Shown: positions 1 to 64,000 of the stretch, piece by piece
Position numbering within the stretch: the stretch's first letter is position 1
Layout: each line of letters begins with the position of its first letter
Source: Mycobacterium sp.
Lineage (GTDB): Bacteria > Actinomycetota > Actinomycetes > Mycobacteriales > Mycobacteriaceae
NCBI GenBank assembly: GCA_044223235.1
Contig: JBGAME010000003.1
DNA: 64,000 bases
Direction: 5' to 3' (one strand)
Made by a program: the position numbers and the translations under genes
Notes under the pieces: generated by a model
What the model saw: the letters and a program-made list of their open reading frames with translations, nothing else
Told to the model about the DNA's origin: nothing
Database searches by the model: none

Positions 1-210
1 GCCCTCGGCGCCGTCGATCGAACGAAGCTGAACGTCAACGGGTCGTCATTGGCGGCCGGGCATCCGTTCGCGGCCACGGGTGGGCGGATCGTCGCGCAGC
101 TGGCCAAACAGCTGGCCGAGAAGCGGCAGGAGACGGGCGGGCCGGTACGCGGGCTGATCTCGATCTGCGCGGCAGGGGGGCAGGGCGTCGCCGCGATCCT
201 CGAGGCGTGA
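1..210 (+). CDS. Thiolase (acetyl-CoA C-acyltransferase), C-terminal fragment; 5' end lies outside the window
   Basis: Frame 1 is open from base 1 to TGA at 208-210. The translation ...[21 protein letters not shown]...[16 protein letters not shown] carries the thiolase C-terminal GHP and CxxGG signatures. It sits next to fadE5, as fadA2 (Rv0243) does in M. tuberculosis. Confidence 0.85.
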
Positions 211-271
211 CGGCCAGGTTTCTACGGTCGCGTGTAACGGTCTGGGCCGGCCTGGCGATACACGGATAGCT

Positions 272-330
272 CCGTGTTGCCGTCTGACCCCCCGACCCGA
301 CGGCAGCACGGGGCATCTTCGATTTTGTTC
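272..330 (+). terminator. Intrinsic terminator candidate after the thiolase gene
   Basis: 13-bp stem CCGTGTTGCCGTC (272-284) pairs with GACGGCAGCACGG (299-311) with one G-U pair and a 14-nt loop. A T-rich tract (CATCTTCGATTTTGTTC) follows. Confidence 0.6.
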
Positions 331-659
331 AAATTTCCTCTGGTATCACCGCAGTTGGCGGCGTAGCATCGATCGCACGACGGGTTCGGGAGTGACTAAT
401 CCGAAGAGCCGGCAAGGGATGAAAGCCGGACGCGTGAGACAAAAATGAGACGCACCCACATGTCCTCCCGAACCCGCCCTTGTGTTTAGAGCAGTGTCCA
501 ATAGATCGGCCCGATCGGTGCCTCAACGAGATCGGTGCCGCTTGCGCGATCCGATGCACGCCGACGCAAATCTGCGGGCGCGGACGTCGCCGCCGCTGCC
601 GGCGGAGCTGTCGATCGAGTGCTTCAGATGACTCACGCGGAGCAAACCTCGCGTTAGTG

Positions 660-675
660 GAGTAGCGGGCTACTC
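660..675. promoter_or_regulatory. Perfect palindrome GAGTAGC-GG-GCTACTC in the long leader upstream of the TIR-STAND gene
   Basis: Read directly from the sequence. It lies about 100 bp upstream of the GTG at 776, in an AT-richer 565-bp non-coding stretch. Confidence 0.3.
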
Positions 676-775
676 TATTTGGCGGCTTCAGCCGCTCCTA
701 CACTCCCCTGAAACAATTCGGGGGAATGTCATGAGGTCAATGACGACGAACAGCGGTCCGATGTAAGGGCCGGCC

Positions 776-1075
776 GTGTACAGAATCTTCATCAGCCACG
801 CGAGCTCGGAGCTCCGTGAAGCGAAGGCCCTCAAGGACTGGCTTGTAAAGCAGGACCCTCCGCTTGCCAACGAGATATTTCTCGACGCGGAAATGATGCG
901 TCCGGGACTGCTCTGGAAAGAGCAGCTGAAGCAGGCGATGAAGAACTGCGAGGCGGTCGTCTGTATGACCTCGATCGATTGGGCCAATCGCCCCGAATGC
1001 GTCGCCGAATTCCGGACCGCGGAGTACCTCAACAAACGCATCTTCTGCGCTCGGCTGGAATCGTCCAGCGCCGAT
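776..1075 (+). other. TIR-like domain (about aa 1-100)
   Basis: It has the FISHA start motif, an alternating beta-alpha pattern and a candidate catalytic Glu near aa 78 (CVAEF). Hand counts of 781-900 give 53-60% GC, lower than the flanks. Confidence 0.7.
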
Positions 1076-4000
1076 GAGGAGACCGAGGCGTGGCAACGTG
1101 TGGACCTGTTCGGTACCGATCAGGAAGTGAAGATCCTGCTCGACGATGGTGGTCCGCCCGTCGAGTTCTCCTCCGGAGGCTTACACGGGCTCAAAGAGGA
1201 AATCATCAAGAAGGGCATCGGCGCCGACTCGTTCGTATGGCCACCCCCGGATGAACCCGGCCGCGCACCGTATCGCGGTTGGGAGCCGTTGGAAGAAGTC
1301 GATGCCGCGGTGTATTTCGGCCGGGACGCCGAACTCATCAGAGCAATGGACAAGCTTCGTGGCATGCGCAAATCCGCGGCGGAGTCGCTCTTCGTCATAC
1401 TCGGCCCATCGGGCACCGGTAAATCGTCATTCCTGCGGGCCGGGCTGCTGCCACGGTTACGCCGCGCCGACCGGGATTTCGTCGTTCTCGACAAGGTCGT
1501 CCGGCCCGAGCTCAACGTCCTGACCGGTAAGAATGGGCTCGCGGAGGCGATTTACGAGACGCGACGTCGCTGGGGTTTCACCTCGCCTCGGCTCGCCGAC
1601 ATCAAAGCTGCCTGTCTGACCGACCCCGGCAAAGTCCGCGATCTGTTGTTCGAAATCCAGTGCGCCGCGGCGAGTCCTGCTGACGACCCCGATCCCGGCG
1701 CGGATCTCGACACGGAGCAATCCCCACTTCCCACCATCGTCATACCCGTTGATCAGGCCGAGGAGCTTTTCAGCGAAGACGCGATCAACGAGGCGCCGAT
1801 CTTCCTCGACATGATCGAGCGACACGCAGTGGCCGACTTGCCGCGACAACCGCCGATCGTGGCGATCACCATCCGTACCGACCGGCACCAGGCGCTGCAG
1901 ACCGCGAAGCAACTGTCCGAGGCGAAAAGCGTGGTGTTCGACGATCTGAAACCGATGCCGCAGGGCCAGTTTCGGGAGGTGATACTTGGCCCCGCGCGAC
2001 GAGCCAGCGATGGAGGGGCACGGCTGGCGATCGAGGCGGCCCTCGTCGAACAACTGCTGGCGGACTGCACCGACGGCGCCGACACGCTTCCGCTGCTGGC
2101 ACTGACACTGGCCAGACTGTTCACCGACTATGGCCGCGACGGTGACCTGACACTGCACGAGTACACCCAGATGGGCGGGATGCGCAATGTCGTGCAGACC
2201 GAGGTCGACACCATTCTCGGCCACGACCCGACCAGAAAGCTGGACCGTCTCGAACTGTTGCGGCCTGCCTTCGTCCCCTGGCTCGCGACATTCAACCGGG
2301 ACAGCAACATTCCCATTCGGCGGGTTGCCAAGTGGGATGCGCTTCCGCCGGCATCCAAACCCCTGCTGCAGCAGTTCGTCGACAGGCGCTTGTTGATGCG
2401 CGATGCCCGCGACGGCGGTGATGTCGTCGAGATCGCGCTCGAAAGTCTGCTTCGGCAGTGGAAGGAACTCAGCAATTGGCTTGAGGCCGAACGTGCCGAC
2501 CTCAAGTTGGCCGACGACCTCAGGCACGCGGCCCTCGACTGGGACGAACGTGGCCGCGACGAGTCGGCCCTGTTCGTCGGACGACGGCTGGCCGATGCCG
2601 AGGAGTTGCTCGCCAGGCCCGACTTTCGTGAGCACCTGGAATCCGCCCGGGCATTTGTTGGGGCGTCGAAGGAGCGTGCCCGCGTACGCAGTCAACAGGA
2701 TCGGCGTCGCAAACGTGCGTTCAGATCGTTGCTGGCCGTCGCCACCGCCGCCGCGTTGATCGCCGCGGTGATCGTCGTGCAACTCACGTCGAACATCAGA
2801 CAGAACGCCGCATGGCAACTGGTGTCGGAAGCCGAGCAGATTCTGAAAGGCAGCCGGGAAGGGGGCGACGTTCAGGCCCTGCAAAAGCTGCTGGCCGCCG
2901 ATGACCTCGGGGCGGCGACCGCCGAAGCAGTCGTCAATTCGCGACGGGACGTGCTCAAGATCTTCGAGAACCCGCCGCGGGAGGGATCCACCGGTGTCAC
3001 TCCCGTGGTCAGCCTCGCGGTGCATGGGGACTTGATCGCAACGTCGAACGCCGATCACAAGGTACGAATCTGGGACACCGCCACCGGCTCGGTCAGGCAG
3101 CTGACCATCAGAGGCAATCAGGAGCCCCCAGCCGTGGCGTTCAGTCCCGACGGTACGTTGCTCGCGGCGGCAACCGGCGACAACGCCGTTCAGCTCTGGA
3201 GCATCGACGACGGTGAACCGGACGGCAAGCAGATCACGCAGCCGGAAAAGGTGTACAGCCTCGCGTTCAGTAGCGACAGTCGGCGAATCGCGACCGGCAG
3301 TGAGGACGGCACCATCCGGGTGTGGGACCGCGCGGGAAACCTTCTGGCCGAAAGCCGTTCAGCGAGTGAGAGGCGGGACGCGGTGTTGGCTGTGGCCTTC
3401 AGTCCGTCCTCGGTCGCCGGTGATGTCGTAGCGTCCGCCGGCAACGACGGGACGGTTCGGTTGTGGAATGTCGCCACGGACCGCACCCGCGAGTGGTCGG
3501 CTCCCAGCGATGTTCCGGTGAAGAGTGTGGCTTTCGATGCAACCGGTGAGCGGCTGGCGGCAGGGATCGCCGACGGGAGCATCCAGATCTTCGACGGGCG
3601 GACGCTGCATTCCGTCAGCTCAATTCCGGCGGCGCACGCCTACTCGGTGCTGAGTGTTGCCTACAGCCCCGACGGCAGCAGAATCGTTTCCGGGGGCGCC
3701 GACAACACGGTGCATGTGTGGGATGCCGCCACCAACACCAGGGTCGGCAATGCGTTGATCGGACACCACGGGCCGGTGACGGCGGTCGCGGTCACCGGGC
3801 AGGGCACCAGAATCGTCTCTGGAAGTGCGGACGGCTCCGTGCGGGTATGGGACGCGGTGACCGGACTCCCGACGCCCACCGGCCAAGGTGAGGTTCGCGG
3901 TGTGGCGTTCAGCAGCCACGGCCGGCTGATGGCGTCGGTCGGCACCGACGGCACGGTCCGCCTCTGGGACCCGGTGACCGCTGCGCCCCGAGGCCGGCTC

Positions 4001-4975
4001 GGAACTCCGTCCGACGACGGAGCCCGGACCCTCAATGCCATCGCTGTCAGTCCTGACGGGCAATCGGTTGTCACCGGGGGTCTCGACGGATCGATCCGGT
4101 TGTGGGACGTCGACCAGCCGCATCGGGTCAAGGCGCTGGTTCGTACCGCTGTCGATATGCAGTCCCTGCCGAGCCACCGGGTGCAAAGCGTCGCGTTCAG
4201 CGCCGACGGATTACTCATCGCGTCGGCCGGAATGGATGGCGAGGTTCAGCTCTGGCGTTCGGCTACCGGAGATCCGGTCGCGGGAGCGGTCGCGCACACC
4301 ACCGACGAGCAGGGACTGGCCCATCCGTACCAGGTGTGGAGTATCGCGTTCAGCCCCGACGGCAGCAAGATCGTGACCGGCGCAGGCGGTGGCAGGAATC
4401 TGGTTCAGGTCTGGAACGTCGATCCGGGCGCCGACAAAGCGGACCGCTTGGTCGAGCGCGGCGATCCGATGGTCGGTCACACCCGCGACGTCTACAGCGT
4501 GGCGTTCAGCCCCGACGGCACCGTGATCGCGTCGGCCGGCGCTGACGGGACTGCACGCCTGTGGGACGTCGACACCGGCCGACAAAGCGGAAACTCGATG
4601 AGCATCGGGCAGAACCCGTTGTTCAGTGTGGCCTTCGCTCACAGCCATCCGTGGATCGTTGCCGGCAGTGAGGACGGGAAGGTCCGGCTGTGGAACATCG
4701 GCGGTGTGCAACCCGAACCGATCGGAACTCCCTTGGAAGGCCACAAGAACTGGGTCTACAGCGTGGCGTTCAGCCCCGATGACGCGCTGATCGTCTCGGG
4801 AAGCGCCGACGGGAACATCCACCTCTGGTCGGCGCCGACCGATCACCTGTCCGAGGTGATCTGCAGCAAGCTGGTGACCGATATGAGCGAAGAGCAATGG
4901 CACCAATGGATTTCAGACAGTTTTGTCATCCGCTACAAGAAGTTGTGCGCGCGGGTCGCCGATTCTCGGCGATAG
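776..4975 (+). CDS. TIR domain - STAND-type P-loop NTPase - TM helix - 14x WD40 repeat protein (1,399 aa)
   Basis: One uninterrupted ORF. The N-terminus MYRIFISHAS...SIDWANRPECVAEF looks like a bacterial TIR. PYRGWEPLEEVDAAVYFGRDAEL is followed by Walker A GPSGTGKS and Walker B IVIPVDQAEE. A hydrophobic helix SLLAVATAAALIAAVIVVQLT follows. Fourteen blades each end in [VI]x[VLI][WF][DNSR]. Confidence 0.9.
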   Translation: MYRIFISHASSELREAKALKDWLVKQDPPLANEIFLDAEMMRPGLLWKEQLKQAMKNCEAVVCMTSIDWANRPECVAEFRTAEYLNKRIFCARLESSSADEETEAWQRVDLFGTDQEVKILLDDGGPPVEFSSGGLHGLKEEIIKKGIGADSFVWPPPDEPGRAPYRGWEPLEEVDAAVYFGRDAELIRAMDKLRGMRKSAAESLFVILGPSGTGKSSFLRAGLLPRLRRADRDFVVLDKVVRPELNVLTGKNGLAEAIYETRRRWGFTSPRLADIKAACLTDPGKVRDLLFEIQCAAASPADDPDPGADLDTEQSPLPTIVIPVDQAEELFSEDAINEAPIFLDMIERHAVADLPRQPPIVAITIRTDRHQALQTAKQLSEAKSVVFDDLKPMPQGQFREVILGPARRASDGGARLAIEAALVEQLLADCTDGADTLPLLALTLARLFTDYGRDGDLTLHEYTQMGGMRNVVQTEVDTILGHDPTRKLDRLELLRPAFVPWLATFNRDSNIPIRRVAKWDALPPASKPLLQQFVDRRLLMRDARDGGDVVEIALESLLRQWKELSNWLEAERADLKLADDLRHAALDWDERGRDESALFVGRRLADAEELLARPDFREHLESARAFVGASKERARVRSQQDRRRKRAFRSLLAVATAAALIAAVIVVQLTSNIRQNAAWQLVSEAEQILKGSREGGDVQALQKLLAADDLGAATAEAVVNSRRDVLKIFENPPREGSTGVTPVVSLAVHGDLIATSNADHKVRIWDTATGSVRQLTIRGNQEPPAVAFSPDGTLLAAATGDNAVQLWSIDDGEPDGKQITQPEKVYSLAFSSDSRRIATGSEDGTIRVWDRAGNLLAESRSASERRDAVLAVAFSPSSVAGDVVASAGNDGTVRLWNVATDRTREWSAPSDVPVKSVAFDATGERLAAGIADGSIQIFDGRTLHSVSSIPAAHAYSVLSVAYSPDGSRIVSGGADNTVHVWDAATNTRVGNALIGHHGPVTAVAVTGQGTRIVSGSADGSVRVWDAVTGLPTPTGQGEVRGVAFSSHGRLMASVGTDGTVRLWDPVTAAPRGRLGTPSDDGARTLNAIAVSPDGQSVVTGGLDGSIRLWDVDQPHRVKALVRTAVDMQSLPSHRVQSVAFSADGLLIASAGMDGEVQLWRSATGDPVAGAVAHTTDEQGLAHPYQVWSIAFSPDGSKIVTGAGGGRNLVQVWNVDPGADKADRLVERGDPMVGHTRDVYSVAFSPDGTVIASAGADGTARLWDVDTGRQSGNSMSIGQNPLFSVAFAHSHPWIVAGSEDGKVRLWNIGGVQPEPIGTPLEGHKNWVYSVAFSPDDALIVSGSADGNIHLWSAPTDHLSEVICSKLVTDMSEEQWHQWISDSFVIRYKKLCARVADSRR
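1403..1426 (+). other. Walker A (P-loop) GPSGTGKS of the STAND NTPase
   Basis: ggc cca tcg ggc acc ggt aaa tcg, in frame with the ORF that starts at 776. Confidence 0.9.
2726..2788 (+). other. Predicted single transmembrane helix between the NTPase and WD40 modules
   Basis: About 21 uncharged residues SLLAVATAAALIAAVIVVQLT, preceded by the basic cluster QQDRRRKRAFR (positive-inside signature). Confidence 0.6.
3008..4840 (+). repeat. 14 tandem WD40 blades, enough for two 7-bladed propellers; near-identical DNA cores recur
   Basis: Blade ends read VRIWD, VQLWS, IRVWD, VRLWN, IQIFD, VHVWD, VRVWD, VRLWD, IRLWD, VQLWR, VQVWN, ARLWD, VRLWN, IHLWS. The core GTGGCGTTCAGCCCCGACGG (VAFSPDG) or a close variant recurs at least 5 times. 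Confidence 0.85.
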
Positions 4976-5006
4976 CGATCGCGGTGCACGAAAGGAGGCA
5001 TCCACC

Positions 5007-5318
5007 GTGATACTCGTCCATCGATTCCTGGCCGCCGTGGGTGGGACAGCAGTCATGATGTCCTCGGTTGCGGCCGCCACGGCATTCGCGCAGCCATCGG
5101 ACCCCTGCCGGCTCTACCCCAGACCCAAAACGTGCGAGACGCCCACGATGACCGGCCCGACGGCGAAAACTCCGACGGTGAAGGGTACGCCGACTCCGGC
5201 GAAGCCATCCGCCCCTGGGCGGACGAACACCAGGGCCAGCGGGACGGCGATCGCCGCGATACCTACGGGGATCTCGTATGCGGTTCTGCAGGTGCAGCTG
5301 CCGTCAAGCCCCTCGTGA
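5007..5318 (+). CDS. Small Pro/Thr-rich hypothetical protein with an N-terminal signal-like segment
   Basis: AAAGGAGG RBS lies 7 nt before the GTG at 5007. The N-terminus VILVHRFLAAVGGTAVMMSSVAAATAFA looks like a signal peptide, followed by TPTVKGTPTPAKPSAPG. A strong hairpin follows the stop codon. The opposite strand also shows a hydrophobic frame, so the call is tentative. Confidence 0.4.
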   Translation: MILVHRFLAAVGGTAVMMSSVAAATAFAQPSDPCRLYPRPKTCETPTMTGPTAKTPTVKGTPTPAKPSAPGRTNTRASGTAIAAIPTGISYAVLQVQLPSSPS

Positions 5319-5327
5319 CGACACGCA

Positions 5328-5358
5328 CGAGGCCCCCGGGGTCACCCCGAGGGCCTCG
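5328..5358. terminator. Bidirectional hairpin between convergent genes
   Basis: CGAGGCCC-CCGGGG-TCA-CCCCGA-GGGCCTCG gives a 13-bp stem with one mismatch. It lies between the stop at 5318 (+) and the fadE5 stop at 5382 (-). Confidence 0.65.
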
Positions 5359-5381
5359 TCGACGAAGCGGCACAAGACGTG

Positions 5382-7235
5382 TCAGAACGCCGCTTCGCTC
5401 AGCTCCATGACGTCGTTGTCGAGCTGTTCGATCACCTGGCGCGTGCCGGTCAGCAGCGGCAGGAAGTTCTTGGCGAAGAAGGACGCCACTGCGACCTTGC
5501 CCTCGTAGAAGGCGCGATCGTCGCCGCCGGACGTCCCAGGCGCCCCGGCCGCGGCATCGAGCTGTGCGATCGCCACGGCGCCATGCTGGAGCAGCAGCCA
5601 TCCGATGACAAGGTCGCCGACACTCATCAGGAAGCGGACCGAACCCAGGCCCACCTTGTAGATGTTCTTCGGATCCTCCTGCGCCGACATGAGATAGCCC
5701 GTCAGCGTCGCAGCCATCGCCTGGACGTCGGTGAGCGCCGTCGCAAGCAGCGCGCGCTCGGTCTTGAGCCGACCGTCACCCGCCTCGTTCTTGATGAACT
5801 TGTCGATCTGGCCGGCCACATGCGCCAGAGCCACGCCCTTGTCGCGGACGATCTTGCGGAAGAAGAAGTCCTGCGCCTGGATGGCGGTGGTGCCCTCGTA
5901 GAGCGAATCGATCTTGGCGTCGCGGATGTACTGCTCGATGGGGTAGTCCTGCAGGAAGCCCGAACCGCCGTAGGTCTGCAGGCTCTCGGTGAGCTTGGCA
6001 TAGGCCTGTTCCGAGCCGACGCCCTTTACCAGCGGCAGCATCAGGTCGTTGACCTTCACCGCCAGTCCCGCGTCGACGCCGTGCAGCGCCTCGGCGACGG
6101 CCGAATCCTGATAAGTCGCGGTGAACAGGTACAGGGCGCGTAAACCCTCGGCGTAGGCCTTCTGGGTCATCAGGCTGCGGCGCACGTCGGGATGGTGGGT
6201 AATCGACACGCGGGGTGCGGCCTTGTCGGTCATCTGGACCATGTCCGCGCCCTGAACACGGCTCTTGGCGTACTCCAGCGCGTTGAGGTAACCGGTCGAC
6301 AGCGTCGCGATCGCCTTCGTGCCGACCATCATGCGGGCCTGCTCGATGACGTCGAACATCTGCGCGATGCCGTCGTGCACCTCGCCGACCAGCCAACCCT
6401 TGGCGGGGACGCCGTGCTGACCCAGCGAGAGCTCGCAGGTGGCCGAAACCTTCAGGCCCATCTTGTGTTCGACGTTGGTGACGAAGACGCCGTTGCGCTC
6501 GCCCGGCTCACCGGTCTCCGGATCGAACAGGAACTTCGGAACGAAGAACAGCGACAGCCCCTTGGTGCCGGGGCCCGCACCCTCGGGACGGGCCAGCACC
6601 AGATGGAAGATGTTCTCGAACATATCGTCGGAATCGCCGGACGTGATGAACCGCTTCACGCCCTCGATGTGCCACGAGCCGTCGTCCTGCTTGACAGCCT
6701 TGGTGCGTCCTGCGCCCACGTCGGAGCCTGCATCGGGTTCGGTCAGCACCATGGTGGCGCCCCAGCCGCGATCGGTGGCCAGCACGGCCCACTTCTTCTG
6801 CTCTTCGGTGCCGAGCTTGTAGAAGATGCTGGCGAAGCCTGCGCCGCCGCCGTACATCCACACCGCGGGGTTCGCTCCGAGCAGGTGTTCGTGCAGGGCC
6901 CAGACGAGTGCCTTCGGCATGGGCATGCCGCCGAGTTCCTCTTCGACGCCCACCTTGTCCCAGCCGCCGTCGATGACGGCGCGTACGGATTTCTTGAACG
7001 ACTCGGGCAGCGTCACCGTGTGCGTCTTGGGATCGAATGTCGGTGGGTTGCGGTCGCCGTCGGCGAACGAATCCGCAACCGGCCCCTCGGCCAGCCGGGC
7101 CATCTCGCCCAGCATCTCGCGTACGGTATCCGCGTCCAGATCGCTGAACGCGCCCGCACCGAGCGCCTTGTCGAGGCCCAGCACCTCGAAGAGGTTAAAT
7201 ACCTGGTCACGGACGTTGCTCTTGTAGTGGGACAC
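5382..7235 (-). CDS. fadE5: Acyl-CoA dehydrogenase, long FadE5 type
   Basis: The N-terminus (V)[19 protein letters not shown] matches my recollection of M. tuberculosis FadE5. A GGAGGA RBS lies before the GTG at 7235. The track start at 7274 adds an unlikely 13 aa. Confidence 0.9.
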
Positions 7236-7283
7236 TTTTCCTCCTCGATGAGAACGCCACTCGCGGTTGGGCACTCTGGGTCA

Positions 7284-7301
7284 AGTTACCCACCAGTAAC
7301 T
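7284..7301. promoter_or_regulatory. Inverted repeat AGTTAC-N6-GTAACT upstream of fadE5; candidate operator
   Basis: Perfect 6-bp arms, 49-66 bp upstream of the fadE5 start, inside the 440-bp divergent intergenic region. Confidence 0.3.
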
Positions 7302-7325
7302 GCGCCCAACTATACCGCTCGGTAA

Positions 7326-8159
<834 letters not shown>

Positions 8160-8175
8160 CCGGCGGCTCGGCTCG

Positions 8176-8337
8176 CTACGGACGTTCGGCGAGTTCCTCG
8201 CGATAGCCCTTGATGCGCTGATCCAGCTCCGCGGCATCCTCCGGCCTGCCCTCTTTGCGAGCCAGTTCGGCGCGGGCCGTCAGCTCGCGGATGGCGGTGC
8301 GGATGTCGTTGACGCTGTGGGTTTGTCCCATGCCCAT
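8176..8337 (-). CDS. Small helical hypothetical protein (about 53 aa)
   Basis: The ORF MGMGQTHSVNDIRTAIRELTARAELARKEGRPEDAAELDQRIKGYREELAERP has coding-like GC3. I recognise no motif. Confidence 0.4.
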   Translation of the reverse strand: MGMGQTHSVNDIRTAIRELTARAELARKEGRPEDAAELDQRIKGYREELAERP

Positions 8338-8480
8338 ATTGCTGCCCTTCGTCGTTGATTGGCCGCTTGGCACGAGCCTACGCGCCTTTTGCGGTGAGGC
8401 CACGGATCGCACCCGAATCAGACGCGAGTATTTTCAGAAACTCGTCCGTTGCTTCACACTTCGTGAGCGGCTGCCGATCG

Positions 8481-9242
8481 TCAGCGCCTGAAGAGTTTGT
8501 TGCCGAGCCAGACGATCGGGTCGTATTTTCGGTCGGCGACCCGCTCCTTCATTGGGATGAGTGCGTTGTCGGTGATCTTTATGTGCTCGGGGCAGACTTC
8601 GGTGCAGCACTTGGTGATGTTGCAGTAGCCCAGGCCGAACTCGTCCTGTGCCATGTCCTTGCGGTCCAGGACGTCCAGCGGATGCATGTCGAGTTCGGCG
8701 ATGCGCATCAGGTAGCGGGGTCCGGCGAACGCAGGCTTGTTCTCCTCATGGTCGCGGATCACGTGGCAGGTGTTCTGGCACAGGAAGCACTCGATGCACT
8801 TGCGGAACTCCTGGCTGCGCTCCACGTCGACCTGCTGCATGCGGTACTCGCCCGGCTGGAGGTCCTTCGGCGGGGTGAACGACGGGATCTCGCGCGCCTT
8901 TTCGTAGTTGTACGACACATCGGTCACGAGATCGCGCATCACCGGAAACGCGCGCAGCGGGGTGACCGTCACCGTCTCGGCGGGATCGAAGGTCGACATC
9001 CGGGTCATGCACAACAGCCGCGGTCGGCCGTTGATCTCGGCCGAACACGAACCACACTTGCCGGCCTTGCAGTTCCACCGAACCGCCAGGTCGGGCGCCT
9101 GGGTGGCCTGGATGCGGTGGATGATGTCGAGCACCACCTCGCCCTCGCTGACCTCGACCCGGTAGTCGTGCAGGTCGCCGCCGGTCTCGTCGCCGCGCCA
9201 CACCCGCATGCTGGCTTGGTAGCTTCCTTGGGAGCCGCCCAT
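8481..9242 (-). CDS. Succinate dehydrogenase/fumarate reductase iron-sulfur subunit (Rv0247c-like)
   Basis: Cys clusters CKAGKCGSCSAEING, CIECFLCQNTC and CTEVCP match the 2Fe-2S, 4Fe-4S and 3Fe-4S pattern. Confidence 0.9.
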   Translation of the reverse strand: MGGSQGSYQASMRVWRGDETGGDLHDYRVEVSEGEVVLDIIHRIQATQAPDLAVRWNCKAGKCGSCSAEINGRPRLLCMTRMSTFDPAETVTVTPLRAFPVMRDLVTDVSYNYEKAREIPSFTPPKDLQPGEYRMQQVDVERSQEFRKCIECFLCQNTCHVIRDHEENKPAFAGPRYLMRIAELDMHPLDVLDRKDMAQDEFGLGYCNITKCCTEVCPEHIKITDNALIPMKERVADRKYDPIVWLGNKLFRR

Positions 9243-9243
9243 C

Positions 9244-11205
9244 TCAGTTTCTCCGTTCCGGATGGTCGCCCAGTTCAGCGTCCGTGTAGTACTTCTCCAG
9301 CTCCGAGAGCTCGAAACAGTCCAGAAGATCGGGTCGCATAGGGACCTGCGACTCGGGTGTCACGCTCACATCGGGGACCAGAGCCGCCGTGGGGTCGCCC
9401 CCCGCCGCGCGGCACACCAGCAGCGTGTTGCGCCAGTCGGCGTCCATCTGCGGATAGTCATCGCGGGTATGGCCGCCGCGACTCTCGGTGCGCTGCAACG
9501 CGGCCTTGGCCACGCACTCGCTGACAAGCAGCATGTTGCGCATGTCGACGGCCAGGTGCCAGCCCGGGTTGAATTGCCGGTGGCCTTCGACGGTGACGTT
9601 ACGTAGTCGGGCCTTGAGCTCCGCGAGTCGGGTCAGCGCATCCTCGATCTCGTCGGCCCGGCGGATGATCCCGACGAGATCGTTCATCGACTGCTGCAGC
9701 TCTTGGTGCAGCGTGTAGGGATTCTCGGCGTGGGGATGCTCGTCGAAGGGGGACAGGGCCATCTTTGCGGCGGCGTCTACGGCGTCGTCGGGGACCCTCG
9801 GCCGGTCGGCGAGCGCACGCACGTAGTCAGCCGCACCGAGGCCCGCGCGGCGCCCGAAGACGAGCAGGTCCGAGAGTGAGTTGCCGCCCAGCCGGTTGCT
9901 GCCGTGCATTCCGCCCGAGCATTCGCCCGCGGCGAACAGACCCGGCGTCCTCGCCGCCCCGCTGTCGGGGTCGACCTCGATGCCGCCCATGACGTAGTGG
10001 CAGGTCGGCCCGACTTCCATCGCGTCCTTGGTGATATCGACCTCCGCCAGCTCCATGAACTGGTGGTACATCGACGGCAGCCGGCGCTTGATCTCCTCGA
10101 TGGGGATGCGCGAGGCGATGTCGAGATAGACCCCGCCGTGCGGGGTGCCCCGTCCGGCCTTGACCTCGGAGTTGATGGCGCGGGCCACCTCGTCGCGGGG
10201 CAGCAGGTCAGGGGTGCGCCTCGCGGAGTCGTTGTCCTTGAGCCATTGGTCCGCCTCTTCCTCGGTCTCGGCGTACTGGCCCTTGAAGACCGAGGGGATG
10301 TAGTCGAACATGAACCGCTTGCCGTCGGAGTTCTTCAGCACCCCGCCGTCGCCGCGCACACCCTCGGTGACCAGAATGCCCTTCACACTGGGCGGCCAGA
10401 CCATCCCGGTGGGGTGGAACTGGATGAATTCCATGTTGATCAGCGTCGCGCCGGCCCGAAGCGCCAACGCATGTCCGTCGCCGGTGTACTCCCAGCTGTT
10501 GGACGACACCTTGAAGGATTTGCCGATCCCGCCCGTGGCGAGCACCACGGCCGGGGCCTCGAACAGGATGAACCGGCCCGACTCGCGCCAGTAACCGAAC
10601 GCGCCGGCGATTCTGCGTTCACCGCCGGTCTCGTCGAGGATCAGCTCGGTGATCGTGCACTCCGCGAACACCTTGATCCTGGCCTCGTAGTCGCCCAGCT
10701 CGGCCTTGTCCTCCTGCTGCAGCGAGACGATCTTCTGCTGCATGGTCCGGATGATCTCCAGGCCGGTGCGGTCACCGACGTGGGCCAGGCGCGGGTAGGT
10801 ATGGCCGCCGAAGTTGCGCTGGCTGATCCGGCCGTCCTTGGTGCGGTCGAACAGCGCGCCGTAGGTCTCCAGCTCCCACACCCGGTCGGGAGCTTCCTGC
10901 GCGTGCAGTTCGGCCATCCGCCAGTTGTTGAGGAACTTGCCGCCCCGCATCGTGTCGGCGAAGTGGACCTGCCAGGTGTCCTTCGGGTTGGCGTTCTTCA
11001 TCGACGCCGCGCAGCCGCCCTCGGCCATCACCGTGTGCGCCTTGCCGAACAGTGACTTGCATACGACGGCGACGCGCAGGCCGCGCTCCCTGGCCTCGAT
11101 CACCGCTCGCAGCCCGGCGCCGCCGGCTCCGATGACGATCACGTCGTAGGGATGCCGTTCCACCGCCGACGAGGCCCTCGGTCGAGGAGAACCCGGCTCA
11201 GCCAT
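9244..11205 (-). CDS. Succinate dehydrogenase/fumarate reductase flavoprotein subunit (Rv0248c-like)
   Basis: FAD fold YDVIVIGAGGAGLRA, plus HTVMAEGG (the covalent-FAD His region) and GGNSLSDLLVFG. Confidence 0.92.
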   Translation of the reverse strand: MAEPGSPRPRASSAVERHPYDVIVIGAGGAGLRAVIEARERGLRVAVVCKSLFGKAHTVMAEGGCAASMKNANPKDTWQVHFADTMRGGKFLNNWRMAELHAQEAPDRVWELETYGALFDRTKDGRISQRNFGGHTYPRLAHVGDRTGLEIIRTMQQKIVSLQQEDKAELGDYEARIKVFAECTITELILDETGGERRIAGAFGYWRESGRFILFEAPAVVLATGGIGKSFKVSSNSWEYTGDGHALALRAGATLINMEFIQFHPTGMVWPPSVKGILVTEGVRGDGGVLKNSDGKRFMFDYIPSVFKGQYAETEEEADQWLKDNDSARRTPDLLPRDEVARAINSEVKAGRGTPHGGVYLDIASRIPIEEIKRRLPSMYHQFMELAEVDITKDAMEVGPTCHYVMGGIEVDPDSGAARTPGLFAAGECSGGMHGSNRLGGNSLSDLLVFGRRAGLGAADYVRALADRPRVPDDAVDAAAKMALSPFDEHPHAENPYTLHQELQQSMNDLVGIIRRADEIEDALTRLAELKARLRNVTVEGHRQFNPGWHLAVDMRNMLLVSECVAKAALQRTESRGGHTRDDYPQMDADWRNTLLVCRAAGGDPTAALVPDVSVTPESQVPMRPDLLDCFELSELEKYYTDAELGDHPERRN

Positions 11206-11267
11206 TTACCCTCACTTGCCTTTTCGTGCGTGCACTAGCGCTCATGTCAGCGAGATCTTCGAGATTG

Positions 11268-12089
11268 TCAGCCAATGAATCTCAGATCCGAAATGGTGTT
11301 GCTGGCAACCAGCATGACGTAGAAGTCGGTCAGCATCAGAGTGCCGAGGGTGATCCACGCGAACTGCATGTGGCGGGTGTTGAGCTTGCTGATCTGCGTC
11401 CAGATCCAGTAGCGCACAGGATGTTTGGAGAAGTGCTTGAGCCGGCCGCCGGTGACGTGCCTGCATGAGTGGCAGGACAGCGTGTACGCCCACAGCAGGA
11501 TGACGTTGAGGGTGAGGATGACGTTGCCGAGACCGAATCCGAAGCCCGACGGCGAATGGAAGGCGGTGACGGCGTCGTAGGTGTTGACCAGCGAGATGAG
11601 CACCGCGACGTAGAAGAAATAGCGGTGGAAGTTCTGCATGATGAGCGGGAAGCGAGTCTCTCCGGTGTATTTCGCGTGCGGCTCGGCCACCGCGCATGCC
11701 GTCGGGGACTGCCACACCGACCGGTAGTAGGCGCGCCGGTAGTAGTAACAGGTCAGGCGGAACAGTAGAAGGAACGGCAGTGAAATGAACGCCATCGGGA
11801 TGAACCACGGCAGTTCGCCGACCCACGTGCCGAAATGGCTTGACCCCGGCGCACACGCCGTGCTCACGCACGGTGAGTAGAACGGTGTCAGATAGTGGTA
11901 TTCGGGAACCCAATACGCGCTGCCCCAGAATGCGCGCACGGTCGCGTAGATGACGAATGTGGCCAGGCCCAGGTCAGTCAGCAGCGGGGCCTTCCACCAC
12001 CGATCGGTACGCAGTGTGCGCTGGGGAATTGCAGCGCGGTTGGACGAGAAGACGCCCGTCCCCGGGCGGTCAGCGGTGGGTGCGCTCAA
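11268..12089 (-). CDS. Membrane anchor subunit of the Sdh1-type complex (Rv0249c-like)
   Basis: Multi-TM protein lying immediately upstream of, and co-directional with, the flavoprotein and Fe-S genes. Confidence 0.7.
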   Translation of the reverse strand: MSAPTADRPGTGVFSSNRAAIPQRTLRTDRWWKAPLLTDLGLATFVIYATVRAFWGSAYWVPEYHYLTPFYSPCVSTACAPGSSHFGTWVGELPWFIPMAFISLPFLLLFRLTCYYYRRAYYRSVWQSPTACAVAEPHAKYTGETRFPLIMQNFHRYFFYVAVLISLVNTYDAVTAFHSPSGFGFGLGNVILTLNVILLWAYTLSCHSCRHVTGGRLKHFSKHPVRYWIWTQISKLNTRHMQFAWITLGTLMLTDFYVMLVASNTISDLRFIG

Positions 12090-12217
12090 GGCTCCCTTTC
12101 CTGTATCGGTCGCAGACCACGCGGGTGCGCGAAGCCGGTTCCTCGGCGGTTCCGTCAGTTCCTGCTCGCATGTTGTCTATCGGATGCGGGGCATTCCGCT
12201 CGTCGCGGCGCAAGCGC

Positions 12218-12511
12218 TCATCGCTGCCCCCCGACACCTTCGTCGTCCACATCCCGCCAGAAGTCCGAGTCGTACTGGGTATCGGGGATCGGGATCTTCT
12301 CCGGTTGCTTGTGACGCGTGACCCGCCTGCCGAGCTCCAGCTCCTCTGCGTCGATGTCGAGCCGGTCGACGGCATTGAGAATGCCCTCGGCGTCGTTCAC
12401 AATGCGGCGGGTGGCGGGCGAGTCACCGTACCTGGACACCAGCGCCGTGACGCAGCGCCGCAGATCTCCGATCAGCTCGTGCAGCTCGGTGAACTCGGTG
12501 GTGCTGGACAA
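12218..12511 (-). CDS. Conserved hypothetical protein (occupies the Rv0250c position)
   Basis: 97-aa acidic ORF MSSTTEFTELHELIGDLRRCV... with coding-like GC3, lying upstream of the Sdh operon. Confidence 0.6.
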   Translation of the reverse strand: MSSTTEFTELHELIGDLRRCVTALVSRYGDSPATRRIVNDAEGILNAVDRLDIDAEELELGRRVTRHKQPEKIPIPDTQYDSDFWRDVDDEGVGGQR

Positions 12512-12573
12512 TTGACCTCCTCGGGCTGAAGGGTGTCATCGATCACAGTACGACAATCGATGCTAGTCACATT

Positions 12574-13401
12574 ATGAAGTGCGACGTGACGAAGGTCACG
12601 CCGCACGACCCAGAGTGGAAGGATGACGGCGTGTCCGACGCAGTGTCGAAGCAGGAACTACAAGATCGGGCAGCCGCGTTGCTCGCGCTGCACCAGCCGG
12701 GCAATCCGGTCATTCTCCCCACGGTGTGGGACGCCTGGTCGGCGAAGCTGGCCGTCGACGCGGGCTTTTCGGCCCTGACGGTGGGCAGCCATCCGGTGGC
12801 CGACTCGCTCGGTAAGGGGGACAACGAGGGGATGTCGTTCGACGACCTGCTCGCGCGCGTCGCCCAGATCACCGCGGCCGTCGACGTCCCCGTGTCGGTC
12901 GACATCGAATCGGGCTACGCCGAGTCCCCGGGCCGCCTCATCGACGGCCTGCTCGGTGTCGACGCGGTCGGGCTCAACATCGAAGACACCGTGCACAGTG
13001 AGGGTGGCCGGCTGCGGGACTCCGCCGAGCACGCCCAGCTCGTCGGGGCGTTGCGTGAAGCCGCCGACTCCGCCGGTGTACACGTGGTGGTCAATGCGCG
13101 CACTGACCTGTTCCTGCGCCAGGACGGTGACGCGTCGGATCGTGTCGACCGAGCCATCGTCCGGCTGACCGAGGCGGCTGCCGCCGGCGCCGACGTCCTG
13201 TATCCGGTCGGACGTCACGACCCGGATACCTTGCGGCGCTTGGCGACCGAACTTCCGCTTCCCATCAATGCGATCGCCCTGCCGAACCAGGATGACCCCG
13301 CCTCGTTCGGCCCGCTGGGGGTTGCCCGGATCAGCTTCGGCCCATTTCTACAGGCGGCGTTGACTGCTCGGGCCAACGAGATCCTCGCGCGCTGGGTGTG
13401 A
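12574..13401 (+). CDS. Isocitrate lyase / PEP mutase family enzyme
   Basis: LPTVWDAWSAKLAVDAGFSALTVGS...VSVDIESGY...GLNIED are the family motifs. The start codon is uncertain. Confidence 0.75.
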   Translation: MKCDVTKVTPHDPEWKDDGVSDAVSKQELQDRAAALLALHQPGNPVILPTVWDAWSAKLAVDAGFSALTVGSHPVADSLGKGDNEGMSFDDLLARVAQITAAVDVPVSVDIESGYAESPGRLIDGLLGVDAVGLNIEDTVHSEGGRLRDSAEHAQLVGALREAADSAGVHVVVNARTDLFLRQDGDASDRVDRAIVRLTEAAAAGADVLYPVGRHDPDTLRRLATELPLPINAIALPNQDDPASFGPLGVARISFGPFLQAALTARANEILARWV

Positions 13402-13411
13402 GGTCGGCGCG

Positions 13412-14671
13412 TCAGGCATCCAGACCGGCCGCGCACACCACCGCCCAGAGCACCTCGGGATGGCAGATGTCACTGTGCGCCCCGCTGAACGGCGACTGGT
13501 TGGCGTTGATGACCTCGTTGGAGTCCAACGCGTAGAACGTCGCCGGAGAGAAGTGGTAGGGCTTGCCCGCTGCCGACAGAGGCACCACGGTCGCCGCCGG
13601 CCGCTGCTGGTAGCCGTCGCGGCCCATCGCGCCCCACCGGTAGACCAGGTCGTCGGCGGCCTCGCTGTCTTCGCGCGCCAGCATGCTCGCGGCGGGGTAC
13701 CACCACCCGACTGCGCGGTCCGCAGAGCTGAACGTGGCGATCAGCGGGCCGTCGACGCGGTCGCGGACACCGGCCAGACCGCCGCTTCTGGCGGCGTCGA
13801 TCGGCAGCGGTGAGGCGAAGGTGAAATGTGAGAAGGCGCCCTGGACCAGGGTCAGGGACTTGACCGCGCTCGCCGACCCGCGCCAGCCGTCGGGCAATCC
13901 CGCCAGGGCATAGGACACCAGCCGCGCGCCGAAGCTGTGGCCGATCAGGTGGATTCGCGGTGGTCCGGCCAGCCGGCCCAGCAGCGGACCCAGCCCGGCC
14001 TGCCCGACAACGCCGGCCCGATTCTTCATCTCGTAGTAGCTCAGCGTGCGCAGCACCTCCTTGGCGCCCGACCAGAACACCGAGAACGGATTGCCGATCC
14101 CTTGCGCGTCGCCACCCTGCCGGGGCGCCATCGCCGCGGCATGGCTGAGAACTGTGAGCGTGTCGGCGCTGAGGAGCCGAGACTCGCCGGTGTCCTCGCC
14201 GCCCTGCGGTGGGGTGGTCACCAGCTGGTTGGCCAGCACGTGGAACTCGTTGAGCTTCGCGGCGTCCTGGGGCCTGTCGTCGAGCAGCTCGCCGATGGTC
14301 GCCAACGGCTGTTGCTGGCCGGGGAACGCGGGGGCCAGTGCGGCCGCGAGCTGAGCGCCCGTGGACGGAACCGCCCGCGCGGTCGCCGGGTCGTCCTCGG
14401 GGAACAGCAGTGAGGGCCAGATGAGGCCGACGGCGACGCTGGCGGACCGGCGTGCGCCCAGCTGGTCGGCTAGCAGGCCGAACATCGCGCGATACAGGTT
14501 GCGCGCCGAGTCCACGCCGTTGTTCCAGCCGTGCGACATGACGAACACGTCGCTGATCCCGCTCGCCGCGACTGCCGCGATGAGCCCGCCGTCCCCGCCG
14601 CCCGCGGTGTCCAGGGAGCCGTCTGCGGTGAATTCGACTTCGTAGTACGGCATTCCGTTGATCGTGGCCAT
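13412..14671 (-). CDS. Cytoplasmic alpha/beta-hydrolase, DUF900-like (419 aa)
   Basis: VFVMSHGWNNG (HG oxyanion region) and IHLIGHSFGARL (GxSxG nucleophile elbow). No signal peptide. A GAGGAA RBS is present. It lies 45 bp downstream of the S8 gene on the same strand. Confidence 0.75.
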   Translation of the reverse strand: MATINGMPYYEVEFTADGSLDTAGGGDGGLIAAVAASGISDVFVMSHGWNNGVDSARNLYRAMFGLLADQLGARRSASVAVGLIWPSLLFPEDDPATARAVPSTGAQLAAALAPAFPGQQQPLATIGELLDDRPQDAAKLNEFHVLANQLVTTPPQGGEDTGESRLLSADTLTVLSHAAAMAPRQGGDAQGIGNPFSVFWSGAKEVLRTLSYYEMKNRAGVVGQAGLGPLLGRLAGPPRIHLIGHSFGARLVSYALAGLPDGWRGSASAVKSLTLVQGAFSHFTFASPLPIDAARSGGLAGVRDRVDGPLIATFSSADRAVGWWYPAASMLAREDSEAADDLVYRWGAMGRDGYQQRPAATVVPLSAAGKPYHFSPATFYALDSNEVINANQSPFSGAHSDICHPEVLWAVVCAAGLDA

Positions 14672-14716
14672 GGTGCGTTCCTCGTATCGAAGGGGCTGGT
14701 ATCGAAGGGCTTGCGG

Positions 14717-16237
14717 TCAGGTGTTGGACAATGCCCGCATGAGGTCGACCAGACCTGCGCCCTGGTAAAACTGGTGGCGGCCCAGGTCCGTGGCGGTGGA
14801 CATCAGGATGTCCTTCACCTGCTGGGGCTGTCCGATGAACTCGGTACGGGTCGACATGAATGCGGCGGCCACCCCCGACACGTGCGCCGCGGCCATCGAG
14901 GTCCCGCTGTCTTCGATGTAACAGGCTGCGCCTGCGGCATCGCCGTTCTCCGCGGTCAGGGGCGGAACACCTGCGGCCAGCCCACCGGTCGCGGCCGACG
15001 TGATGCGCTCGCCGGGGGCCACCAGATCGGGTTTGAGCCGACCGTCCAGCGTCGGTCCCTTCGACGAGTCGAAGGTGATGCCGAAGGTATGCGGGCGGTA
15101 GCGGTGGACGGAACCGACGGTGATGGCGCATGCGGCGTTGCCGGGATCGGTGATCGTGGCCAGCTGTCCGTATATGTCATTGCTCATGCCGGTCATCGTG
15201 CCGCCGGCCCCCGAGTTGCCCGCGCTGACGACGGCGACCACACCGGTACCGACCAACAGATCCAGCTCCTTGCAGAGCGGACTCTGGCCTGCAGCGTAAT
15301 CTCTTGGTAGCCAACCACATCCGAGCGACAGGTTGACGCCGTGGATCTGCAGGTCGCGGCCGTAGCCGTTGATGGTCCGGACATAGTCCAGGGCATCGAT
15401 GATGACACTCGACAGTGTTTTGGCGTTGTCGTCGAGCACCTTGAGGCTGACGAGGTTGGCCTTCGGTGCCACCCCCGACAGGCAACCGCCGTCGGCGAGT
15501 CCGCGCGGCACCCAGTTCGGAAAGCCCTCGGCGGTGGGCTCGTTGGCGGCGATGCGCAGGACGGCCGCGTCGGTGGGCGCGCATCCGGCGATAATTCCCG
15601 CGACGTGGGTGCCGTGGCCCACCGGATCGGTCAGCGGATCAACGGGCGGGCCGGATCGCAGGGTGAAGTCGCGGTGCAGCGCCTTGACCGAATCGGCGGT
15701 CAGCGTGGCGTTCGCGACGAAGTGCGGGTGTGTCGCGTCGATTCCCGAATCCAGAACGGCCCAGACGATGCCGGCTCCGCTGCAGCAGTAGGTGCGCGAT
15801 GCGGCGTCGGCCTTGATCGTGCCCAACGACCGGTCCAGGTGTGCGTCGACCACGAGATCGGGCCAGACGTGAAAGATCAGTGAGAGCGCGCGTTGCGCCG
15901 CCCGCGTCGTCGGAGACCGGGAACCACCCTGGACGAGCTGCCGGACCTCGTCGGGGGTCAGCACGCAGCGCATGTAGTGGCGGCCCACTGGTTCGGGCTG
16001 CGGTGGACCGTCGGCGGCGTTGAAAACCTGCGTGAACAGATCCATGAACCTGCCGCGGACGATGTCGGGAATGTCGCCGGGCTCCAGCCGCAACTCGACG
16101 AGCACCACGCGCCGGTCCTGCTCGTCGGCGAGTAGCGCGCGGGCCGCGTCGGGCGGAGCCGCATCGCGATCGCTCAGGACCAGCGGGCTGACCAATGACG
16201 GGCGGGGACCGCGCGGGAGCAACGGCTCTGGGGGCAC
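14717..16237 (-). CDS. Intracellular S8 (subtilisin-family) serine peptidase with an N-terminal extension of about 150 aa
   Basis: Catalytic triad motifs AVLDSGID, HGTHVAGI and GTSMAAAHVSG. There is no hydrophobic N-terminal signal. The GTG start at 16237 is uncertain. Confidence 0.85.
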   Translation of the reverse strand: MPPEPLLPRGPRPSLVSPLVLSDRDAAPPDAARALLADEQDRRVVLVELRLEPGDIPDIVRGRFMDLFTQVFNAADGPPQPEPVGRHYMRCVLTPDEVRQLVQGGSRSPTTRAAQRALSLIFHVWPDLVVDAHLDRSLGTIKADAASRTYCCSGAGIVWAVLDSGIDATHPHFVANATLTADSVKALHRDFTLRSGPPVDPLTDPVGHGTHVAGIIAGCAPTDAAVLRIAANEPTAEGFPNWVPRGLADGGCLSGVAPKANLVSLKVLDDNAKTLSSVIIDALDYVRTINGYGRDLQIHGVNLSLGCGWLPRDYAAGQSPLCKELDLLVGTGVVAVVSAGNSGAGGTMTGMSNDIYGQLATITDPGNAACAITVGSVHRYRPHTFGITFDSSKGPTLDGRLKPDLVAPGERITSAATGGLAAGVPPLTAENGDAAGAACYIEDSGTSMAAAHVSGVAAAFMSTRTEFIGQPQQVKDILMSTATDLGRHQFYQGAGLVDLMRALSNT

Positions 16238-16333
16238 TCTCGTATGGTGTGGCTCCGGCGTCGGTCCGCGCGCGAGTATCGAACTACTTGTTTCCTGCGG
16301 ATGTCCTGAACCCGCTCACCGGGCCCGCCAAAG

Positions 16334-16363
16334 AAATCCGGTGGGTATGACCCCACCGGATTT
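16334..16363 (-). terminator. Hairpin terminator after hsp
   Basis: Perfect 12-bp stem AAATCCGGTGGG / CCCACCGGATTT with a 6-nt loop, 18 bp beyond the hsp stop. The A/T-flanked arms could work in both directions. Confidence 0.7.
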
Positions 16364-16380
16364 CGGCACCTCGTCGAAAC

Positions 16381-16881
16381 TTACTTGCTGTCGATCGCGA
16401 TGCGCTGCGCGCCGGGAACCTCGGGCTTCTTGTGTGCCCCGGTTATCCGCACGGTGAGTACGCCTGCGTCGTAGGACGCGGTGACGGCGTCACCGGTGAT
16501 GTGCTCGGGCAGCGCGAACGAACGGCGGAAGGAGCCGTACCTGACCTCACGTAGGGTCCTGCGCACGGGGGCCTGCTCGTCCTTGCCGTCCTCAGTGCCG
16601 TCCCGGGGGCCCTGCTCGGCGGTGAACTCGTCGCGGCGCTCGCCGTGGATGACCAGTCGGCCGTCCTCGACATCTACGTTGACGTCCTTGGCGACGTCGA
16701 CACCGGGCAGCTCCACACGCACGATCGCGTCGTCACCGTCCCGGACGATCTCCGCGGCGGGATTGAAGCCTGCCGGCAGTGGCTTGAACCAGTCGTCGGC
16801 GGTGGCGGGGCCGAAGAAATCACGGACCCAGCGGTCTGCATTCCACGCGGGACGAGCCCACAGGGTGACATTCCTGCTCAT
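16381..16881 (-). CDS. hsp: Hsp20/alpha-crystallin small heat-shock protein (Rv0251c/acr2-like)
   Basis: The alpha-crystallin core ...VRVELPGVDVAKDVNVDVEDGRLVIHGER...GVLTVRI is present. An AAGGAG RBS lies before the ATG at 16881. The gene is divergent from nirB, as in M. tuberculosis. Confidence 0.9.
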   Translation of the reverse strand: MSRNVTLWARPAWNADRWVRDFFGPATADDWFKPLPAGFNPAAEIVRDGDDAIVRVELPGVDVAKDVNVDVEDGRLVIHGERRDEFTAEQGPRDGTEDGKDEQAPVRRTLREVRYGSFRRSFALPEHITGDAVTASYDAGVLTVRITGAHKKPEVPGAQRIAIDSK

Positions 16882-17024
16882 GAGTGCTCCTTGTCTGTGT
16901 TGTCCGACCGGCACCTCACCGGTCTCACCCGATAGAACTTGAGTCGATCACGCTTAAGTTCCGTCTGGGTGTTCGCCGGGAGTGAACAGGTCTCACAACG
17001 CGGTGTCCGGGCAAGTGAGCACAG

Positions 17025-17042
17025 TGTGATGGCGGCTTCACA
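17025..17042. promoter_or_regulatory. Palindrome TGTGA-N8-TCACA in the hsp/nirB divergent promoter region
   Basis: The half-sites are CRP/FNR-like, but the spacer is 8 nt rather than the canonical 6. It lies 45-62 bp upstream of the nirB ATG. Confidence 0.25.
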
Positions 17043-17086
17043 CAGGGCCGACACGGCCGCAATATCGGCTCCCTAGCCTCGGCCGC

Positions 17087-19615
17087 ATGACGTCGAGCAG
17101 AGATGTGGTGGTCGTCGGGCACGGCATGGTCGGACACCGGTTCGTGGAAGCGTTACGCGCCCGCGACGCGGATGGGTCCTGGCGGGTCACCGTGCTGGCA
17201 GAGGAGGCCGACGCCGCCTACGACCGGGTCGGGCTGACGGGCTACACCGAGCACTGGGACCGCGCCCAGCTGGCGTTGCCCGGCAACGACTACGCCGGCG
17301 ACGACCTGGTCGACCTCCGGCTGGGTGGTGCGGTGACCGCCGTCGACGTCGACGCCCGCAGTGTGCGCACCGCCGACGGCGCCGAGGTCGGATACGACGC
17401 ACTGGTGCTGGCCACCGGCTCGTATGCCTTCGTGCCGCCGGTACCCGGTCACGACCTGCCGGGCTGCCACGTCTACCGCACTCTCGACGATCTCGACGCC
17501 ATCCACGCTGATGTGCAGCGCACCCTGGCCGCCGGGCACACCACCGCCGGTGTGGTGGTCGGCGGTGGCCTGCTCGGACTGGAGGCGGCCAACGCGCTGC
17601 GCCGGTTCGGGATGCAACCGCACGTCGTCGAGATGGCGCCGCGGCTGATGGCCGTGCAGCTCGACGAGGCGGGCGGGGCACTCCTGGGCCGGATGATCGG
17701 CGAGCTGGGCATCGCGGTGCACGCCGGTGTCGGCACCAAGGCCGTCGAAGCCACGCCGGACGGGTCGCTGCTGATCACCCTCAGCGACGGAAGCCAGATC
17801 GACGCCGGTGTGGTGGTGTTCGCCGCCGGGGTGCGTCCCCGCGACGAGCTGGCCCGCGCGGCCGGGCTGGGGATCGCCGAGCGCGGCGGTGTGCTCACCG
17901 ATTTGTCATGTGTGACAACCGATCCCGCGGTGTACGCGGTCGGTGAGGTGGCCGCCATCGAGGGCCGCTGCTACGGCTTGGTGGGGCCCGGCTACACCAG
18001 CGCCGAGGTGGTCGCCGACCGGCTGCTCGGCGGCGCCGCCGAGTTCCCCGAAGCCGACATGTCGACCAAACTCAAGCTGCTGGGCGTCGACGTCGCCAGC
18101 TTCGGCGACGCCATGGGAACCACGCCCAACTGCCTGGAAGTCGTCGTCAACGACGCCGTCAACCAGACCTACGCCAAGCTCGTCCTGTCCGATGACGCCA
18201 AGACCCTGCTGGGCGGCATCCTCGTCGGCGACGCGTCCAGCTACGGGTTGCTGCGGCCGATGGTCGGCGAGCAGCTGCCCGGCGACCCGATGGCGTTGAT
18301 CGCCCCGGCGGGCTCCGAGGGCGGGGCGGCCCTCGGTGTCGGTGCACTGCCCGCCGCGGCGCAGATCTGCTCATGCAACAACGTCACCAAGGGCGATCTG
18401 ACCGACGCCATCGCCGCCGGCTGTCATGACGTGCCCGCGCTGAAGGCCTGCACCAAGGCCGGCACCTCCTGCGGTTCCTGTGTGCCGCTGCTCAAGCAGC
18501 TGCTCGAGGCCGAGGGCGTCGAGCAGTCCAAGGCGGTGTGCGAGCACTTCAGCCAGTCGCGTGCCGAGCTTTTCGAGATCATCAGCGCCACCGAGATCCG
18601 CACGTTCTCCGGGCTCATCGAGCGGTTCGGCACCGGAAAGGGTTGCGATCTCTGCAAACCCGCCATCGCGTCGATCCTGGCGTCCACCGGCTCCGGGCAC
18701 ATCCTCGACGGTGAGCAGTCGTCGCTGCAGGATTCCAACGACCACTTCCTGGCCAACATCCAGAAGAACGGCAGCTATTCGGTGGTGCCGCGGGTGCCCG
18801 GCGGCGACATCACGCCCGAACAGTTGATCCTCATCGGCGAGGTCGCGAGGGACTTCAACCTGTACACCAAGATCACCGGCGGGCAGCGCATCGACATGTT
18901 CGGTGCGCGGGTGGATCAGCTGCCCGAGATCTGGCGGCGCCTCGTCGAAGGCGGGATGGAATCCGGCCACGCATACGGCAAGTCGCTGCGTACGGTCAAG
19001 AGCTGCGTGGGCAGTGACTGGTGCCGCTACGGCCAGCAGGATTCGGTGCACATGGCCATCAACCTGGAGTTGCGCTACCGCGGGCTGCGTGCACCGCACA
19101 AGATCAAGATGGGTGTCTCCGGGTGTGCCCGTGAGTGCGCAGAGGCGCGTGGCAAGGACGTCGGCGTCATCGCCACCGAGAAGGGCTGGAACCTCTACGT
19201 GTGCGGCAACGGCGGGATGACGCCGAGGCATGCCGAACTGCTCGCAGGGGACCTCGACGACGAAACCCTGGTGCGCTACATCGACCGGTTCCTGATGTTC
19301 TACATCCGCACCGCCGACCGACTGCAGCGCACGGCGCCGTGGCTGGAGGCGCTCGACGGCGGACTGGATCACCTGCGTGAGGTCGTGTGCGACGACACCT
19401 TGGGCCTGGCAGCCGAATTCGAAGACGCGATCGCCCGCCACATCGACGGCTACGCGTGCGAGTGGAAGGGTGTGCTGGACGATCCGGACAAGCTGTCGCG
19501 ATTCGTTTCCTTCGTCAACGCGCCCGAAACTCCCGATCCGACCGTGCAATTCACCGAGAGCCACGGCCGCAAGGTGCCGATCGGCATGCCCCGCTATCAG
19601 AAGGAGCAATCATGA
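17087..19615 (+). CDS. nirB: NAD(P)H-dependent assimilatory nitrite reductase, large subunit
   Basis: VVVVGHGMVGHRF FAD/NAD fold, BFD-like CSCNNVTKGDL...CGSC, and siroheme/4Fe-4S motifs SCVGSDWCRYG and GCARECAEA. Confidence 0.95.
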   Translation: MTSSRDVVVVGHGMVGHRFVEALRARDADGSWRVTVLAEEADAAYDRVGLTGYTEHWDRAQLALPGNDYAGDDLVDLRLGGAVTAVDVDARSVRTADGAEVGYDALVLATGSYAFVPPVPGHDLPGCHVYRTLDDLDAIHADVQRTLAAGHTTAGVVVGGGLLGLEAANALRRFGMQPHVVEMAPRLMAVQLDEAGGALLGRMIGELGIAVHAGVGTKAVEATPDGSLLITLSDGSQIDAGVVVFAAGVRPRDELARAAGLGIAERGGVLTDLSCVTTDPAVYAVGEVAAIEGRCYGLVGPGYTSAEVVADRLLGGAAEFPEADMSTKLKLLGVDVASFGDAMGTTPNCLEVVVNDAVNQTYAKLVLSDDAKTLLGGILVGDASSYGLLRPMVGEQLPGDPMALIAPAGSEGGAALGVGALPAAAQICSCNNVTKGDLTDAIAAGCHDVPALKACTKAGTSCGSCVPLLKQLLEAEGVEQSKAVCEHFSQSRAELFEIISATEIRTFSGLIERFGTGKGCDLCKPAIASILASTGSGHILDGEQSSLQDSNDHFLANIQKNGSYSVVPRVPGGDITPEQLILIGEVARDFNLYTKITGGQRIDMFGARVDQLPEIWRRLVEGGMESGHAYGKSLRTVKSCVGSDWCRYGQQDSVHMAINLELRYRGLRAPHKIKMGVSGCARECAEARGKDVGVIATEKGWNLYVCGNGGMTPRHAELLAGDLDDETLVRYIDRFLMFYIRTADRLQRTAPWLEALDGGLDHLREVVCDDTLGLAAEFEDAIARHIDGYACEWKGVLDDPDKLSRFVSFVNAPETPDPTVQFTESHGRKVPIGMPRYQKEQS

Positions 19616-19992
19616 CGCTGCTCGACGACCGTCGCGCCAAGGCGGATGACCTCCACGCCTGGACCAATGCGTGCCGGTACGACTTCCTGATCCCTTGCCG
19701 CGGTGCCGGTGTCCTGCTGGACGACGGATCGCAGGCGGCGCTGTTCCGCCTCGACGACGGCTCGCTGCGGGCGGTGGGCAACATCGATCCGTTCTCGGGA
19801 GCTGCGGTGATGTCGCGCGGCATCGTGGGCGACCGCGCGGGCCGAGCCACGGTTCAGACGCCGATCAAGAAGCAGGCGTTCGCGCTGGACGACGGGACCT
19901 GCCTCGATGACCCTGCCGTCTCGCTGCCGGTATACGCCACCCGGGTCACCGACTACGGCGTCGTACAGGTGGGCCGCCGCATCTCGGCGTAG
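19612..19992 (+). CDS. nirD: Nitrite reductase small subunit
   Basis: Its start overlaps the nirB stop (ATGA). It is a 126-aa Rieske-like-fold protein in the canonical nirBD position. Confidence 0.85.
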   Translation: MTLLDDRRAKADDLHAWTNACRYDFLIPCRGAGVLLDDGSQAALFRLDDGSLRAVGNIDPFSGAAVMSRGIVGDRAGRATVQTPIKKQAFALDDGTCLDDPAVSLPVYATRVTDYGVVQVGRRISA

Positions 19993-20091
19993 CCGCGATT
20001 GGCCGCCGCGACTGGACTGCGCGATGTCTGCGCAGGGGTCGTGGGGGGCGTCGAACCAACAGCCCTGGCGCAGAAGCCCCGGCACAGACCA

Positions 20092-20982
20092 TCACAGCGC
20101 GCGCAACAGCCGCTGTCGTGTGCAAGCGTCGTCGGAGATCAGCTCGTCGCGGGTCCCGGTGCTCCACAACTCGATCGTCTGGATCGTCCAGTAGGCGCCG
20201 AATTCGAGGATCAGCGCGGATTCGGCGATGAGCACGGCGTGGTTGAAGCCGTCGAGGGTGAAGTGCAGCGCCACCGTCACCGTCAGGGTCAGCACCATCG
20301 CCACGGCGATCAGATGATAGAGCCGGTGGTAGATCTGCCGATTCGGACATTTGGCGTCATCCTGCCGTCCACTGAGGAATGCGGTGATGAACACCGTCAG
20401 GATCATCGCGGCGAACATGATCACGGCCGCGATGCCGTGGGCGTTCGCGGTGAACCAGTCGGGGGCGAGGATCAGGGTGGCCAGGCCCACGGCGAGGATG
20501 AGGCGCTGGGCCCAGATCGCCACGGTGCCAAGGACGCTCATCTGGTCGGACGTGTCTGTCCTGCGGTGCAGCCACCAGGACGCCAACCGGGAGGCGACCA
20601 GTGCGATGACGACCGCCCACACATTCGAGCGGATGACCGTCCCGAGCTCGAGTTCGCCGGGCGCCAAGGCGGTTCCGCATTCGAGGACGGGGCGCGTGGT
20701 GGGCACCATGGCGACGATGAACATCAGGATGCCCGCCAGGTTCAGTAGCACGTCCTCGGTGTCGCTGCTGCCGCGGTAGACGATGAACATGGCGCCTGTC
20801 GCGCAGAGAGCGCCGATGAACACGGCGTGCGCCGAGGTGAAGTAGTAGGCGCTGATCGATGTCTGCCAGCAATCCGCCCGCACTCTCTCGATGAGCACAG
20901 CGGCGGCCAACATCACGATCATGACCGGCATACCGCCACGCAGATAGCGGTAGGTCTCCAACGCAACGGAGCGTTGTGTCAT
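20092..20982 (-). CDS. Integral membrane protein of unknown function (about 8 TM segments)
   Basis: Highly hydrophobic ORF. I chose the start at MTQRSVALETYRYL because the longer track ORF adds a non-hydrophobic Arg/Pro-rich extension. Confidence 0.6.
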   Translation of the reverse strand: MTQRSVALETYRYLRGGMPVMIVMLAAAVLIERVRADCWQTSISAYYFTSAHAVFIGALCATGAMFIVYRGSSDTEDVLLNLAGILMFIVAMVPTTRPVLECGTALAPGELELGTVIRSNVWAVVIALVASRLASWWLHRRTDTSDQMSVLGTVAIWAQRLILAVGLATLILAPDWFTANAHGIAAVIMFAAMILTVFITAFLSGRQDDAKCPNRQIYHRLYHLIAVAMVLTLTVTVALHFTLDGFNHAVLIAESALILEFGAYWTIQTIELWSTGTRDELISDDACTRQRLLRAL

Positions 20983-21154
20983 TGCGCGAGTATGGCACTC
21001 GCCCGCCTTTCCGATCGTCGAGACAATGTCGCGGTTCTGTGACGTTCGACCAAAGCCGGGAAATTGCGGTGGCCGCGGTGCACAATGCGCGTGCGCTGAC
21101 AGCACGCGGCGCGGCACCGACACCACCGGTGTGCCCGAGGAGATGGGGATTCAG

Positions 21155-21475
21155 ATGAACCGATGCAAACGGATCGGGGTTGCCGTGCTCTGCGGGGTCG
21201 CCATGGTCACCGGCATCGAGATGTTGGGCGCGTCGACGATGACCACCCAGCATGACGCCGATGTGTGCGCCGGTGTCGGGGGCAGGCGCGTCTCCGTCAG
21301 CGGGTGCGGCAGCATCGCCGACGCCATCGCGCCGTGGGTGCCCCCTCCCGCGGAGTATGCGCCGATGCCCGAGGACTATGCGGCACCGCCTCCGCCGCCC
21401 CCACCGCCTCCGCCGCCGAATATCAACGTCTGCGCGAACGTCGGCAGGCGCATCAACGTCAGTGGCTGCATCTAG
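21155..21475 (+). CDS. Small secreted protein with a duplicated Cys motif and a poly-proline tract
   Basis: Signal-like MNRCKRIGVAVLCGVAMVTGIEMLGAS. Two copies of VCA-x-VG-(G)RR-[VI]-[SN]-VSGC flank AAPPPPPPPPPPPN. Confidence 0.55.
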   Translation: MNRCKRIGVAVLCGVAMVTGIEMLGASTMTTQHDADVCAGVGGRRVSVSGCGSIADAIAPWVPPPAEYAPMPEDYAAPPPPPPPPPPPNINVCANVGRRINVSGCI

Positions 21476-21481
21476 CCCGGG

Positions 21482-22204
21482 CTACGCGACCTCGCCCCGG
21501 TCCCGGGCCACCGCCCACCGGCCGGCCTGCTGCGGCAGGCGTGCGCGGCGGAACCTGGCGGCGACGAGGCGCACGGTGCCGGGATGCAGGCCGAGCGGAT
21601 CGGTGACCACGTCGGCGCCACTGGCCCGCAGCCGATCCTGGAACAGGCCGTCCGCCAGCAGGTAGGACGCCACGACGACGCGGCGCGCGCCGTCGCGGCG
21701 CAATGCGGTCACCGCGTCGGCGATCCGCGGTGTCCCGGTCGCGGCGAAGGCCGGCTCTACCCGCGATCCGGTCAGCGCCGACAGCCAGGTGGCCGTGGTG
21801 TGGAGGTCGCGCTGGGCGGTCGGATCCGAAGTGCCCGCCGCGGCGAGGACGACCGAATCGCCGGGACGCCAGCCGGATTCGGCCAACCTGCCGGCCATCA
21901 CCCGGATCATCTGCGGGTCGGGCCCGAGGGCGGCGGTGACGGTCACATCGGGGTGCCCGCTGTCGGCCACGTGTGCCGGTATGTCCGCGCGTACGTGATA
22001 GCCACGGGACAGGAAGGCGGGCACCACGATCGCAGGCCGGTCGTGCCAGTCCGCAAGCACCTCGCTAGGGGTGGGGCCGAGGACGTCGACGAACGCGACG
22101 TGCACGGTGCGGCCGAGCATGGCGGCGACGCGATCGGCGAGGTCACCGACCATCGACACGCCCTGCCGTTTGCGCGTGCCGTGCGCCACCAGCAGCAGGC
22201 TCAC
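21482..22204 (-). CDS. Sirohydrochlorin chelatase (CbiX/SirB family, Rv0259c-like)
   Basis: MSLLLVAHGTRKRQG... plus a second half-domain VVLAAAGTSDP, the typical CbiX duplication. It lies near nirBD, which needs siroheme. Confidence 0.8.
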   Translation of the reverse strand: MSLLLVAHGTRKRQGVSMVGDLADRVAAMLGRTVHVAFVDVLGPTPSEVLADWHDRPAIVVPAFLSRGYHVRADIPAHVADSGHPDVTVTAALGPDPQMIRVMAGRLAESGWRPGDSVVLAAAGTSDPTAQRDLHTTATWLSALTGSRVEPAFAATGTPRIADAVTALRRDGARRVVVASYLLADGLFQDRLRASGADVVTDPLGLHPGTVRLVAARFRRARLPQQAGRWAVARDRGEVA

Positions 22205-23370
22205 AGTGGCTGCGCCTTGTTGCGGACGTTCTCATCGATGTCGTCGTCGACGGCTAGCCGGTAACCGCGCTTGACCACCGTCGACACGATGTTCTTGTCG
22301 CCGAGCGCGGTGCGCAGCCGCAGCACGGCGGTTTCCACGGCGTGGGTGTCGGTGCCGCTGCCCGGCAGTGCATCGAGCAGGCTCGCGCGCGATACCACCG
22401 TACCGGGGCGATGGGCGAGGGCTCGGATGGTCGCCATCGCCGCGGGGGAAAGCGCCTTGACGGCGCCGTCCACCAGCACGCAGGTGCCGCGGATCTCGAG
22501 CACATGACCCGCTACCCGCATGGTGCGCGACCGCAGTAGCGGTAGCTCGTCGGTGATGTGGCGCGCCAGGGCGCCGAGACGCATGCGTTCGGGCATCGAG
22601 GTCGGCACCCCCAGCCGGACAAGGGGACGCGCGGTGACGGGACCGACGCACATGGCGTGCACCGGTCCGCGCAGCGCTGCCAGAAGCCGATCGCTCACGC
22701 CCAGCTCGGCCGCGCGCATGATGACCGACGCCACGGCGGGCGCCGACGTGAAGCTCACCGCGTCGAACTGCTCGTCGGCGATGCCGGTGACGAGTTGGTC
22801 GAACGCGCCGTGGCGCGGTGCGGGGCGCCAGCGGTACACCCGGATGGGCACGATTTCGGCACCCGCCTCGCACAACTCGCCGATGAACTCGGGGAACGGG
22901 TCCCAGTCGGCGGTCGCGCCGTGCAACTGCACCGCGATGCGGTGGCCGGCGACACCGGCCTCGCGCAGGTAGTGCAGCACCTCCCGGGACGATTCGGATT
23001 CGGGCGACCATTCCTCGGGCAGCCCGGCAGCGCGTAGCGCTCCGGTGGCCTTGGGTCCGCGCGAGACGACGCGAGCCTTGCCGAGCGCGTTGACCAGTTC
23101 GGTGGCCAGGCCCCAGCCGTCGGCGGCGGCGACCCAGCCGCGGAACCCGATTCCGGTGGTCGCCACCACAATGTCGGGCGGTGAGTCGATCAATGCTTCG
23201 GTGTGTGTCCGCAGCTCGTCGTCGTCGGGCAGCGACACCATGTCGATCGCGGCGGCGCAGGTGACGGAGGCGCCCCTGCGGATCAGCATTGTGCTCAGCT
23301 CGTCTGCTCGGCGGGCCGATGTGACGGCCACGCGGAAGCCGGTGAGCGGCTGCCAGTCGGGCTGGCTCAT
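22201..23370 (-). CDS. Uroporphyrinogen-III synthase (HemD) domain fused to a C-terminal OmpR/PhoB-type winged-helix domain (Rv0260c-like)
   Basis: HemD-like N-terminal two-thirds, then ...VSRASLLDALPGSGTDTHAVETAVLRLRTALGDKNIVSTVVKRGYRLAV. Its stop overlaps the chelatase start by 4 bp. An alternative ATG lies at 23400. Confidence 0.8.
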   Translation of the reverse strand: MSQPDWQPLTGFRVAVTSARRADELSTMLIRRGASVTCAAAIDMVSLPDDDELRTHTEALIDSPPDIVVATTGIGFRGWVAAADGWGLATELVNALGKARVVSRGPKATGALRAAGLPEEWSPESESSREVLHYLREAGVAGHRIAVQLHGATADWDPFPEFIGELCEAGAEIVPIRVYRWRPAPRHGAFDQLVTGIADEQFDAVSFTSAPAVASVIMRAAELGVSDRLLAALRGPVHAMCVGPVTARPLVRLGVPTSMPERMRLGALARHITDELPLLRSRTMRVAGHVLEIRGTCVLVDGAVKALSPAAMATIRALAHRPGTVVSRASLLDALPGSGTDTHAVETAVLRLRTALGDKNIVSTVVKRGYRLAVDDDIDENVRNKAQPL

Positions 23371-23550
23371 ATGTTCTGTGTATGCATGTCGTGTTTCCAA
23401 GCGGTTACCGGGTCATTGCGGGGCTGTGTACCGTTCAGCCCCGGCTCGGCTCACGACGCTATGCGTTCATTATTGCCCCGACGCTGCGTGCGGTGACCCG
23501 GCTGTGACGTTCCGCTCACCCGGGCCGCGTGGCGGTTGTGAGATCGGCGC

Positions 23551-24240
<690 letters not shown>

Positions 24241-24280
24241 CTACCAGCGCGGGCGCCGTTTGACACCCACCTCGGGAGGG

Positions 24281-25171
24281 TCAACGACGGTCGGTGAACG
24301 GCTTCCTCGGCCTCGACCAGTGCAGACGGACCGTCTGGCCCGGCCGGATCTGAGCCACCCTGTCGATGTCGCCGTCGGTGACCACGCCGATCACCGGATA
24401 GCCGCCGGTCACCGGATGGTCCGGTCCCAGGATCACCGGGAATCCGTTCGGCGGGACCTGGATCGCGCCGCGGGCGGCGCCCTCGCTCGCCAGCTGCCGG
24501 TCGGGCCACCGGTACTCCAGCGGCATCCCGACCAGCCGCATCCCGACCCGGTCGCTGTGGTTGGTCACCAGCCAGTTGGTGCGTACCAGGACATCGGGAT
24601 CGACGAACCAGTCGTCGCGGGGCCCCGGTACAACATCGAGATCGAGCACGTCGGTCTTGATCGCGGCCACCGGCGCCTGGTCGAGTTCGGGGAACTCGTC
24701 AGGGTGGTCGCCGACCTCCAGCACGTCACCGGCGCGCAGGGGGGCGGGCCCGATCGCGGACATCACGTCGTAGCTGCGGGAGCCGAGGACTGGTTCGACG
24801 TCGAAGCCGCCGCGGACCGCGACGTACGTGCGCAGCCCCGCCTGCGGCGCCCCCATCGATATCACGTCGCCCTCATGGGCGTAGTGAATGCTGTTGGTGC
24901 CGAACGGGACCCCGTTGACCGACGGGTCCGTGTCGGCTCCGGTGACCGCGATCGCCACGTCGCCGCCGCGCACCCGGGCAGCGAACCCTCCGAACGTCAC
25001 CTCGATGGTGGCGCTGTCGCCGGGGTTGGCGACCAGTCTGTTGGCCAGCGCATGGGAGCGCCTGTCGGCGGCGCCGGAGCGCGTCACCCCCATGTGGGCG
25101 AGCCCGGGCCTGCCGAGATCCTCGACGAGCGCCAGCGGTCCTGTGCGCAGGACTTCCAAACATGCGGTCAT
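24281..25171 (-). CDS. pxpC: 5-oxoprolinase subunit C / KipA-type carboxyltransferase (Rv0263c-like)
   Basis: [23 protein letters not shown]...SGAADR.S..LANRLV is the typical family N-terminus. It is adjacent to the KipI-like partner. Confidence 0.75.
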
Positions 25172-25181
25172 CGGAATCCCC

Positions 25182-25865
25182 TCACACTGCCCGGAACTGA
25201 ACCCACATGCCTGGCGTCAGCAGGGCGGGCGTTTCCCGTTCGACGTCCCACAGCACGGCATCGGAGCGGCCGATGAGCTGCCAGCCGCCTGGCGATTCCC
25301 GCGGGTAGACACCACTGAACTCGCCGGCGAGGGCGACGGATCCGCGGGGTACCTTCGTTCGCGGTTCCGCGCGGCGGGGAACCTGGAGGCGTTCGTCACC
25401 ACCGACGAGGTAGGCGAATCCGGGCGCGAAGCCGCCGAAGCCGACCCGCCATGGGGTGCCGGTGTGCGCGGCGATCACCTGGGCGGGCGCAAGCCCGGTC
25501 AGCCGAGCCACCTCGTGCAGGTCGGGGCCGTCGTACACCACGTCGATGGTGATGTCGACGCGGTGGCCGTGCGCCGATTCGGCGATCACGGCGGGATCGA
25601 GCCGCAGGGCGGCCACGCGCTGTCGTGTCGGCGCCAGATAGCGCGGGCCGGCGAGTTTGATCAGCACGGTCGCCGAGGCCGGCACGATGTCGACCACCCC
25701 GGGCAGGTGGGCGTCGCGCACCACGTCGGCCCACGCCAGCATCTCGGCGGTGCTGTCGAACTCGAGCAGCAGCGCTTGGTCGCCGTAGTCGTGCACCTTG
25801 CCGATGACCTTGCCGATGATCTCGCCGGTGATCTTGGCATCCGTTGTCGCGGTCATACTTCCCAA
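25182..25865 (-). CDS. pxpB: 5-oxoprolinase subunit B / KipI-type protein (Rv0264c-like)
   Basis: ...[19 protein letters not shown]...[11 protein letters not shown].. are family motifs. It is co-directional with pxpC, 10 bp apart. Confidence 0.75.
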
Positions 25866-25950
25866 GCTACCCGCCGGTAAAGTCGCCGGCCGCTCCTTTG
25901 TGAGCGTTGCCAGAGCTGCCTTACCGAAGGCTCATGACTTTATCGGCCGC

Positions 25951-26667
25951 TCACACGGTGACGGGCCGGTAGGTCGGCTCACGCCGCTTGATCGCTGCGA
26001 TCACGCGGTAGGTCACTGGCAGCAGCAGCACCTCGACCAACGTCTTGTAGATCCAGCCCAGCGCGGTGTAGGTGACGAAGTCACCGAAGGAGCTGATGCC
26101 GATGGCCCCTGCGGCGATGCTGCAGAACACCAGTGTGTCGCCGAGCTGTCCGGCGAACGTCGAGCCGACAAGCCGGGCCCACAGATGCTTCTCCTTGGTG
26201 CGTTCCTTGATTGCCACAACCACCCAGGCGTTGATGGTCTGGCCGACGATGAAACCCGCGAGCCCCGCCACGATCAGCTGGGTGTAGGCGTGCACGATGT
26301 TCTCGAGGTGTGCCTGATTGGCGTAGAAGTCGGCGGCAGGAAGATAGAGCGTCACCCAGAACGCGAGCGCCGCGAGCGCGTTCATGGCGAATCCGAGGAA
26401 GATCGCCCGACGCGCGGCCCGGAACCCGTAGACCTCCGAGAGCACGTCACCGATCACGTAGGTCAGCGGAAAGACGATGAATCCGCCGTCGGTGATGATC
26501 GACCAGTCACCGATGATCGGCCCGAACGCGACCCCCTTGGTCGCGGTGACGTTGGAGATGATCACGAGCGCGGTGAAGACCGCGACGAGCATCGGATAGT
26601 AGGTCGATCCGACCTGGGCGAACGCGGCGGCATGAGGCTCGGTCGGGGTGGTCTTCTGGCTTGTCAC
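25951..26667 (-). CDS. Queuosine-precursor transporter (YhhQ/VUT family membrane protein)
   Basis: 6-TM protein with ...ISNVTATK...FPLTYVIGDVLSEVYG... typical of YhhQ/DUF165. Confidence 0.7.
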   Translation of the reverse strand: MTSQKTTPTEPHAAAFAQVGSTYYPMLVAVFTALVIISNVTATKGVAFGPIIGDWSIITDGGFIVFPLTYVIGDVLSEVYGFRAARRAIFLGFAMNALAALAFWVTLYLPAADFYANQAHLENIVHAYTQLIVAGLAGFIVGQTINAWVVVAIKERTKEKHLWARLVGSTFAGQLGDTLVFCSIAAGAIGISSFGDFVTYTALGWIYKTLVEVLLLPVTYRVIAAIKRREPTYRPVTV

Positions 26668-26679
26668 CCCGACATCTTG

Positions 26680-27657
26680 TCAGGCAAGTGCCGCGCCGAT
26701 CAGCGCAGGCAACCGGCCGGCGACCACTGGATAGGACAGCGGTGAAGCGAACGCGATCGCTCCGGCGAGCTCCTTGTCGGTGAACACATGGCGGCGCCGG
26801 TCGGCCGCCCGTAGCCCCGCGATGACAGGGTCGGCTTCGAGCGCGGCCTGCTGCTCCGGGCTCTCCGTCGTCCACACCGACACGTCGGCGGCATCGAGGA
26901 CCGACGCGATGTGGTCGCGGGGAATGAGGGTGCGGCCGTCGTGGTCGTAGTCGTCGATGCTGTCGGGGATCACCAGGCCCATCTGGGTAAGGAAATCGGT
27001 GCGCCAGCCGGCGGGCGTGGCCTGCACACTGTCCCGGTAGAAGGTGCCGCTCAACAGAAGCACCTTCGCCCCCGAGAACCGCGGCTGGCCCTTGCCCGCG
27101 GTGGTGAACGTGTCGTCGACACCCTCGATGAGGGCCTTCATGTCATCGGCTTTGAACACCGCCTGACCTATTGTGGTGGCCTGGTCCTTCCACGGTTCGA
27201 AGAACGCGTCCTGACCGGATTGCGCGACGGTCGGCGCGATCGCCGACAGCCGCGTGTAAATGTCCGCATCCAGTCCCGCGTTGGTCGCCACGATCAGGTC
27301 GGGCTTCAGCGAGGCGATCTGATCGACCTGGATGCCGTCGCTCAGGCCGAGGACGACGGGCTGGGCGCCCCCGAGTCTGGGCTGGGCCCAGGGCCACACG
27401 CCGAACGGCTCGCCGCCGAACCAGTCGGTGACGGCGATCGGGACGACCCCGACGGCCAGCAGATCGTCCTGTTCCGTGAGGCCCGCACTCACCACCCGCC
27501 GAGGCGGTGACAGGATCCTGGTCTCGCCGAACGCGTGCGCGATGGTCACCGACCCGTCGTCGGCGACCGTCCCCGGTTTCGGTGGGCCGCACGCGGCCAG
27601 CGTGGCGGCGGTCGCGCTGAGCGCGAGGAAGCGCCGGCGTGACAAGCCCGTTTGCAC
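26680..27657 (-). CDS. Iron-siderophore-type ABC substrate-binding lipoprotein (Rv0265c/FecB-like)
   Basis: Tat-like signal with lipobox VQTGLSRRRFLALSATAATLAAC, then a periplasmic-binding-protein fold. The track ORF to 28212 is an Arg-rich artefactual extension that overlaps the next gene. Confidence 0.8.
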   Translation of the reverse strand: MQTGLSRRRFLALSATAATLAACGPPKPGTVADDGSVTIAHAFGETRILSPPRRVVSAGLTEQDDLLAVGVVPIAVTDWFGGEPFGVWPWAQPRLGGAQPVVLGLSDGIQVDQIASLKPDLIVATNAGLDADIYTRLSAIAPTVAQSGQDAFFEPWKDQATTIGQAVFKADDMKALIEGVDDTFTTAGKGQPRFSGAKVLLLSGTFYRDSVQATPAGWRTDFLTQMGLVIPDSIDDYDHDGRTLIPRDHIASVLDAADVSVWTTESPEQQAALEADPVIAGLRAADRRRHVFTDKELAGAIAFASPLSYPVVAGRLPALIGAALA

Positions 27658-27674
27658 CGGCCAGAGCGTACGCG

Positions 27675-28865
27675 CTAACTCACCTGGAAGTTGCCGAACA
27701 GCACCAGGGCCAGGCCCAGCGCCACGACGATGTTGACGAAGGTGGCCGAGGCGAACACGGCGACCGGCCGCCAGCCCGCCTCCCGCAGCCCCTTCAGCGA
27801 GAACTCCAGGCCGATCGCGACGAACGCGAAGATCAGGAACCAGGTGCGCAGGTCGTTGACGGTGCCGATGACCGCCTTGCCGTTCTCGGCCCACTGCAGG
27901 TAGAGGGTTCCGATCACCGAAGCCACGGTGAAGCCCAGCACGAACTTCGGGAAGCGTTCCCAGAACTGCCCGATGGTGGGTCGGGCCTCGTTCGCGTCGC
28001 GTCGCTCGACTTTCAGGGCGAAGTAGGCGGTCAGCGCGATCGCGACGACGCCGATGAGGGCGTTCTGGGTGGTCTTGACGATGGTGGCGATCTGCAGGGC
28101 ATCCTCGCCGGCGATGGCGCCCGACGCGGCCACCGCGGCTGTGGTGTCGATGTTGCCGCCTATCCATGCCCCGGCGACCGCATCCGGCAGCCCGAACCAG
28201 TGCGCCAGCCACGGCAGCAGAAAGATCGAGGGCAGTGCGAACGCGATGACCAGCGACGCGGCGTAGGCGAGCTGTTCACGCTTGGCCTGCACCGCTCCTG
28301 CGGCGGCGATCGCGGCGCTGACCCCGCAGATCGACACCGCCGAGGCCAGCAGGGCGCGCAGTTTGTCGTCCAGTCCGAGCCTGCCCCCCAACCACCAGGT
28401 GAAGCCGAAGACGATCGAAATGAGCAGCAGAGCCTGAATGATCGCCGGTCCGGCGGCGCTGATCAACAGCTTGAGGTTGATCGACGCCCCGAGCAGCACC
28501 AGGCCGGTCTTGATGAAGAACTCGGTACGAAACCCGCGTGACAGCGCGTCGCGCAGCGCGAGCTTGCTGAGGATGAGGTTGCCGATCAATCCCAAAGCGA
28601 TTGCATAAACGGGGAACTCGACCGACTTGGCGATCTTGGCAAATGGCGTGCCGGCGGCCCAGGTGGGGACTTGCGCCTCCAGGAAGCGGGTGGCGGCGCC
28701 CAAGGCCACAACCACGACGACACCGGCAACGGCGTAACCCAGTGCCGAGGTACCCGTTCGCGACCGCTCTTCGGTGGTCTGCGTGGTCACGGAATCACGC
28801 TGCCCGGGATCGCGCCGACAAGCACCAGGACCAACAGGCTCAGGCCGACGATGACAGCGAGCCAA
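27675..28865 (-). CDS. YeiH/UPF0324-family integral membrane protein (putative sulfate exporter family)
   Basis: About 10-11 TM segments and family-like length. The start is uncertain (alternative GTG near 28790). Confidence 0.6.
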   Translation of the reverse strand: MARCHRRPEPVGPGACRRDPGQRDSVTTQTTEERSRTGTSALGYAVAGVVVVVALGAATRFLEAQVPTWAAGTPFAKIAKSVEFPVYAIALGLIGNLILSKLALRDALSRGFRTEFFIKTGLVLLGASINLKLLISAAGPAIIQALLLISIVFGFTWWLGGRLGLDDKLRALLASAVSICGVSAAIAAAGAVQAKREQLAYAASLVIAFALPSIFLLPWLAHWFGLPDAVAGAWIGGNIDTTAAVAASGAIAGEDALQIATIVKTTQNALIGVVAIALTAYFALKVERRDANEARPTIGQFWERFPKFVLGFTVASVIGTLYLQWAENGKAVIGTVNDLRTWFLIFAFVAIGLEFSLKGLREAGWRPVAVFASATFVNIVVALGLALVLFGNFQVS

Positions 28866-28993
28866 TCCTCACTCATGACCCCGCAGGCTAGTCAGCGACG
28901 CGGTGGGTGGCACGAGTTGTGCTCAGCGCGAATCGAATCGTCCGACCGGAATCGGTTCCTACGTGGTCGACTGGAGTCGCCGTTGTCCGGCCC

Positions 28994-29018
28994 GTTTGAT
29001 CGTCGCCATTGCCGGGTA
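28994..29018 (+). promoter_or_regulatory. SigF-type promoter candidate GTTT-N16-GGGTA
   Basis: cGTTTgatcgtcgccattgccGGGTAg lies about 75 bp upstream of the GTG at 29092. It fits the mycobacterial SigF consensus GTTT-N15-17-GGGTA. Confidence 0.4.
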
Positions 29019-29091
29019 GCAGAGGGCTACGGGAGAACGCACCGGGGAAACGCACCGTCGGTGCCCAGGACGCCCAGCGGAAGGAGCACCC

Positions 29092-29403
29092 GTGGGAGAC
29101 ACATCGCAGGATCCGGTCGACCATGCCCGGACGACACGGCAGCACGCAGGCGAGTCGATGAAGAACGGGACGAACGCGCCCGGCTTGATCGCGGTGGCGG
29201 TTGGCATCGTCGCACTGGTGGTGTGCCTGTTCGCCTTCGCCACCGGCTCCGCGGCCACCGCCTGGGTGGCGGGCATCGTGTCGGCGGCCGCGATCATCGG
29301 CGGTCTGGCGTGGCTGGCCATCGCGCACCGGCGGGTCCGCATAGCCGAACGACGCTGGCACGCGGAGAATCCGCACGCATGGGCGGAGCCTCCGACCAGT
29401 TGA
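29092..29403 (+). CDS. Small two-TM membrane protein, hypothetical
   Basis: GGAAGGAG RBS lies 6 nt before the GTG. Two hydrophobic helices: GLIAVAVGIVALVVCLFAFA and VAGIVSAAAIIGGLAWLAIA. Confidence 0.65.
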   Translation: MGDTSQDPVDHARTTRQHAGESMKNGTNAPGLIAVAVGIVALVVCLFAFATGSAATAWVAGIVSAAAIIGGLAWLAIAHRRVRIAERRWHAENPHAWAEPPTS

Positions 29404-29415
29404 TCACCCGCCGCG

Positions 29416-29440
29416 GTTTCGCGGTGCACAGGGGCGGGAA
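29416..29440 (+). promoter_or_regulatory. Second SigF-like promoter candidate GTTT-N16-GGGAA
   Basis: gGTTTcgcggtgcacaggggcGGGAAc lies about 55 bp upstream of the ATG at 29494. The -10 element differs from consensus at one position. Confidence 0.3.
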
Positions 29441-29493
29441 CTCGCGCGCAGCGGGCAGTCGCGCACGGATGGAACGTAGACGGAGGTGACTGG

Positions 29494-29751
29494 ATGCCGA
29501 ATGCATCGATCAAGGACGAGAAACTTTACGAAGAACTCCGCCAGGAGGGCAACTCCAAGGAGAAGGCCGCCAGGATCGCCAACGCCGCGGCCGCCCGCGG
29601 CAGATCGGCGGTCGGCCGCAAGGGCGGGAAGTCAGGTTCGTATGACGAGTGGACCGTCACTGAACTGAAGGCCCGGGCAAAGGAACTCGGCATGACGGGC
29701 TACTCGCGAATGCAGAAGGACCGGCTGATCGAGCTGCTGCGTAACCACTGA
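29494..29751 (+). CDS. Rho termination factor N-terminal (SAP-like) domain-containing small basic protein
   Basis: C-terminal TVTELKARAKELGMTGYSRMQKDRLIELL is the Rho_N/SAP helix-extended-helix motif. An upstream GGAGG RBS is present. Confidence 0.75.
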   Translation: MPNASIKDEKLYEELRQEGNSKEKAARIANAAAARGRSAVGRKGGKSGSYDEWTVTELKARAKELGMTGYSRMQKDRLIELLRNH

Positions 29752-29813
29752 GGGCGGATCGGACGTTTGGCACGATAAGGGGAAACGGGCGTGGATCGAG
29801 GGGAGTCGGACCT

Positions 29814-30080
29814 GTGGGCAGCGAGCGTGTCCCCGGCGGTGTCGTGCACGACCTTCCCGCCGACCTGCGCACGGCGCTGACCGCCGACGCCACGGTACTG
29901 GCCGCATGGAAGGACATCACCCCGCTGGCGCGCAACGAGTTCATCTGCTGGGTCGAGGACGCCAAGCAGGATACGACTCGACAGCGGCGCATCCGCCGGA
30001 CCCAGGAGGAACTCTCTGACGGCATGCGCCGGCCGTGCTGCTGGCCGGGGTGTAAACACCGCGAGCGCACAGGTCGTTAG
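29814..30080 (+). CDS. YdeI/OmpD-associated family protein
   Basis: ...LPADLRTALTADATVLAAWKDITPLARNEFICWVEDAKQDTTRQRRIRRTQEEL matches the family signature as I recall it. Confidence 0.65.
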   Translation: MGSERVPGGVVHDLPADLRTALTADATVLAAWKDITPLARNEFICWVEDAKQDTTRQRRIRRTQEELSDGMRRPCCWPGCKHRERTGR

Positions 30081-30085
30081 CCGGT

Positions 30086-31114
30086 TCAGGCGCTGTCGGC
30101 GAGACGGGTCAGGATCGCGGCAGTGGATTCCTGCCGAGCGTGCCGGTAGCCGGTACCGGCCCAGAGGTGAACGAGGTCGGCTTCGCCTGCTGCCGCGGCG
30201 GCCTTGCGCAGCGGGCTGGTGAGGTGATGAATCGCCGGATAACCCAGAGGCGCTGTCGCTTCGTACTTCTCGATGAACGAGTTGCGTAGCCCGCGCGCGG
30301 GTCGGCCGGTGAAGGCGCGGGTGAGGACGGTGTGTGTCCGCGCCGGATCGGTCAGCGCGGCCCGATGGGTGGCGGAAGCGCCGCTTTCGTCGGCCAGGAG
30401 CAGCACGGTGCCGACGGCGGCCGCGACCGCACCGGCCCGAAGTGCATCGGCCACACCCTCCGCAGTTGCCAGGCCGCCTGCCGCGACGACCGGAGCCGGC
30501 ACCGCGGCCTTCACCAGCCGGATCAGGTCGATGATGGGCACGGGATCGAGAGGGCGATCGGGGGTGAACGTGCCCGAATGTCCTCCCGCGTCTGCGGCCT
30601 GCACGACGACCATGTCGACGCCCGCGGCCACGGCCAGTTGGGCTTCTCCCGGCGAGGTCACCGTCTGCACGACGGTGGTGCCCGCTCGCTGCAGCGCTCG
30701 GATCACGGTGTCGGCGGGCAGGCCGAAGGTGAAGCTGACGACCGGAACCGGATCGGAGAGCAGGAGGTCCATCTTGGCCCCGAAGGCGTCGTCGTCGTCG
30801 ACGGGATCGTCGGGCAGGGTGATCCCGAACCGGTCGGCCTCGCGCTGCATCTGCACCGCGTACCGGTGGTAGGACTCGACGTCGATGGGTACCGGATTCG
30901 GTGCGAAAAGGTTGACGCCGAACGGTACCGAGGCGTCGCGCACCGCGGCGATCTCCGCCTGGACGCTGTCGGGAGACTTGTAACCGGCGGCGAGAAATCC
31001 CAGGCTGCCTGCGCGTGACGCGGCGATCACCGTCGCGGGGGTGGTCGGTCCGCCCGCCATCGGGGCGGCGAGCACCGGGATGCTCAGGCCTAGGTTGGTC
31101 AGTGGTGATGTCAT
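30086..31114 (-). CDS. Nitronate monooxygenase (2-nitropropane dioxygenase-like, FMN-dependent)
   Basis: LGLSIPVLAAPMAGGPTTP..., ...VVQAADAGGHSGTF and ...PVVAAGGLATAEG motifs. Start chosen at MTSPLTN. Confidence 0.85.
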   Translation of the reverse strand: MTSPLTNLGLSIPVLAAPMAGGPTTPATVIAASRAGSLGFLAAGYKSPDSVQAEIAAVRDASVPFGVNLFAPNPVPIDVESYHRYAVQMQREADRFGITLPDDPVDDDDAFGAKMDLLLSDPVPVVSFTFGLPADTVIRALQRAGTTVVQTVTSPGEAQLAVAAGVDMVVVQAADAGGHSGTFTPDRPLDPVPIIDLIRLVKAAVPAPVVAAGGLATAEGVADALRAGAVAAAVGTVLLLADESGASATHRAALTDPARTHTVLTRAFTGRPARGLRNSFIEKYEATAPLGYPAIHHLTSPLRKAAAAAGEADLVHLWAGTGYRHARQESTAAILTRLADSA

Positions 31115-31187
31115 CGATGTCGTCCTATCACGGCGGTTGGCCTTCGATGTAACGATGGTGTCCCTGGTGGCGCCCGCTGGCGGGAAC

Positions 31188-32111
31188 TCAGGGTGCCGCC
31201 GCGCGGTGCGGATCATCTCGAGGCAGCCACACCTCCGGCCCGGTGAGGCCCGATCGGTCGACGCCGGCCGTGAAGGCGTCGATGACCGCGTGTACCAACG
31301 GGTTCGGCTCGCTTTGCCGCCAGACCAGCGACCACGTCCACATCGGAATGGGTTGCTGCACCGGACGCCGTGCCAGGTCGGGTGGCGTTGTGTCGTGCTG
31401 CCCCTTGGGGTTGTTCAGTACCGGACGCCGGAGTCTGCGGACGTGGTCGAAGAAGGTCGCACCTGTCACCCCTCCGTCCTCGACGCGTACGACCTGAGCG
31501 CCCGACGCCCCGGCGAACTGCGCGGCGTACCTGTTCCACGACGACCAGCTCGCCTCGTCGGAGTCCAACAGCACCGTCAGGTTGCGCGCGTCCACGGGCG
31601 AGGAATCCCGTCCGACACTCAACGCGAAGAGCCGGTCGGCGCCGACCAGCCGTGCCTCAAGTGACATCGCCTGCAGATCGGCCCGCTCGACCCAACAGAT
31701 CGCGAGGTCCAGGTTGCCGTCCGCGACGCGGGCCGCCTGCGTGTGCGAGGGCATCACCCAGGTGTCCACCCGCAGCTGCGCCACTCCCGCGGCCCGCTCA
31801 GCCCAATCCGTCGGGCACCACTGCACATAGCCGATCCGGACGGGCTCGGACGACGCCAGACCGACGGCGTGGCGGCGAAACTCGTCGGCCTGCCCGATGA
31901 GGGCCCGCGCCCGAGGGAGTAGCGCCGAGCCGGCATCCGTCAGTGCCACCGAACGCCGATTGCGGTCGAACAGCTGCACCTTGAGGTCGCGTTCGAGCGC
32001 CTTGATCTGCTGGGAGAGCGAGGGGCCCGCGATGCGCAGCCGTTCGGCGGCCCTGCCGAAGTTCAACTCGTCGGCCACCGTCACGAAGTAGCGCAGCTGC
32101 CGCAGCTCCAC
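31188..32111 (-). CDS. LysR-family transcriptional regulator
   Basis: VELRQLRYFVTVADELNFGRAAERLRIAGPSLSQQIKALE is the HTH. The gene is divergent from the SDR at 32239, with a 127-bp intergenic region. Confidence 0.9.
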   Translation of the reverse strand: MELRQLRYFVTVADELNFGRAAERLRIAGPSLSQQIKALERDLKVQLFDRNRRSVALTDAGSALLPRARALIGQADEFRRHAVGLASSEPVRIGYVQWCPTDWAERAAGVAQLRVDTWVMPSHTQAARVADGNLDLAICWVERADLQAMSLEARLVGADRLFALSVGRDSSPVDARNLTVLLDSDEASWSSWNRYAAQFAGASGAQVVRVEDGGVTGATFFDHVRRLRRPVLNNPKGQHDTTPPDLARRPVQQPIPMWTWSLVWRQSEPNPLVHAVIDAFTAGVDRSGLTGPEVWLPRDDPHRAAAP

Positions 32112-32238
32112 ACGGGCCAGCGTAATGCAGTGAGAGTCTGCGCCTACCAGTTGCGAGCGAACCGGTCTTGCGGGCCGGGACTGCCCATCGCCCGACCGGG
32201 TGTTCCGAAGATCAACACCACGAGAAGGGAACACGAAC

Positions 32239-32952
32239 GTGACATCAACCCCCCGCGTCGCACTCATCACCGGCGCATCGCAAGGAATCGGGGCGGGCCT
32301 GGTGGCGGGGTACCGCAAGCTCGGCTACGCCGTCGTCGCGAATGCCCGCACCATCGGAGACAGTGGCGACCCGATGGTGCTGGCAATCCCGGGTGACATC
32401 GGGAAACCCGGAGTCGGCCGACGCATCGTCGACACGGCGGTCGAACGCTTCGGACGCGTTGACACCGTGGTCAACAACGCAGGCATCTTCATCGCCAAGC
32501 CCTTCGCCGACTACACCGACGACGACTACGACGCCATCACCGGCGTGAATCTCCGTGGCTTCTTTGAGATCTCCCGCGCTGCGGTCGCCCGGATGGTCGA
32601 GCATGGCGACGGTGGCCACCTGGTGACGATTTCGACGTCGCTGGTCGACCACGCCAATTCGTCGGTGCCGTCGGCGCTCGCCTCTTTGACCAAGGGCGGG
32701 CTCAACGCCGCCACACGCGCACTGGCTGTCGAATACGCCTCGCGCGGAATCCGTTCCAATGCAGTCGCACTCGGCATCATCAAGACGCCCATGCACCAGC
32801 CGTCGGACTACGACACCCTGGCGGCGCTACACCCGGTGGGCCGCGTGGGCGAGGTTGCCGACGTCGTCGACGCGGTGCTCTACCTGGAGAACGCGCCGTT
32901 CGTCACCGGCGAGATCCTGCACGTCGACGGCGGCCAGAGCGCGGGCCACTGA
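32239..32952 (+). CDS. Short-chain dehydrogenase/reductase (SDR)
   Basis: ALITGASQGIGAG (TGxxxGxG), NNAG, and YxxxK replaced by the S..K context LTKGGLNA. A GAAGGGA RBS lies before the GTG. Confidence 0.85.
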   Translation: MTSTPRVALITGASQGIGAGLVAGYRKLGYAVVANARTIGDSGDPMVLAIPGDIGKPGVGRRIVDTAVERFGRVDTVVNNAGIFIAKPFADYTDDDYDAITGVNLRGFFEISRAAVARMVEHGDGGHLVTISTSLVDHANSSVPSALASLTKGGLNAATRALAVEYASRGIRSNAVALGIIKTPMHQPSDYDTLAALHPVGRVGEVADVVDAVLYLENAPFVTGEILHVDGGQSAGH

Positions 32953-32953
32953 C

Positions 32954-33331
32954 ATGAGCGCCCTACAGATCATCGCCTCCGTCATGGACGAGTGGAAAGC
33001 CGGGATCGACAGCCACGATTCCGGCCGGGTGGCCGCAGCATTCGCCGACGACACAGTCTTCCAGGGTCTGCGCCCCTACGGGGTGGGCAGGCAAGCCGTC
33101 GCCGACTACTACGAATCGCAACCCACCGGCATGACGGTCAACTACCGAGTCCTCGAAAGCCGCAGTCCGGCAAACAATGTCGTGCTCGGCTATCTCGCTG
33201 CGACGTTCAGCTTCCCAGACCGCCCGCCGGTCGAACTGGCCATCGGTGTGGTACTCACCCGCCTGGGTGGCCGGTGGCAGGTGGCGCAATATCAGGCGTC
33301 CCCGCGCGACCTGGTGGTGGCGGTCCAATGA
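32954..33331 (+). CDS. SnoaL/NTF2-like (DUF4440-type) small protein
   Basis: 125 aa, MSALQIIASVMDEWKAGIDSHDSGRVAAAFADDTVFQG... is the typical NTF2-like N-terminus. It starts 1 nt after the SDR stop. Confidence 0.6.
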   Translation: MSALQIIASVMDEWKAGIDSHDSGRVAAAFADDTVFQGLRPYGVGRQAVADYYESQPTGMTVNYRVLESRSPANNVVLGYLAATFSFPDRPPVELAIGVVLTRLGGRWQVAQYQASPRDLVVAVQ

Positions 33332-33408
33332 CGTCGCGAGAGTATCCGGCGGTGCGGCACGGCTCGAACAGACAGGAAACCTCGACCAAAAGGGAACAGG
33401 GAGTCGTC

Positions 33409-33852
33409 ATGGATTTCAAGCTCGAAGTTGTAGTGCTGCCGGTATCAGACGTGGACGCAGCCAAACTGTTCTACCTCGGACTCGGCTGGCGACTGGATGC
33501 AGATTTCGCCGTCGACGACGACTACCGGGTAGTGCAGCTCACACCGCCTGGCTCGCCGGCGTCGATCATCCTCGGCTCCGGTGTCACCACCGCCGTTGCG
33601 GGCTCCACGCAAGGTCTCTATCTGGTGGTCGCCGACGTCGACGCCGCACGGGCGGAACTGATCGCCCGCGGCATCGACGTCAGCGAGGTGTTCCATGATG
33701 CCACGGGGATCTTCAACCACGCGGGGACGGAGGCGCGAGTGGCCGGCCCCGATCCGCGGCGTCGCAGCTACGGATCGTTCGTCTCCTTCGCCGACCCCGA
33801 CGGCAATCGTTGGGTTCTGCAGGAGATCACCGAGCGCGCGCCGGGTCGCTGA
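33409..33852 (+). CDS. VOC/glyoxalase-family protein
   Basis: MDFKLEVVVLPVSDVDAAKLFYLGLGWRLD... and the C-terminal ...SFADPDGNRWVLQE are VOC hallmarks. Confidence 0.8.
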   Translation: MDFKLEVVVLPVSDVDAAKLFYLGLGWRLDADFAVDDDYRVVQLTPPGSPASIILGSGVTTAVAGSTQGLYLVVADVDAARAELIARGIDVSEVFHDATGIFNHAGTEARVAGPDPRRRSYGSFVSFADPDGNRWVLQEITERAPGR

Positions 33853-33895
33853 CCCTACTCACACTTCATCCAGCTATCACAGGAGACATCGGATC

Positions 33896-34573
33896 ATGAA
33901 CACTGAACACGTCACCGCATTGGTCACCGGAGCCAACCGCGGACTCGGGCGCCAATTCGCTGTCGCACTCGTCGCACGCGGCGCCAAAGTCTACGCAGCG
34001 GCACGCCGACCGGAAGCGGTCGACATTGCCGGCGCCATACCGGTGCAACTCGACATCACCGACTCGCAGTCGATCCAGCGTGCCGCGCTGCACGCATCCG
34101 ATGTGAACGTACTGATCAACAACGCTGGAATATCAACCCGTGCAACTCTTCTCGATGGATCACTGGACGACATCCGCGCCGAGATGGAGACACATTACTT
34201 CGGTACCCTGCAGGTGCTTCGGGTGTTTGCTCCGGTGCTCGAGCGCAACGGCGGCGGAGCGGTCCTCAACGTTCTGTCCGTGCTGTCCTGGCTGCACCCG
34301 GCCACCAGCGGGGCTTACTCCTCGGCCAAGGCCGCCGCATGGGCGATGACCGACGCCGTACGAGACGAACTGGCGCCCAGGGGAATCAGCGTTACTGCAT
34401 TGCACGTCGGCTACATGGACACCGACATGGTCAGCTACATTCCCGCCGACCAGAAGACCGACCCGGCCGTGGTTGCCGCGGCGGCACTCGGTGGGCTGTT
34501 CAACGGCCGACGTGAGGTGCTGGCCGACGGTTGGTCGCGCGATGCCAAGGCGAAGCTGTCGACGACCCTGTAG
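33896..34573 (+). CDS. Short-chain dehydrogenase/reductase (SDR)
   Basis: ALVTGANRGLG, NNAG and YSSAKAA (YxxxK). An AGGAGA RBS is present. Confidence 0.85.
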   Translation: MNTEHVTALVTGANRGLGRQFAVALVARGAKVYAAARRPEAVDIAGAIPVQLDITDSQSIQRAALHASDVNVLINNAGISTRATLLDGSLDDIRAEMETHYFGTLQVLRVFAPVLERNGGGAVLNVLSVLSWLHPATSGAYSSAKAAAWAMTDAVRDELAPRGISVTALHVGYMDTDMVSYIPADQKTDPAVVAAAALGGLFNGRREVLADGWSRDAKAKLSTTL

Positions 34574-34605
34574 GGAGGGTGAATAGCGTTGGGCGGTAGG
34601 AGGAG

Positions 34606-35037
34606 TCAGTCGACTGCGATGATCTCGAGCTGAATGTTGTCGGGATCGCGGAACACCACGGTCGAGTACCGGATCGGTTCGGTCTCGTCGACGATGCCGG
34701 TGTTGGGGACGCCCAGTTCGTCCAGCCACGCCGCCCAGGCCTGCAGGGTGTCTCGACCGGCCACGCCGAACGACACATGGTCCAGACCCGTGTGCGCTTC
34801 GTCGAACGGTTCTCCGCGATTGCCTGTGTTGGTGTGCAACGAGAAGATCAATCCGGAGCGCGGCTCCGGTAACAGCACGCTGTAGCCCGTCTCCTCCTTC
34901 TCGTGGTGCGGAACCTTGATGTCCGGGCGCTCGGTTTGAAACACCCGCTGATACCACGCCAGGCTCACCTCGAGGTCGGTCACCGTCAGTGAGACATGGT
35001 GAACCCCGATGATCGCCGGGCCAGTCGTCTCGCTCAC
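34606..35037 (-). CDS. VOC/glyoxalase-family protein
   Basis: IIGVHHVSLTVTDLEVSLAWYQRVF...LDHVSFGV...FRDPDNIQLEI. Confidence 0.8.
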   Translation of the reverse strand: MSETTGPAIIGVHHVSLTVTDLEVSLAWYQRVFQTERPDIKVPHHEKEETGYSVLLPEPRSGLIFSLHTNTGNRGEPFDEAHTGLDHVSFGVAGRDTLQAWAAWLDELGVPNTGIVDETEPIRYSTVVFRDPDNIQLEIIAVD

Positions 35038-35171
35038 CGATACCTCCTCCTGGCCAGGGTCCGTCAGATGCTACTCGCCACCCTTGCTGCCACACGCCGA
35101 GCGTCTTAAGGCGTTCTGCACCTTGGTGATTGCGCCAGGTGAGTGCGCCTGGGTGATCACACCCCGCAACC

Positions 35172-35199
35172 GGGGGCGGCAATGTCGGCGGCCGCCCCC
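35172..35199 (-). terminator. GC-rich hairpin downstream of the hydrolase gene
   Basis: 9-bp stem GGGGGCGGC / GCCGCCCCC with a 10-nt loop. There is no U-tract, which is common in mycobacteria. Confidence 0.35.
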
Positions 35200-35277
35200 A
35201 CCCTCTCGCATCCGGTGACGCCGCATGCGCCACCGGATGCGCCACGAAGGCCAACGGTGCACCCTGGGTGGTGTTGG

Positions 35278-36144
35278 CTACGTCGAGGCGCTGGTGAGTG
35301 ACCGCTTCCGCAGGATCTCCAGGGCCTGCAGCAGGTACGTGCGGAATACCGCGTGGTTCTCACTCATCGGGAAATGACCGATTCCCTTCATCTCGATGAA
35401 CTCGCCGTTGCGGATCTGGGACGCAGTCCGTGCGCTGTCCTCCGGGGTGGTGAGGTAGTCGTAGTCGCCGGTCATCATGACCACCGGGCACCGCTCACCG
35501 TCGATCTCGCCGAGCTTGTCGCGTAGATCGTGGTCGACCGAGTAGAAGTGCAGGTCGCCCTTGAAGGCTTCCGAACCCTGGCTGTAGTAGAACCACGTCT
35601 TCCAGCGGTCGGCTTCGGGAGACTGCGGTGCCATCAGATCCCACACACCGCTGGCGCAGACCTGGGCGGCGTTGGCGTGAGGATGCTGCCACCAGTCGAG
35701 GTAGAAACCGGGGGAGTAGTCGGCGCCCTCGACGGGGATGACGCCGGCGAACCGGTCGGGCCGGCGAAGCGCCAGTTGCAGCGCAATGTTGCCGCCGAAG
35801 GAGGACCCCATGAAGATCGGGTTCTCCAGTTCGAGCGCGTCGCAGAGCGCGACGATGAAGTTCGCGTAGTGATCGGCCGTCAACGCGTACTCCTCCGTCC
35901 ACCACGCGGTGTTCTCGGGCGGGTCGGACTTGCCGTGGCGCGGAAGGTCGTAGGCGATGACCCGGTAATTCTCGGTGATCTCCTCGTCCTCGAGCAGCCC
36001 GCGCCACTGGTGGTTGTGGCATCCCGCGGTGTGCTGACACACCAACGGCTGCCCGGCGCCGTTCTCGAGGTAGAAGACCTTGTAGTGCAGACCGTCGACC
36101 TCGACGTCGACGTAGTGGCCGGTGACCGGAGAGATCTTGCTCAT
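35278..36144 (-). CDS. Alpha/beta-hydrolase fold enzyme
   Basis: ...PLVCQHTAG...FMGSSFGGNIALQLA (GxSxG-like nucleophile elbow)...GHFPMSENH. Start chosen at MSKISPVTG. Confidence 0.8.
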   Translation of the reverse strand: MSKISPVTGHYVDVEVDGLHYKVFYLENGAGQPLVCQHTAGCHNHQWRGLLEDEEITENYRVIAYDLPRHGKSDPPENTAWWTEEYALTADHYANFIVALCDALELENPIFMGSSFGGNIALQLALRRPDRFAGVIPVEGADYSPGFYLDWWQHPHANAAQVCASGVWDLMAPQSPEADRWKTWFYYSQGSEAFKGDLHFYSVDHDLRDKLGEIDGERCPVVMMTGDYDYLTTPEDSARTASQIRNGEFIEMKGIGHFPMSENHAVFRTYLLQALEILRKRSLTSAST

Positions 36145-36187
36145 GAGGGGTGTCCTTCGGTTTCGCAGGGTGTTCGGGCGGGGGTGT

Positions 36188-36595
36188 TCAGACGGGGGAG
36201 CCAACCGAGCGCAGCAGCTCGATCTGACGGGTGATGCAGCGCAGGTTCTGCATGAGTACCAGCAGATCGCCATCGAGTTTCATGTCGCGCTGAAAGCTGG
36301 CGGCCCAGATGCCGTGGTACATCGGGGCGGGCACCGGAACACCGAAGTTCCGCCAGGTCTCGGCGCTTGCACGGATCGCGAACTGGTAGGGCACATCGAG
36401 AGGGCCGGGATCGACCGCGATGTCGGTGACCTGACCGTCGCTCATCTGGATGACGAAGGTGTGATCGGTCATGTCGAGTTGGTACGAGCACGTGAAATAC
36501 TTTCCGTGCGCTTGGATTTCGGGGTCCGAGTTGTTCGCCTGCGCGAACGACTCGGCCCAACTCGCCGCGGTCGAGGCGGGGGTGGTGACGGTCAT
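36188..36595 (-). CDS. SCP2 sterol-carrier-like domain protein
   Basis: 135 aa. The C-terminal ...FQRDMKLDGDLLVLMQNLRCITRQIELL resembles SCP2 family ends. It is co-directional with the hydrolase, 43 bp apart. Confidence 0.5.
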   Translation of the reverse strand: MTVTTPASTAASWAESFAQANNSDPEIQAHGKYFTCSYQLDMTDHTFVIQMSDGQVTDIAVDPGPLDVPYQFAIRASAETWRNFGVPVPAPMYHGIWAASFQRDMKLDGDLLVLMQNLRCITRQIELLRSVGSPV

Positions 36596-36781
36596 CGTGG
36601 TTTCCTTCGAATCGGATGGGTGAGGCGGGTGTTCTCGCCCCGTGCCGGCCGACCTGGTCCAATCGGCGGACATGACGTCCATCACAGCTGCCGCGGCCGC
36701 TGGGCGTCCAATACCTGTCAACCATCGATCGATAGCCAATTCCTAATGGTCAGCGGATGTCGACTCGTTTAGCCTCGAAAG

Positions 36782-37771
36782 ATGCTTCCCCAGCTCGACC
36801 TGCGGCTGCTGGCGTACTTCGTTGCAGTCGCCGAGGAGTTGCATTTCGGGCACGCCGCCGCCCGGCTGCACATTGCCCAACCGTCACTGTCGGTTCAGAT
36901 CCGCAAACTCGAACACACCCTGGGCGCGGCGCTGTTCCTGCGCAGCAGCCGTCACGTCGAACTCACCCCCGCGGGTCTGGTGCTGCTGGAGGAGAGCCGG
37001 CGGCTACTCAGCGACGTCGAACGGATTGTCGGCCTCACCAGGGCGGCGGGGCACGGCACCGGCAGCCGCAAACTCGTCGTCGGGTTCCAGGCCAACGCCG
37101 CCGCGGAACTGACTCCTCAGATACTCAGCGCGTTCCAATCGCGGTACCCCCGCGTTCAGGTTCAGATGCAGTCGTTCGATTTCGCCGATCCATATGTCGG
37201 TCTGGCCGACGGTTCCTCCGACGTCGCGTTTGTCCGGCCGCCGCTCGTCGTCAGAGACTGGTTGGGAATGGAAACCCTGTTCGTCGAGCCGAGGGTGCTC
37301 GTCGTATCGACGGGCTCACCTCTCGCGGCCCGGTCCGATGTCAGCGTGGAGCAGGTGACGAACGAATTCTTCGTGGCGCGTAAGGCTCCGGAGGAGTGGC
37401 GCAACTTCTGGCTGGCCACCGAATCCCGGCAGGGTGAACCGGTCCGGCTCGGAGCCGAAGTATCCACTGTCGACGAGTGTTTCGAGGCGATCCTGTCGCA
37501 GCGCGGCGTCGCGTTCTCACAGGCGTCGACACAACGGTTCTACAGCCGACCGGGCCTCGCATTCGTTCCCGTCACCAACATCCCGCCCACTTCGCTGTCG
37601 ATCGCGTGGCGCACCGATGTCGATTCCCAACTGGTCCGCGATTTCATCGAAACCGCGCGGATCGTCGCGTCCTTGCGCACCGTCCCCAATGCGTGGCCTT
37701 CGCCCGTTGGCGCGTCCGCCCCCGGGGCAGCCGGCGGCGACTACCTGCTTGCGGCGACGATGAACCGGTGA
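36782..37771 (+). CDS. LysR-family transcriptional regulator
   Basis: LDLRLLAYFVAVAEELHFGHAAARLHIAQPSLSVQIRKLE is the HTH. The gene is divergent from the SCP2/hydrolase pair. Confidence 0.9.
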   Translation: MLPQLDLRLLAYFVAVAEELHFGHAAARLHIAQPSLSVQIRKLEHTLGAALFLRSSRHVELTPAGLVLLEESRRLLSDVERIVGLTRAAGHGTGSRKLVVGFQANAAAELTPQILSAFQSRYPRVQVQMQSFDFADPYVGLADGSSDVAFVRPPLVVRDWLGMETLFVEPRVLVVSTGSPLAARSDVSVEQVTNEFFVARKAPEEWRNFWLATESRQGEPVRLGAEVSTVDECFEAILSQRGVAFSQASTQRFYSRPGLAFVPVTNIPPTSLSIAWRTDVDSQLVRDFIETARIVASLRTVPNAWPSPVGASAPGAAGGDYLLAATMNR

Positions 37772-37814
37772 GCGGGTGTCGTCCGCTGATCGACACCGGC
37801 GCACGCCGGGCCGG

Positions 37815-38609
37815 TCAGCAAGCCTTGCGTCCGACAAGGTGGAAAACGCGACTGAGCTGACGGTACGGGTCTCGCCTGCTCGCTTCGAGTTCGACGGCGG
37901 CCGTCGCCGCCAACTGGTCAGAATCCCGTGGGTCCAACTGCGCTCCACTGAACTCGAGCCAATCGACGAACAGCCACACCCCGTACCAACGCAGCGGCTC
38001 CACGTCCCGGCGCCGCAGGAGATCGCTGAGGTGTTCCACGGTGTCGGCTCGGGTCGGGACCCCGAGCACCCCGATCTCGCCGGTGGCGTCGAACGCCGCC
38101 AGCGCGTCATCCCACCGCCGCTCCAACGCCGGGCGCACCGCCAGCGCCTTGGCGTTGCCTGCCATGATCGACACCACCCCACCGTCGGCCGCGCATCGGC
38201 ACAGCTGATCGACCAACGGCTCCGGCTGGTCGAGATACCCGAGCACGCCATGGCACATCACGGCGGCGAAGCGCGTGCCGTCGACCGCATCGACGGCGTT
38301 CTCCCCGTCGGCCTCGACGAGAGTCACCCGTCGCCGGGTTTCCGCCGGCAGTCGCTGCAGCCGCTGGCGGGCCTTGCCCAGCATCGTCGGCGACGGATCG
38401 AGCACCGTCACGTCGTATCCGGCCTGGGCCAGCGGTAGGGACTGGTGCCCCGCGCCACCGCCCACGTCCAGGACCGATGCGGGAGGCGCGGGCAGATGCT
38501 CCAGCAACTGGTGGTGCAGCACGTGGGTGCGCACGTGGCCCTTCACGGAGGCGTACGCATCGTCGGCAAAGCTATCGGCCAAACCGGACCAGCTGTCGTC
38601 GCCCACCAC
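37815..38609 (-). CDS. Class I SAM-dependent methyltransferase
   Basis: Motif I VLDVGGGAGHQSLPLAQAG with acidic loop VTVLDPS. The start is uncertain: GTG at 38609 or 38606 avoids the 110-bp overlap with the formamidase gene implied by the track start at 38744. Confidence 0.75.
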   Translation of the reverse strand: MVGDDSWSGLADSFADDAYASVKGHVRTHVLHHQLLEHLPAPPASVLDVGGGAGHQSLPLAQAGYDVTVLDPSPTMLGKARQRLQRLPAETRRRVTLVEADGENAVDAVDGTRFAAVMCHGVLGYLDQPEPLVDQLCRCAADGGVVSIMAGNAKALAVRPALERRWDDALAAFDATGEIGVLGVPTRADTVEHLSDLLRRRDVEPLRWYGVWLFVDWLEFSGAQLDPRDSDQLAATAAVELEASRRDPYRQLSRVFHLVGRKAC

Positions 38610-38634
38610 GTCGAAGATATAGGTAACGGGTCGG

Positions 38635-39888
38635 TCAGAAGCTGGCGTGCGGCGCGCCGATGCCCGGGTCGATCTGATGGGGTCCCGCGGCCGACGGCGC
38701 GATGGGGAAATCGAAGATCGCCGTCGGAATGTACACGGTGGCACAGGAATTGGGGATGTCGACCACGCCGGACAGGCGCCCTTCGATGGGCGCCGATCCG
38801 AGCAGCAGGTAGGCCTGCTCAGGGCTGTAACCGAACTTGGTCAGGTAGTCGATCGCGTGCAGACAGGCCCGCTGGTAGGCGAGGTCGGAGTTGAGGTACT
38901 TCTGCTCGCCGTCCAGCGTCACCGAGGTGCCGGAGAAGGCGATCCACTCGGAGTACTGGGGATCGGTGTTGCCGGGCATGAAGATGGCGTTCTCGGACAC
39001 CCCGTAGGTCTGCATGCCACCCTTGATGAGGTCGACATGGAGATCCATGAAGCCGCCCATCTCGATGGCCCCGCAGAACGTGATCTCACCGTCGCCCTGC
39101 GAGAAGTGCAGGTCCCCGAACGACAGGTTCGCGCCGGGGACGAACACCGGGTAGAACACCCGCGTTCCCTTGGTGAGGTTCTTGATGTCCTGATTGCCGC
39201 CGTTCTCCCGTGGCGGGGCGGTCCTGGCGGCTTCGGCGGCCACCCGGGTGAAATCGGCGCCCGTCAGCGAGCCGAGGATCGCGTCCTGGGGTTCCGGTGG
39301 CAGCGCAAGCGGCGGTACCCGGTCCGGGTCGGTGGCGATGAGCGCACCCTCACGAGCGTTCCATTTGGCCAGCAGCCCCGCCGACGGTGCGGTGCCCATC
39401 AGGCCGGGGTGGACGATCCCGGTGTACTTCACCCCGGGGACGTGCCGCGAGGTCGCGCTCTGCCCGGCAAAGTCCCAGATCGCCTTGTACGCGTCGGGGA
39501 ACTGCTCGGTGAGGAACCCACCGCCGTTGAGTGTGGCGAAGATGCCGGTGTACCCCCAGCCCTGACCGGCGAGGGGGCCGGAATCCTCCTGCGGGATGGG
39601 TCCGACGTCGAGGATGTCGACGATCAGGAGGTCGCCCGGTTCGGCCCCTTCTATCGCGAACGGACCCGACAGGCGGTGCACACCCTTCAACGGGGCGTTC
39701 AAGATGTCCTCGGCGGAGTCGTCGTTGTGAATCGCGCCGTCGAACCACTCGCGGCAGTGCGCGCGGAAGGTGTCACCCGGCTTGACGGTGACGGCGGCAG
39801 GAATGTCGGGATGCCAACGGTTGTGCCCGACAATCTGCTGCTCGGTGAATTTCTTGGTCGAGTCCAATGGGAACAGCAATTCGGGCAT
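38635..39888 (-). CDS. Formamidase/acetamidase (FmdA/AmdA family)
   Basis: MPELLFPLDSTKKFTEQQIVGHNRWHPDIP...GDLLIVDILD... at 417 aa is the family-typical N-terminus and length. Confidence 0.85.
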   Translation of the reverse strand: MPELLFPLDSTKKFTEQQIVGHNRWHPDIPAAVTVKPGDTFRAHCREWFDGAIHNDDSAEDILNAPLKGVHRLSGPFAIEGAEPGDLLIVDILDVGPIPQEDSGPLAGQGWGYTGIFATLNGGGFLTEQFPDAYKAIWDFAGQSATSRHVPGVKYTGIVHPGLMGTAPSAGLLAKWNAREGALIATDPDRVPPLALPPEPQDAILGSLTGADFTRVAAEAARTAPPRENGGNQDIKNLTKGTRVFYPVFVPGANLSFGDLHFSQGDGEITFCGAIEMGGFMDLHVDLIKGGMQTYGVSENAIFMPGNTDPQYSEWIAFSGTSVTLDGEQKYLNSDLAYQRACLHAIDYLTKFGYSPEQAYLLLGSAPIEGRLSGVVDIPNSCATVYIPTAIFDFPIAPSAAGPHQIDPGIGAPHASF

Positions 39889-40010
39889 GTCGGCCTCCTC
39901 CGTGCGATTGCTTTCGGTACTGGAACGACTCGCTCTTCCGAACCTAGCGCGGTCCTGGATGCGGCCGCATGGAAAGCACGTGACGCACGGTGGGGACTAC
40001 GGTTTCGGAT

Positions 40011-40298
40011 ATGCCGTCGTACGCGTTTCGATGCGAGCAGGGGTGCGTGGACTTCGTCGAGCACCATCCGATCACGTCCCCGCCCGACGGCACCGACTGT
40101 CCACAGTGTGGCGCACGGGCGCGGCGGATGATCGGGTCGCCCGCGCTCGGGGTGGGCCGCAACGCCGCGATGCGCATGCACGACCGCACCAGGGCGACCG
40201 CCGACACTCCCGATGTGGTGACCGGCCTCCCGCCGGCAACGGGCCCGGGGACACCGACGACCAGCAACCCGCTGCACCGGAAGCTTCCACGGGGGTGA
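40011..40298 (+). CDS. FmdB-family zinc-ribbon putative regulatory protein
   Basis: MPSYAFRCEQGC...CPQCG is the CxxC...CxxC FmdB signature. The gene is divergent from the formamidase. Confidence 0.7.
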   Translation: MPSYAFRCEQGCVDFVEHHPITSPPDGTDCPQCGARARRMIGSPALGVGRNAAMRMHDRTRATADTPDVVTGLPPATGPGTPTTSNPLHRKLPRG

Positions 40299-40367
40299 AC
40301 CCAGCGCGTCTATACGATGATTTCGACCCTATCGGTCCCCCGGCAACAGAATCAACGGTGACACCCC

Positions 40368-41111
40368 ATGCCAGATATCGTCTATCCGGCTGCTGATGCC
40401 CACGTGCCCGGCTACCTCGCCATCCCCGAAGGCGACGGCCCATGGCCCGGCGTCGTGGTCATCCAGGACGTACTCGGTCTCACATCCGACTTGAAGCGGA
40501 TCACGGACCGCTTCGCGGCGCATGGCTATCTGGCGCTGGCTCCGGCGCTCTACGGCGGCCACGGCCCCAAGATCAAGTGCATGATCAGTACCATCCGCTC
40601 CCACTTCACCGGCCGCGGCGACGCCTACGACGACCTGATCGGCGCCCGCGAATACCTGGTCGCCGACCGTCGGTGCACCGGCAAGGTCGGCCTGGCCGGG
40701 TTCTGCATGGGCGCGGGCTATTGCCTGCAGCTGGCCCCCAGCGGCCTGTTCGACGCCACCGCACCCAGTTATCCCCTCCTGCCCAAGGATGTCGAGAAAC
40801 TCCGGCAATCCTGTCCGGTCGTCGCGAGCTTCGGCGCCAAGGACCGTGTCGTCGCGCGCGGGACCGCCGCCCAGCTCGAGGCCGTGCTCACCGAAGGTGG
40901 CGTGCCGCACGACGTGAAGGAATACCCGGACGTCGGCCACGCCTTCATGAACGATCACCCGGTGCCCGCTCGGATCCGGCCCGTGGTCGGCGTCGCCCGA
41001 ATGGCCTATTCGGCGCCCGAGGCCGAAGACGCCTGGCAGCGCATCGTCTCGTTCTTCGAGGAGCACCTCAGCGAAGCAGACAGCGATCGCGATCCTGCCG
41101 GAAAAGCCTGA
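40368..41111 (+). CDS. Dienelactone hydrolase family protein
   Basis: ...WPGVVVIQDVLGL...KVGLAGFCMGAGY (nucleophile Cys elbow)...YPDVGHAF. Confidence 0.85.
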   Translation: MPDIVYPAADAHVPGYLAIPEGDGPWPGVVVIQDVLGLTSDLKRITDRFAAHGYLALAPALYGGHGPKIKCMISTIRSHFTGRGDAYDDLIGAREYLVADRRCTGKVGLAGFCMGAGYCLQLAPSGLFDATAPSYPLLPKDVEKLRQSCPVVASFGAKDRVVARGTAAQLEAVLTEGGVPHDVKEYPDVGHAFMNDHPVPARIRPVVGVARMAYSAPEAEDAWQRIVSFFEEHLSEADSDRDPAGKA

Positions 41112-41138
41112 CCCGGACCGCCCGACGTATGACGCGTC

Positions 41139-42515
41139 CTAGCGGCGCGATCGAACACGGGCCCTGATCGGGGCGCCGGCGATCATGGTGAAGTGCAAGG
41201 CAAGTGGGAAATCGTCGTCAAGAGAACAGATTTCGGCTTCGCGGACGAGGGTTGCCAACGCGAGCGTGACCTCGAGCATGGCGAAGTGGTCGCCGATGCA
41301 CGAGCGCGGGCCGCCGCCGAACGGAAGGTACTGCCAACGATCGAGTGCCTTCATGTTCCTCGGGCTGAACCGGTCGGGGTCGAACCGAAGGGGGTCATCC
41401 CACAGCGCCGGATCGCGTTGAACGGCCATCCGCCCGACGATGAGCATGGTGCCCTTCTCCACCCGATAGCCGCCGACGGCGACATCGCGGGTCGCCATCC
41501 GTGTTCCGGTGGGCGCAGGCGGGCACAGCCGAAGCGACTCCCGGATCACCTGCACGGTGTAGCCCAGCTGCGGGATGTCGTCGGGCGTCAGTGGCCGGTC
41601 AGGCAGGGCCGCAACCTCTGCCGCAACCCGGTCCTGGTACTCGACGTGGCGGCCCAACGACCACAGGGCGTACGCCAAGGCCGTTGCGGTGGTGTCGTGG
41701 CCGGCGAAGAGGAAGATGATCAGCTCATCGCAGATCTCTTCGTCGGACAACCCGCGCCCGGTCTGCGGATCTTTGGCGGCGATCAACGCCCGCACCAGCG
41801 GCGCTTCTCGCGTCGGATCCGCACGGCAGTCGCGCAGCAGATCCCGGGTCAGGGCGTGCAGCTGCGCGCTCGCCGCCCTAGCGCGACGGCGCGCCGGTGT
41901 AGGTAACCAGTGCGGGGCGCGCAGCGGGTATGTCGCGCGCCTGATTGCGTAGGTCAACGCGATCCGCAGCGGGTCGACGACCTCGTCGGACCGCCGTTCC
42001 AAGTCCATCCCCAGCACCGATCGGCCCAGCGCGCGCAGCGTGAGCGTGCGGCTCTCGGCGTCCAGGTCGATCTGGGCATCCTCACCCCACCGCTCGCGAA
42101 CCGATTGTGCCGCCTGTGCCATGTGACCACCGAACTCGTCGACACGTTGTTTGGTGAACACCGGTTGTATGGTGCGCCTGCGCGGCTTCCACGGCTCCAA
42201 GGGGAGGTCGGCGAGGTTGCCGCCGATGATGCGGCGCATCTCCTCGAAGACCGGGGTGGTCTTGTCGACGGACGCGTCCTTGGTGCTGAGGATGTCGCGA
42301 ATGGCACCTGGCGAGGTTGCCAACACCATGGGAGGGATCAGCCAGCGCGGGCCCAGTGTGAAGGCGGTGACAGGTCCGCCGGCATCACGCAGTCGTTCCG
42401 TACCGGTGCTGAAGTGCCGGACCGCCGCGATGCGCTGGCGAAGACCCAACGGGTTAACCGGCGGCAGGGGCAACGAACTGAGCTCATCGCCCGCAAGGGC
42501 TTGTACATGAGCCAC
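41139..42515 (-). CDS. Cytochrome P450
   Basis: Heme loop FGGGPRSCIGDHFA, the EXXR motif in VIRESLRL, and the I-helix FAGHDTT. A GTG start at 42515 follows an AGGAGA RBS. Confidence 0.9.
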   Translation of the reverse strand: MAHVQALAGDELSSLPLPPVNPLGLRQRIAAVRHFSTGTERLRDAGGPVTAFTLGPRWLIPPMVLATSPGAIRDILSTKDASVDKTTPVFEEMRRIIGGNLADLPLEPWKPRRRTIQPVFTKQRVDEFGGHMAQAAQSVRERWGEDAQIDLDAESRTLTLRALGRSVLGMDLERRSDEVVDPLRIALTYAIRRATYPLRAPHWLPTPARRRARAASAQLHALTRDLLRDCRADPTREAPLVRALIAAKDPQTGRGLSDEEICDELIIFLFAGHDTTATALAYALWSLGRHVEYQDRVAAEVAALPDRPLTPDDIPQLGYTVQVIRESLRLCPPAPTGTRMATRDVAVGGYRVEKGTMLIVGRMAVQRDPALWDDPLRFDPDRFSPRNMKALDRWQYLPFGGGPRSCIGDHFAMLEVTLALATLVREAEICSLDDDFPLALHFTMIAGAPIRARVRSRR

Positions 42516-42692
42516 GTTCTCTCCTGGGACGGCACCGCGATTGTTTGCAGGTAGAAGCTTAATGAGTGTTGCTGAGCGGGGCTTGCCGCCGGGGACCGCG
42601 ATGTGACGGACAACACGATGCGACACCCGCCCGGCCCGATTGGATCATCATGTATTCCGTCGGCGCCAAGCGTGACGCGACGTTGAGAGCTC

Positions 42693-43577
42693 GTGGTGAG
42701 GTTCGTGGTGAGGACAATCCGACCGCTGTGGCGGGTACCTGGGATCGTGGTGCGCGAACGGTTCCACCCGGCCGGGCGTGAGCGCGTCCCCGAACCCATG
42801 GTGATGGACGATCCGGAGTCGGTTGCCCAGTTCCACAGCGGTGGCGCGGCCAATCCCGGGATGCGGGCGATCTACGACCTGTGTGCGCGCGCACTCGATG
42901 CGTTGCTGCCGCCCGGTGGCCGGCTGCTTGACCTGGGGGTCGGTTCGGGTCGCGCGCTCAGTGCCGTCCTGCGTCGACGGCCCGACGTTCGGGCCACCGC
43001 GGTCGACCTCGCCCCGAATATGCTGACCACCGCCCGCGAGCTGTTCGACAGCGAAGGCCTGGGCGACCGCGTCGAACTGGTGCAGGCCGACATCACCGCA
43101 TTGCCCGAGCGGTTGTCCACCGGCCCGTGGGACGCGATCTCGTGCATGTGGACCTTGCACCAACTTCCGGATCTCGACGTGTTGCACGCTGCCCTCGGCC
43201 AACTCGCGGCAGTGCAGAGCCGCAGCGGAGCCGCGGTGTGGATCAGCGACTTCCAGCGTCTGCGGGATCCGGAAGCCTGCTCCAGGATGTTGGTGTGTGT
43301 TGACCCCCAATCGCCAGAAGTGCTGCGCCAGGACGCAATTGCCAGCGAAGCGGCGTCGTTCACCATTGCCGAGCTGTCGAGCGAACTGTCGGCTGCCGGA
43401 TTGCGGGGAATGCACGCTGGCCATACGACACCACTTCCGTATCTGCAGGCGCACTGGATGTTGGGTGCGGGCGGCAAACCGGATGCCCGACTCGGCAGGA
43501 ATGACGGCCAGCTGTGTGGTCAGGCCCGGCGCGAGGCGGCGTTGCTGCGCTGGGGATTCACCGCCAAACCGTTCTGA
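42693..43577 (+). CDS. Class I SAM-dependent methyltransferase
   Basis: Motif I RLLDLGVGSGRAL with the acidic residue in ATAVDLAP. The start is uncertain (internal ATGs near aa 36-38). Confidence 0.75.
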   Translation: MVRFVVRTIRPLWRVPGIVVRERFHPAGRERVPEPMVMDDPESVAQFHSGGAANPGMRAIYDLCARALDALLPPGGRLLDLGVGSGRALSAVLRRRPDVRATAVDLAPNMLTTARELFDSEGLGDRVELVQADITALPERLSTGPWDAISCMWTLHQLPDLDVLHAALGQLAAVQSRSGAAVWISDFQRLRDPEACSRMLVCVDPQSPEVLRQDAIASEAASFTIAELSSELSAAGLRGMHAGHTTPLPYLQAHWMLGAGGKPDARLGRNDGQLCGQARREAALLRWGFTAKPF

Positions 43578-43607
43578 GGCGTCCTCGGCGAATCGGCCGG
43601 CGTGGGA

Positions 43608-45788
43608 TTAGTTCTGCGGCGGGCGGATTCGGTTCAGACTGCGCCGACTCGGCTTCGACGGTGGCGGCGCGAACGTGAACCGCAACACCAGCACGATGGC
43701 CGCCGCCGGATCGATGGCGGCAAGCCGCACGAAATCGCCTTGCAGTTCCCTCAATTCGGGTGCGAAGCGCGGTGACATCTCGTAGAGCTCCGCGGTGCTC
43801 CTGGCATGCAGGAACACAGGTGACAGCGGCTGTACGCTCAGGCCTTCCCGCTGGGCGGCGATCCACATCGCCTCGACGGCAGAACCTCCCCTGGCGTAGT
43901 CGCCGAGACTATCCCCCGTCACGGTGACCACCGCCAGCGCGGAGCTGGCGAGCACCCGGTCGCGCATGTTGTCGCCCAGCGCGCTGCCGGCGTCCCACTC
44001 CGCGAGGCGGGCCATGACGTCGGGCCGGCGCACGACGTCGAGGAACGCCGCGTCGCTGGCGTCGAACTCGAGGGTGCCGACGTCCAGGCCGACGTCGGGC
44101 TCGGGGTCCCCGGGCCGGCGAAGCTCGGCCATCATCTCCGCGTGCAGCCGCGGCGTTAAGAAGCGTATACGGTCGGTAGCACCGAAAATCGCTGCGGCCC
44201 TGGTGAGCTCGCCTCGATCGGTGATCAGGTGCAGATGGGCGCCTTCACGTTCGGTTGCGATGGCGAGACGCTCGATGGTCTCGTCGCCGAGTGGCTGGGG
44301 CGTTCCGTGATGGCGGTTGGTGTGGCGGGCGAGCATCGGTTCGTACAGCTCGGCGAGGGCGGGGTCGTCTCCGTTGCCGAAGGCCATCGCGGCTCTAAGG
44401 GGGGATCCGGCGTCGCCCTCGGAGACGCTCACCGGGCCGAGCACCCCGCGTGCGGCGGCGGCGATCTGGACGTTGAACAGGGCGGCGCCCACTGCGACAG
44501 CGCTGCCGCGGAGACCGATGTCCATCATCGACGTGTGTTCTGCGGCAATGCTGATCGTGATCCTTTGCGGCTCTACGTCGATGAGCCAGGGCTGGGCGTT
44601 TCCGCCGGACGGTGCGCGCAGAGCGGCGGCGACGACGGGGTCCTCGACTGCGGGCGCCGGAGTCTCCTCGAGTGCGGGGCCGTTCAGATTCATCTCGGGT
44701 TCTTCGATCTGGTCGAGCGCCCCACCGATGTCGACGCGGCACCGACCCGATCTGAGGGTTTCACCCACACCGATTCTGCGCACCGCCTCGGCCAATGCCG
44801 AGGCGCCGACGACGACGTCGGATGCCAACTGCGGCCAGGTCGACAACGACCGGTCGATCTCGAGAAGGGATGCCGCCGTGCGTGGCGAGAGCTGTTCGGC
44901 CTCCAGGTGCCGCAACATGTGGGGGACCTTCTCCCGGCTGCTCATGCCGGGCAGCAGCCGCACATCGAGTTCACCCAGCAGTCCGTGCAGGATCGGTCGT
45001 TGCGGTGACTGATCGAAACGTTCGACGTCGACGATTCCGCGGTCACTGGTCGCCATCAGGACCGGAACGCGCCGATCGCGGGCCCCTAAGCGCAGCACGG
45101 CCTTCATGTCGAGCGAATCGCACTCCTCCACGAGGATGTCGAGTCCATCGAGGAATGGGTCAACCGTGTCGGCGGTGATCCCCGCGACGAACACATCGAC
45201 CGCCAGGTACGGGTCGAGTTCGGCGATCCTGCGGGCAGCCACATAGGCCTTGTTGACCCCGAGGTCGAACACCGTCGCCGGCACCCGATTCAGATTCGAC
45301 AGCTCCAGATGGTCGAAATCGGCCAGCCGGATACGTCCGCACAAGCCTTCCATCGCCAGGGTGTGAGCGATGACGTGGCCGACACTCAGGCCGGCGACCC
45401 CGACGGTCAGCGAGTTGAACCGGGCTTGTTCGTCGGTGGTGATGCCGTTCCTGTTGCGGTCGAGTCGGAGTGCCCGGAATCCGCGCGGACCCACCACCGC
45501 GACGACGCTTCGCCGCCAGGGGTAGTAGGCCCACCGGCCGGGTTCGGCGAGGACGTCATCCCCGGGCGCCGGGCGGAGGCTGCGCAATCCTGAACGCTGT
45601 GCGTCGCGGTGGTCGAGGAACTCCACCGCGGGGTCCGCTCGTAGCCGCTCCAGCATCTCGCGATCCGTGGCGTCGGCGGGGTCCAGGATCCGCGCGGTGT
45701 AAGCGGTTGCATCGGGCCCTATCACGGGCTCTGTCACGGTGGCCCCTGTCTCGCTGTTGAGCGCCAGACATGCGGAAATGGTGCACAT
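43608..45788 (-). CDS. Rv1355c/MoeY-like protein: ThiF/E1-type adenylyltransferase domain fused to tandem nitroreductase-like domains
   Basis: E1 Rossmann region LTVGVAGLSVGHVIAHTLAMEG...RLADFDHLELSNLNR, then a C-terminal segment of about 350 aa with a nitroreductase-like pattern (APSGGNAQPW). The start is uncertain. Confidence 0.65.
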   Translation of the reverse strand: MCTISACLALNSETGATVTEPVIGPDATAYTARILDPADATDREMLERLRADPAVEFLDHRDAQRSGLRSLRPAPGDDVLAEPGRWAYYPWRRSVVAVVGPRGFRALRLDRNRNGITTDEQARFNSLTVGVAGLSVGHVIAHTLAMEGLCGRIRLADFDHLELSNLNRVPATVFDLGVNKAYVAARRIAELDPYLAVDVFVAGITADTVDPFLDGLDILVEECDSLDMKAVLRLGARDRRVPVLMATSDRGIVDVERFDQSPQRPILHGLLGELDVRLLPGMSSREKVPHMLRHLEAEQLSPRTAASLLEIDRSLSTWPQLASDVVVGASALAEAVRRIGVGETLRSGRCRVDIGGALDQIEEPEMNLNGPALEETPAPAVEDPVVAAALRAPSGGNAQPWLIDVEPQRITISIAAEHTSMMDIGLRGSAVAVGAALFNVQIAAAARGVLGPVSVSEGDAGSPLRAAMAFGNGDDPALAELYEPMLARHTNRHHGTPQPLGDETIERLAIATEREGAHLHLITDRGELTRAAAIFGATDRIRFLTPRLHAEMMAELRRPGDPEPDVGLDVGTLEFDASDAAFLDVVRRPDVMARLAEWDAGSALGDNMRDRVLASSALAVVTVTGDSLGDYARGGSAVEAMWIAAQREGLSVQPLSPVFLHARSTAELYEMSPRFAPELRELQGDFVRLAAIDPAAAIVLVLRFTFAPPPSKPSRRSLNRIRPPQN

Positions 45789-45803
45789 CGCCTGCGGCGT
45801 CGA

Positions 45804-46472
45804 TCAGCGTGCAACACTACCGTCCGCACCGTTCGATTCCAGGAGGTGGGCTGCGGCGTCGACGATGGCTCGGGCGTGCAGTTCGAAAAGCGTCATCAGG
45901 TCGACGGCGTCGCCGCCGATTTCTTTCGCCATGAACAGCCCATCGCCGGCCGCGAGCGCGTAGGTCGCCAGGAGCTCCACGCCGCCATCGGTCAATCCCG
46001 GTGCAAGGTCTGCGATCACCGTGCGCACCTGCGCGAGCGCCTGATCGCGGACCGCCATGAACATCGCCCTGGCCCGGGGTTCGACCGGACGGCGCTCAAG
46101 CGCCAGCATCAGGCCGAGACGAAGGAATTCGGGGGAATCCCGTAGCGCCCTGGCGATCTGGCGACCCACGGCAACGGCGCGGGTCGGCGCGTCACCGTCT
46201 GGTGGCATTTGCCAGGCCGTCAGCCAGCTGCCGAAGCTGCGCTCGATGACCGCGGCCAGCAAGTCGTCCTTGTCCTTGAAATGCCAGTAGATCGAGCTGG
46301 CCGGCAACCCGCATCTGGCGCTGACCGCCCCGATGCTGGTCCCTTCGTAGCCCCGTTCGGCGGCGATCTCGGTGGCCGCGTCGAGGATGCGGCCCCGCGA
46401 GATCTCACCGTCGGCGCGTTGTCGCCGCCGTTTGGGCTTACCCGGGTCCGGCATGGATACCTCCGATGGCAT
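45804..46472 (-). CDS. TetR-family transcriptional regulator
   Basis: HTH RILDAATEIAAERGYEGTSIGAVSARCGLPASSIYWHFKDKDDL. An alternative ATG lies at 46454. Confidence 0.9.
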   Translation of the reverse strand: MPSEVSMPDPGKPKRRRQRADGEISRGRILDAATEIAAERGYEGTSIGAVSARCGLPASSIYWHFKDKDDLLAAVIERSFGSWLTAWQMPPDGDAPTRAVAVGRQIARALRDSPEFLRLGLMLALERRPVEPRARAMFMAVRDQALAQVRTVIADLAPGLTDGGVELLATYALAAGDGLFMAKEIGGDAVDLMTLFELHARAIVDAAAHLLESNGADGSVAR

Positions 46473-46477
46473 TGACT

Positions 46478-46515
46478 CCGTAGTGATCGCTACATTACCG
46501 TAGTGATAACTACGG
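46478..46515. promoter_or_regulatory. Two tandem operator-like sites that share CCGTAGTGAT
   Basis: CCGTAGTGAT occurs at 46478 and 46498. Each starts a near-palindrome (GTAGTGATCGCTAC and CCGTAGTGATAACTACGG) in the 65-bp TetR/amidohydrolase divergent region. Confidence 0.55.
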
Positions 46516-46537
46516 AAACAAGTCGGGGAGGACCACG

Positions 46538-47479
46538 ATGTCCCGGATAGACACCCACCACCACATCATTCCGCCCGATTACCGAAAGGCGCTGCGCAGA
46601 GCGGGGATCGACGACGCGGGTGGCCGTACACTGCCGGACTGGAGCACAGAAGCGGCCCTGCAGGCCATGGCCGACCTCGACGTCGGCACCGCGATTGTGT
46701 CGGTGTCCGCACCGGGGACGACCTTCGTGCCCGATCCCGTCGGCGCCGCGGCGCTGGCCAGAGATGTCAACGATTGGGCCGGCGCTCTTGTGGCGGACCG
46801 GCCCGACCGGTTCGGCTTCTTCGCGACGGTGCCCATGCCGCATCTCGATGAGGCCGTGGCAGAGGCTGTGCGGGCCCTCGACGTCCTACGGGCCGACGGT
46901 ATCGTGCTGCTGGCCAACAATGCGGGCACCTATCTCGGTCAGGATGGCCAGGATGAGTTGTTCGCCGCGCTGGATAGCCGCTCCGCTGTGGTATTCGTCC
47001 ATCCCGCCGAGTTGCCCGGCCCCGCCGTTCCCGGTGTGCTGCCGTGGGCCACCGACTTCCTGCTGGATACCACCAGAGCGGCATACCTGTTGGTGCGCAA
47101 CGAAATACGAAGGAGATTCCCGAACATCAGATTCATCCTGAGCCATGCGGGCGGCTTCGTTCCCTACGCCAGCCACCGGATGGCGCTCGCCATCATGGCC
47201 GACACCGGGCGGGCCGCCGCCGACAGCCTGGCGGACCTCGCCGGCTTCTACTTCGATACCGCCCTGTCATCGAGTCCCGCGGCGCTACCCACCTTGCTCG
47301 CCTTCGCCGAGCCGGGTCACGTCACCTTCGGCTCCGACTGGCCGTTCGCTCCGGTGGGTGTCGCCCAGCTGTTCGCCGCCGGCCTGGAAGCCTATCCGGG
47401 GCTCGACGCCGACGCCCGCGCCGACGTCGAGCGGAACAACGCGCTGGCGCTGTTCCCGCGCCTGGCGTCGCTCGTCTGA
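46538..47479 (+). CDS. Amidohydrolase_2 (ACMSD-like metal-dependent hydrolase/decarboxylase)
   Basis: MSRIDTHHHIIP (HxH metal motif), ...FVHP..., ...SHAGG..., ...FGSDWPF. A GGGGAGG RBS is present. Confidence 0.85.
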   Translation: MSRIDTHHHIIPPDYRKALRRAGIDDAGGRTLPDWSTEAALQAMADLDVGTAIVSVSAPGTTFVPDPVGAAALARDVNDWAGALVADRPDRFGFFATVPMPHLDEAVAEAVRALDVLRADGIVLLANNAGTYLGQDGQDELFAALDSRSAVVFVHPAELPGPAVPGVLPWATDFLLDTTRAAYLLVRNEIRRRFPNIRFILSHAGGFVPYASHRMALAIMADTGRAAADSLADLAGFYFDTALSSSPAALPTLLAFAEPGHVTFGSDWPFAPVGVAQLFAAGLEAYPGLDADARADVERNNALALFPRLASLV

Positions 47480-47611
47480 GCCAGCCCCGTCCCCTTCAGG
47501 CTTGTCTGACGCCGACCCTGTCCGCCGGCGCATGCGCCGAGGGTGACCTCACGGCGGAGATTCGTCGAAATCCTCTCCGTGACGTTACTTTCGGCGGCAG
47601 CCGGCCGCCCG

Positions 47612-49186
47612 TCAGATGAGTACGGCCCGCTCCTGGAGCGCGAGCTCCGCCTCGTGCAGCAGGACCGACTGCGCCTCCTCGTAGATCCGCCACGCCTCCT
47701 CGGGGCTGTCGCCGACCGCCGTCAGACCGATCCGGCCGCACTCGGTGAGACAGCTGATCATGTGGAACACCACCCCGGTGCGCCGGGACTGGTCGAAGTG
47801 CAGCCCGTGCTGGACGACGACGTCGAACAGATCCGGAACGGTGAGCACCTTGAGCCGGTCGTCTTCCAGGTGGTCGGTGGCCACCAGGTACTTACTGGTG
47901 CCGCCCGGGGTCACGAACACTCCGCGCTGTCCGTCATAGCTGCCGTCGGTGAGGAACTGCAGGGTCAGGAACGGGTGCGTGGTGCCGCCCTTGCGCAGGT
48001 TCAGCTCGATCGCATAGGGCGTCCATGCACCGCTTTCATCTTGCACGACAACGAAATCGACCGCGAACCGGCCCAGGACACCGATCTCGGCGAGATGTCC
48101 GCCGATCACCATCGCGGGCTCGGCGATGGCCGCGGCGTAACCGGGATCGGCGGGGAACACGCACCCGAGATACTTCTGGCCGCTCGCGCCGCCGAGTAAC
48201 TGATCGTGGGTGGACAACAGTTCGGCGGTGCCGTCCGGCAGACCCCGCATCTGGACGCTCGGACTGGTCAGCCGCGTTCCGGTGATGCGCTCTTCGACGA
48301 TGCCGCCGCTCCTGTCGAATGCCGCCAGAAAGACCTCCGGCGTGAGCGTGACCGCCTCGGGCTGCAGGCGGAACACCCGCTCCCTGATGGCGGCGGCCTC
48401 GTCGGCGGCGCCGACATCCGGCAGGTCCCGCAGGTCGAGCATGGCATTGCCGGAACCCGAGACCCCCTCGTTGATCTTCACGATCGCCTCGGTGAGCGCC
48501 GGGCGCCGGGTGCGCATGGTCTGCACGCCCGCCACGATGTCGTCGACCGTGTGCAGGTCTTCGGCACCGACCGGGCATTGCACCCCGAGTGACTCGAACA
48601 GTCGGCGGCACCCCGTCTTGGTGCCCAGATCGGCCAGCCGCGGATCCGCCCCGTACATCGGGATACCCAGCGACAGTGCAACGTCGCGCTCGAGTGTGGT
48701 GGTGTTGTAGGGGATCAGGTGACTGCGCGCCGGATTGGGCACCATGGACCGGATGGTCTGCAACAGACGTGGTCGCGCAAGCAGTTTCGCACTCAGGGAC
48801 CCCGGCGACGAATCGCCGACGGGGATCAGGGTCAGGCGGGCGCGCGCATGACTCGGGATCACACCGGGCAGCAGGCCCAGGTAGTACTCCACGACGGACT
48901 CCGAGATCGGTTGCGACGTCACGTAAATCATCCGCAGCCGCGGCTGGCGCAGCAGCAACAGCAGGAACAGTGCGCGTTCCTCCATCGCCTGCATGACGGT
49001 GCCGCTCGTCGCGGTGGTGCGTTCGATGCTGATGGAGGGGACCACCACCACCGACTCGTCGGGGTAGCCGAGGCGCATCGCCTGCCAGGCCGGGCCCATC
49101 GCCTCCTGCAACTCGTCGAAGACGCGGTAGCGTTCCTCCTCGCTGAGCTCGGACAGGTGCCGGCCGGGAGTCTGAAGTTGTGTCAT
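47612..49186 (-). CDS. ATP-grasp-like carboxylate-amine/peptide ligase (PGM1-like), last gene of the long operon
   Basis: IVKINEGVSGSGN and AIELNLRKGGTTHPF resemble ATP-grasp phosphate-binding and Mg-binding (E-x-N) motifs of PGM1-type ligases. Its ATG overlaps the upstream stop (ATGA). Confidence 0.55.
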   Translation of the reverse strand: MTQLQTPGRHLSELSEEERYRVFDELQEAMGPAWQAMRLGYPDESVVVVPSISIERTTATSGTVMQAMEERALFLLLLLRQPRLRMIYVTSQPISESVVEYYLGLLPGVIPSHARARLTLIPVGDSSPGSLSAKLLARPRLLQTIRSMVPNPARSHLIPYNTTTLERDVALSLGIPMYGADPRLADLGTKTGCRRLFESLGVQCPVGAEDLHTVDDIVAGVQTMRTRRPALTEAIVKINEGVSGSGNAMLDLRDLPDVGAADEAAAIRERVFRLQPEAVTLTPEVFLAAFDRSGGIVEERITGTRLTSPSVQMRGLPDGTAELLSTHDQLLGGASGQKYLGCVFPADPGYAAAIAEPAMVIGGHLAEIGVLGRFAVDFVVVQDESGAWTPYAIELNLRKGGTTHPFLTLQFLTDGSYDGQRGVFVTPGGTSKYLVATDHLEDDRLKVLTVPDLFDVVVQHGLHFDQSRRTGVVFHMISCLTECGRIGLTAVGDSPEEAWRIYEEAQSVLLHEAELALQERAVLI

Positions 49187-50301
49187 GTGCTCACCTCGTT
49201 CAATGCACTGATGTTGTGGATCCGCACGGAGCGGCTGAATCCCTTCGGCTGTGCGTCGCCGATGAATTCCGACACGGACAGGTGCTCGACGGAGGCAAGC
49301 ACGCGTTCGGTGACGAGGATCTGCCAGGGCCTGGCGTCGGCGCACAGCCTCGCGGCGAGGTTGGTCACGCTGCCGATCGCCGAGTAGTCGAAGCGGCCCT
49401 CGAAACCGATCCTGCCGAGAGTCGCGTAACTCTGGGCGATTCCGATGCCGAGAGCGAGGTCATGGCCGTTGCGGAGCCAACGGGTGGCAAGCCCCTTGAC
49501 TGCGTCGCGGATGTCGACCGCCATGCGTACCGCACGCTCGGCCGCGTCGTCGCAGGGGATGGGGTCGTTGAAGAAGACCATCACCCCGTCTCCGGTGAAC
49601 CGCTCCAGCGTGCCCTCGTACTGGTGGATCAACGCCCCGATCACTTGGTGGTATTCACTCAATACCCCCATCACCTCCTCCGGCTCGCTGGTCTCTGCGA
49701 ACGGGGTGAAGTTGCGCAGATCCGTGAACACCACGACGATCTCGCGGCGATGGCTGCGAAGCAGGGTCTCGTCTCCGACAACGAGTTCGGCGAGCTGCGG
49801 GGAGAGGAACCGCCGCAACCGGTTGGTGCGCTCCAACTCGGCGACCTGCCGGGCGACCCGGGTCTCCAACTCGGAGTTCCATGCCGCGAGCTCGTCGGCC
49901 TGCCTGCGGATGGTGTCGTGGTATCGCTTGATGCGCGCCAGCGACGCCACCCGGGCGAGCAGTTCGGCCTGGTCGAAGGGTTTGGCGACGAAGTCGTCGA
50001 CACCGGCCTCGAGCGCGGCCAGGCGCTGCGTACTGCCGCTCGCCGTGATCATCACCACCGGAAGGAATTCGGTCGCCGGTATGGAGCGGATTCTGCGGGA
50101 AACCTCGAGGCCGTCCATCCCCGGCATCACGAGGTCGAGGAGCACCAGATCGACGTCACCGGTTTCGAGCAGTTCGAGCGCCTGCGCCCCCGAGGAGGCG
50201 GTGAGTACCCGGTAGCCGCGCGGCGTGAGGACCGCGTCCAGGAGTCTGAGGTTGACGGGCTGGTCGTCGACGGCTAGCACGGTGACCGGTATGTCCATCA
50301 T
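49183..50301 (-). CDS. Response-regulator receiver fused to a class III adenylate/guanylate cyclase
   Basis: REC: VLAVDDQPVNLRLL...DLVLLDLVMPGMDG...K. Cyclase: VVVFTDLRNFTPF...RFTGDGVMVFF...IGSVTNLAARL. Confidence 0.9.
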   Translation of the reverse strand: MMDIPVTVLAVDDQPVNLRLLDAVLTPRGYRVLTASSGAQALELLETGDVDLVLLDLVMPGMDGLEVSRRIRSIPATEFLPVVMITASGSTQRLAALEAGVDDFVAKPFDQAELLARVASLARIKRYHDTIRRQADELAAWNSELETRVARQVAELERTNRLRRFLSPQLAELVVGDETLLRSHRREIVVVFTDLRNFTPFAETSEPEEVMGVLSEYHQVIGALIHQYEGTLERFTGDGVMVFFNDPIPCDDAAERAVRMAVDIRDAVKGLATRWLRNGHDLALGIGIAQSYATLGRIGFEGRFDYSAIGSVTNLAARLCADARPWQILVTERVLASVEHLSVSEFIGDAQPKGFSRSVRIHNISALNEVST

Positions 50302-50678
50302 TTCCCCTGGCCCGCAAGGAAATTCCCGATCTGCCCAGGAAGTGCCCGCACGCTGATCGGCTTCTCGATGTAGCCGTCGAATCCGGCGAGTTCGGCCCGC
50401 GCGCGGTCGGCGGCCATCGCGAATGCCGTTACGGCGACCACGGGTACGCTCGGCGCGAGAATGCCCTGCCGCAGCCTGCGCATCGTTTCGGTGCCGTCGA
50501 TGCCGGGCAACTGGAGATCCAGCAGCACGAGATCGGGCGGATCCGACGTCGCGGCTTGCAGACCCTCCTCACCGGTCCGGGCCTCGACGATGTCGTACCC
50601 GGCGACCTGGAGCACATCGCGGACAAGCTTGAGATTGAGCGGATTGTCCTCGACCACGAGGATCCGGCGGGGTGTCAC
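50298..50678 (-). CDS. Stand-alone CheY-like response-regulator receiver
   Basis: ILVVEDNPLNLKLV...DLVLLDLQLPGIDG...VTAFAM...GFDGYIEKP. The GTG start overlaps the kinase stop (GTGA). Confidence 0.9.
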   Translation of the reverse strand: MTPRRILVVEDNPLNLKLVRDVLQVAGYDIVEARTGEEGLQAATSDPPDLVLLDLQLPGIDGTETMRRLRQGILAPSVPVVAVTAFAMAADRARAELAGFDGYIEKPISVRALPGQIGNFLAGQGK

Positions 50679-52972
50679 GACGACTCCGAAGGGCTGAGTC
50701 CCTTGGCCGAACCGGTCGGGACACCGACGCGGTTCAAGGCGTCGATCAGCTCGTCACGACGAACCGGCTTGCCCAGGTAGGCATCCGCACCCATGGCCGC
50801 GCCCCGCGGGCGGTCGTCGACCACCGTGGCGATGATCACCGGTATCGCCGCGGTTGCGGGCTGTGCCTTGAGTTCGGCAAGCACCTGCCAGCCGTTCAGC
50901 CGTGGCAGCTTGATATCGAGGACCACGGCCGCCGGCCGCACGCGGCGGATCAGGTCGAGGGCGTCCACACCGTCCCGTGCCCGCAGGACCCGGGTCGGCG
51001 TGCCGTCAAGGTAGGCCGACAGCAGATCCAGGGACGCCCGGTCGTCGTCGACGAGGACCACCACCGGTTCGTCGCTTGGGGATGCGGGGGCCTCGTCGGC
51101 GAGCGGCAGCAGTCCCGGTATCGAGAAGCCGAAGGTGCTGCCGGAGCCCACCGTGGTGTCCAGCCACATCCGCCCACCGAACAGCCCGACGATGCGCCGC
51201 GACAGCGTCAACCCGAGTCCGGTGCCCTCCTCCTTGGCGGGTCCCCTGCGGCCCTGCTGGAACGACTCGAAGATGCGATCCCGATCCTCTGGCGGCACGC
51301 CGATCCCGGTGTCGGTGACGGTGACGGTGAGTTCGCTGCCCTGCCGAGAGGCGCGCACCGACACACTGCCGCCGTCCGGGGTGAACTTGACGGCGTTGGA
51401 CAGCAGGTTGAGGACCACCTGCTTGAACCGCAGCTCATCCGCCTCGATCAACCCGACGTCGTCGGCGACGTGCAGTGTGACGGCGATGGCATGCAGCGCC
51501 GCCCGCTCGCGGACCATGGCCAGGCTGTACTCGAGGGCACCGGCCACGCCGAATGTGGCTCGCTCGAGCACCATCTGGCCCGCCTCGACCTTGGACAGGT
51601 CGAGTATCTCGTTGAGCAGTTCGAGGAGATGGCGGCCGGAGTTCCAGATGTCGCGCAGGTACTCGTCCTGCCGTTCGTTGATCTCGCCGAACATGCGCTC
51701 CAGCAAGACTTCTGAGAAGCCGATCACCGCGTTGAGCGGTGTCCGAAGTTCGTGGGACATGCTGGCCAGAAACTCGGACTTGTGCCGGCTGGCAACCTCG
51801 AGTTCGGTCGATTTGGTCTCCAGCTCACGGAATAGCCGCGCATTGACGATGGCCAGAGCCGACTGGCCGGCGAAGGTCTGCAGCAGTTCGATCACGTCGA
51901 GGGGGAAGCTGCCCGTCCCGCGTCGCCGGATCACCAGCACGCCGATGACCTTGTCGCCGCGCAGCATCGGGACGGCGAGCACCGAGCGCCAGCCGTCGCG
52001 GAACAGGACCTCCAGATAGTGGTCGAGATCGGCCTGGCTCAGATCGGGGATCTGAAGAGGCTTGCGGGCCCGCACGGCCCGACCGACCAACGTCGACTCC
52101 CCGTCGATGGTGATGGACCGCAGCTGCTCCAGAAGGTCGCGACGGCTGCCGAACACCGCCCGGACGAGGAACGAGTCGTTCGCCTCGTCGTACTCGAGGA
52201 TCGAACCGCCGTCGGTGCCCAGCGTGATGTCGCCGAAACCGAGGTTGGTCAGCCGCACGGCGTTGCTGACGATCCGGTCGAGGACCTCTTCGAGGTCGAG
52301 GCTCGAGCCGACGGCCTCGTTCACCTTGCGCAGCGCCTCGAGCTGGGTGACCTTGTTCGACAGCTCCGCACCTCTGGATTCGAGGGCGCGCATCAAGGTG
52401 ACCTGGCGCAGTGCGATCGCGCCCTGCGCGGCGAACTCCTCGAGCAGTTCGCATTCGCGCGCGTCGAACGGTGCGACCTCGGTCCGCCACATCGACAGCA
52501 CCCCGACGACCTCGTCCTGGAGCAGCATCGGTGTGGACAGCAGCGTGCGAAAGCCGGTGAGCCGCTGCAGATCACGCCGCCCGTAAGCAGCGTCGCTGAG
52601 CACGTCGGGAACCTGGTGGGTGCGCTTGTCCTCGGCAGCGCGCCCCACCGCGGACAACCGGTTTCGGGCGATCGGCTGGTCCAGCAGGAGTCTGCGGTAA
52701 TCCTCCGGGGTTTCGCCGGAGACCCGCGAGAGCCGGAACACGTCCCCGTCGAGCAGGAACAGCTGTGCGGCCCGCGCCCCGCACAGGCGCGCCGCGTACT
52801 CGAGCACGGTGTCGAGCACGGCGCCCGGGTTGGCCACGTCTCGACCGAGCGCCGCGAGGATCTCGCGGATGGCCGCGGACTGCTGGTGCGCCTCGCGCAG
52901 CGCCCGGTGCTCGTCGATCGGGTCGTCGGCGCTCGGGGTGGGAATGCTGGGGTCCGTCACGGCAACCGTCAC
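50675..52972 (-). CDS. Cytoplasmic hybrid histidine kinase: GAF-GAF-HisKA-HATPase_c-REC
   Basis: H-box SHELRTPLNAV, N-box LLSNAVKFT, G-boxes DTGIGV and GTGLGL, and a C-terminal REC VLVDDD...VLDIKLP..G...K. No TM segment. The GTG at 52972 overlaps the FHA stop (GTGA); an alternative GTG lies at 53002. Confidence 0.9.
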   Translation of the reverse strand: MTVAVTDPSIPTPSADDPIDEHRALREAHQQSAAIREILAALGRDVANPGAVLDTVLEYAARLCGARAAQLFLLDGDVFRLSRVSGETPEDYRRLLLDQPIARNRLSAVGRAAEDKRTHQVPDVLSDAAYGRRDLQRLTGFRTLLSTPMLLQDEVVGVLSMWRTEVAPFDARECELLEEFAAQGAIALRQVTLMRALESRGAELSNKVTQLEALRKVNEAVGSSLDLEEVLDRIVSNAVRLTNLGFGDITLGTDGGSILEYDEANDSFLVRAVFGSRRDLLEQLRSITIDGESTLVGRAVRARKPLQIPDLSQADLDHYLEVLFRDGWRSVLAVPMLRGDKVIGVLVIRRRGTGSFPLDVIELLQTFAGQSALAIVNARLFRELETKSTELEVASRHKSEFLASMSHELRTPLNAVIGFSEVLLERMFGEINERQDEYLRDIWNSGRHLLELLNEILDLSKVEAGQMVLERATFGVAGALEYSLAMVRERAALHAIAVTLHVADDVGLIEADELRFKQVVLNLLSNAVKFTPDGGSVSVRASRQGSELTVTVTDTGIGVPPEDRDRIFESFQQGRRGPAKEEGTGLGLTLSRRIVGLFGGRMWLDTTVGSGSTFGFSIPGLLPLADEAPASPSDEPVVVLVDDDRASLDLLSAYLDGTPTRVLRARDGVDALDLIRRVRPAAVVLDIKLPRLNGWQVLAELKAQPATAAIPVIIATVVDDRPRGAAMGADAYLGKPVRRDELIDALNRVGVPTGSAKGLSPSESS

Positions 52973-53619
52973 CCGTCTTGGATGATCGTGATCGTCGTCC
53001 ACGCGCCGACGTGGATGCGATCGCCGTCGGTGAGTGGGGTTTCCTCGCCGTTGCGCAGAAAGTCGTCGCTGTCGTTGAGGCTCGTACCGTTGGTCGAGCC
53101 GAGGTCGGTGACGGTGACGCCGGAGTCCCGGATCCGCAGCACCGCGTGTTGGGTGGACACGCCGCGGTCGACGGGGTGGATGCCGAGGTCGATCGCCGGC
53201 TCGACGCCCTGGTCGCGGTTACGCCGCCCGATCAGGGTCGTGTTGGCGCGCAGGGCGATCCGCCGTTCGGGGAAGTACTCGGGAAATTCGACGGTGTCCG
53301 GACCGCCCCGGGCCAGCACGCGTTGATAGAAGGTCCGGTCGGCGGCGATGACGGCGATCCACCGGGCGGCTCCCGATGGCAGGCGACTGTCGCCGGCCGC
53401 GACGGGTTCCGGTGCCGGAGCAGGCGGTGCGGGCAGCGCCGAATCATGTCCACACGTTTCGCAGAACCGCCCGGCGATCGGCGCCCCGCACCCTGGGCAG
53501 ACCGTCACCGCCGAAGACGACGACGAAGCCCGTTGTCCCGCCGCAATTTCCATCGGCGATCCGCACACGTCGCAATAGTCGGTGGCGGTCGAGTCGTGCC
53601 CATCGGCGCAAATCGGCAT
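52969..53619 (-). CDS. Double zinc-ribbon + FHA domain protein
   Basis: N-terminal C-x15-CDVCG and CPGCGAPIAGRFCETCG, then FHA motifs LIGRR..., ...VSTQHAVL... and GSTNGTSLN. A GGAAGGAG RBS is present, and the ATG shares 1 nt with the vWA stop. Confidence 0.9.
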   Translation of the reverse strand: MPICADGHDSTATDYCDVCGSPMEIAAGQRASSSSSAVTVCPGCGAPIAGRFCETCGHDSALPAPPAPAPEPVAAGDSRLPSGAARWIAVIAADRTFYQRVLARGGPDTVEFPEYFPERRIALRANTTLIGRRNRDQGVEPAIDLGIHPVDRGVSTQHAVLRIRDSGVTVTDLGSTNGTSLNDSDDFLRNGEETPLTDGDRIHVGAWTTITIIQDG

Positions 53620-54912
53620 CAGGTCTCCTTCCGCACCCTCGCGGTTCTCGTCGAGCGTGCGTCAAGGGCCATCTCATCGGCCGCCGCGATGTCGCGGTGC
53701 AACCGCGCGGTACCGGTGCGCTTGTCGACCTCGATCACGCCTTCGAGCAGCTTGGCGGTGCCGTCGTTGCCCGACTCGACGGCCAGTTCCATGGCGCGCT
53801 TCAGTTTGGCTGTCGCGGTGGCGATGTCACCGCTTTTGCGTGCGCTGAGCCCGTCCTGGACCGCCTGCGCCAGTTCGGCCTGGCCGGTGTAGTGCGCCAC
53901 CCGTCTGCTGATCCGGGCCGACAGCGCCGTGTCGGCCGTCCAGACCGCCTTCACCAGACCCTCACCCAGCGTCTGGTCGCCTGCGGTGACGGTCACCCGC
54001 GCCGCGAGCTTCTCCCGCCCGACCGCGGCGGGTTCCACCGCAACCTGGATGTGGTAGTCGCGATCCTCCACACCCCAGGAACCCAACGGGTACTCGCCGC
54101 TCTGACTTCCCGCGTCCACCCGGCGATGGGTCAGGTCCTCCACCGTCGGCGCTACCTGTTTGACGAACTCGACGCGAGCCCCCGCAGGAGTCCACAGCCG
54201 CAGCGTCAGATCGGGGATCGACTTGGCCATCGACGCGCGCATCATCGCGGCGAAGTCATCCGCCAGATCGGCCGGATCGGCGACGATGTCCACCGTGCCA
54301 AGCAGCGCCGAGGAGATCGCGCGCAGTTCCTCGACGTGCCAGCCTGTTCCGACCCCCCGGCAATCGCACGTGAAAACCCCTTCGCTGAGCCCGATCTCGT
54401 GTCCGAGCTGTTCGGGCGTCTCGTGCTCGTCCTTCCCGTCGGTGAGCAGGATCGCGTGGGTGAGTGCGCCCGGACGTTGTGCGACGACCCGTCGGACGTA
54501 CGCCAGCCAGGTCCCCATCGCGGTCCCGCCGTTGGGCCGTAGGCCGTCGACCGCCACGGCCGCCGCGCCCCTGGTCGCGGTGCTCGCCCTCGTCGGGCGG
54601 CCATCCGGGGGATAGACGGGGACCGCCTTTTCGGTGCCGGCGATGATCGCGAAGTAAGTGCCGTCGACGAGTTCGTCGATGGCGGCCGCCGTGGCTCGCT
54701 TGGCCGCGTCGAACTTGCCCGACGGCGCCATCATCGACGTCGAGCAGTCGATGACGATGGCCTCCACCCGCTCCAGCACGGACTGATCTGCCACCTGGTT
54801 CGCGATGCCGCTGTCTGCCGTGATGCTGACGATCGCATCGACGGTGCCGGTTCCCTCCGCGAGGTACGGATTGTGGTCGACATCGACGGTGATGCCGGAA
54901 GGTCCTTGTGCG

Positions 54913-54926
<14 letters not shown>
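53619..54926 (-). CDS. von Willebrand factor A (vWA) domain protein with a C-terminal helical extension
   Basis: MIDAS DCSTSM (DxSxS), ...NGGTAMG... and ...LLTDGKDE. No signal peptide. It overlaps the PP2C stop by 14 bp. Confidence 0.85.
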
Positions 54927-59358
<4,432 letters not shown>

Positions 59359-59362
<4 letters not shown>

Positions 59363-60321
59363 TCCTCATACCGCGGCGCCGGGGGTCCCGGCGACGGTCC
59401 CAGACCGCGCAGCCAGGTGTCGTACAGTCGCTGCCAGGTCCCGTCGACACGCATCTGTTCCAGCGCGCCGTTGACGAATCGAATGAGGTCGTCGTCACCC
59501 TTCTTGATCCCCACGCCGTAGGGTTCGACGCCGAGACTGGCGCCGGCCACCTCCACGTTCGGATCCTGGGCGGCAAGGCCCGCCAGCACGACGTCGTCGG
59601 TGCTGATGGCGTCGACCTGATCCTGCTGCAGCATCAGGAGGCAATCGGTCCACGTTTTCGCACCGACCAGCGTCGGCCTCGGGTCCAGCGCGAACAGTGT
59701 GGACAGTGAGGTCGTGCCCGACACCGCACACACCCGCTTGTCACCAAGCGCCGCAGCTGAATCGATGCCGGATCCCTTCGGTGCCAGGATGCGCTGATTC
59801 GCCAGGAAGTACACGGTGGAGAAGGCGACGTCGTCCTTGCGTTCGCAGGTGATCGAATAGGTCCGGACCACCAAGTCGACCAGACCCGATTGCAGTGCCG
59901 ACACCCGCTGGCCGGCGTCGACCACCCGCAGGTCGATGCGGTCGGGATCGCCGAAGATGCGGCGCGCGAGCTCACGGGCCAGATCGATGTCGAACCCCTC
60001 GAGCTGACCCGTCGCCGGATTGCGGTAGCCGAATAGGTAGGTGTTCTGGTCGACGCCGACGACGAGCCTGCCGCGTTCGGCGATGGCGGCCATCGTCGAA
60101 CCCGGCGGCATGTTGCCCGGTGCGGGAAGCGACCCTGGGCGCAGACTGGCTTCGCGGTCGCAGTCCTCGCGACCCGCCGCGGGTGCTTCGCTGACATCCT
60201 GCGCGCCTGCCGGTCGCACCTCCACCGGCGGGACGGTCGCCGACGGCGGTGGAGGCGATGTCGATCCGCATGCGGCCGTGACCGCAACCGCCAGTACGGC
60301 CGCCCAGATCCGTGGCCTCAT
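59359..60321 (-). CDS. GlnH-like amino-acid (Glu/Asp/Gln type) solute-binding lipoprotein
   Basis: Lipobox AVAVTAAC, then SBP_bac_3 motifs GRLVVGVDQNTYLFGY...GFDIDLAREL...YGVGIKKGD. The ATG at 60321 overlaps the upstream stop (ATGA). Confidence 0.85.
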
Positions 60322-61562
60322 AGGAACTCCTTGAGCCGCGGCCAGAGTCCGGCGACGGCGGCCGCCGCGGCCGCGATCATCAGCACGAGGGTCCCTGCCG
60401 GGCTCCATACCAGGAAGTTCCCCGCCGCCCACACCCTGTTACGCAGCGCGGCCCTGGTGTCCTCGAGTTCATCCCGCAACCCGGCCTCGACGGCGGCGAA
60501 CTGCGCCGCGGACGCGTGCGGGTCCGGGCCGATCGCCTGCGCGACCGCGTCGGGGTAGGCGCCGGCCAGATAGGCCTCCACCTGCTTGCGATGGCCGGCC
60601 GTCCACCGTTCGACGGCCTCCGACACAACCGGCGAGCCCTGGCCGAGCACCTCCACCAGGCCGTCGATGCGGTCGGTGAACGCCTGCTCGCCTGCGGTGA
60701 TGTCGCCGCGGGCGATCAATTCCAGGGTTTCATCGGTCCTGGCCTGTTGAGCGAGGATCCGCGCTTTCGTGAGCCGGTCGAACCGCTCGGAGCCCTCGAT
60801 GCTGCGTCCGACGTCGGCCGCCGCCAGGCGGGTGGCGAGGACGATCCACAGGATCGCCAGCAACACCAGGGCGCCTGCGATCAAAAGCCCTACGTTGAAC
60901 TGCCGGTTGGTGCGGGTGACCATGATCGCCGACCCGACGCCGATCACCACCAGCACGAGCGCAAGCAACGCCAGGCTCAGCAGGGGCGTCGATCCGACAG
61001 CGCGCTGGTCGTCCGAGACGGTGGCGAAATCGGCGGAGTAGATCCGTTCCGCGCCGGGAAGCAGTTTGGTCTGCATCAACGTCGACGCCTCGCGCAGGTA
61101 GGCCGACCCGATCGGGAACCCCTGCAGGTTGTTCGCCCGCGCGGCCTCCACCAACCCGGTGTAGGCGGCCAGCAGCGCCGATACCTCGGCGACCGCGGTA
61201 CGGCGGTCCGTGTCGGCTGCGCCCGCGGTGGTGTCGGCCAGCGCAGCCGCCGCGTCCGCCAACGCCTGCTGATAGCGCTCGCGCGCCTGCGCAGTCTGCG
61301 TCCCGCCGGACAGGAACGCTGACGCGGCGGCGGCATCGGCCGCCGAGAGGGCGGCGTACAGATTCTGCGCCGCGTAGGCGACCGGCTCGGAATGGTCCAG
61401 AACCGCGTCGCGCGCGGCGATCCGCCTGTCGAGCTGAGCGGCGGCGACGAACCCGGCGATGATGCACGAGGCCGCGATGACGACGGCGAGGATTCCTACG
61501 ACCCCTGGCGTGGTTCGGGCGAATCGGCGCAACCATGCCGCGGAGGCACGCGTGTCGAACAT
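60318..61562 (-). CDS. GlnX-like (Rv0412c-like) four-TM membrane protein with two helical extracytoplasmic domains
   Basis: The TM pattern is 1 + 2 + 1, separated by Ala-rich helical regions of about 150 aa, in the position upstream of glnH as in the glnX-glnH-pknG operon. I chose the start at MFDTRAS (61562) because the track extension to 61904 is Arg-rich and looks non-coding. Confidence 0.7.
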   Translation of the reverse strand: MFDTRASAAWLRRFARTTPGVVGILAVVIAASCIIAGFVAAAQLDRRIAARDAVLDHSEPVAYAAQNLYAALSAADAAAASAFLSGGTQTAQARERYQQALADAAAALADTTAGAADTDRRTAVAEVSALLAAYTGLVEAARANNLQGFPIGSAYLREASTLMQTKLLPGAERIYSADFATVSDDQRAVGSTPLLSLALLALVLVVIGVGSAIMVTRTNRQFNVGLLIAGALVLLAILWIVLATRLAAADVGRSIEGSERFDRLTKARILAQQARTDETLELIARGDITAGEQAFTDRIDGLVEVLGQGSPVVSEAVERWTAGHRKQVEAYLAGAYPDAVAQAIGPDPHASAAQFAAVEAGLRDELEDTRAALRNRVWAAGNFLVWSPAGTLVLMIAAAAAAVAGLWPRLKEFL

Positions 61563-61801
61563 CGGAGCGCCTACGGCATTCACCACCCACCTCCCCCGCG
61601 CGGATTGATCGTAGCCGCTGCGTACCCGCATCCAGCCGACAATGATCGATTCGTCGGGGCGGCCCCGGCCGGTGGGGACACGCAGGTCGTCGGCCGTTTC
61701 GTGGCGTGACGGCGGTCGCGCCGCGGTGCCGATCTCACTGGCGCAGGCGAGGGCGCCCCCGCCTGGATACCGTGATTCGTCACTGGCCAGTCCCGTCCGT
61801 T

Positions 61802-61828
61802 CTGTTCGACCCCGTGCTGTTCGACCCC
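61802..61828. repeat. Direct repeat CTGTTCGACCCC x2 with 15-bp phasing, upstream of the long operon
   Basis: tCTGTTCGACCCCgtgCTGTTCGACCCCttg, read directly. It lies in the 470-bp region between the glnX-like start and the divergent ATPase-regulator gene. Confidence 0.5.
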
Positions 61829-62031
61829 TTGCGGGCGACACCGCGATCATCGCGCCCCGCCACGCCCGCCGGGCAGGTAGTGGATTACTGGATTTCTGCG
61901 CCAAGGTCCTCGGCGACTACCTCCATCGATCGGACGGCTCATCGATTCCCTGCCCGCCCCGCCGCCCGCCGTCGCGGGCGTTGGCGGTGTTGGGCTGCGG
62001 CGCCGGTACCTGCGCTCCTACGCTTGTGGAT

Positions 62032-64000
62032 ATGCGCTTGACGTGGCCGTTGACCGGGCGCTCGAACGAGATGCGCCTCGTAGAGGCAGCGCTGTCCGAC
62101 CCCGACGCGTCCGGGATCGTCATCTGTGGTGCGCCGGGGGTGGGCAAAAGCCGAATCGCGCGCGAGGCGCTCGCCTCCGCGGCGTCGAAGGGACATGAGG
62201 TGCGCTGGGTCGTCGGCACCTCGTCAGCGCGGGCGCTTCCGCTCGGGGCCCTGGCGTCGTGGGCGGGGTTGGCCGGAAGTGACAGTCTCCAGTTGGTCCG
62301 CGGTGTCATCGACTCGCTGACTGCCGCGTCGGCCCCGGGCACGGTGGTGGTCGGCGTCGACGACGTCCACCTGCTGGATGACCTGTCGACGTTCGTGGTG
62401 CACCAGATCGTGCAACGGCACGCCGCCAAGGTCGTCCTCACCATGCGGGACGGCGACCCGATTTCCGACGGGGTGCAGGAACTTTGGAAGGACGGAGGGT
62501 TCGACCGGATCGATCTGCCGCCGCTGTCGACCGATGAGAGCGCCGCGCTGCTGTCGGCGACCCTTGCCGGACCGGTCGATCCGCATGCCGCCGACCGGCT
62601 GTGGGAGCTCACCCGGGGCAACGTTCTCTATCTGCGCCACATCGTCGAGCAGGAGGTGGCCGCAGGCCGGCTCGAACGGGGGTTCGGCAGCTGGCGGTGG
62701 ATCGGCGACTCCGTCGTCCCGCGCGGCCTCGTCGAGTTGATCGAGTCCCGGATCGGTGCGCTGCCCGACGGAGTCGGGACGGTGCTGGATGCGCTCGCCG
62801 TCGGTGAGCCCGTCGAACTGGCCGCGCTGAGCCGGATCGTCGATTCCCGATCGGTCGAGGAAGCCGACGCGCGTGGCCTAATCAGGCTCGAACACCTCGA
62901 CACCGGTGTGGTGGTGCGGGTCGCGCACCCGCTCTACAGCGAGGTTCGCAAGAAGTGCGCCGCGCCCACCCGGCTGCGGCGGCTGCGCGGACGGGTTGCC
63001 GTCGAGCTGGGTAACGCGCCCGACCGCGACGATGTGCGAATCATGGTTCGGCGCGCCGCATTGAGCCTCGATTCCGATCTCGCCCCGGACGCCGGTCTAC
63101 TCGTCAGGGCGGCACGTGGCGCCATCTGGCTGGCCGATCTGCCGCTGGCCGATCGGCTGGCCCACACCGCGATCCGCGCGTCCGCCGGACCGGAAGCGAG
63201 GTTCGTCCGGGCGCATGCGCTGTCGTGGCTCAGCCGGGGGCAGGAGGCCGAGGATGTGCTCGCGGGCATCCCGGTCGCCGACCTGACCGAAGAGGACGAA
63301 GCCCGGTTCACCTATCTGCGGGCCAGCAACATGCTGTGGGCGCTGGCGGAGCCAGATCGGGCCAAGGAGATCATCGACGCGGCGGAGCATGTGACGGCCG
63401 GGCAGGCGCGCAGCTGCATCGACGCGGTCCGCACGGTGTACCTGTTTGCGATCGACCGGCCGGAAGCCGCGACCGCGTCATCGAAGGGTCTGGTGCTGGA
63501 GGAGCTGCCTCCCATCGTGGGGACCGAGACGGCTTGGGCGCTCGCGGCCATTCGCGCGGACGCCGGGCGCGCGGCCGACGCCGAGGCCGTGGCCGAGGCG
63601 GGATACGACATCGCGACCCGCTGTCTGGACGCGCCGCACATGCGCTTCAACATCGCCGACGCGCATGTCAGCGCGCTGGTGCTGGCCGGCCGCATCTCGG
63701 ATGCGCTGGAGGTGGCCGAGCGGGTCCGCGACCAGGCCGCCGACCTGCCGGGCGCGGCGCAGCTTCTCGGAGCGGCCATCGCGGGCAGGGCCGCACTCGG
63801 TGCCGGGCGTCTCGACACGGCATGCAGGTCACTGGATCAGGCGGCGGGAGCGTTGTCGGCGTCCGGGCACGCCATCGGCTGGGGGTATCGCTACAGCCTG
63901 CCGCGTGTGACCGCGCTGGCGATGCGCGGTGTGACCGCCGAGGCGGCGGCCGCGCTCACCGCGCTGGACGACCTGCGACGGCCATTTCGGTTGCTCGACT
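62032..64000 (+). CDS. Large AAA/STAND-type ATPase, probably the N-terminal part of a LuxR-family (LAL-type) regulator; 3' end lies outside the window
   Basis: The frame is open from the ATG at 62032 to the window end, which is why the ORF track omits it. It has Walker A GAPGVGKSRIA and Walker B VVVGVDDVHLLD, followed by a long Ala/Leu-rich TPR-like region. No HTH lies within the window, so the LuxR call is an inference. Confidence 0.7.
   Translation, partial: MRLTWPLTGRSNEMRLVEAALSDPDASGIVICGAPGVGKSRIAREALASAASKGHEVRWVVGTSSARALPLGALASWAGLAGSDSLQLVRGVIDSLTAASAPGTVVVGVDDVHLLDDLSTFVVHQIVQRHAAKVVLTMRDGDPISDGVQELWKDGGFDRIDLPPLSTDESAALLSATLAGPVDPHAADRLWELTRGNVLYLRHIVEQEVAAGRLERGFGSWRWIGDSVVPRGLVELIESRIGALPDGVGTVLDALAVGEPVELAALSRIVDSRSVEEADARGLIRLEHLDTGVVVRVAHPLYSEVRKKCAAPTRLRRLRGRVAVELGNAPDRDDVRIMVRRAALSLDSDLAPDAGLLVRAARGAIWLADLPLADRLAHTAIRASAGPEARFVRAHALSWLSRGQEAEDVLAGIPVADLTEEDEARFTYLRASNMLWALAEPDRAKEIIDAAEHVTAGQARSCIDAVRTVYLFAIDRPEAATASSKGLVLEELPPIVGTETAWALAAIRADAGRAADAEAVAEAGYDIATRCLDAPHMRFNIADAHVSALVLAGRISDALEVAERVRDQAADLPGAAQLLGAAIAGRAALGAGRLDTACRSLDQAAGALSASGHAIGWGYRYSLPRVTALAMRGVTAEAAAALTALDDLRRPFRLLD

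Follow-up and report, generated by a model that had tools for sequence, protein, structure and literature searches.

The nSTAND1 NTPases (PF20703) are defined, in the passages of PMC8195603 devoted to them, as conflict-system STAND proteins that carry TIR or other effectors at the N-terminus and a variable sensor at the C-terminus; the TIR-nSTAND1 domain composition is presented there as a computational prediction (Kaur, Burroughs, Iyer & Aravind, 2021), and the passage naming the family concerns versions with an FGS sensor. The sister 'novel STAND' ATPase nSTAND3 belongs to the experimentally validated Avs5 (AVAST type 5), a single-gene antiphage STAND protein of Sir2 - nSTAND3 - TPR/Sel1 composition, in which a repeat sensor is combined with an effector at the N-terminus that targets NAD (bioRxiv 10.1101/2025.07.08.663546). 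TIR domains, in Avs or in standalone proteins, are treated in the literature as NAD+-depleting effectors. The plant TIR-NLR RPP1 (7dfv/7crc) has a TIR domain followed by a STAND-type NTPase and an LRR sensor, and Apaf-1 (3sfz) joins a STAND module to a WD40 propeller sensor; both are cytosolic. Bacterial NACHT proteins with transmembrane (TM) segments, as they appear in the portion of Kibby et al. considered (10.1101/2022.07.19.500537), are STAND immune proteins of a separate clade, some with TIR effectors. In single-pass Ser/Thr kinases of Planctomycetota, a domain that uses nucleotides in the cytoplasm is followed by one TM helix and an extended series of WD40 repeats predicted to be periplasmic, which is a precedent for this arrangement (PMC11032199). 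In Toll-like receptors, an LRR ectodomain is joined through one TM helix to a TIR domain in the cytoplasm that becomes active by induced proximity.

The protein described here differs from Avs5 in having nSTAND1 instead of nSTAND3, TIR instead of Sir2, WD40 instead of alpha-helical repeats, and a predicted TM helix, a feature undescribed for Avs5. It shows about 12% identity to RPP1 and Apaf-1, from which it is distinguished by the TM segment between switch and sensor, and its sensor is WD40 rather than LRR as in RPP1. In contrast to the several TM segments of the NACHT proteins, it has a single one with a large predicted ectodomain, and its output modules are TIR and STAND instead of the kinase of the Planctomycetota proteins, which belong to another phylum. 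The likeness to Toll-like receptors is an analogy only, since the orientation is opposite, with the TIR at the N-terminus and a STAND ATPase added, WD40 repeats take the place of LRR in the ectodomain, and there is no homology beyond the TIR fold. In the parts of the literature covered, a single-pass TM and WD40 form with outside-in topology is undescribed for nSTAND1.

The window, i.e., the whole stretch of 64,000 nucleotides analysed, contains the ORF 776..4975 (+), with a GTG start and a TAG stop, which encodes a 1,399-aa protein of composition TIR - nSTAND1 - TM - 14xWD40 - C-terminal cap; the parts of this ORF and the downstream ORF given below are all on the same (+) strand. The start is fixed at 776 due to an in-frame stop at 764-766, and the homologues start at the same residue, with M-x-R-I/V-F. 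The identical protein is also called on the public run assembly Logan SRR28480390. The sequence-only reading had recognised three modules in this ORF and suggested an HMM search, which bears it out: TIR_2, nSTAND1, and WD40 are all significant and above the curated Pfam cutoffs, and all the motifs quoted are found, namely FISHAS (aa 5-10), CVAEF (aa 75-79), PYRGWEPLEEVDAAVYFGRDAEL (aa 165-187), GPSGTGKS, and VDQAEE (aa 325-330). An AF2 model reached a pLDDT of 89.8.

The TIR domain (785..1129, aa 4-118) matches TIR_2 (PF13676) with a score of 48.3 bits, the cutoff being 28 (E=1.7e-12); in the AF2 model, the alternating strands and helices of a TIR cover aa 4-145, so that the predicted fold runs to about aa 145, and Foldseek reports the TIR of MAL as a structural counterpart (5uzb; TMt 0.73, rmsd 2.6). 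The candidate catalytic glutamate, placed near aa 78 from the sequence, is E78 (codon 1007..1009) of the CVAEF motif; it is located in helix alphaC (aa 73-84, after the strand 60-65) in the context S66..W69..C75..E78, and both C75 and E78 are invariant in the aligned homologues (111/111), E78 being kept in A1/A3 too. Rhizobial relatives carry the canonical WC..E, and the family profile aligns E78, weakly (E=0.02), with the C..E of the SpbK TIR (9phb). A single-sequence phmmer search of the TIR against the PDB gave no match and the family profile only weak TIR matches, including partial ones to MyD88 and SIGIRR that, in contrast to this TIR with its catalytic-type Glu, are devoid of the catalytic-Glu context. 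Based on HMM, fold, and Glu context, the domain may be considered a candidate NADase. Two specific TIR systems were also considered and rejected: Thoeris (ThsB-type), because an effector gene that could read the TIR signal adjoins neither this gene nor the homologues at four loci and the NCBIfam model ThcB4 reaches 15.7 bits where 220 are required, and the FxsC TIR-like domain of the FxSxx-COOH system, because FxsC_Nterm scores 21.5 bits against 130.

The nSTAND1 module (1268..2563, aa 165-596 including the PYRGW..FGRD pre-motif) matches PF20703 over 378 of the 379 model positions, with 217.2-219.5 bits against a cutoff of 27.1 (E=7e-64). In the Walker A motif GPSGTGKS (1403..1426, aa 210-217), the residues G210, S212, G213, G215, K216, and S217 are invariant or nearly so in the alignments, and K216 (nt 1421-1423) is invariant in 111 homologues; in the Walker B motif IVIPVDQAEE (1736..1765), D326, Q327, E329, and E330 are invariant. 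The invariant R367 in TIR(T)DR (1874..1876) is a candidate sensor-1 arginine, and DTLPLLALTL (2081-2110), with invariant D436, L438, P439, L441, and L443, is a GxP-like motif; both assignments are suggested by the NB-ARC motifs 'TTR' and 'GLPL', respectively. AF2 and Foldseek indicate the STAND-type NBD-helical-winged helix fold, with matches to MalT, Apaf-1, NLRC4, RPP1, and ORC/Cdc6 (E 2e-6 to 4e-3), RPP1 aligning over 617 columns. The effector-switch-sensor reading is thus upheld by the HMM matches, the invariant E78 and K216, and the similarity to RPP1, Apaf-1, NLRC4, and MalT. The proposed membership of Avs, on the other hand, is not supported: scanning aa 161-735 at E<=1 returned nSTAND1 and generic AAA models only, with neither NB-ARC nor NACHT, and PADLOC gave no Avs match, only WD40-driven HEAT-ARM_XIII and sub-threshold P-loop matches. 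More generally, no defence-system or equivalog model was matched in the PADLOC and NCBIfam scans.

The sensor half consists of 14 WD40 repeats (3005..4846, aa 744-1357), read from the sequence with periods of 39-52 aa, and Pfam reports WD40 with E=2.8e-108 and 12 individually significant stretches. Towards the C-terminus (about aa 956 to 1378), the array is well modelled as a beta-propeller and matches closed 7-bladed propellers with TMt 0.85-0.87, the best E-value being that of 2ymu. In the AF2 model of aa 701-1399, the first 255 residues, corresponding to the first five blades, have pLDDT<50 due to a mis-registered MSA, since MAFFT placed the extra blades on the STAND columns of shorter homologues. 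The two 7-bladed propellers proposed from the sequence are therefore supported in part: the number of repeats agrees, the C-terminal part resembles a closed propeller, and the N-terminal blades are modelled with low confidence. This half diverges faster than the rest of the protein, with 32-33% identity compared to 45-49% for TIR and STAND. The blades are 60-75% identical at the DNA level and thus give no sign of a repeat shuffling like that of fungal NLRs; TRF and a repeat finder detected no recent DNA-level homogenisation in the array. The C-terminal cap (4847..4972), with the family motif LC.KLT.NMS..QW..WVSP.I.Y...CP, contains C1363 and C1391, the only two cysteine residues beyond the TM helix.

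Between the switch and the sensor, a basic juxtamembrane segment RVRSQQDRRRKRAFR (2681..2725, 8 K+R) precedes a single TM helix SLLAVATAAALIAAVIVVQLTSNI (2726..2797, aa 651-674) of 24 uncharged residues, with a Kyte-Doolittle value of 2.6 over 19 residues, which belongs to one long helix predicted by AF2 at aa 622-690. The TM position is kept in 81 of the 95 WD40-bearing cluster representatives, and 9-14 WD40-bearing relatives have no TM; in these soluble paralogues the TM helix is cleanly missing, and the conserved post-TM linker (..WQLVSEAEQILKGSREGGDVQALQKLLAA..; 2798..3004), kept in both forms, is retained together with the cap. Three features bear on the orientation. The 15 aa before the TM helix contain 8 K+R, compared to 1 in the 15 aa after it (5.3 and 3.2 in the family), and among 100 relatives K+R prevails before the TM in 88 and after it in 7, as raw counts that ignore kinship. 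In three CHASE2 paralogues and in an Lcl_C paralogue the TM is immediately N-terminal of those extracytoplasmic-type domains, and the TM is lacking in the paralogues that carry HATPase_c, TrkA_N/RyR, caspase, Sel1, or NHL. The number of post-TM cysteines is even in 41 of 51 TM forms, exactly two in 26 of them, and in 1 of 11 soluble forms (again raw counts, kinship ignored), and their density in TM forms is half that of soluble forms. Exported proteins of aerobic Actinobacteria are biased to an even number of Cys (PMC2823432), and the match with this bias supports a WD40 array outside. The C-terminal Cys pair alone was rejected as an export marker because soluble forms carry it too, and total Cys parity was used instead.

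The agreement of positive-inside charge, paralogue domain logic, and Cys parity strongly suggests that TIR and ATPase are cytoplasmic and that the predicted WD40 double propeller and the Cys-paired cap are outside, in the mycobacterial periplasm-like space; in fact, with a single span and an N-terminus that uses ATP and NAD+ in the cytoplasm, the C-terminus must be outside. The sequence-only reading had listed the TM helix without following up what it means for the location of the sensor, and the cytosolic sensing it implied is not supported by these data. A cytosolic antiphage sensor similar to Avs or Apaf-1, in which the WD40 array binds an intracellular phage protein and the helix is a tether or no true TM, would be in keeping with the tripartite effector-STAND-repeat logic, described also for characterised Avs including the nSTAND3-bearing Avs5, with the Apaf-1-, RPP1-, and NLRC4-like folds, and with the soluble WD40 paralogues sharing linker and cap. 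It is nonetheless improbable, because an uncharged helix of this length preceded by 8 K+R corresponds to a standard signal-anchor, the C-terminus is placed outside by domain logic and Cys parity, and no Avs model matches. The TM-less WD40 relatives, which imply that cytoplasmic sensing is possible, make an exclusively outside-in model awkward. The helix could also be the effector itself, with STAND oligomers bundling TM helices into a membrane lesion and the TIR being secondary; a ring would cluster several TM helices and the continuous helix at aa 622-690 would connect the membrane with the module that oligomerises. Such a lesion-forming role is very unlikely, as TM-less paralogues retain an invariant TIR, the TM sequence is weakly conserved (34% identity in the linker/TM part), and each protomer would contribute a single Ala/Val-rich helix without a polar face.

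The TIR and nSTAND1 combination is shared by about 1,744 clusters at 50% identity, dominated by the form of ~1,400 aa, and is often found in Mycobacteriales, also in environmental Mycobacterium and Mycolicibacterium; RefSeq already annotates members in Mycobacterium, Mycolicibacterium, Nocardia, and Rhodococcus, under the name 'nSTAND1 domain-containing NTPase'. The architecture is therefore not rare, and the protein is not novel as a kind, its domain composition being annotated automatically. The statement that no mycobacterial member has been characterised agrees with our literature search, in which no paper characterising any TIR-nSTAND1 member was found. Homologues occur at unrelated loci, where some adjoin IS elements, integrases, RHS, SLATT, or a TIR_2+TPR-S pair. 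Megaplasmids carry others, along with tandem paralogues, and housekeeping genes surround the homologue at two of the four loci sampled. The phage collection contains no full-length relative and one weak partial match; the family is not carried by the phages of this collection, and no specific tie to phage emerges.

The gene is located in a lineage-specific insert of ~4.8 kb (boundaries ~490 and ~5320) flanked by the conserved F6/Ms_IGR-2 sRNAs and fadE5; for M. tuberculosis, the F6 sRNA is reported to lie in the fadA2-fadE5 interval (PMC8557902). Mapping of the phyletic distribution, suggested along with the sequence-only reading, showed that orthologues are not fixed here, the gene being missing from all the 80 syntenic Mycobacteriaceae loci compared. 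Its GC3 is 0.78, compared to 0.84-0.89 in the neighbours. Neither a tRNA nor an integrase was found as an insertion scar around the insert, and there are no paralogues within the window. Repeats at the flanks are limited to one imperfect inverted pair of 14 nt (405-418 / 5102-5115), attributed to chance. The surrounding genes within the window are housekeeping, and a defence-island context is not supported here. The fadA2-fadE5 gap is a variable cargo site that in other species holds Ser/Thr kinases, two-component systems, and metabolic genes; it was rejected as a defence hotspot because what it carries there belongs to metabolism or signalling.

A second ORF in the same insert (5007..5318, 103 aa, AAGGAGG RBS) is possibly co-transcribed with the receptor gene. 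Gene calling on the Logan contig also predicts it, its GC3 of 0.78 is the highest in this frame, and the product is Pro/Thr-rich with a signal-peptide-like N-terminus; database searches matched only the product itself, and no counterpart was found beside four homologues, so that it is at most a candidate partner of the receptor. A sigma-70 promoter scan gave no match, this model being uninformative for mycobacteria.

The sporadic and foreign-looking character of the gene, with its lower GC3, and the splitting of several relatives into two ORFs could suit a decaying or silent passenger without current function in the host. This is hardly probable, given that the 4.2-kb frame is uninterrupted and keeps all its catalytic and structural motifs, a plausible RBS precedes it, and the start agrees with that of the homologues.

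A non-immune outside-in receptor, whose external WD40 array would sense an environmental, cell-wall, or kin/competitor cue, is regarded as a rather unlikely explanation; equally doubtful is the output attributed to it, a signalling nucleotide made by the TIR or a tuning of NAD+ that would regulate dormancy, development, or contact-dependent responses instead of aborting a phage infection. The TIR-nSTAND1 chassis does carry the signal-transduction modules CHASE2, dCache (weak), HATPase_c, and TrkA_N, the same intergenic slot elsewhere holds kinases and two-component systems, the context is housekeeping, the family has no link to phage, and signalling is the role of the membrane kinases whose WD40 arrays are predicted to be periplasmic (PMC11032199). 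However, no adjoining gene able to read a TIR-made signal was found at this locus or at four homologue loci; the patchy, mobile, and paralogue-rich spread beside IS, RHS, and SLATT, as well as the fast-evolving sensor, fit conflict systems better, to which nSTAND1 is assigned in the relevant passages of PMC8195603.

The lineage-specific insert, the patchy mobile distribution, and the fast-evolving sensor point to a conflict-system character, and the gene is regarded, with somewhat more confidence than doubt, as encoding a horizontally acquired, self-contained single-gene TIR-nSTAND1 receptor of conflict/immune type with one pass through the cytoplasmic membrane. If it works like the STAND proteins and TIR NADases characterised so far, an envelope ligand, such as a phage component at adsorption or injection, a competitor toxin, or a cell-wall damage product, would bind the WD40 propellers and, via the long juxtamembrane helix, release the protein from autoinhibition; the nSTAND1 module would then exchange or bind ATP and oligomerise in the membrane plane, gathering the N-terminal TIR domains into an active NADase. 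The consequent depletion of NAD+, or the generation of ADPR-type products, would lead to growth arrest or cell death before the threat spreads. The soluble paralogues and those with other sensors would rely on the shared TIR-nSTAND1 chassis to respond to cues in the cytoplasm. More tentatively, the protein could be viewed as a bacterial 'transmembrane NLR', in which an outside WD40 double propeller, detecting for instance a phage tail or injection machinery, the effector of a competitor, or a product of wall damage, is connected by one helix to a STAND switch and a TIR NADase; such a receptor would unite outside-in sensing with a TIR output, as in Toll-like receptors, and ATP-driven oligomerisation, as in NLRs.

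Phage therapy of mycobacteria is limited by unknown resistance mechanisms, and a testable single-gene candidate is useful for this reason. In our literature search, no characterised bacterial STAND defence protein was shown to sense outside the cytoplasmic membrane; if the topology holds, the family would consist of immune-type STAND receptors with an outward-looking sensor, an idea raised so far only briefly, for some NACHT proteins.

The TIR gene (776..4975, plus strand) runs from a GTG start to a TAG stop and encodes a protein of 1,399 aa; an in-frame TAA at 764-766 makes a start farther upstream impossible, and the N-termini of homologues align at residue 1 with the pattern M-x-R-I/V-F-(I/L)-S-H. 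A short ORF in the same frame (731-766, plus strand; MRSMTTNSGPM) stops 10 nt 5' of the GTG and may be a leader peptide or the product of chance. The motifs quoted in the sequence-only reading were all found where it had placed them, and the TIR, STAND and WD40 modules that it had recognized are confirmed by Pfam matches exceeding the curated cutoffs, namely TIR_2 at aa 4-118 (48.3 bits vs 28), nSTAND1 at aa 165-596 (217-219 bits vs 27.1) and WD40 (E=2.8e-108, 12 stretches being significant one by one). By sequence, the WD40 array counts 14 repeats at aa 744-1357 with a period of 39-52 aa, and a transmembrane (TM) helix of 24 uncharged residues (aa 651-674, Kyte-Doolittle 2.6) has the NTPase on one side and the WD40 repeats on the other.

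The nSTAND1 group was defined in 2021 by Kaur et al. as conflict-system STAND proteins with TIR and other effectors (PMC8195603), and on its domain matches the TIR protein is a member of nSTAND1, TIR_2 and WD40. This architecture is already auto-annotated, the family was predicted computationally beforehand, and the TIR protein is no isolated oddity: a word-indexed search gave 1,204 TIR_2 + nSTAND1 relatives, while exhaustive HMMER on 1.84 billion cluster representatives gave 30,321 matches at E≤1e-3, of which 1,744 reached E≤1e-30; in the best 150, TIR and nSTAND1 are covered over their full length (median 1,391 aa among 135 profiled). Named members belong to Mycobacterium pinniadriaticum, Mycolicibacterium, Rhodococcus, Nocardia, Smaragdicoccus and Arthrobacter and are labelled 'TIR domain-containing protein' or 'nSTAND1 domain-containing NTPase'; the phage collection searched gave a single match, weak and partial. 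The Avs-like membership proposed earlier did not hold, as the PADLOC scan matched no Avs/AVAST model. NB-ARC and NACHT were rejected because no HMM matched, and Thoeris and Fxs because the scores were far under the cutoffs.

The AlphaFold2 model of aa 1-720, based on an alignment of 61 sequences (mean pLDDT 89.8, pTM 0.81), comprises a TIR-type domain of alternating strands and helices, an NBD-helical-winged-helix NTPase and a single unbroken helix, aa 622-690, in which the TM segment is embedded. Foldseek matches of this model in the PDB include ORC/Cdc6, MalT, SAMD9, Apaf-1 and NLRC4, the TIR domain of MAL (TMt 0.73, rmsd 2.6 Å) and the plant TIR-NLR RPP1, whose alignment runs over 617 columns and covers both TIR and NTPase. 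Among 111 homologues, invariant or nearly invariant residues are E78, C75, W69, S66, C58/E59, D37, G44 and W47 in the TIR domain; in the NTPase they are the PYRGW..FGRD pre-motif, Walker A G210/S212/G213/G215/K216/S217, D326/Q327/E329/E330, R367 and D436..P439. The glutamate suspected near aa 78 is thus conserved throughout the homologues; it is predicted in the helix after strand C, in an S..W..C..E context, rhizobial relatives have the canonical WC..E, and in a family-profile alignment C75/E78 fall weakly (E=0.02) on the C..E of SpbK, a Bacillus TIR protein of solved structure. E78 is taken as a candidate catalytic-type Glu.

The second AlphaFold2 model (aa 701-1399) is unreliable over its first 255 residues, where the alignment was mis-registered, and contains a confident beta-propeller from about 956 to 1378. 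This part matches closed 7-bladed folds (Thermomonospora PkwA 5yzv, TMt 0.85; the designed 7-blade 7bie, TMt 0.87), the best E-value being that of the Nostoc 'highly repetitive propeller structure' 2ymu. Of the two 7-bladed propellers proposed earlier, the C-terminal one is therefore supported and the N-terminal blades are modelled unreliably, so that the arrangement is likely but half verified, the model being sound only from ~956. After the last blade, a C-terminal cap (window 4847-4972; LC.KLT.NMS..QW..WVSP.I.Y...CP.LP), with a Cys pair ~28 residues apart, matches zero Pfam models and is kept in TM and soluble forms alike (P0012, P0028, P0122-P0134 and other homologues).

A strong single hydrophobic helix at a conserved position is present in 81/95 WD40-bearing representatives, and in the TM-less minority the basic segment and the helix are cleanly missing, the STAND end being fused straight to the conserved linker. 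The TIR and ATPase domains require NAD+ and ATP and are therefore both cytoplasmic, and with a single span everything after the helix would lie outside; we strongly infer an N-in/C-out topology for the TIR protein. The 15 residues before and after the helix contain 8 vs 1 K+R in the TIR protein (5.3 vs 3.2 as family mean), with an excess before the helix in 88/100 representatives and after it in 7/100. When WD40 forms that are full-length and keep their C-terminal cap intact are compared, the Cys after the helix are even in number in 41/51 TM forms (26 of them with exactly two; binomial p≈1.5e-5; Cys 0.42%) vs 1/11 soluble forms over the same region (Cys 0.80%; Fisher p≈1.6e-5, relatedness ignored). 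The TIR protein has seven Cys in its cytoplasmic part and, beyond the helix, only C1363 and C1391 of the cap, in agreement with the even-Cys bias of exported proteins in aerobic Actinobacteria, ascribed to disulfide formation (PMC2823432). Positive-inside charge, domain logic and Cys parity are three independent indicators that agree with WD40 outside. Together with the helix they speak against the cytosolic sensing that the earlier analogy implied, and a cytosolic Avs-like sensor is quite improbable. That bundled TM helices are themselves the effector is a far-fetched explanation of the helix.

The helix, a family feature, changes the reading of the TIR protein: there is evidence that most of the TIR-nSTAND1 family, the TIR protein included, are single-pass receptors with the WD40 sensor outside, a form that was not found stated for nSTAND1 in the literature searched. 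Planctomycete Ser/Thr kinases similarly carry WD40 arrays predicted to be periplasmic behind a single TM (PMC11032199). The sensing geometry resembles that of Toll-like receptors and of TM-bearing bacterial NACHT proteins, for which Kibby et al. suggested the sensing of periplasmic signals (10.1101/2022.07.19.500537); in working mode the closest systems are plant TIR-NLRs and Avs5, a Sir2-nSTAND3-repeat protein that is antiphage by experiment (bioRxiv 10.1101/2025.07.08.663546).

The TIR-nSTAND1 chassis can also carry CHASE2, Lcl_C, FGE-sulfatase, Sel1, NHL, caspase, TrkA_N+RyR or HATPase_c as C-terminal modules (P0038, P0253, P0239, P0222, P0233, P0241, P0180, P0214, P0103, P0057). In paralogues with an extracytoplasmic-type module (CHASE2, n=3; Lcl_C, n=1) the TM directly precedes the module, with additional TMs past the CHASE2 domain, and those with HATPase_c, TrkA_N+RyR, caspase, Sel1 or NHL are without TM; the tails of 400-1,000 aa behind the TM in P0195, P0237, P0247, P0255 and P0259 have no Pfam domain. 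Identity to 60 full-length representatives is 45% for TIR, 49% for STAND and 32-33% for the WD40 halves, which makes the sensor the fastest-evolving part; its blades are old, and no DNA tandem repeats were found in the array.

The window opens with the 3' end of a fadA2-like thiolase gene (stop 208-210), followed on the plus strand by the sRNAs F6 (263-319; Rfam, 70.5 bits), with a T-run at 309-321 and a terminator-like hairpin, and Ms_IGR-2 (355-425; 55.4 bits). Downstream of the TIR gene lies the convergent fadE5 (5382-7274) and, beyond it, flavin reductase, SdhB- and SdhA-like, subtilase, nirB and other genes. F6 is described as having a highly conserved place between the convergent fadA2 and fadE5 genes in mycobacteria, including M. 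tuberculosis (PMC8557902). A FadE5 genome scan gave 80 Mycobacteriaceae loci (top identity 87%), and 0/80 had TIR-nSTAND1 or WD40 relatives within 10 kb. The DNA common to these loci ends at ~486 and restarts at ~5320, so that a ~4.8-kb segment is lineage-specific; the TIR gene is an accessory gene, with a GC3 of 0.78 vs 0.84-0.89 in its neighbours, and that it is a silent passenger is very improbable. Neither a tRNA nor an integrase nor any convincing flanking repeat marks the insert; a 14-nt inverted repeat, 93% complementary (405-418 / 5102-5115; AGAGCCGGCAAGGG / CCCCTGCCGGCTCT), roughly flanks the insert and is probably due to chance in DNA of 65% GC. Across the syntenic loci the fadA2-fadE5 interval (window 210-5381) is a variable cargo slot of 23 bp to 8.9 kb. 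A defence island was rejected, as the cargo in other species consists of luciferase-like oxidoreductases, 2-hydroxyacid dehydrogenases, TM Ser/Thr kinases, LuxR/HK two-component pairs and lipoproteins; outside-in signalling of a non-immune kind is rather unlikely for the TIR protein, if less so than the cytosolic sensor. Within the insert, 32 nt past the TIR stop, an orphan ORF (5007-5318, plus strand, 103 aa) has an AAGGAGG RBS 7 nt ahead of its GTG and a GC3 peak in its frame; its product, with a signal-peptide-like N-terminus (..AAATAFA/QP), a Pro/Thr-rich body and two Cys, gave nothing beyond the self-match against 5.8 billion proteins and could be a secreted partner of the outward-facing receptor or a spurious call.

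Four homologue loci are mutually unrelated: one lies between pepQ and efp, one among Mce4 and TetR genes, one (P0078, locus L082) near dnaB with IS elements and a small TIR_2/TPR-S pair, and one, in Nocardia, has an RHS toxin on one side and an integrase/SLATT/JetD-like island on the other. The L082 pair (7365-8853), a 203-aa TIR_2 protein followed by the TPR-S protein ~1 kb upstream of P0078, stands beside IS/Tn3-like fragments and may represent another conflict module with a TIR component. In the close homologues at L081 (10001-14205) and L082 (10001-14210) the WD40 array is broken, with a second ORF (389 aa, 166 aa) right after the main gene, which could be frameshift decay or an assembly error in these long-read metagenome contigs. 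Rhizobium and Sinorhizobium megaplasmids carry more distant members of the same plan (37-38% identity) in tandem amid IS elements; on the conjugative megaplasmid pRL31b3 of Rhizobium leguminosarum (L086, 967-13770), ~3.6 kb separates two paralogous TIR-nSTAND1-TM-repeat giants of 1,473 and 1,589 aa, with IS110, IS3 and IS256 elements around them. By eye, WD40 repeats are recognizable in one of them, and the repeat region of the other is of a different type.

A combined outside-in receptor with TIR NADase output, modelled on characterised STAND proteins and TIR NADases, is judged somewhat likelier to hold than to fail. An envelope-level ligand would bind the WD40 propellers and the long juxtamembrane helix would pass on the signal; nSTAND1 would take ATP and oligomerise within the membrane plane, the TIR domains would come together as an active NADase, and the cell would be arrested or killed by the loss of NAD+ or by products of the ADPR type. 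No signal-reading effector gene was seen beside the TIR gene or at the four homologue loci, which makes direct depletion of NAD+ likelier than signalling of the Thoeris type; the TIRs of Avs or standalone proteins are likewise regarded as NAD+-depleting effectors in a recent survey. What is added here is evidence for a single-pass form with an outside WD40 sensor across most of the family, and the TIR gene, unsurprising in kind, is a good, testable lead to mycobacterial sensing of phage or envelope threats.

Follow-up and report, generated by a model that had tools for sequence, protein, structure and literature searches.

An eleven-gene array in Mycobacterium is probably a lineage-specific fusion of a PknG-pathway relative and a cyclase relay cassette

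The window analysed here, a 64,000-nt stretch of Mycobacterium sp. DNA, carries eleven consecutive minus-strand open reading frames, each with one terminal stop codon, which we refer to as module A (g1–g7) and module B (g8–g11). The initial annotation had described start/stop overlap at every junction. All of the junction strings are present, reading from g1/g2 to g10/g11 ATGA, TTGA, ATGA, GTGA, a 14-nt overlap, TGATG, GTGA, GTGA, ATGA and ATGA, and eight of the ten overlaps are firm; those at g2/g3 and g7/g8 depend on start-codon choice, and homologues suggest that both are gaps. The database entry for g3 (P0121, 378 amino acids) implies a GTG start at 59356, 2 nt past the g2 stop codon, and homologues of g8 begin at its second GTG (52960, 'MTDPS'; residue 5), 8 nt past the g7 stop codon. 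By crude GC3-based gene calls, the window holds about 14 further pairs of adjacent genes on one strand, of which about 1 has a −4 or −1 overlap, and the packing of the array is tighter than this local background. Every domain label assigned in the initial annotation was borne out by Pfam or NCBIfam.

The first three genes of module A encode an apparent sensor front end. The product of g1 (60318..61562) is a four-transmembrane signal transducer that passes the 'GlnX family' model NF058618 (375 bits; cutoff 250) and fails the PknG-activating GlnX equivalog NF041460 (233 bits; cutoff 780). Its four hydrophobic segments (about residues 16–45, 187–219, 220–252 and 383–410) bound two extracytoplasmic loops, each of about 140 amino acids, and the Sensor_actino domain (PF28326) is found in its relatives. 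Downstream, g2 (59359..60321) encodes a GlnH-like solute-binding protein (Pfam SBP_bac_3) with 50% identity to M. tuberculosis GlnH (6H1U), and its N-terminus reads as a hydrophobic segment followed by Cys18, pointing to a probable lipoprotein. All six direct Asp-contact residues are kept (R139, T154, S156, R161, W224 and D242), in a contact pattern of R-R-T-S-R-W-D compared with R-K-T-S-R-W-D in M. tuberculosis GlnH. The residues of the GlnH-like protein that specify the side chain vary in other orders, so family members do not all share one ligand. The third gene, g3 (58220..59362, or from the alternative GTG start), encodes an all-helical soluble protein without a match in Pfam, NCBIfam or PADLOC. 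Its AlphaFold2 model (pLDDT 81.6) has 13 helices and disorder at residues 103–128, and a fold search against the PDB gave no match (best E 0.37). Homologues fall into 988 representative clusters at E ≤ 1e-3, none of ten family members tested has a Pfam domain of its own, and the g3 profile matches between the glnH-like gene and the kinase in every genus carrying module A.

The remaining genes of module A encode a kinase, a phosphatase, a von Willebrand factor A (vWA) protein and a forkhead-associated (FHA) protein. The PknG-type Ser/Thr kinase g4 (55944..58223; PknG_rubred, Pkinase and PknG_TPR domains) is 51–52% identical to M. tuberculosis PknG, and alignment of the two shows intact VVLKG, D-x-KPxN and DLG motifs. 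It has an extra N-terminal zinc ribbon (C..PGC.G.I.DGYCD.CG) and a S/T/R-rich linker ending in RGRLGAG, both kept across genera. The PP2C phosphatase g5 (54913..55947; PP2C, PP2C_2 and double-zinc-ribbon DZR domains) scores 92.7 bits against the Stp1/IreP-type PP2C model, and its order and −4 junction with g4 are kept in relatives. The stand-alone vWA protein g6 (53619..54926; VWA_3 and C-terminal VWA_3_C) matches PDB 4FX5, a vWA protein of Catenulispora acidiphila, at E 1e-123; its MIDAS motif DCS(T/G)SM and C-terminal ADEMALDxRS[TS]xTxRV are nearly invariant across genera, and 6,930 of the 8,000 candidates scored are homologues of g6. The 4FX5 family is shared with g6 over its full length, and related Catenulisporales genomes carry the seven-gene block of module A; the search result for this structural-genomics entry names the molecule only as 'von Willebrand factor type A' and gives no functional information. 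The phosphothreonine-binding protein g7 (52969..53619; DZR and FHA, the latter at E 2e-13) has the GR, SxxH and NG motifs, and its two N-terminal zinc ribbons are kept in all aligned orthologues except that of Actinospica, where their loss is possibly a start-call artefact. In PADLOC, g5, g6 and g7 matched no model and g4 matched only generic kinase models, and no obvious output domain is found among the proteins encoded by module A.

Module B resembles known two-component relays that act on class III cyclases, sharing their HisKA, HATPase and REC domains and REC–cyclase architecture. It comprises a cytoplasmic hybrid histidine kinase, g8 (50675..52972; two GAF domains, HisKA, HATPase_c and a C-terminal Response_reg); a single-domain receiver, g9 (50298..50678; Response_reg, E 1.6e-26); a protein joining Response_reg to a class III nucleotidyl cyclase (Guanylate_cyc), g10 (49183..50301), whose cyclase domain is nearest P. 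aeruginosa CyaB (3R5G); and an ATP-grasp ligase of the PGM1/BesA type, g11 (47612..49186; ATP-grasp_IQCH and PGM1_C). The H-box and receiver aspartates are present. In relatives g9 always lies between g8 and g10, apart from variants in which natural GAF-GAF-cyclase fusion ORFs lack the entire phosphorelay, and we take these fusions as support for the relay logic of the module. Although g11 shares PGM1_C with the PGM1/BesA ligases and matches the BesA structure 8YI6 (E 4e-30), it falls far under the cutoff of the BesA equivalog NF042917 (117.5 versus 750 bits). Loci anchored on g11 always hold the four genes of the module together, and in close relatives g11 always lies directly 3′ of g10; upstream of its two most distant matches (51–52%) no g8–g10 were detected. 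A fixed pairing of cyclase relay and ATP-grasp ligase has no described counterpart that we could find in the searchable literature.

The two modules separate when 80 genomes and 80 metagenome contigs are compared. The order g1–g7 is kept in six actinobacterial groups (Mycobacterium, Nocardia, Streptosporangiaceae, Actinocrinis, Actinospica and Actinomycetospora), and the overlaps of module A are mostly kept within Mycobacterium and Nocardia. Across relatives the junction is −4 at g1/g2 in 36 of 46, at g3/g4 in 37 of 45, at g4/g5 in 38 of 58 and at g5/g6 in 41 of 62, and −1 at g6/g7 in 44 of 59, but −4 at g7/g8 in only 4 of 23. Module B lies downstream of module A in only about two-thirds of Mycobacterium loci, with a patchy distribution within the clade. 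Among loci with at least 5 kb of room after g7, 26 were scored as lacking it: within 9 kb past g7 there is no g8–g11 in 12 loci from Mycobacterium or in any of the 14 from other genera. Conversely, at least five metagenome contigs, each with at least 6.3 kb of upstream sequence, carry module B but not module A, and the genes beside it there are unrelated (a P450, a LysR regulator and, on the opposite strand, an acyl-CoA dehydrogenase). By the terms of the initial annotation, free variation of the neighbours around a conserved glnX–glnH–kinase core would count against a single unit; the neighbours do vary, but the conserved core is larger than this, taking in g3 and the PP2C, vWA and FHA genes, with g8–g11 separable from it.

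Where the modules do adjoin, in about 25 Mycobacterium loci, three junction types are seen. In non-fused genomes g7 and g8 are separated by a 3.2-kb regulator gene or by a 37–103-nt spacer, which in most of them contains a conserved element resembling a promoter, and CAGACT...GGTCCGG is conserved upstream of g8 in nearly every non-fused arrangement that was inspected, including stand-alone loci. This element is absent upstream of g8 in the window, where a possible remnant, AGACGGGT, now codes for the g7 C-terminus. The spacer and upstream element of g8–g11 have apparently been deleted, and with them, apparently, module B's own promoter. A second group of genomes (L006, L010, L012 (Mycolicibacterium moriokaense), L022, L032 and L034) shares this fused arrangement.

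With the spacer missing, the eleven genes probably form a single operon that arose by secondary fusion; the initial annotation had read the unbroken coupling as a sign of stoichiometric co-production. The junctions are too tight to hold a promoter, a scan with an E. coli-type consensus found no promoter-like sites in the array, and terminator-like sites are not in excess (7 found; 5.1 ± 2.4 expected), so that co-transcription of the eleven genes in this genome is probable. The 3′ end of the array faces a convergent amidohydrolase gene (46538–47479, plus strand), and the hairpin region directly after the g11 stop codon (47540..47611, minus strand; MFE −36.9 kcal/mol) is not significant (z = −1.57). 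At the other end, a divergent gene for an LAL-type regulator (large ATP-binding LuxR family; AAA_16/AAA_22; 62032..63999, plus strand) is cut by the end of the window. Its product is 66% identical over 656 amino acids to an 874-residue AAA_16 and GerE regulator of Mycobacterium sp. MMS18-G62, where the gene lies between g7 and g8. A near-palindrome in the divergent intergenic region, AGTAATCCACTACC (61876..61889, minus strand), is a candidate operator and aligns with AGT[AG]-N6-[CT]ACT sites (consensus AGTAGCGCGCTACT) found within about 40–130 nt of the LAL gene, wherever that gene lies, in 15 of 19 LAL-bearing related loci scanned. Gene and palindrome travel together, we saw no LAL gene in a locus demonstrably lacking module B, and the module A promoter may be under LAL control.

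Module A is closest to the GlnH–GlnX–PknG–GarA/OdhI pathway of Mycobacterium and Corynebacterium (PMC6069109, PMC9769921, PMC8546545), sharing the order glnX, glnH, kinase, the four-transmembrane GlnX topology with two outside domains, an SBP_bac_3 lipoprotein with the same six direct Asp-contact residues, a kinase with rubredoxin, kinase and PknG_TPR domains, and an FHA protein as likely reader. The Thr-rich segment of g4 lies directly before RGRLG(A/G)G, the site of the FHA-docking phosphosites in PknG. The shared gene order, kinase architecture and ligand-contact residues, together with a small neighbour-joining tree that places M. tuberculosis PknG inside the group of cluster kinases, would fit a locus that is simply the organism's canonical glnX–glnH–pknG operon plus extra neighbours, but we consider this very improbable. 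Module A has seven genes rather than three, with g3 inserted between glnH and the kinase and with its own PP2C, vWA and FHA genes, and its kinase, phosphatase and FHA protein bear extra N-terminal zinc ribbons. At its N-terminus g7 shows no GarA-like ETTS, and its score against the OdhI model is only 22.7 bits; g1 falls far short of the GlnX equivalog cutoff; and g4 has higher identity to the Nocardia cluster kinases (62–65%) than to M. tuberculosis PknG. The g2 and g4 proteins are 50–52% identical to their M. tuberculosis counterparts, whereas GlnH orthologues within the genus reach 74–89%, with 74% between M. smegmatis and M. tuberculosis (bioRxiv 10.64898/2026.07.02.735984). Module A is thus probably a paralogue of the pathway that arose near the base of Mycobacteriales, judging from identity levels, NCBIfam cut-offs, the small tree with its one canonical sequence and the status of pknG as a core gene in mycobacteria.

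A second comparison is with the TerY-P triad and related kinase/PP2C/vWA(/FHA) modules (PMC11090510; PMC7159879), in which adjacent kinase, PP2C and stand-alone vWA genes with zinc ribbons recall g4–g6 and an actinobacterial kinase–zinc ribbon/PP2C/vWA theme; the Deinococcus DRA0331–0334 operon (bioRxiv 10.64898/2026.01.23.701218) adds an FHA partner, and all of these, like module A, read as a push–pull phospho-switch. According to Gao et al. 2020, cited in PMC11090510, TerY-P-like modules are able to act as stand-alone defence systems, and module A could by analogy serve in conflict or phage defence, responding to infection or stress and not to nutrients. We regard this as improbable. The g4 kinase is PknG-type, with an N-terminal rather than C-terminal ribbon and a TPR domain at its C-terminus; g6 belongs to the VWA_3/VWA_3_C (4FX5) family; PADLOC offers no model beyond the generic kinase ones; no tellurite-resistance or restriction genes lie near module A and no conserved nuclease, restriction or other effector gene adjoins it; and the block has a conserved position and a taxonomy-like tree. 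It is also fronted by a GlnX-like and an amino-acid-binding protein with kept ligand residues. The initial annotation had instead proposed that all eleven genes form one system, running from amino-acid sensing through the Ser/Thr kinase to a His–Asp relay, cyclic-nucleotide synthesis and a ligase, and knew of no described system of this composition; we likewise found no description of it, or of module A, in the searchable literature. In favour of one system are the unbroken packing in the window, the recurrence of the fusion, the position of module B beside module A, always downstream and co-oriented, and the LAL gene and palindrome upstream of module A in exactly the fused genomes, such that one promoter could drive all eleven genes. 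Adjacency in a fixed order and orientation across about 25 Mycobacterium loci, despite three junction types, could reflect selection for linkage and a real functional tie that a two-module reading underrates. However, each module occurs without the other, most genomes with both keep a spacer or the regulator gene between them, module A has no known histidine-kinase partner domain, and module B has no phosphothreonine reader. A single conserved eleven-gene unit is not supported by the genome comparison, and we judge the one-system proposal unlikely.

We therefore favour, with fairly good confidence, a lineage-specific fusion, in this soil Mycobacterium, of two autonomous cassettes, a PknG-pathway relative and a relay/cyclase/ligase module. 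In module A, the g2 lipoprotein would bind an acidic amino acid outside the membrane and g1 would relay the signal inward, recruiting or activating g4 via its TPR domain, with g3 probably serving as a cytoplasmic adaptor. The kinase may phosphorylate threonines in its own Ser/Thr-rich linker, in the invariant g6 C-terminal tail or in both, providing docking sites for the g7 FHA domain, and g5 would reset the switch; the zinc ribbons common to g4, g5 and g7 probably gather all three at one site. Module B would form a cytoplasmic relay from the GAF-GAF hybrid kinase through REC to the REC–cyclase, governing cyclic-nucleotide synthesis and accompanied by the g11 ligase. As its upstream element is missing here, module B most likely relies on the module A promoter for its transcription.

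The initial annotation placed eleven overlapping minus-strand genes (g1–g11) at 47612–61562; each open reading frame was found there with one terminal stop codon, and Pfam and NCBIfam upheld every one of the domain labels. g1 belongs to the GlnX family (NF058618, 375 against a cutoff of 250), g2 carries SBP_bac_3, g3 matches no family, g4 combines PknG_rubred, Pkinase and PknG_TPR (PF16919, PF00069 and PF16918, all over cutoff), g5 joins a double Zn ribbon to PP2C, g6 consists of VWA_3 and VWA_3_C, and g7 pairs a Zn ribbon with FHA. These seven genes are referred to here as module A. Module B comprises g8 (GAF-GAF-HisKA-HATPase-REC), g9 (REC), g10 (REC with a class III cyclase) and g11 (ATP-grasp with PGM1_C; PF24923 and PF18105). 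All ten reported junction strings are present in the DNA, but two of the overlaps hinge on the choice of start codon: beginning g3 at GTG 59356, as in a database entry, leaves a 2-nt gap after g2, and beginning g8 at its second GTG (52960), where homologues begin, leaves an 8-nt gap after g7. The window is high in GC (63–71%), and crude gene calls place overlaps of this kind in only about 1 in 14 of its other neighbouring same-strand pairs, so the packing is a peculiarity of this locus. A scan with an E. coli-type consensus found no promoter-like site in the array, terminator-like sites inside it occur at chance level in the consensus scan, no Rfam family matches 46000–64000, and a hairpin after g11 is no better than shuffled sequence (z = −1.57). 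The end of the array faces a convergent amidohydrolase gene. Minus-strand genes further downstream encode a TetR regulator (45804–46472), a ThiF-domain protein of 726 aa (43608–45788; nitroreductase-like matches are weak and below cutoff) and a cytochrome P450 (41139–42626).

This locus illustrates that perfect runs of overlapping genes can come from recent fusion of unrelated cassettes, and that comparative evidence is needed before one is called a single system. We scanned one genome per species with the central vWA gene as anchor and 10-kb flanks, and mapped the eleven proteins onto the resulting 80 loci. Thousands of vWA homologues exist in soil mycobacteria, and the window copy is 73–86% identical to Mycobacterium and Mycolicibacterium genes. 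The order g1–g7 is identical in Mycobacterium, Nocardia, Streptosporangiaceae, Actinocrinis, Actinospica and Actinomycetospora, and in each of the six groups a g3 profile detects a homologue that separates the glnH-like gene from the kinase. Overlaps of 4 nt recur inside module A at g1/g2 (36 of 46 loci), g3/g4 (37 of 45), g4/g5 (38 of 58) and g5/g6 (41 of 62), and g6 and g7 overlap by 1 nt in 44 of 59 loci. No extra gene was found to be conserved beside module A across genera. By contrast, g8–g11 follow g7 within the Mycobacterium clade only, and patchily there. The vWA tree holds 22 loci with g8–g11, the window counted (four further such loci, which are frameshifted assemblies, were left out of it); g8–g11 are missing in twelve Mycobacterium loci with 6–9 kb of room each and in 14 of 14 loci from other genera. 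Where module B is present, g7 and g8 overlap in just 4 of 23 loci. The spacer is mostly 37–103 nt, and in three GTDB loci, and in further loci reached by other routes, a gap of about 3.2 kb holds an 874-aa AAA_16+GerE regulator.

Natural rearrangements of module A also occur. One related locus (L022) is without the g3 gene and has the kinase directly after the glnH-like gene, and in another (L058) the glnX- and glnH-like genes are inverted and lie downstream of the FHA gene. Two co-oriented genes upstream of the GlnX-like gene are confined to Actinocrinis and Actinospica (L049, L054, L056, L059 and L060) and look like a multi-TM NRAMP-type metal transporter and a HAD hydrolase. A distant variant in Streptomyces sp. 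NBC_00637 (L068:6052-13508) has five genes in a row, encoding a trypsin-like protease, a PknG-type kinase (rubredoxin, kinase and PknG_TPR), a vWA protein, a 282-aa protein of no assigned family and a family-1 solute-binding protein. On this evidence, PknG-type kinases may be linked more widely to vWA and solute-binding proteins.

Module B behaves as a unit of its own. A further scan took g11 as its anchor in metagenome contigs and found g8–g9–g10–g11 always together, and at least five contigs with at least 6.3 kb upstream carry module B without module A; neighbours of the stand-alone form include a P450, a LysR regulator and an opposite-strand acyl-CoA dehydrogenase. The single functional unit that the initial annotation had drawn from the unbroken overlaps is thus not supported as a conserved eleven-gene system, since module A occurs without module B, module B occurs without module A, and g7 and g8 are mostly spaced. 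When the whole array is set against its sub-modules, conservation holds for g1–g7, whereas g8–g11 are patchy and independent. Just 5′ of g8 lies a conserved element (CAGACT, then GGTCCGG and a purine-rich stretch) in nearly all non-fused arrangements inspected (L016, L035, L065, L082, L103, L113, L125 and others), stand-alone ones among them, and direct repeats TTCGCTGT occur further upstream in stand-alone module B loci. The window has no such element (52958–53000), and the motif CATTGCC-N-CAGACTG occurs nowhere in it; AGACGGGT is a possible remnant, now coding for the last residues of g7. Because module B varies independently of module A and the g8 element is gone here, the array is best read as two cassettes, apparently joined in this genome through loss of the spacer. 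Both arrangements exist in cultured strains, the fused form in Mycolicibacterium moriokaense DSM 44221 and the spacer form in M. hodleri DSM 44183.

A regulator gene changes position among these loci. The window contains a gene for a LAL-type (large ATP-binding LuxR-family) regulator on the plus strand (62032–63999), cut by the window end, whose product is 66% identical to the regulator found between g7 and g8 elsewhere. Of the two features that define the type, an N-terminal AAA_16 NTPase and a C-terminal GerE helix-turn-helix, the window copy shows AAA_16 and is cut before its C-terminus, and the full-length 66% relative has both. The LAL gene occupies three positions: divergent from g1 (the window and the remaining fused genomes), ahead of g1 in the same orientation, and between g7 and g8. 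About 40–130 nt from it, in 15 of 19 LAL-bearing related loci scanned, lies a 14-nt palindrome, AGT[AG]-N6-[CT]ACT (consensus AGTAGCGCGCTACT); the window copy, AGTAATCCACTACC (61876–61889), has one mismatch and falls in the intergenic region shared by g1 and the LAL gene. Gene and AGTAGCGCGCTACT-like site shift together among the three positions, and among related loci neither was seen in one shown to lack module B. We infer that the palindrome is probably the operator of the LAL regulator and that module B would always lie downstream of it. If so, fusion of module B to module A would be tolerated when the LAL gene sits upstream of module A. A minus-strand open reading frame at 61917–62621 (234 aa), considered as an upstream neighbour of the array, was rejected as spurious, being antisense to the LAL gene at 62032. 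It has 52–72% tblastn matches in related loci although it is antisense, an example of how conserved antisense frames in high-GC DNA can pass for genes.

In M. tuberculosis and C. glutamicum, PknG serves as a regulator of virulence and metabolism. Its canonical operon has three genes, glnX–glnH–pknG, whereas in module A the glnH-like gene and the kinase are separated by g3, and four further genes come after. Four hydrophobic segments in g1 leave two loops of about 140 residues each on the outside, in agreement with the topology demonstrated experimentally for C. glutamicum GlnX (PMC9769921). On the model for the PknG-activating GlnX equivalog (NF041460), g1 scores 233 against a cutoff of 780, and its membrane protein family has already been modelled by curators (NF058618 and PF28326). 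g4 shows the canonical architecture of rubredoxin, kinase and PknG TPR domains, with 666 residues aligned to 2PZI, 51–52% identity to M. tuberculosis PknG across the three domains and intact catalytic motifs. g2 and M. tuberculosis GlnH share 50% identity. The six residues that contact Asp in the GlnH crystal structure (R147, T162, S164, R169, W232 and D250; PMC6069109) are all kept in g2 and in 38 of 53 aligned sequences, including the Mycobacterium orthologues and one of two from Nocardia, and GlnH K161 is replaced by R in g2; g2 thus resembles GlnH as a predicted SBP_bac_3 lipoprotein with the Asp/Glu-contact residues. Side-chain-specifying positions differ in the GlnH-like proteins of Actinocrinis, Actinospica and Actinomycetospora. 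The canonical kinase acts on GarA/OdhI, and the pathway governs 2-oxoglutarate metabolism; g7 reaches only 22.7 bits against a cutoff of 200 on the OdhI model and has Zn ribbons at its N terminus rather than the ETTS peptide of the GarA type.

GlnH orthologues within the genus Mycobacterium share 74–89% identity, with M. smegmatis and M. tuberculosis at 74% (bioRxiv 10.64898/2026.07.02.735984), and g4 is nearer to the kinases of the Nocardia clusters (62–65%) than to M. tuberculosis PknG. Because the identities to the M. tuberculosis proteins fall far under those of within-genus orthologues and g4 is nearer to the Nocardia kinases, module A is read here, by sequence comparison, as a paralogue of the canonical pathway. 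In a small neighbour-joining tree of kinases (window g4, L012, L024, L037, L042, L046, L049, L059, L063, L068, L072 and one canonical sequence), M. tuberculosis PknG is a neighbour of the cluster kinases from Mycobacterium and Nocardia and falls within those of other orders. This placement suggests that the seven-gene form may predate the three-gene operon, which would derive from it.

The kinase/PP2C/vWA theme is also that of the TerY-P triad, whose definition we take from PMC11090510; an actinobacterial association of kinase-ZnR, PP2C and vWA proteins has been described (PMC7159879), and Deinococcus DRA0331-0334 add an FHA protein (bioRxiv 10.64898/2026.01.23.701218). As in the triad, the kinase, PP2C and vWA genes g4, g5 and g6 are conserved neighbours. 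However, the TerY-P kinase has a C-terminal Zn ribbon (PMC11090510), whereas the ribbon of g4 is N-terminal and its C terminus is PknG_TPR. None of the PADLOC defence-system models matched g5, g6 or g7, and no tellurite-resistance or restriction genes are conserved in the flanks of module A. The view that this composition had not been described held up: a literature search gave no paper joining PknG, GlnX or GlnH to a vWA/PP2C/FHA cluster, and no description of a PknG paralogue was found in the literature searched. The comparison leaves a conserved relative of the PknG pathway, seven genes long, for which we found no description, fused here to an independent kinase/cyclase/ligase cassette.

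Several features are specific to module A. g3 is predicted with fair confidence to be all-helical, and a fold search with the model returned generic long-helix matches only (E ≥ 0.37). Its family spans 988 representative clusters in a profile search; in a test of ten members, none showed an independent Pfam domain, and one tested relative is a probable frameshift fusion with a GlnH-like gene. Conserved across genera are the N-terminal Zn ribbon of the kinase, the Ser/Thr/Arg-rich linker that follows it and ends in RGRLGAG, the N-terminal Zn ribbon of the PP2C protein and the intact MIDAS motif of the vWA protein. In our reading of the alignment and PMC8546545, the FHA-docking threonines of M. 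tuberculosis PknG would lie immediately ahead of the equivalent RRLGGG. A second PP2C ribbon was seen in the window protein alone, the alignment block stopping short of that position, and the two Zn ribbons of the FHA protein are kept across genera and absent from the Actinospica frame as called. The vWA protein g6 is a member of the PDB 4FX5 family, and its extreme C terminus, ADEMALDxRS[TS]xTxRV (53619–53700 in the window), hardly varies from Mycobacterium to Actinomycetospora and is kept in 4FX5 too, making this tail a candidate site for phosphorylation or for FHA docking. Within g1–g7 there is no gene for an enzymatic or DNA-binding effector.

By analogy with the published PknG model, g2 would sense an acidic amino acid and g1 would carry the signal across the membrane; the TPR domain of g4 would serve to recruit the kinase, probably with g3 as adaptor, and g4 would phosphorylate its own linker, the vWA tail or both. 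The resulting phosphothreonines would be read by g7, and g5 would reset the switch. A more ambitious reading, which we consider improbable as a whole, is that the seven-gene block is the fuller and possibly ancestral PknG pathway, a Ser/Thr switch gated by extracytoplasmic amino acids, in which g3 links GlnX to the kinase and the output is a phosphothreonine-dependent vWA–FHA assembly. The three-gene operon would then be a stripped-down descendant, and in this lineage LAL-regulated operon fusion would wire the block to module B, so that amino-acid sensing sets cyclic-nucleotide levels.

Interest in module A lies mainly with the actinobacterial Ser/Thr signalling field, in which signal transfer from GlnX to the kinase is still unexplained (PMC9769921 and PMC8546545); a widespread sister system could help to explain this coupling. 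Module A retains the sensor and kinase and adds, all in one operon, a conserved helical partner, a dedicated phosphatase, a vWA protein and an FHA reader. It therefore offers candidates for interaction partners and a self-contained, simpler system in which to test the coupling.

The proteins of module B are all soluble and carry the elements of a two-component system, namely a HisKA H-box, a HATPase, receivers with an acceptor Asp and a class III cyclase (Pfam over cutoff), with the motifs SHELRTP and, in the receivers, LLDL/VLDI. P. aeruginosa CyaB (3R5G) is the closest match to the cyclase domain of g10, whose product is probably cAMP. g11 scores 117.5 bits on the BesA equivalog model NF042917, against a cutoff of 750, and has only its fold family in common with BesA and PGM1 (8YI6 match). 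In four related loci, the GAF-GAF region of g8 is joined straight to the g10 cyclase in single frames of about 620 residues (619–624 aa; L034:11900-13759, L124:8145-10004, L126:819-2678 and L090:3995-5869), with two different fusion points and with the kinase core and all three receivers deleted. Because these natural fusions skip the kinase core and receivers, they support a reading in which a GAF-sensed signal would control cyclase activity.
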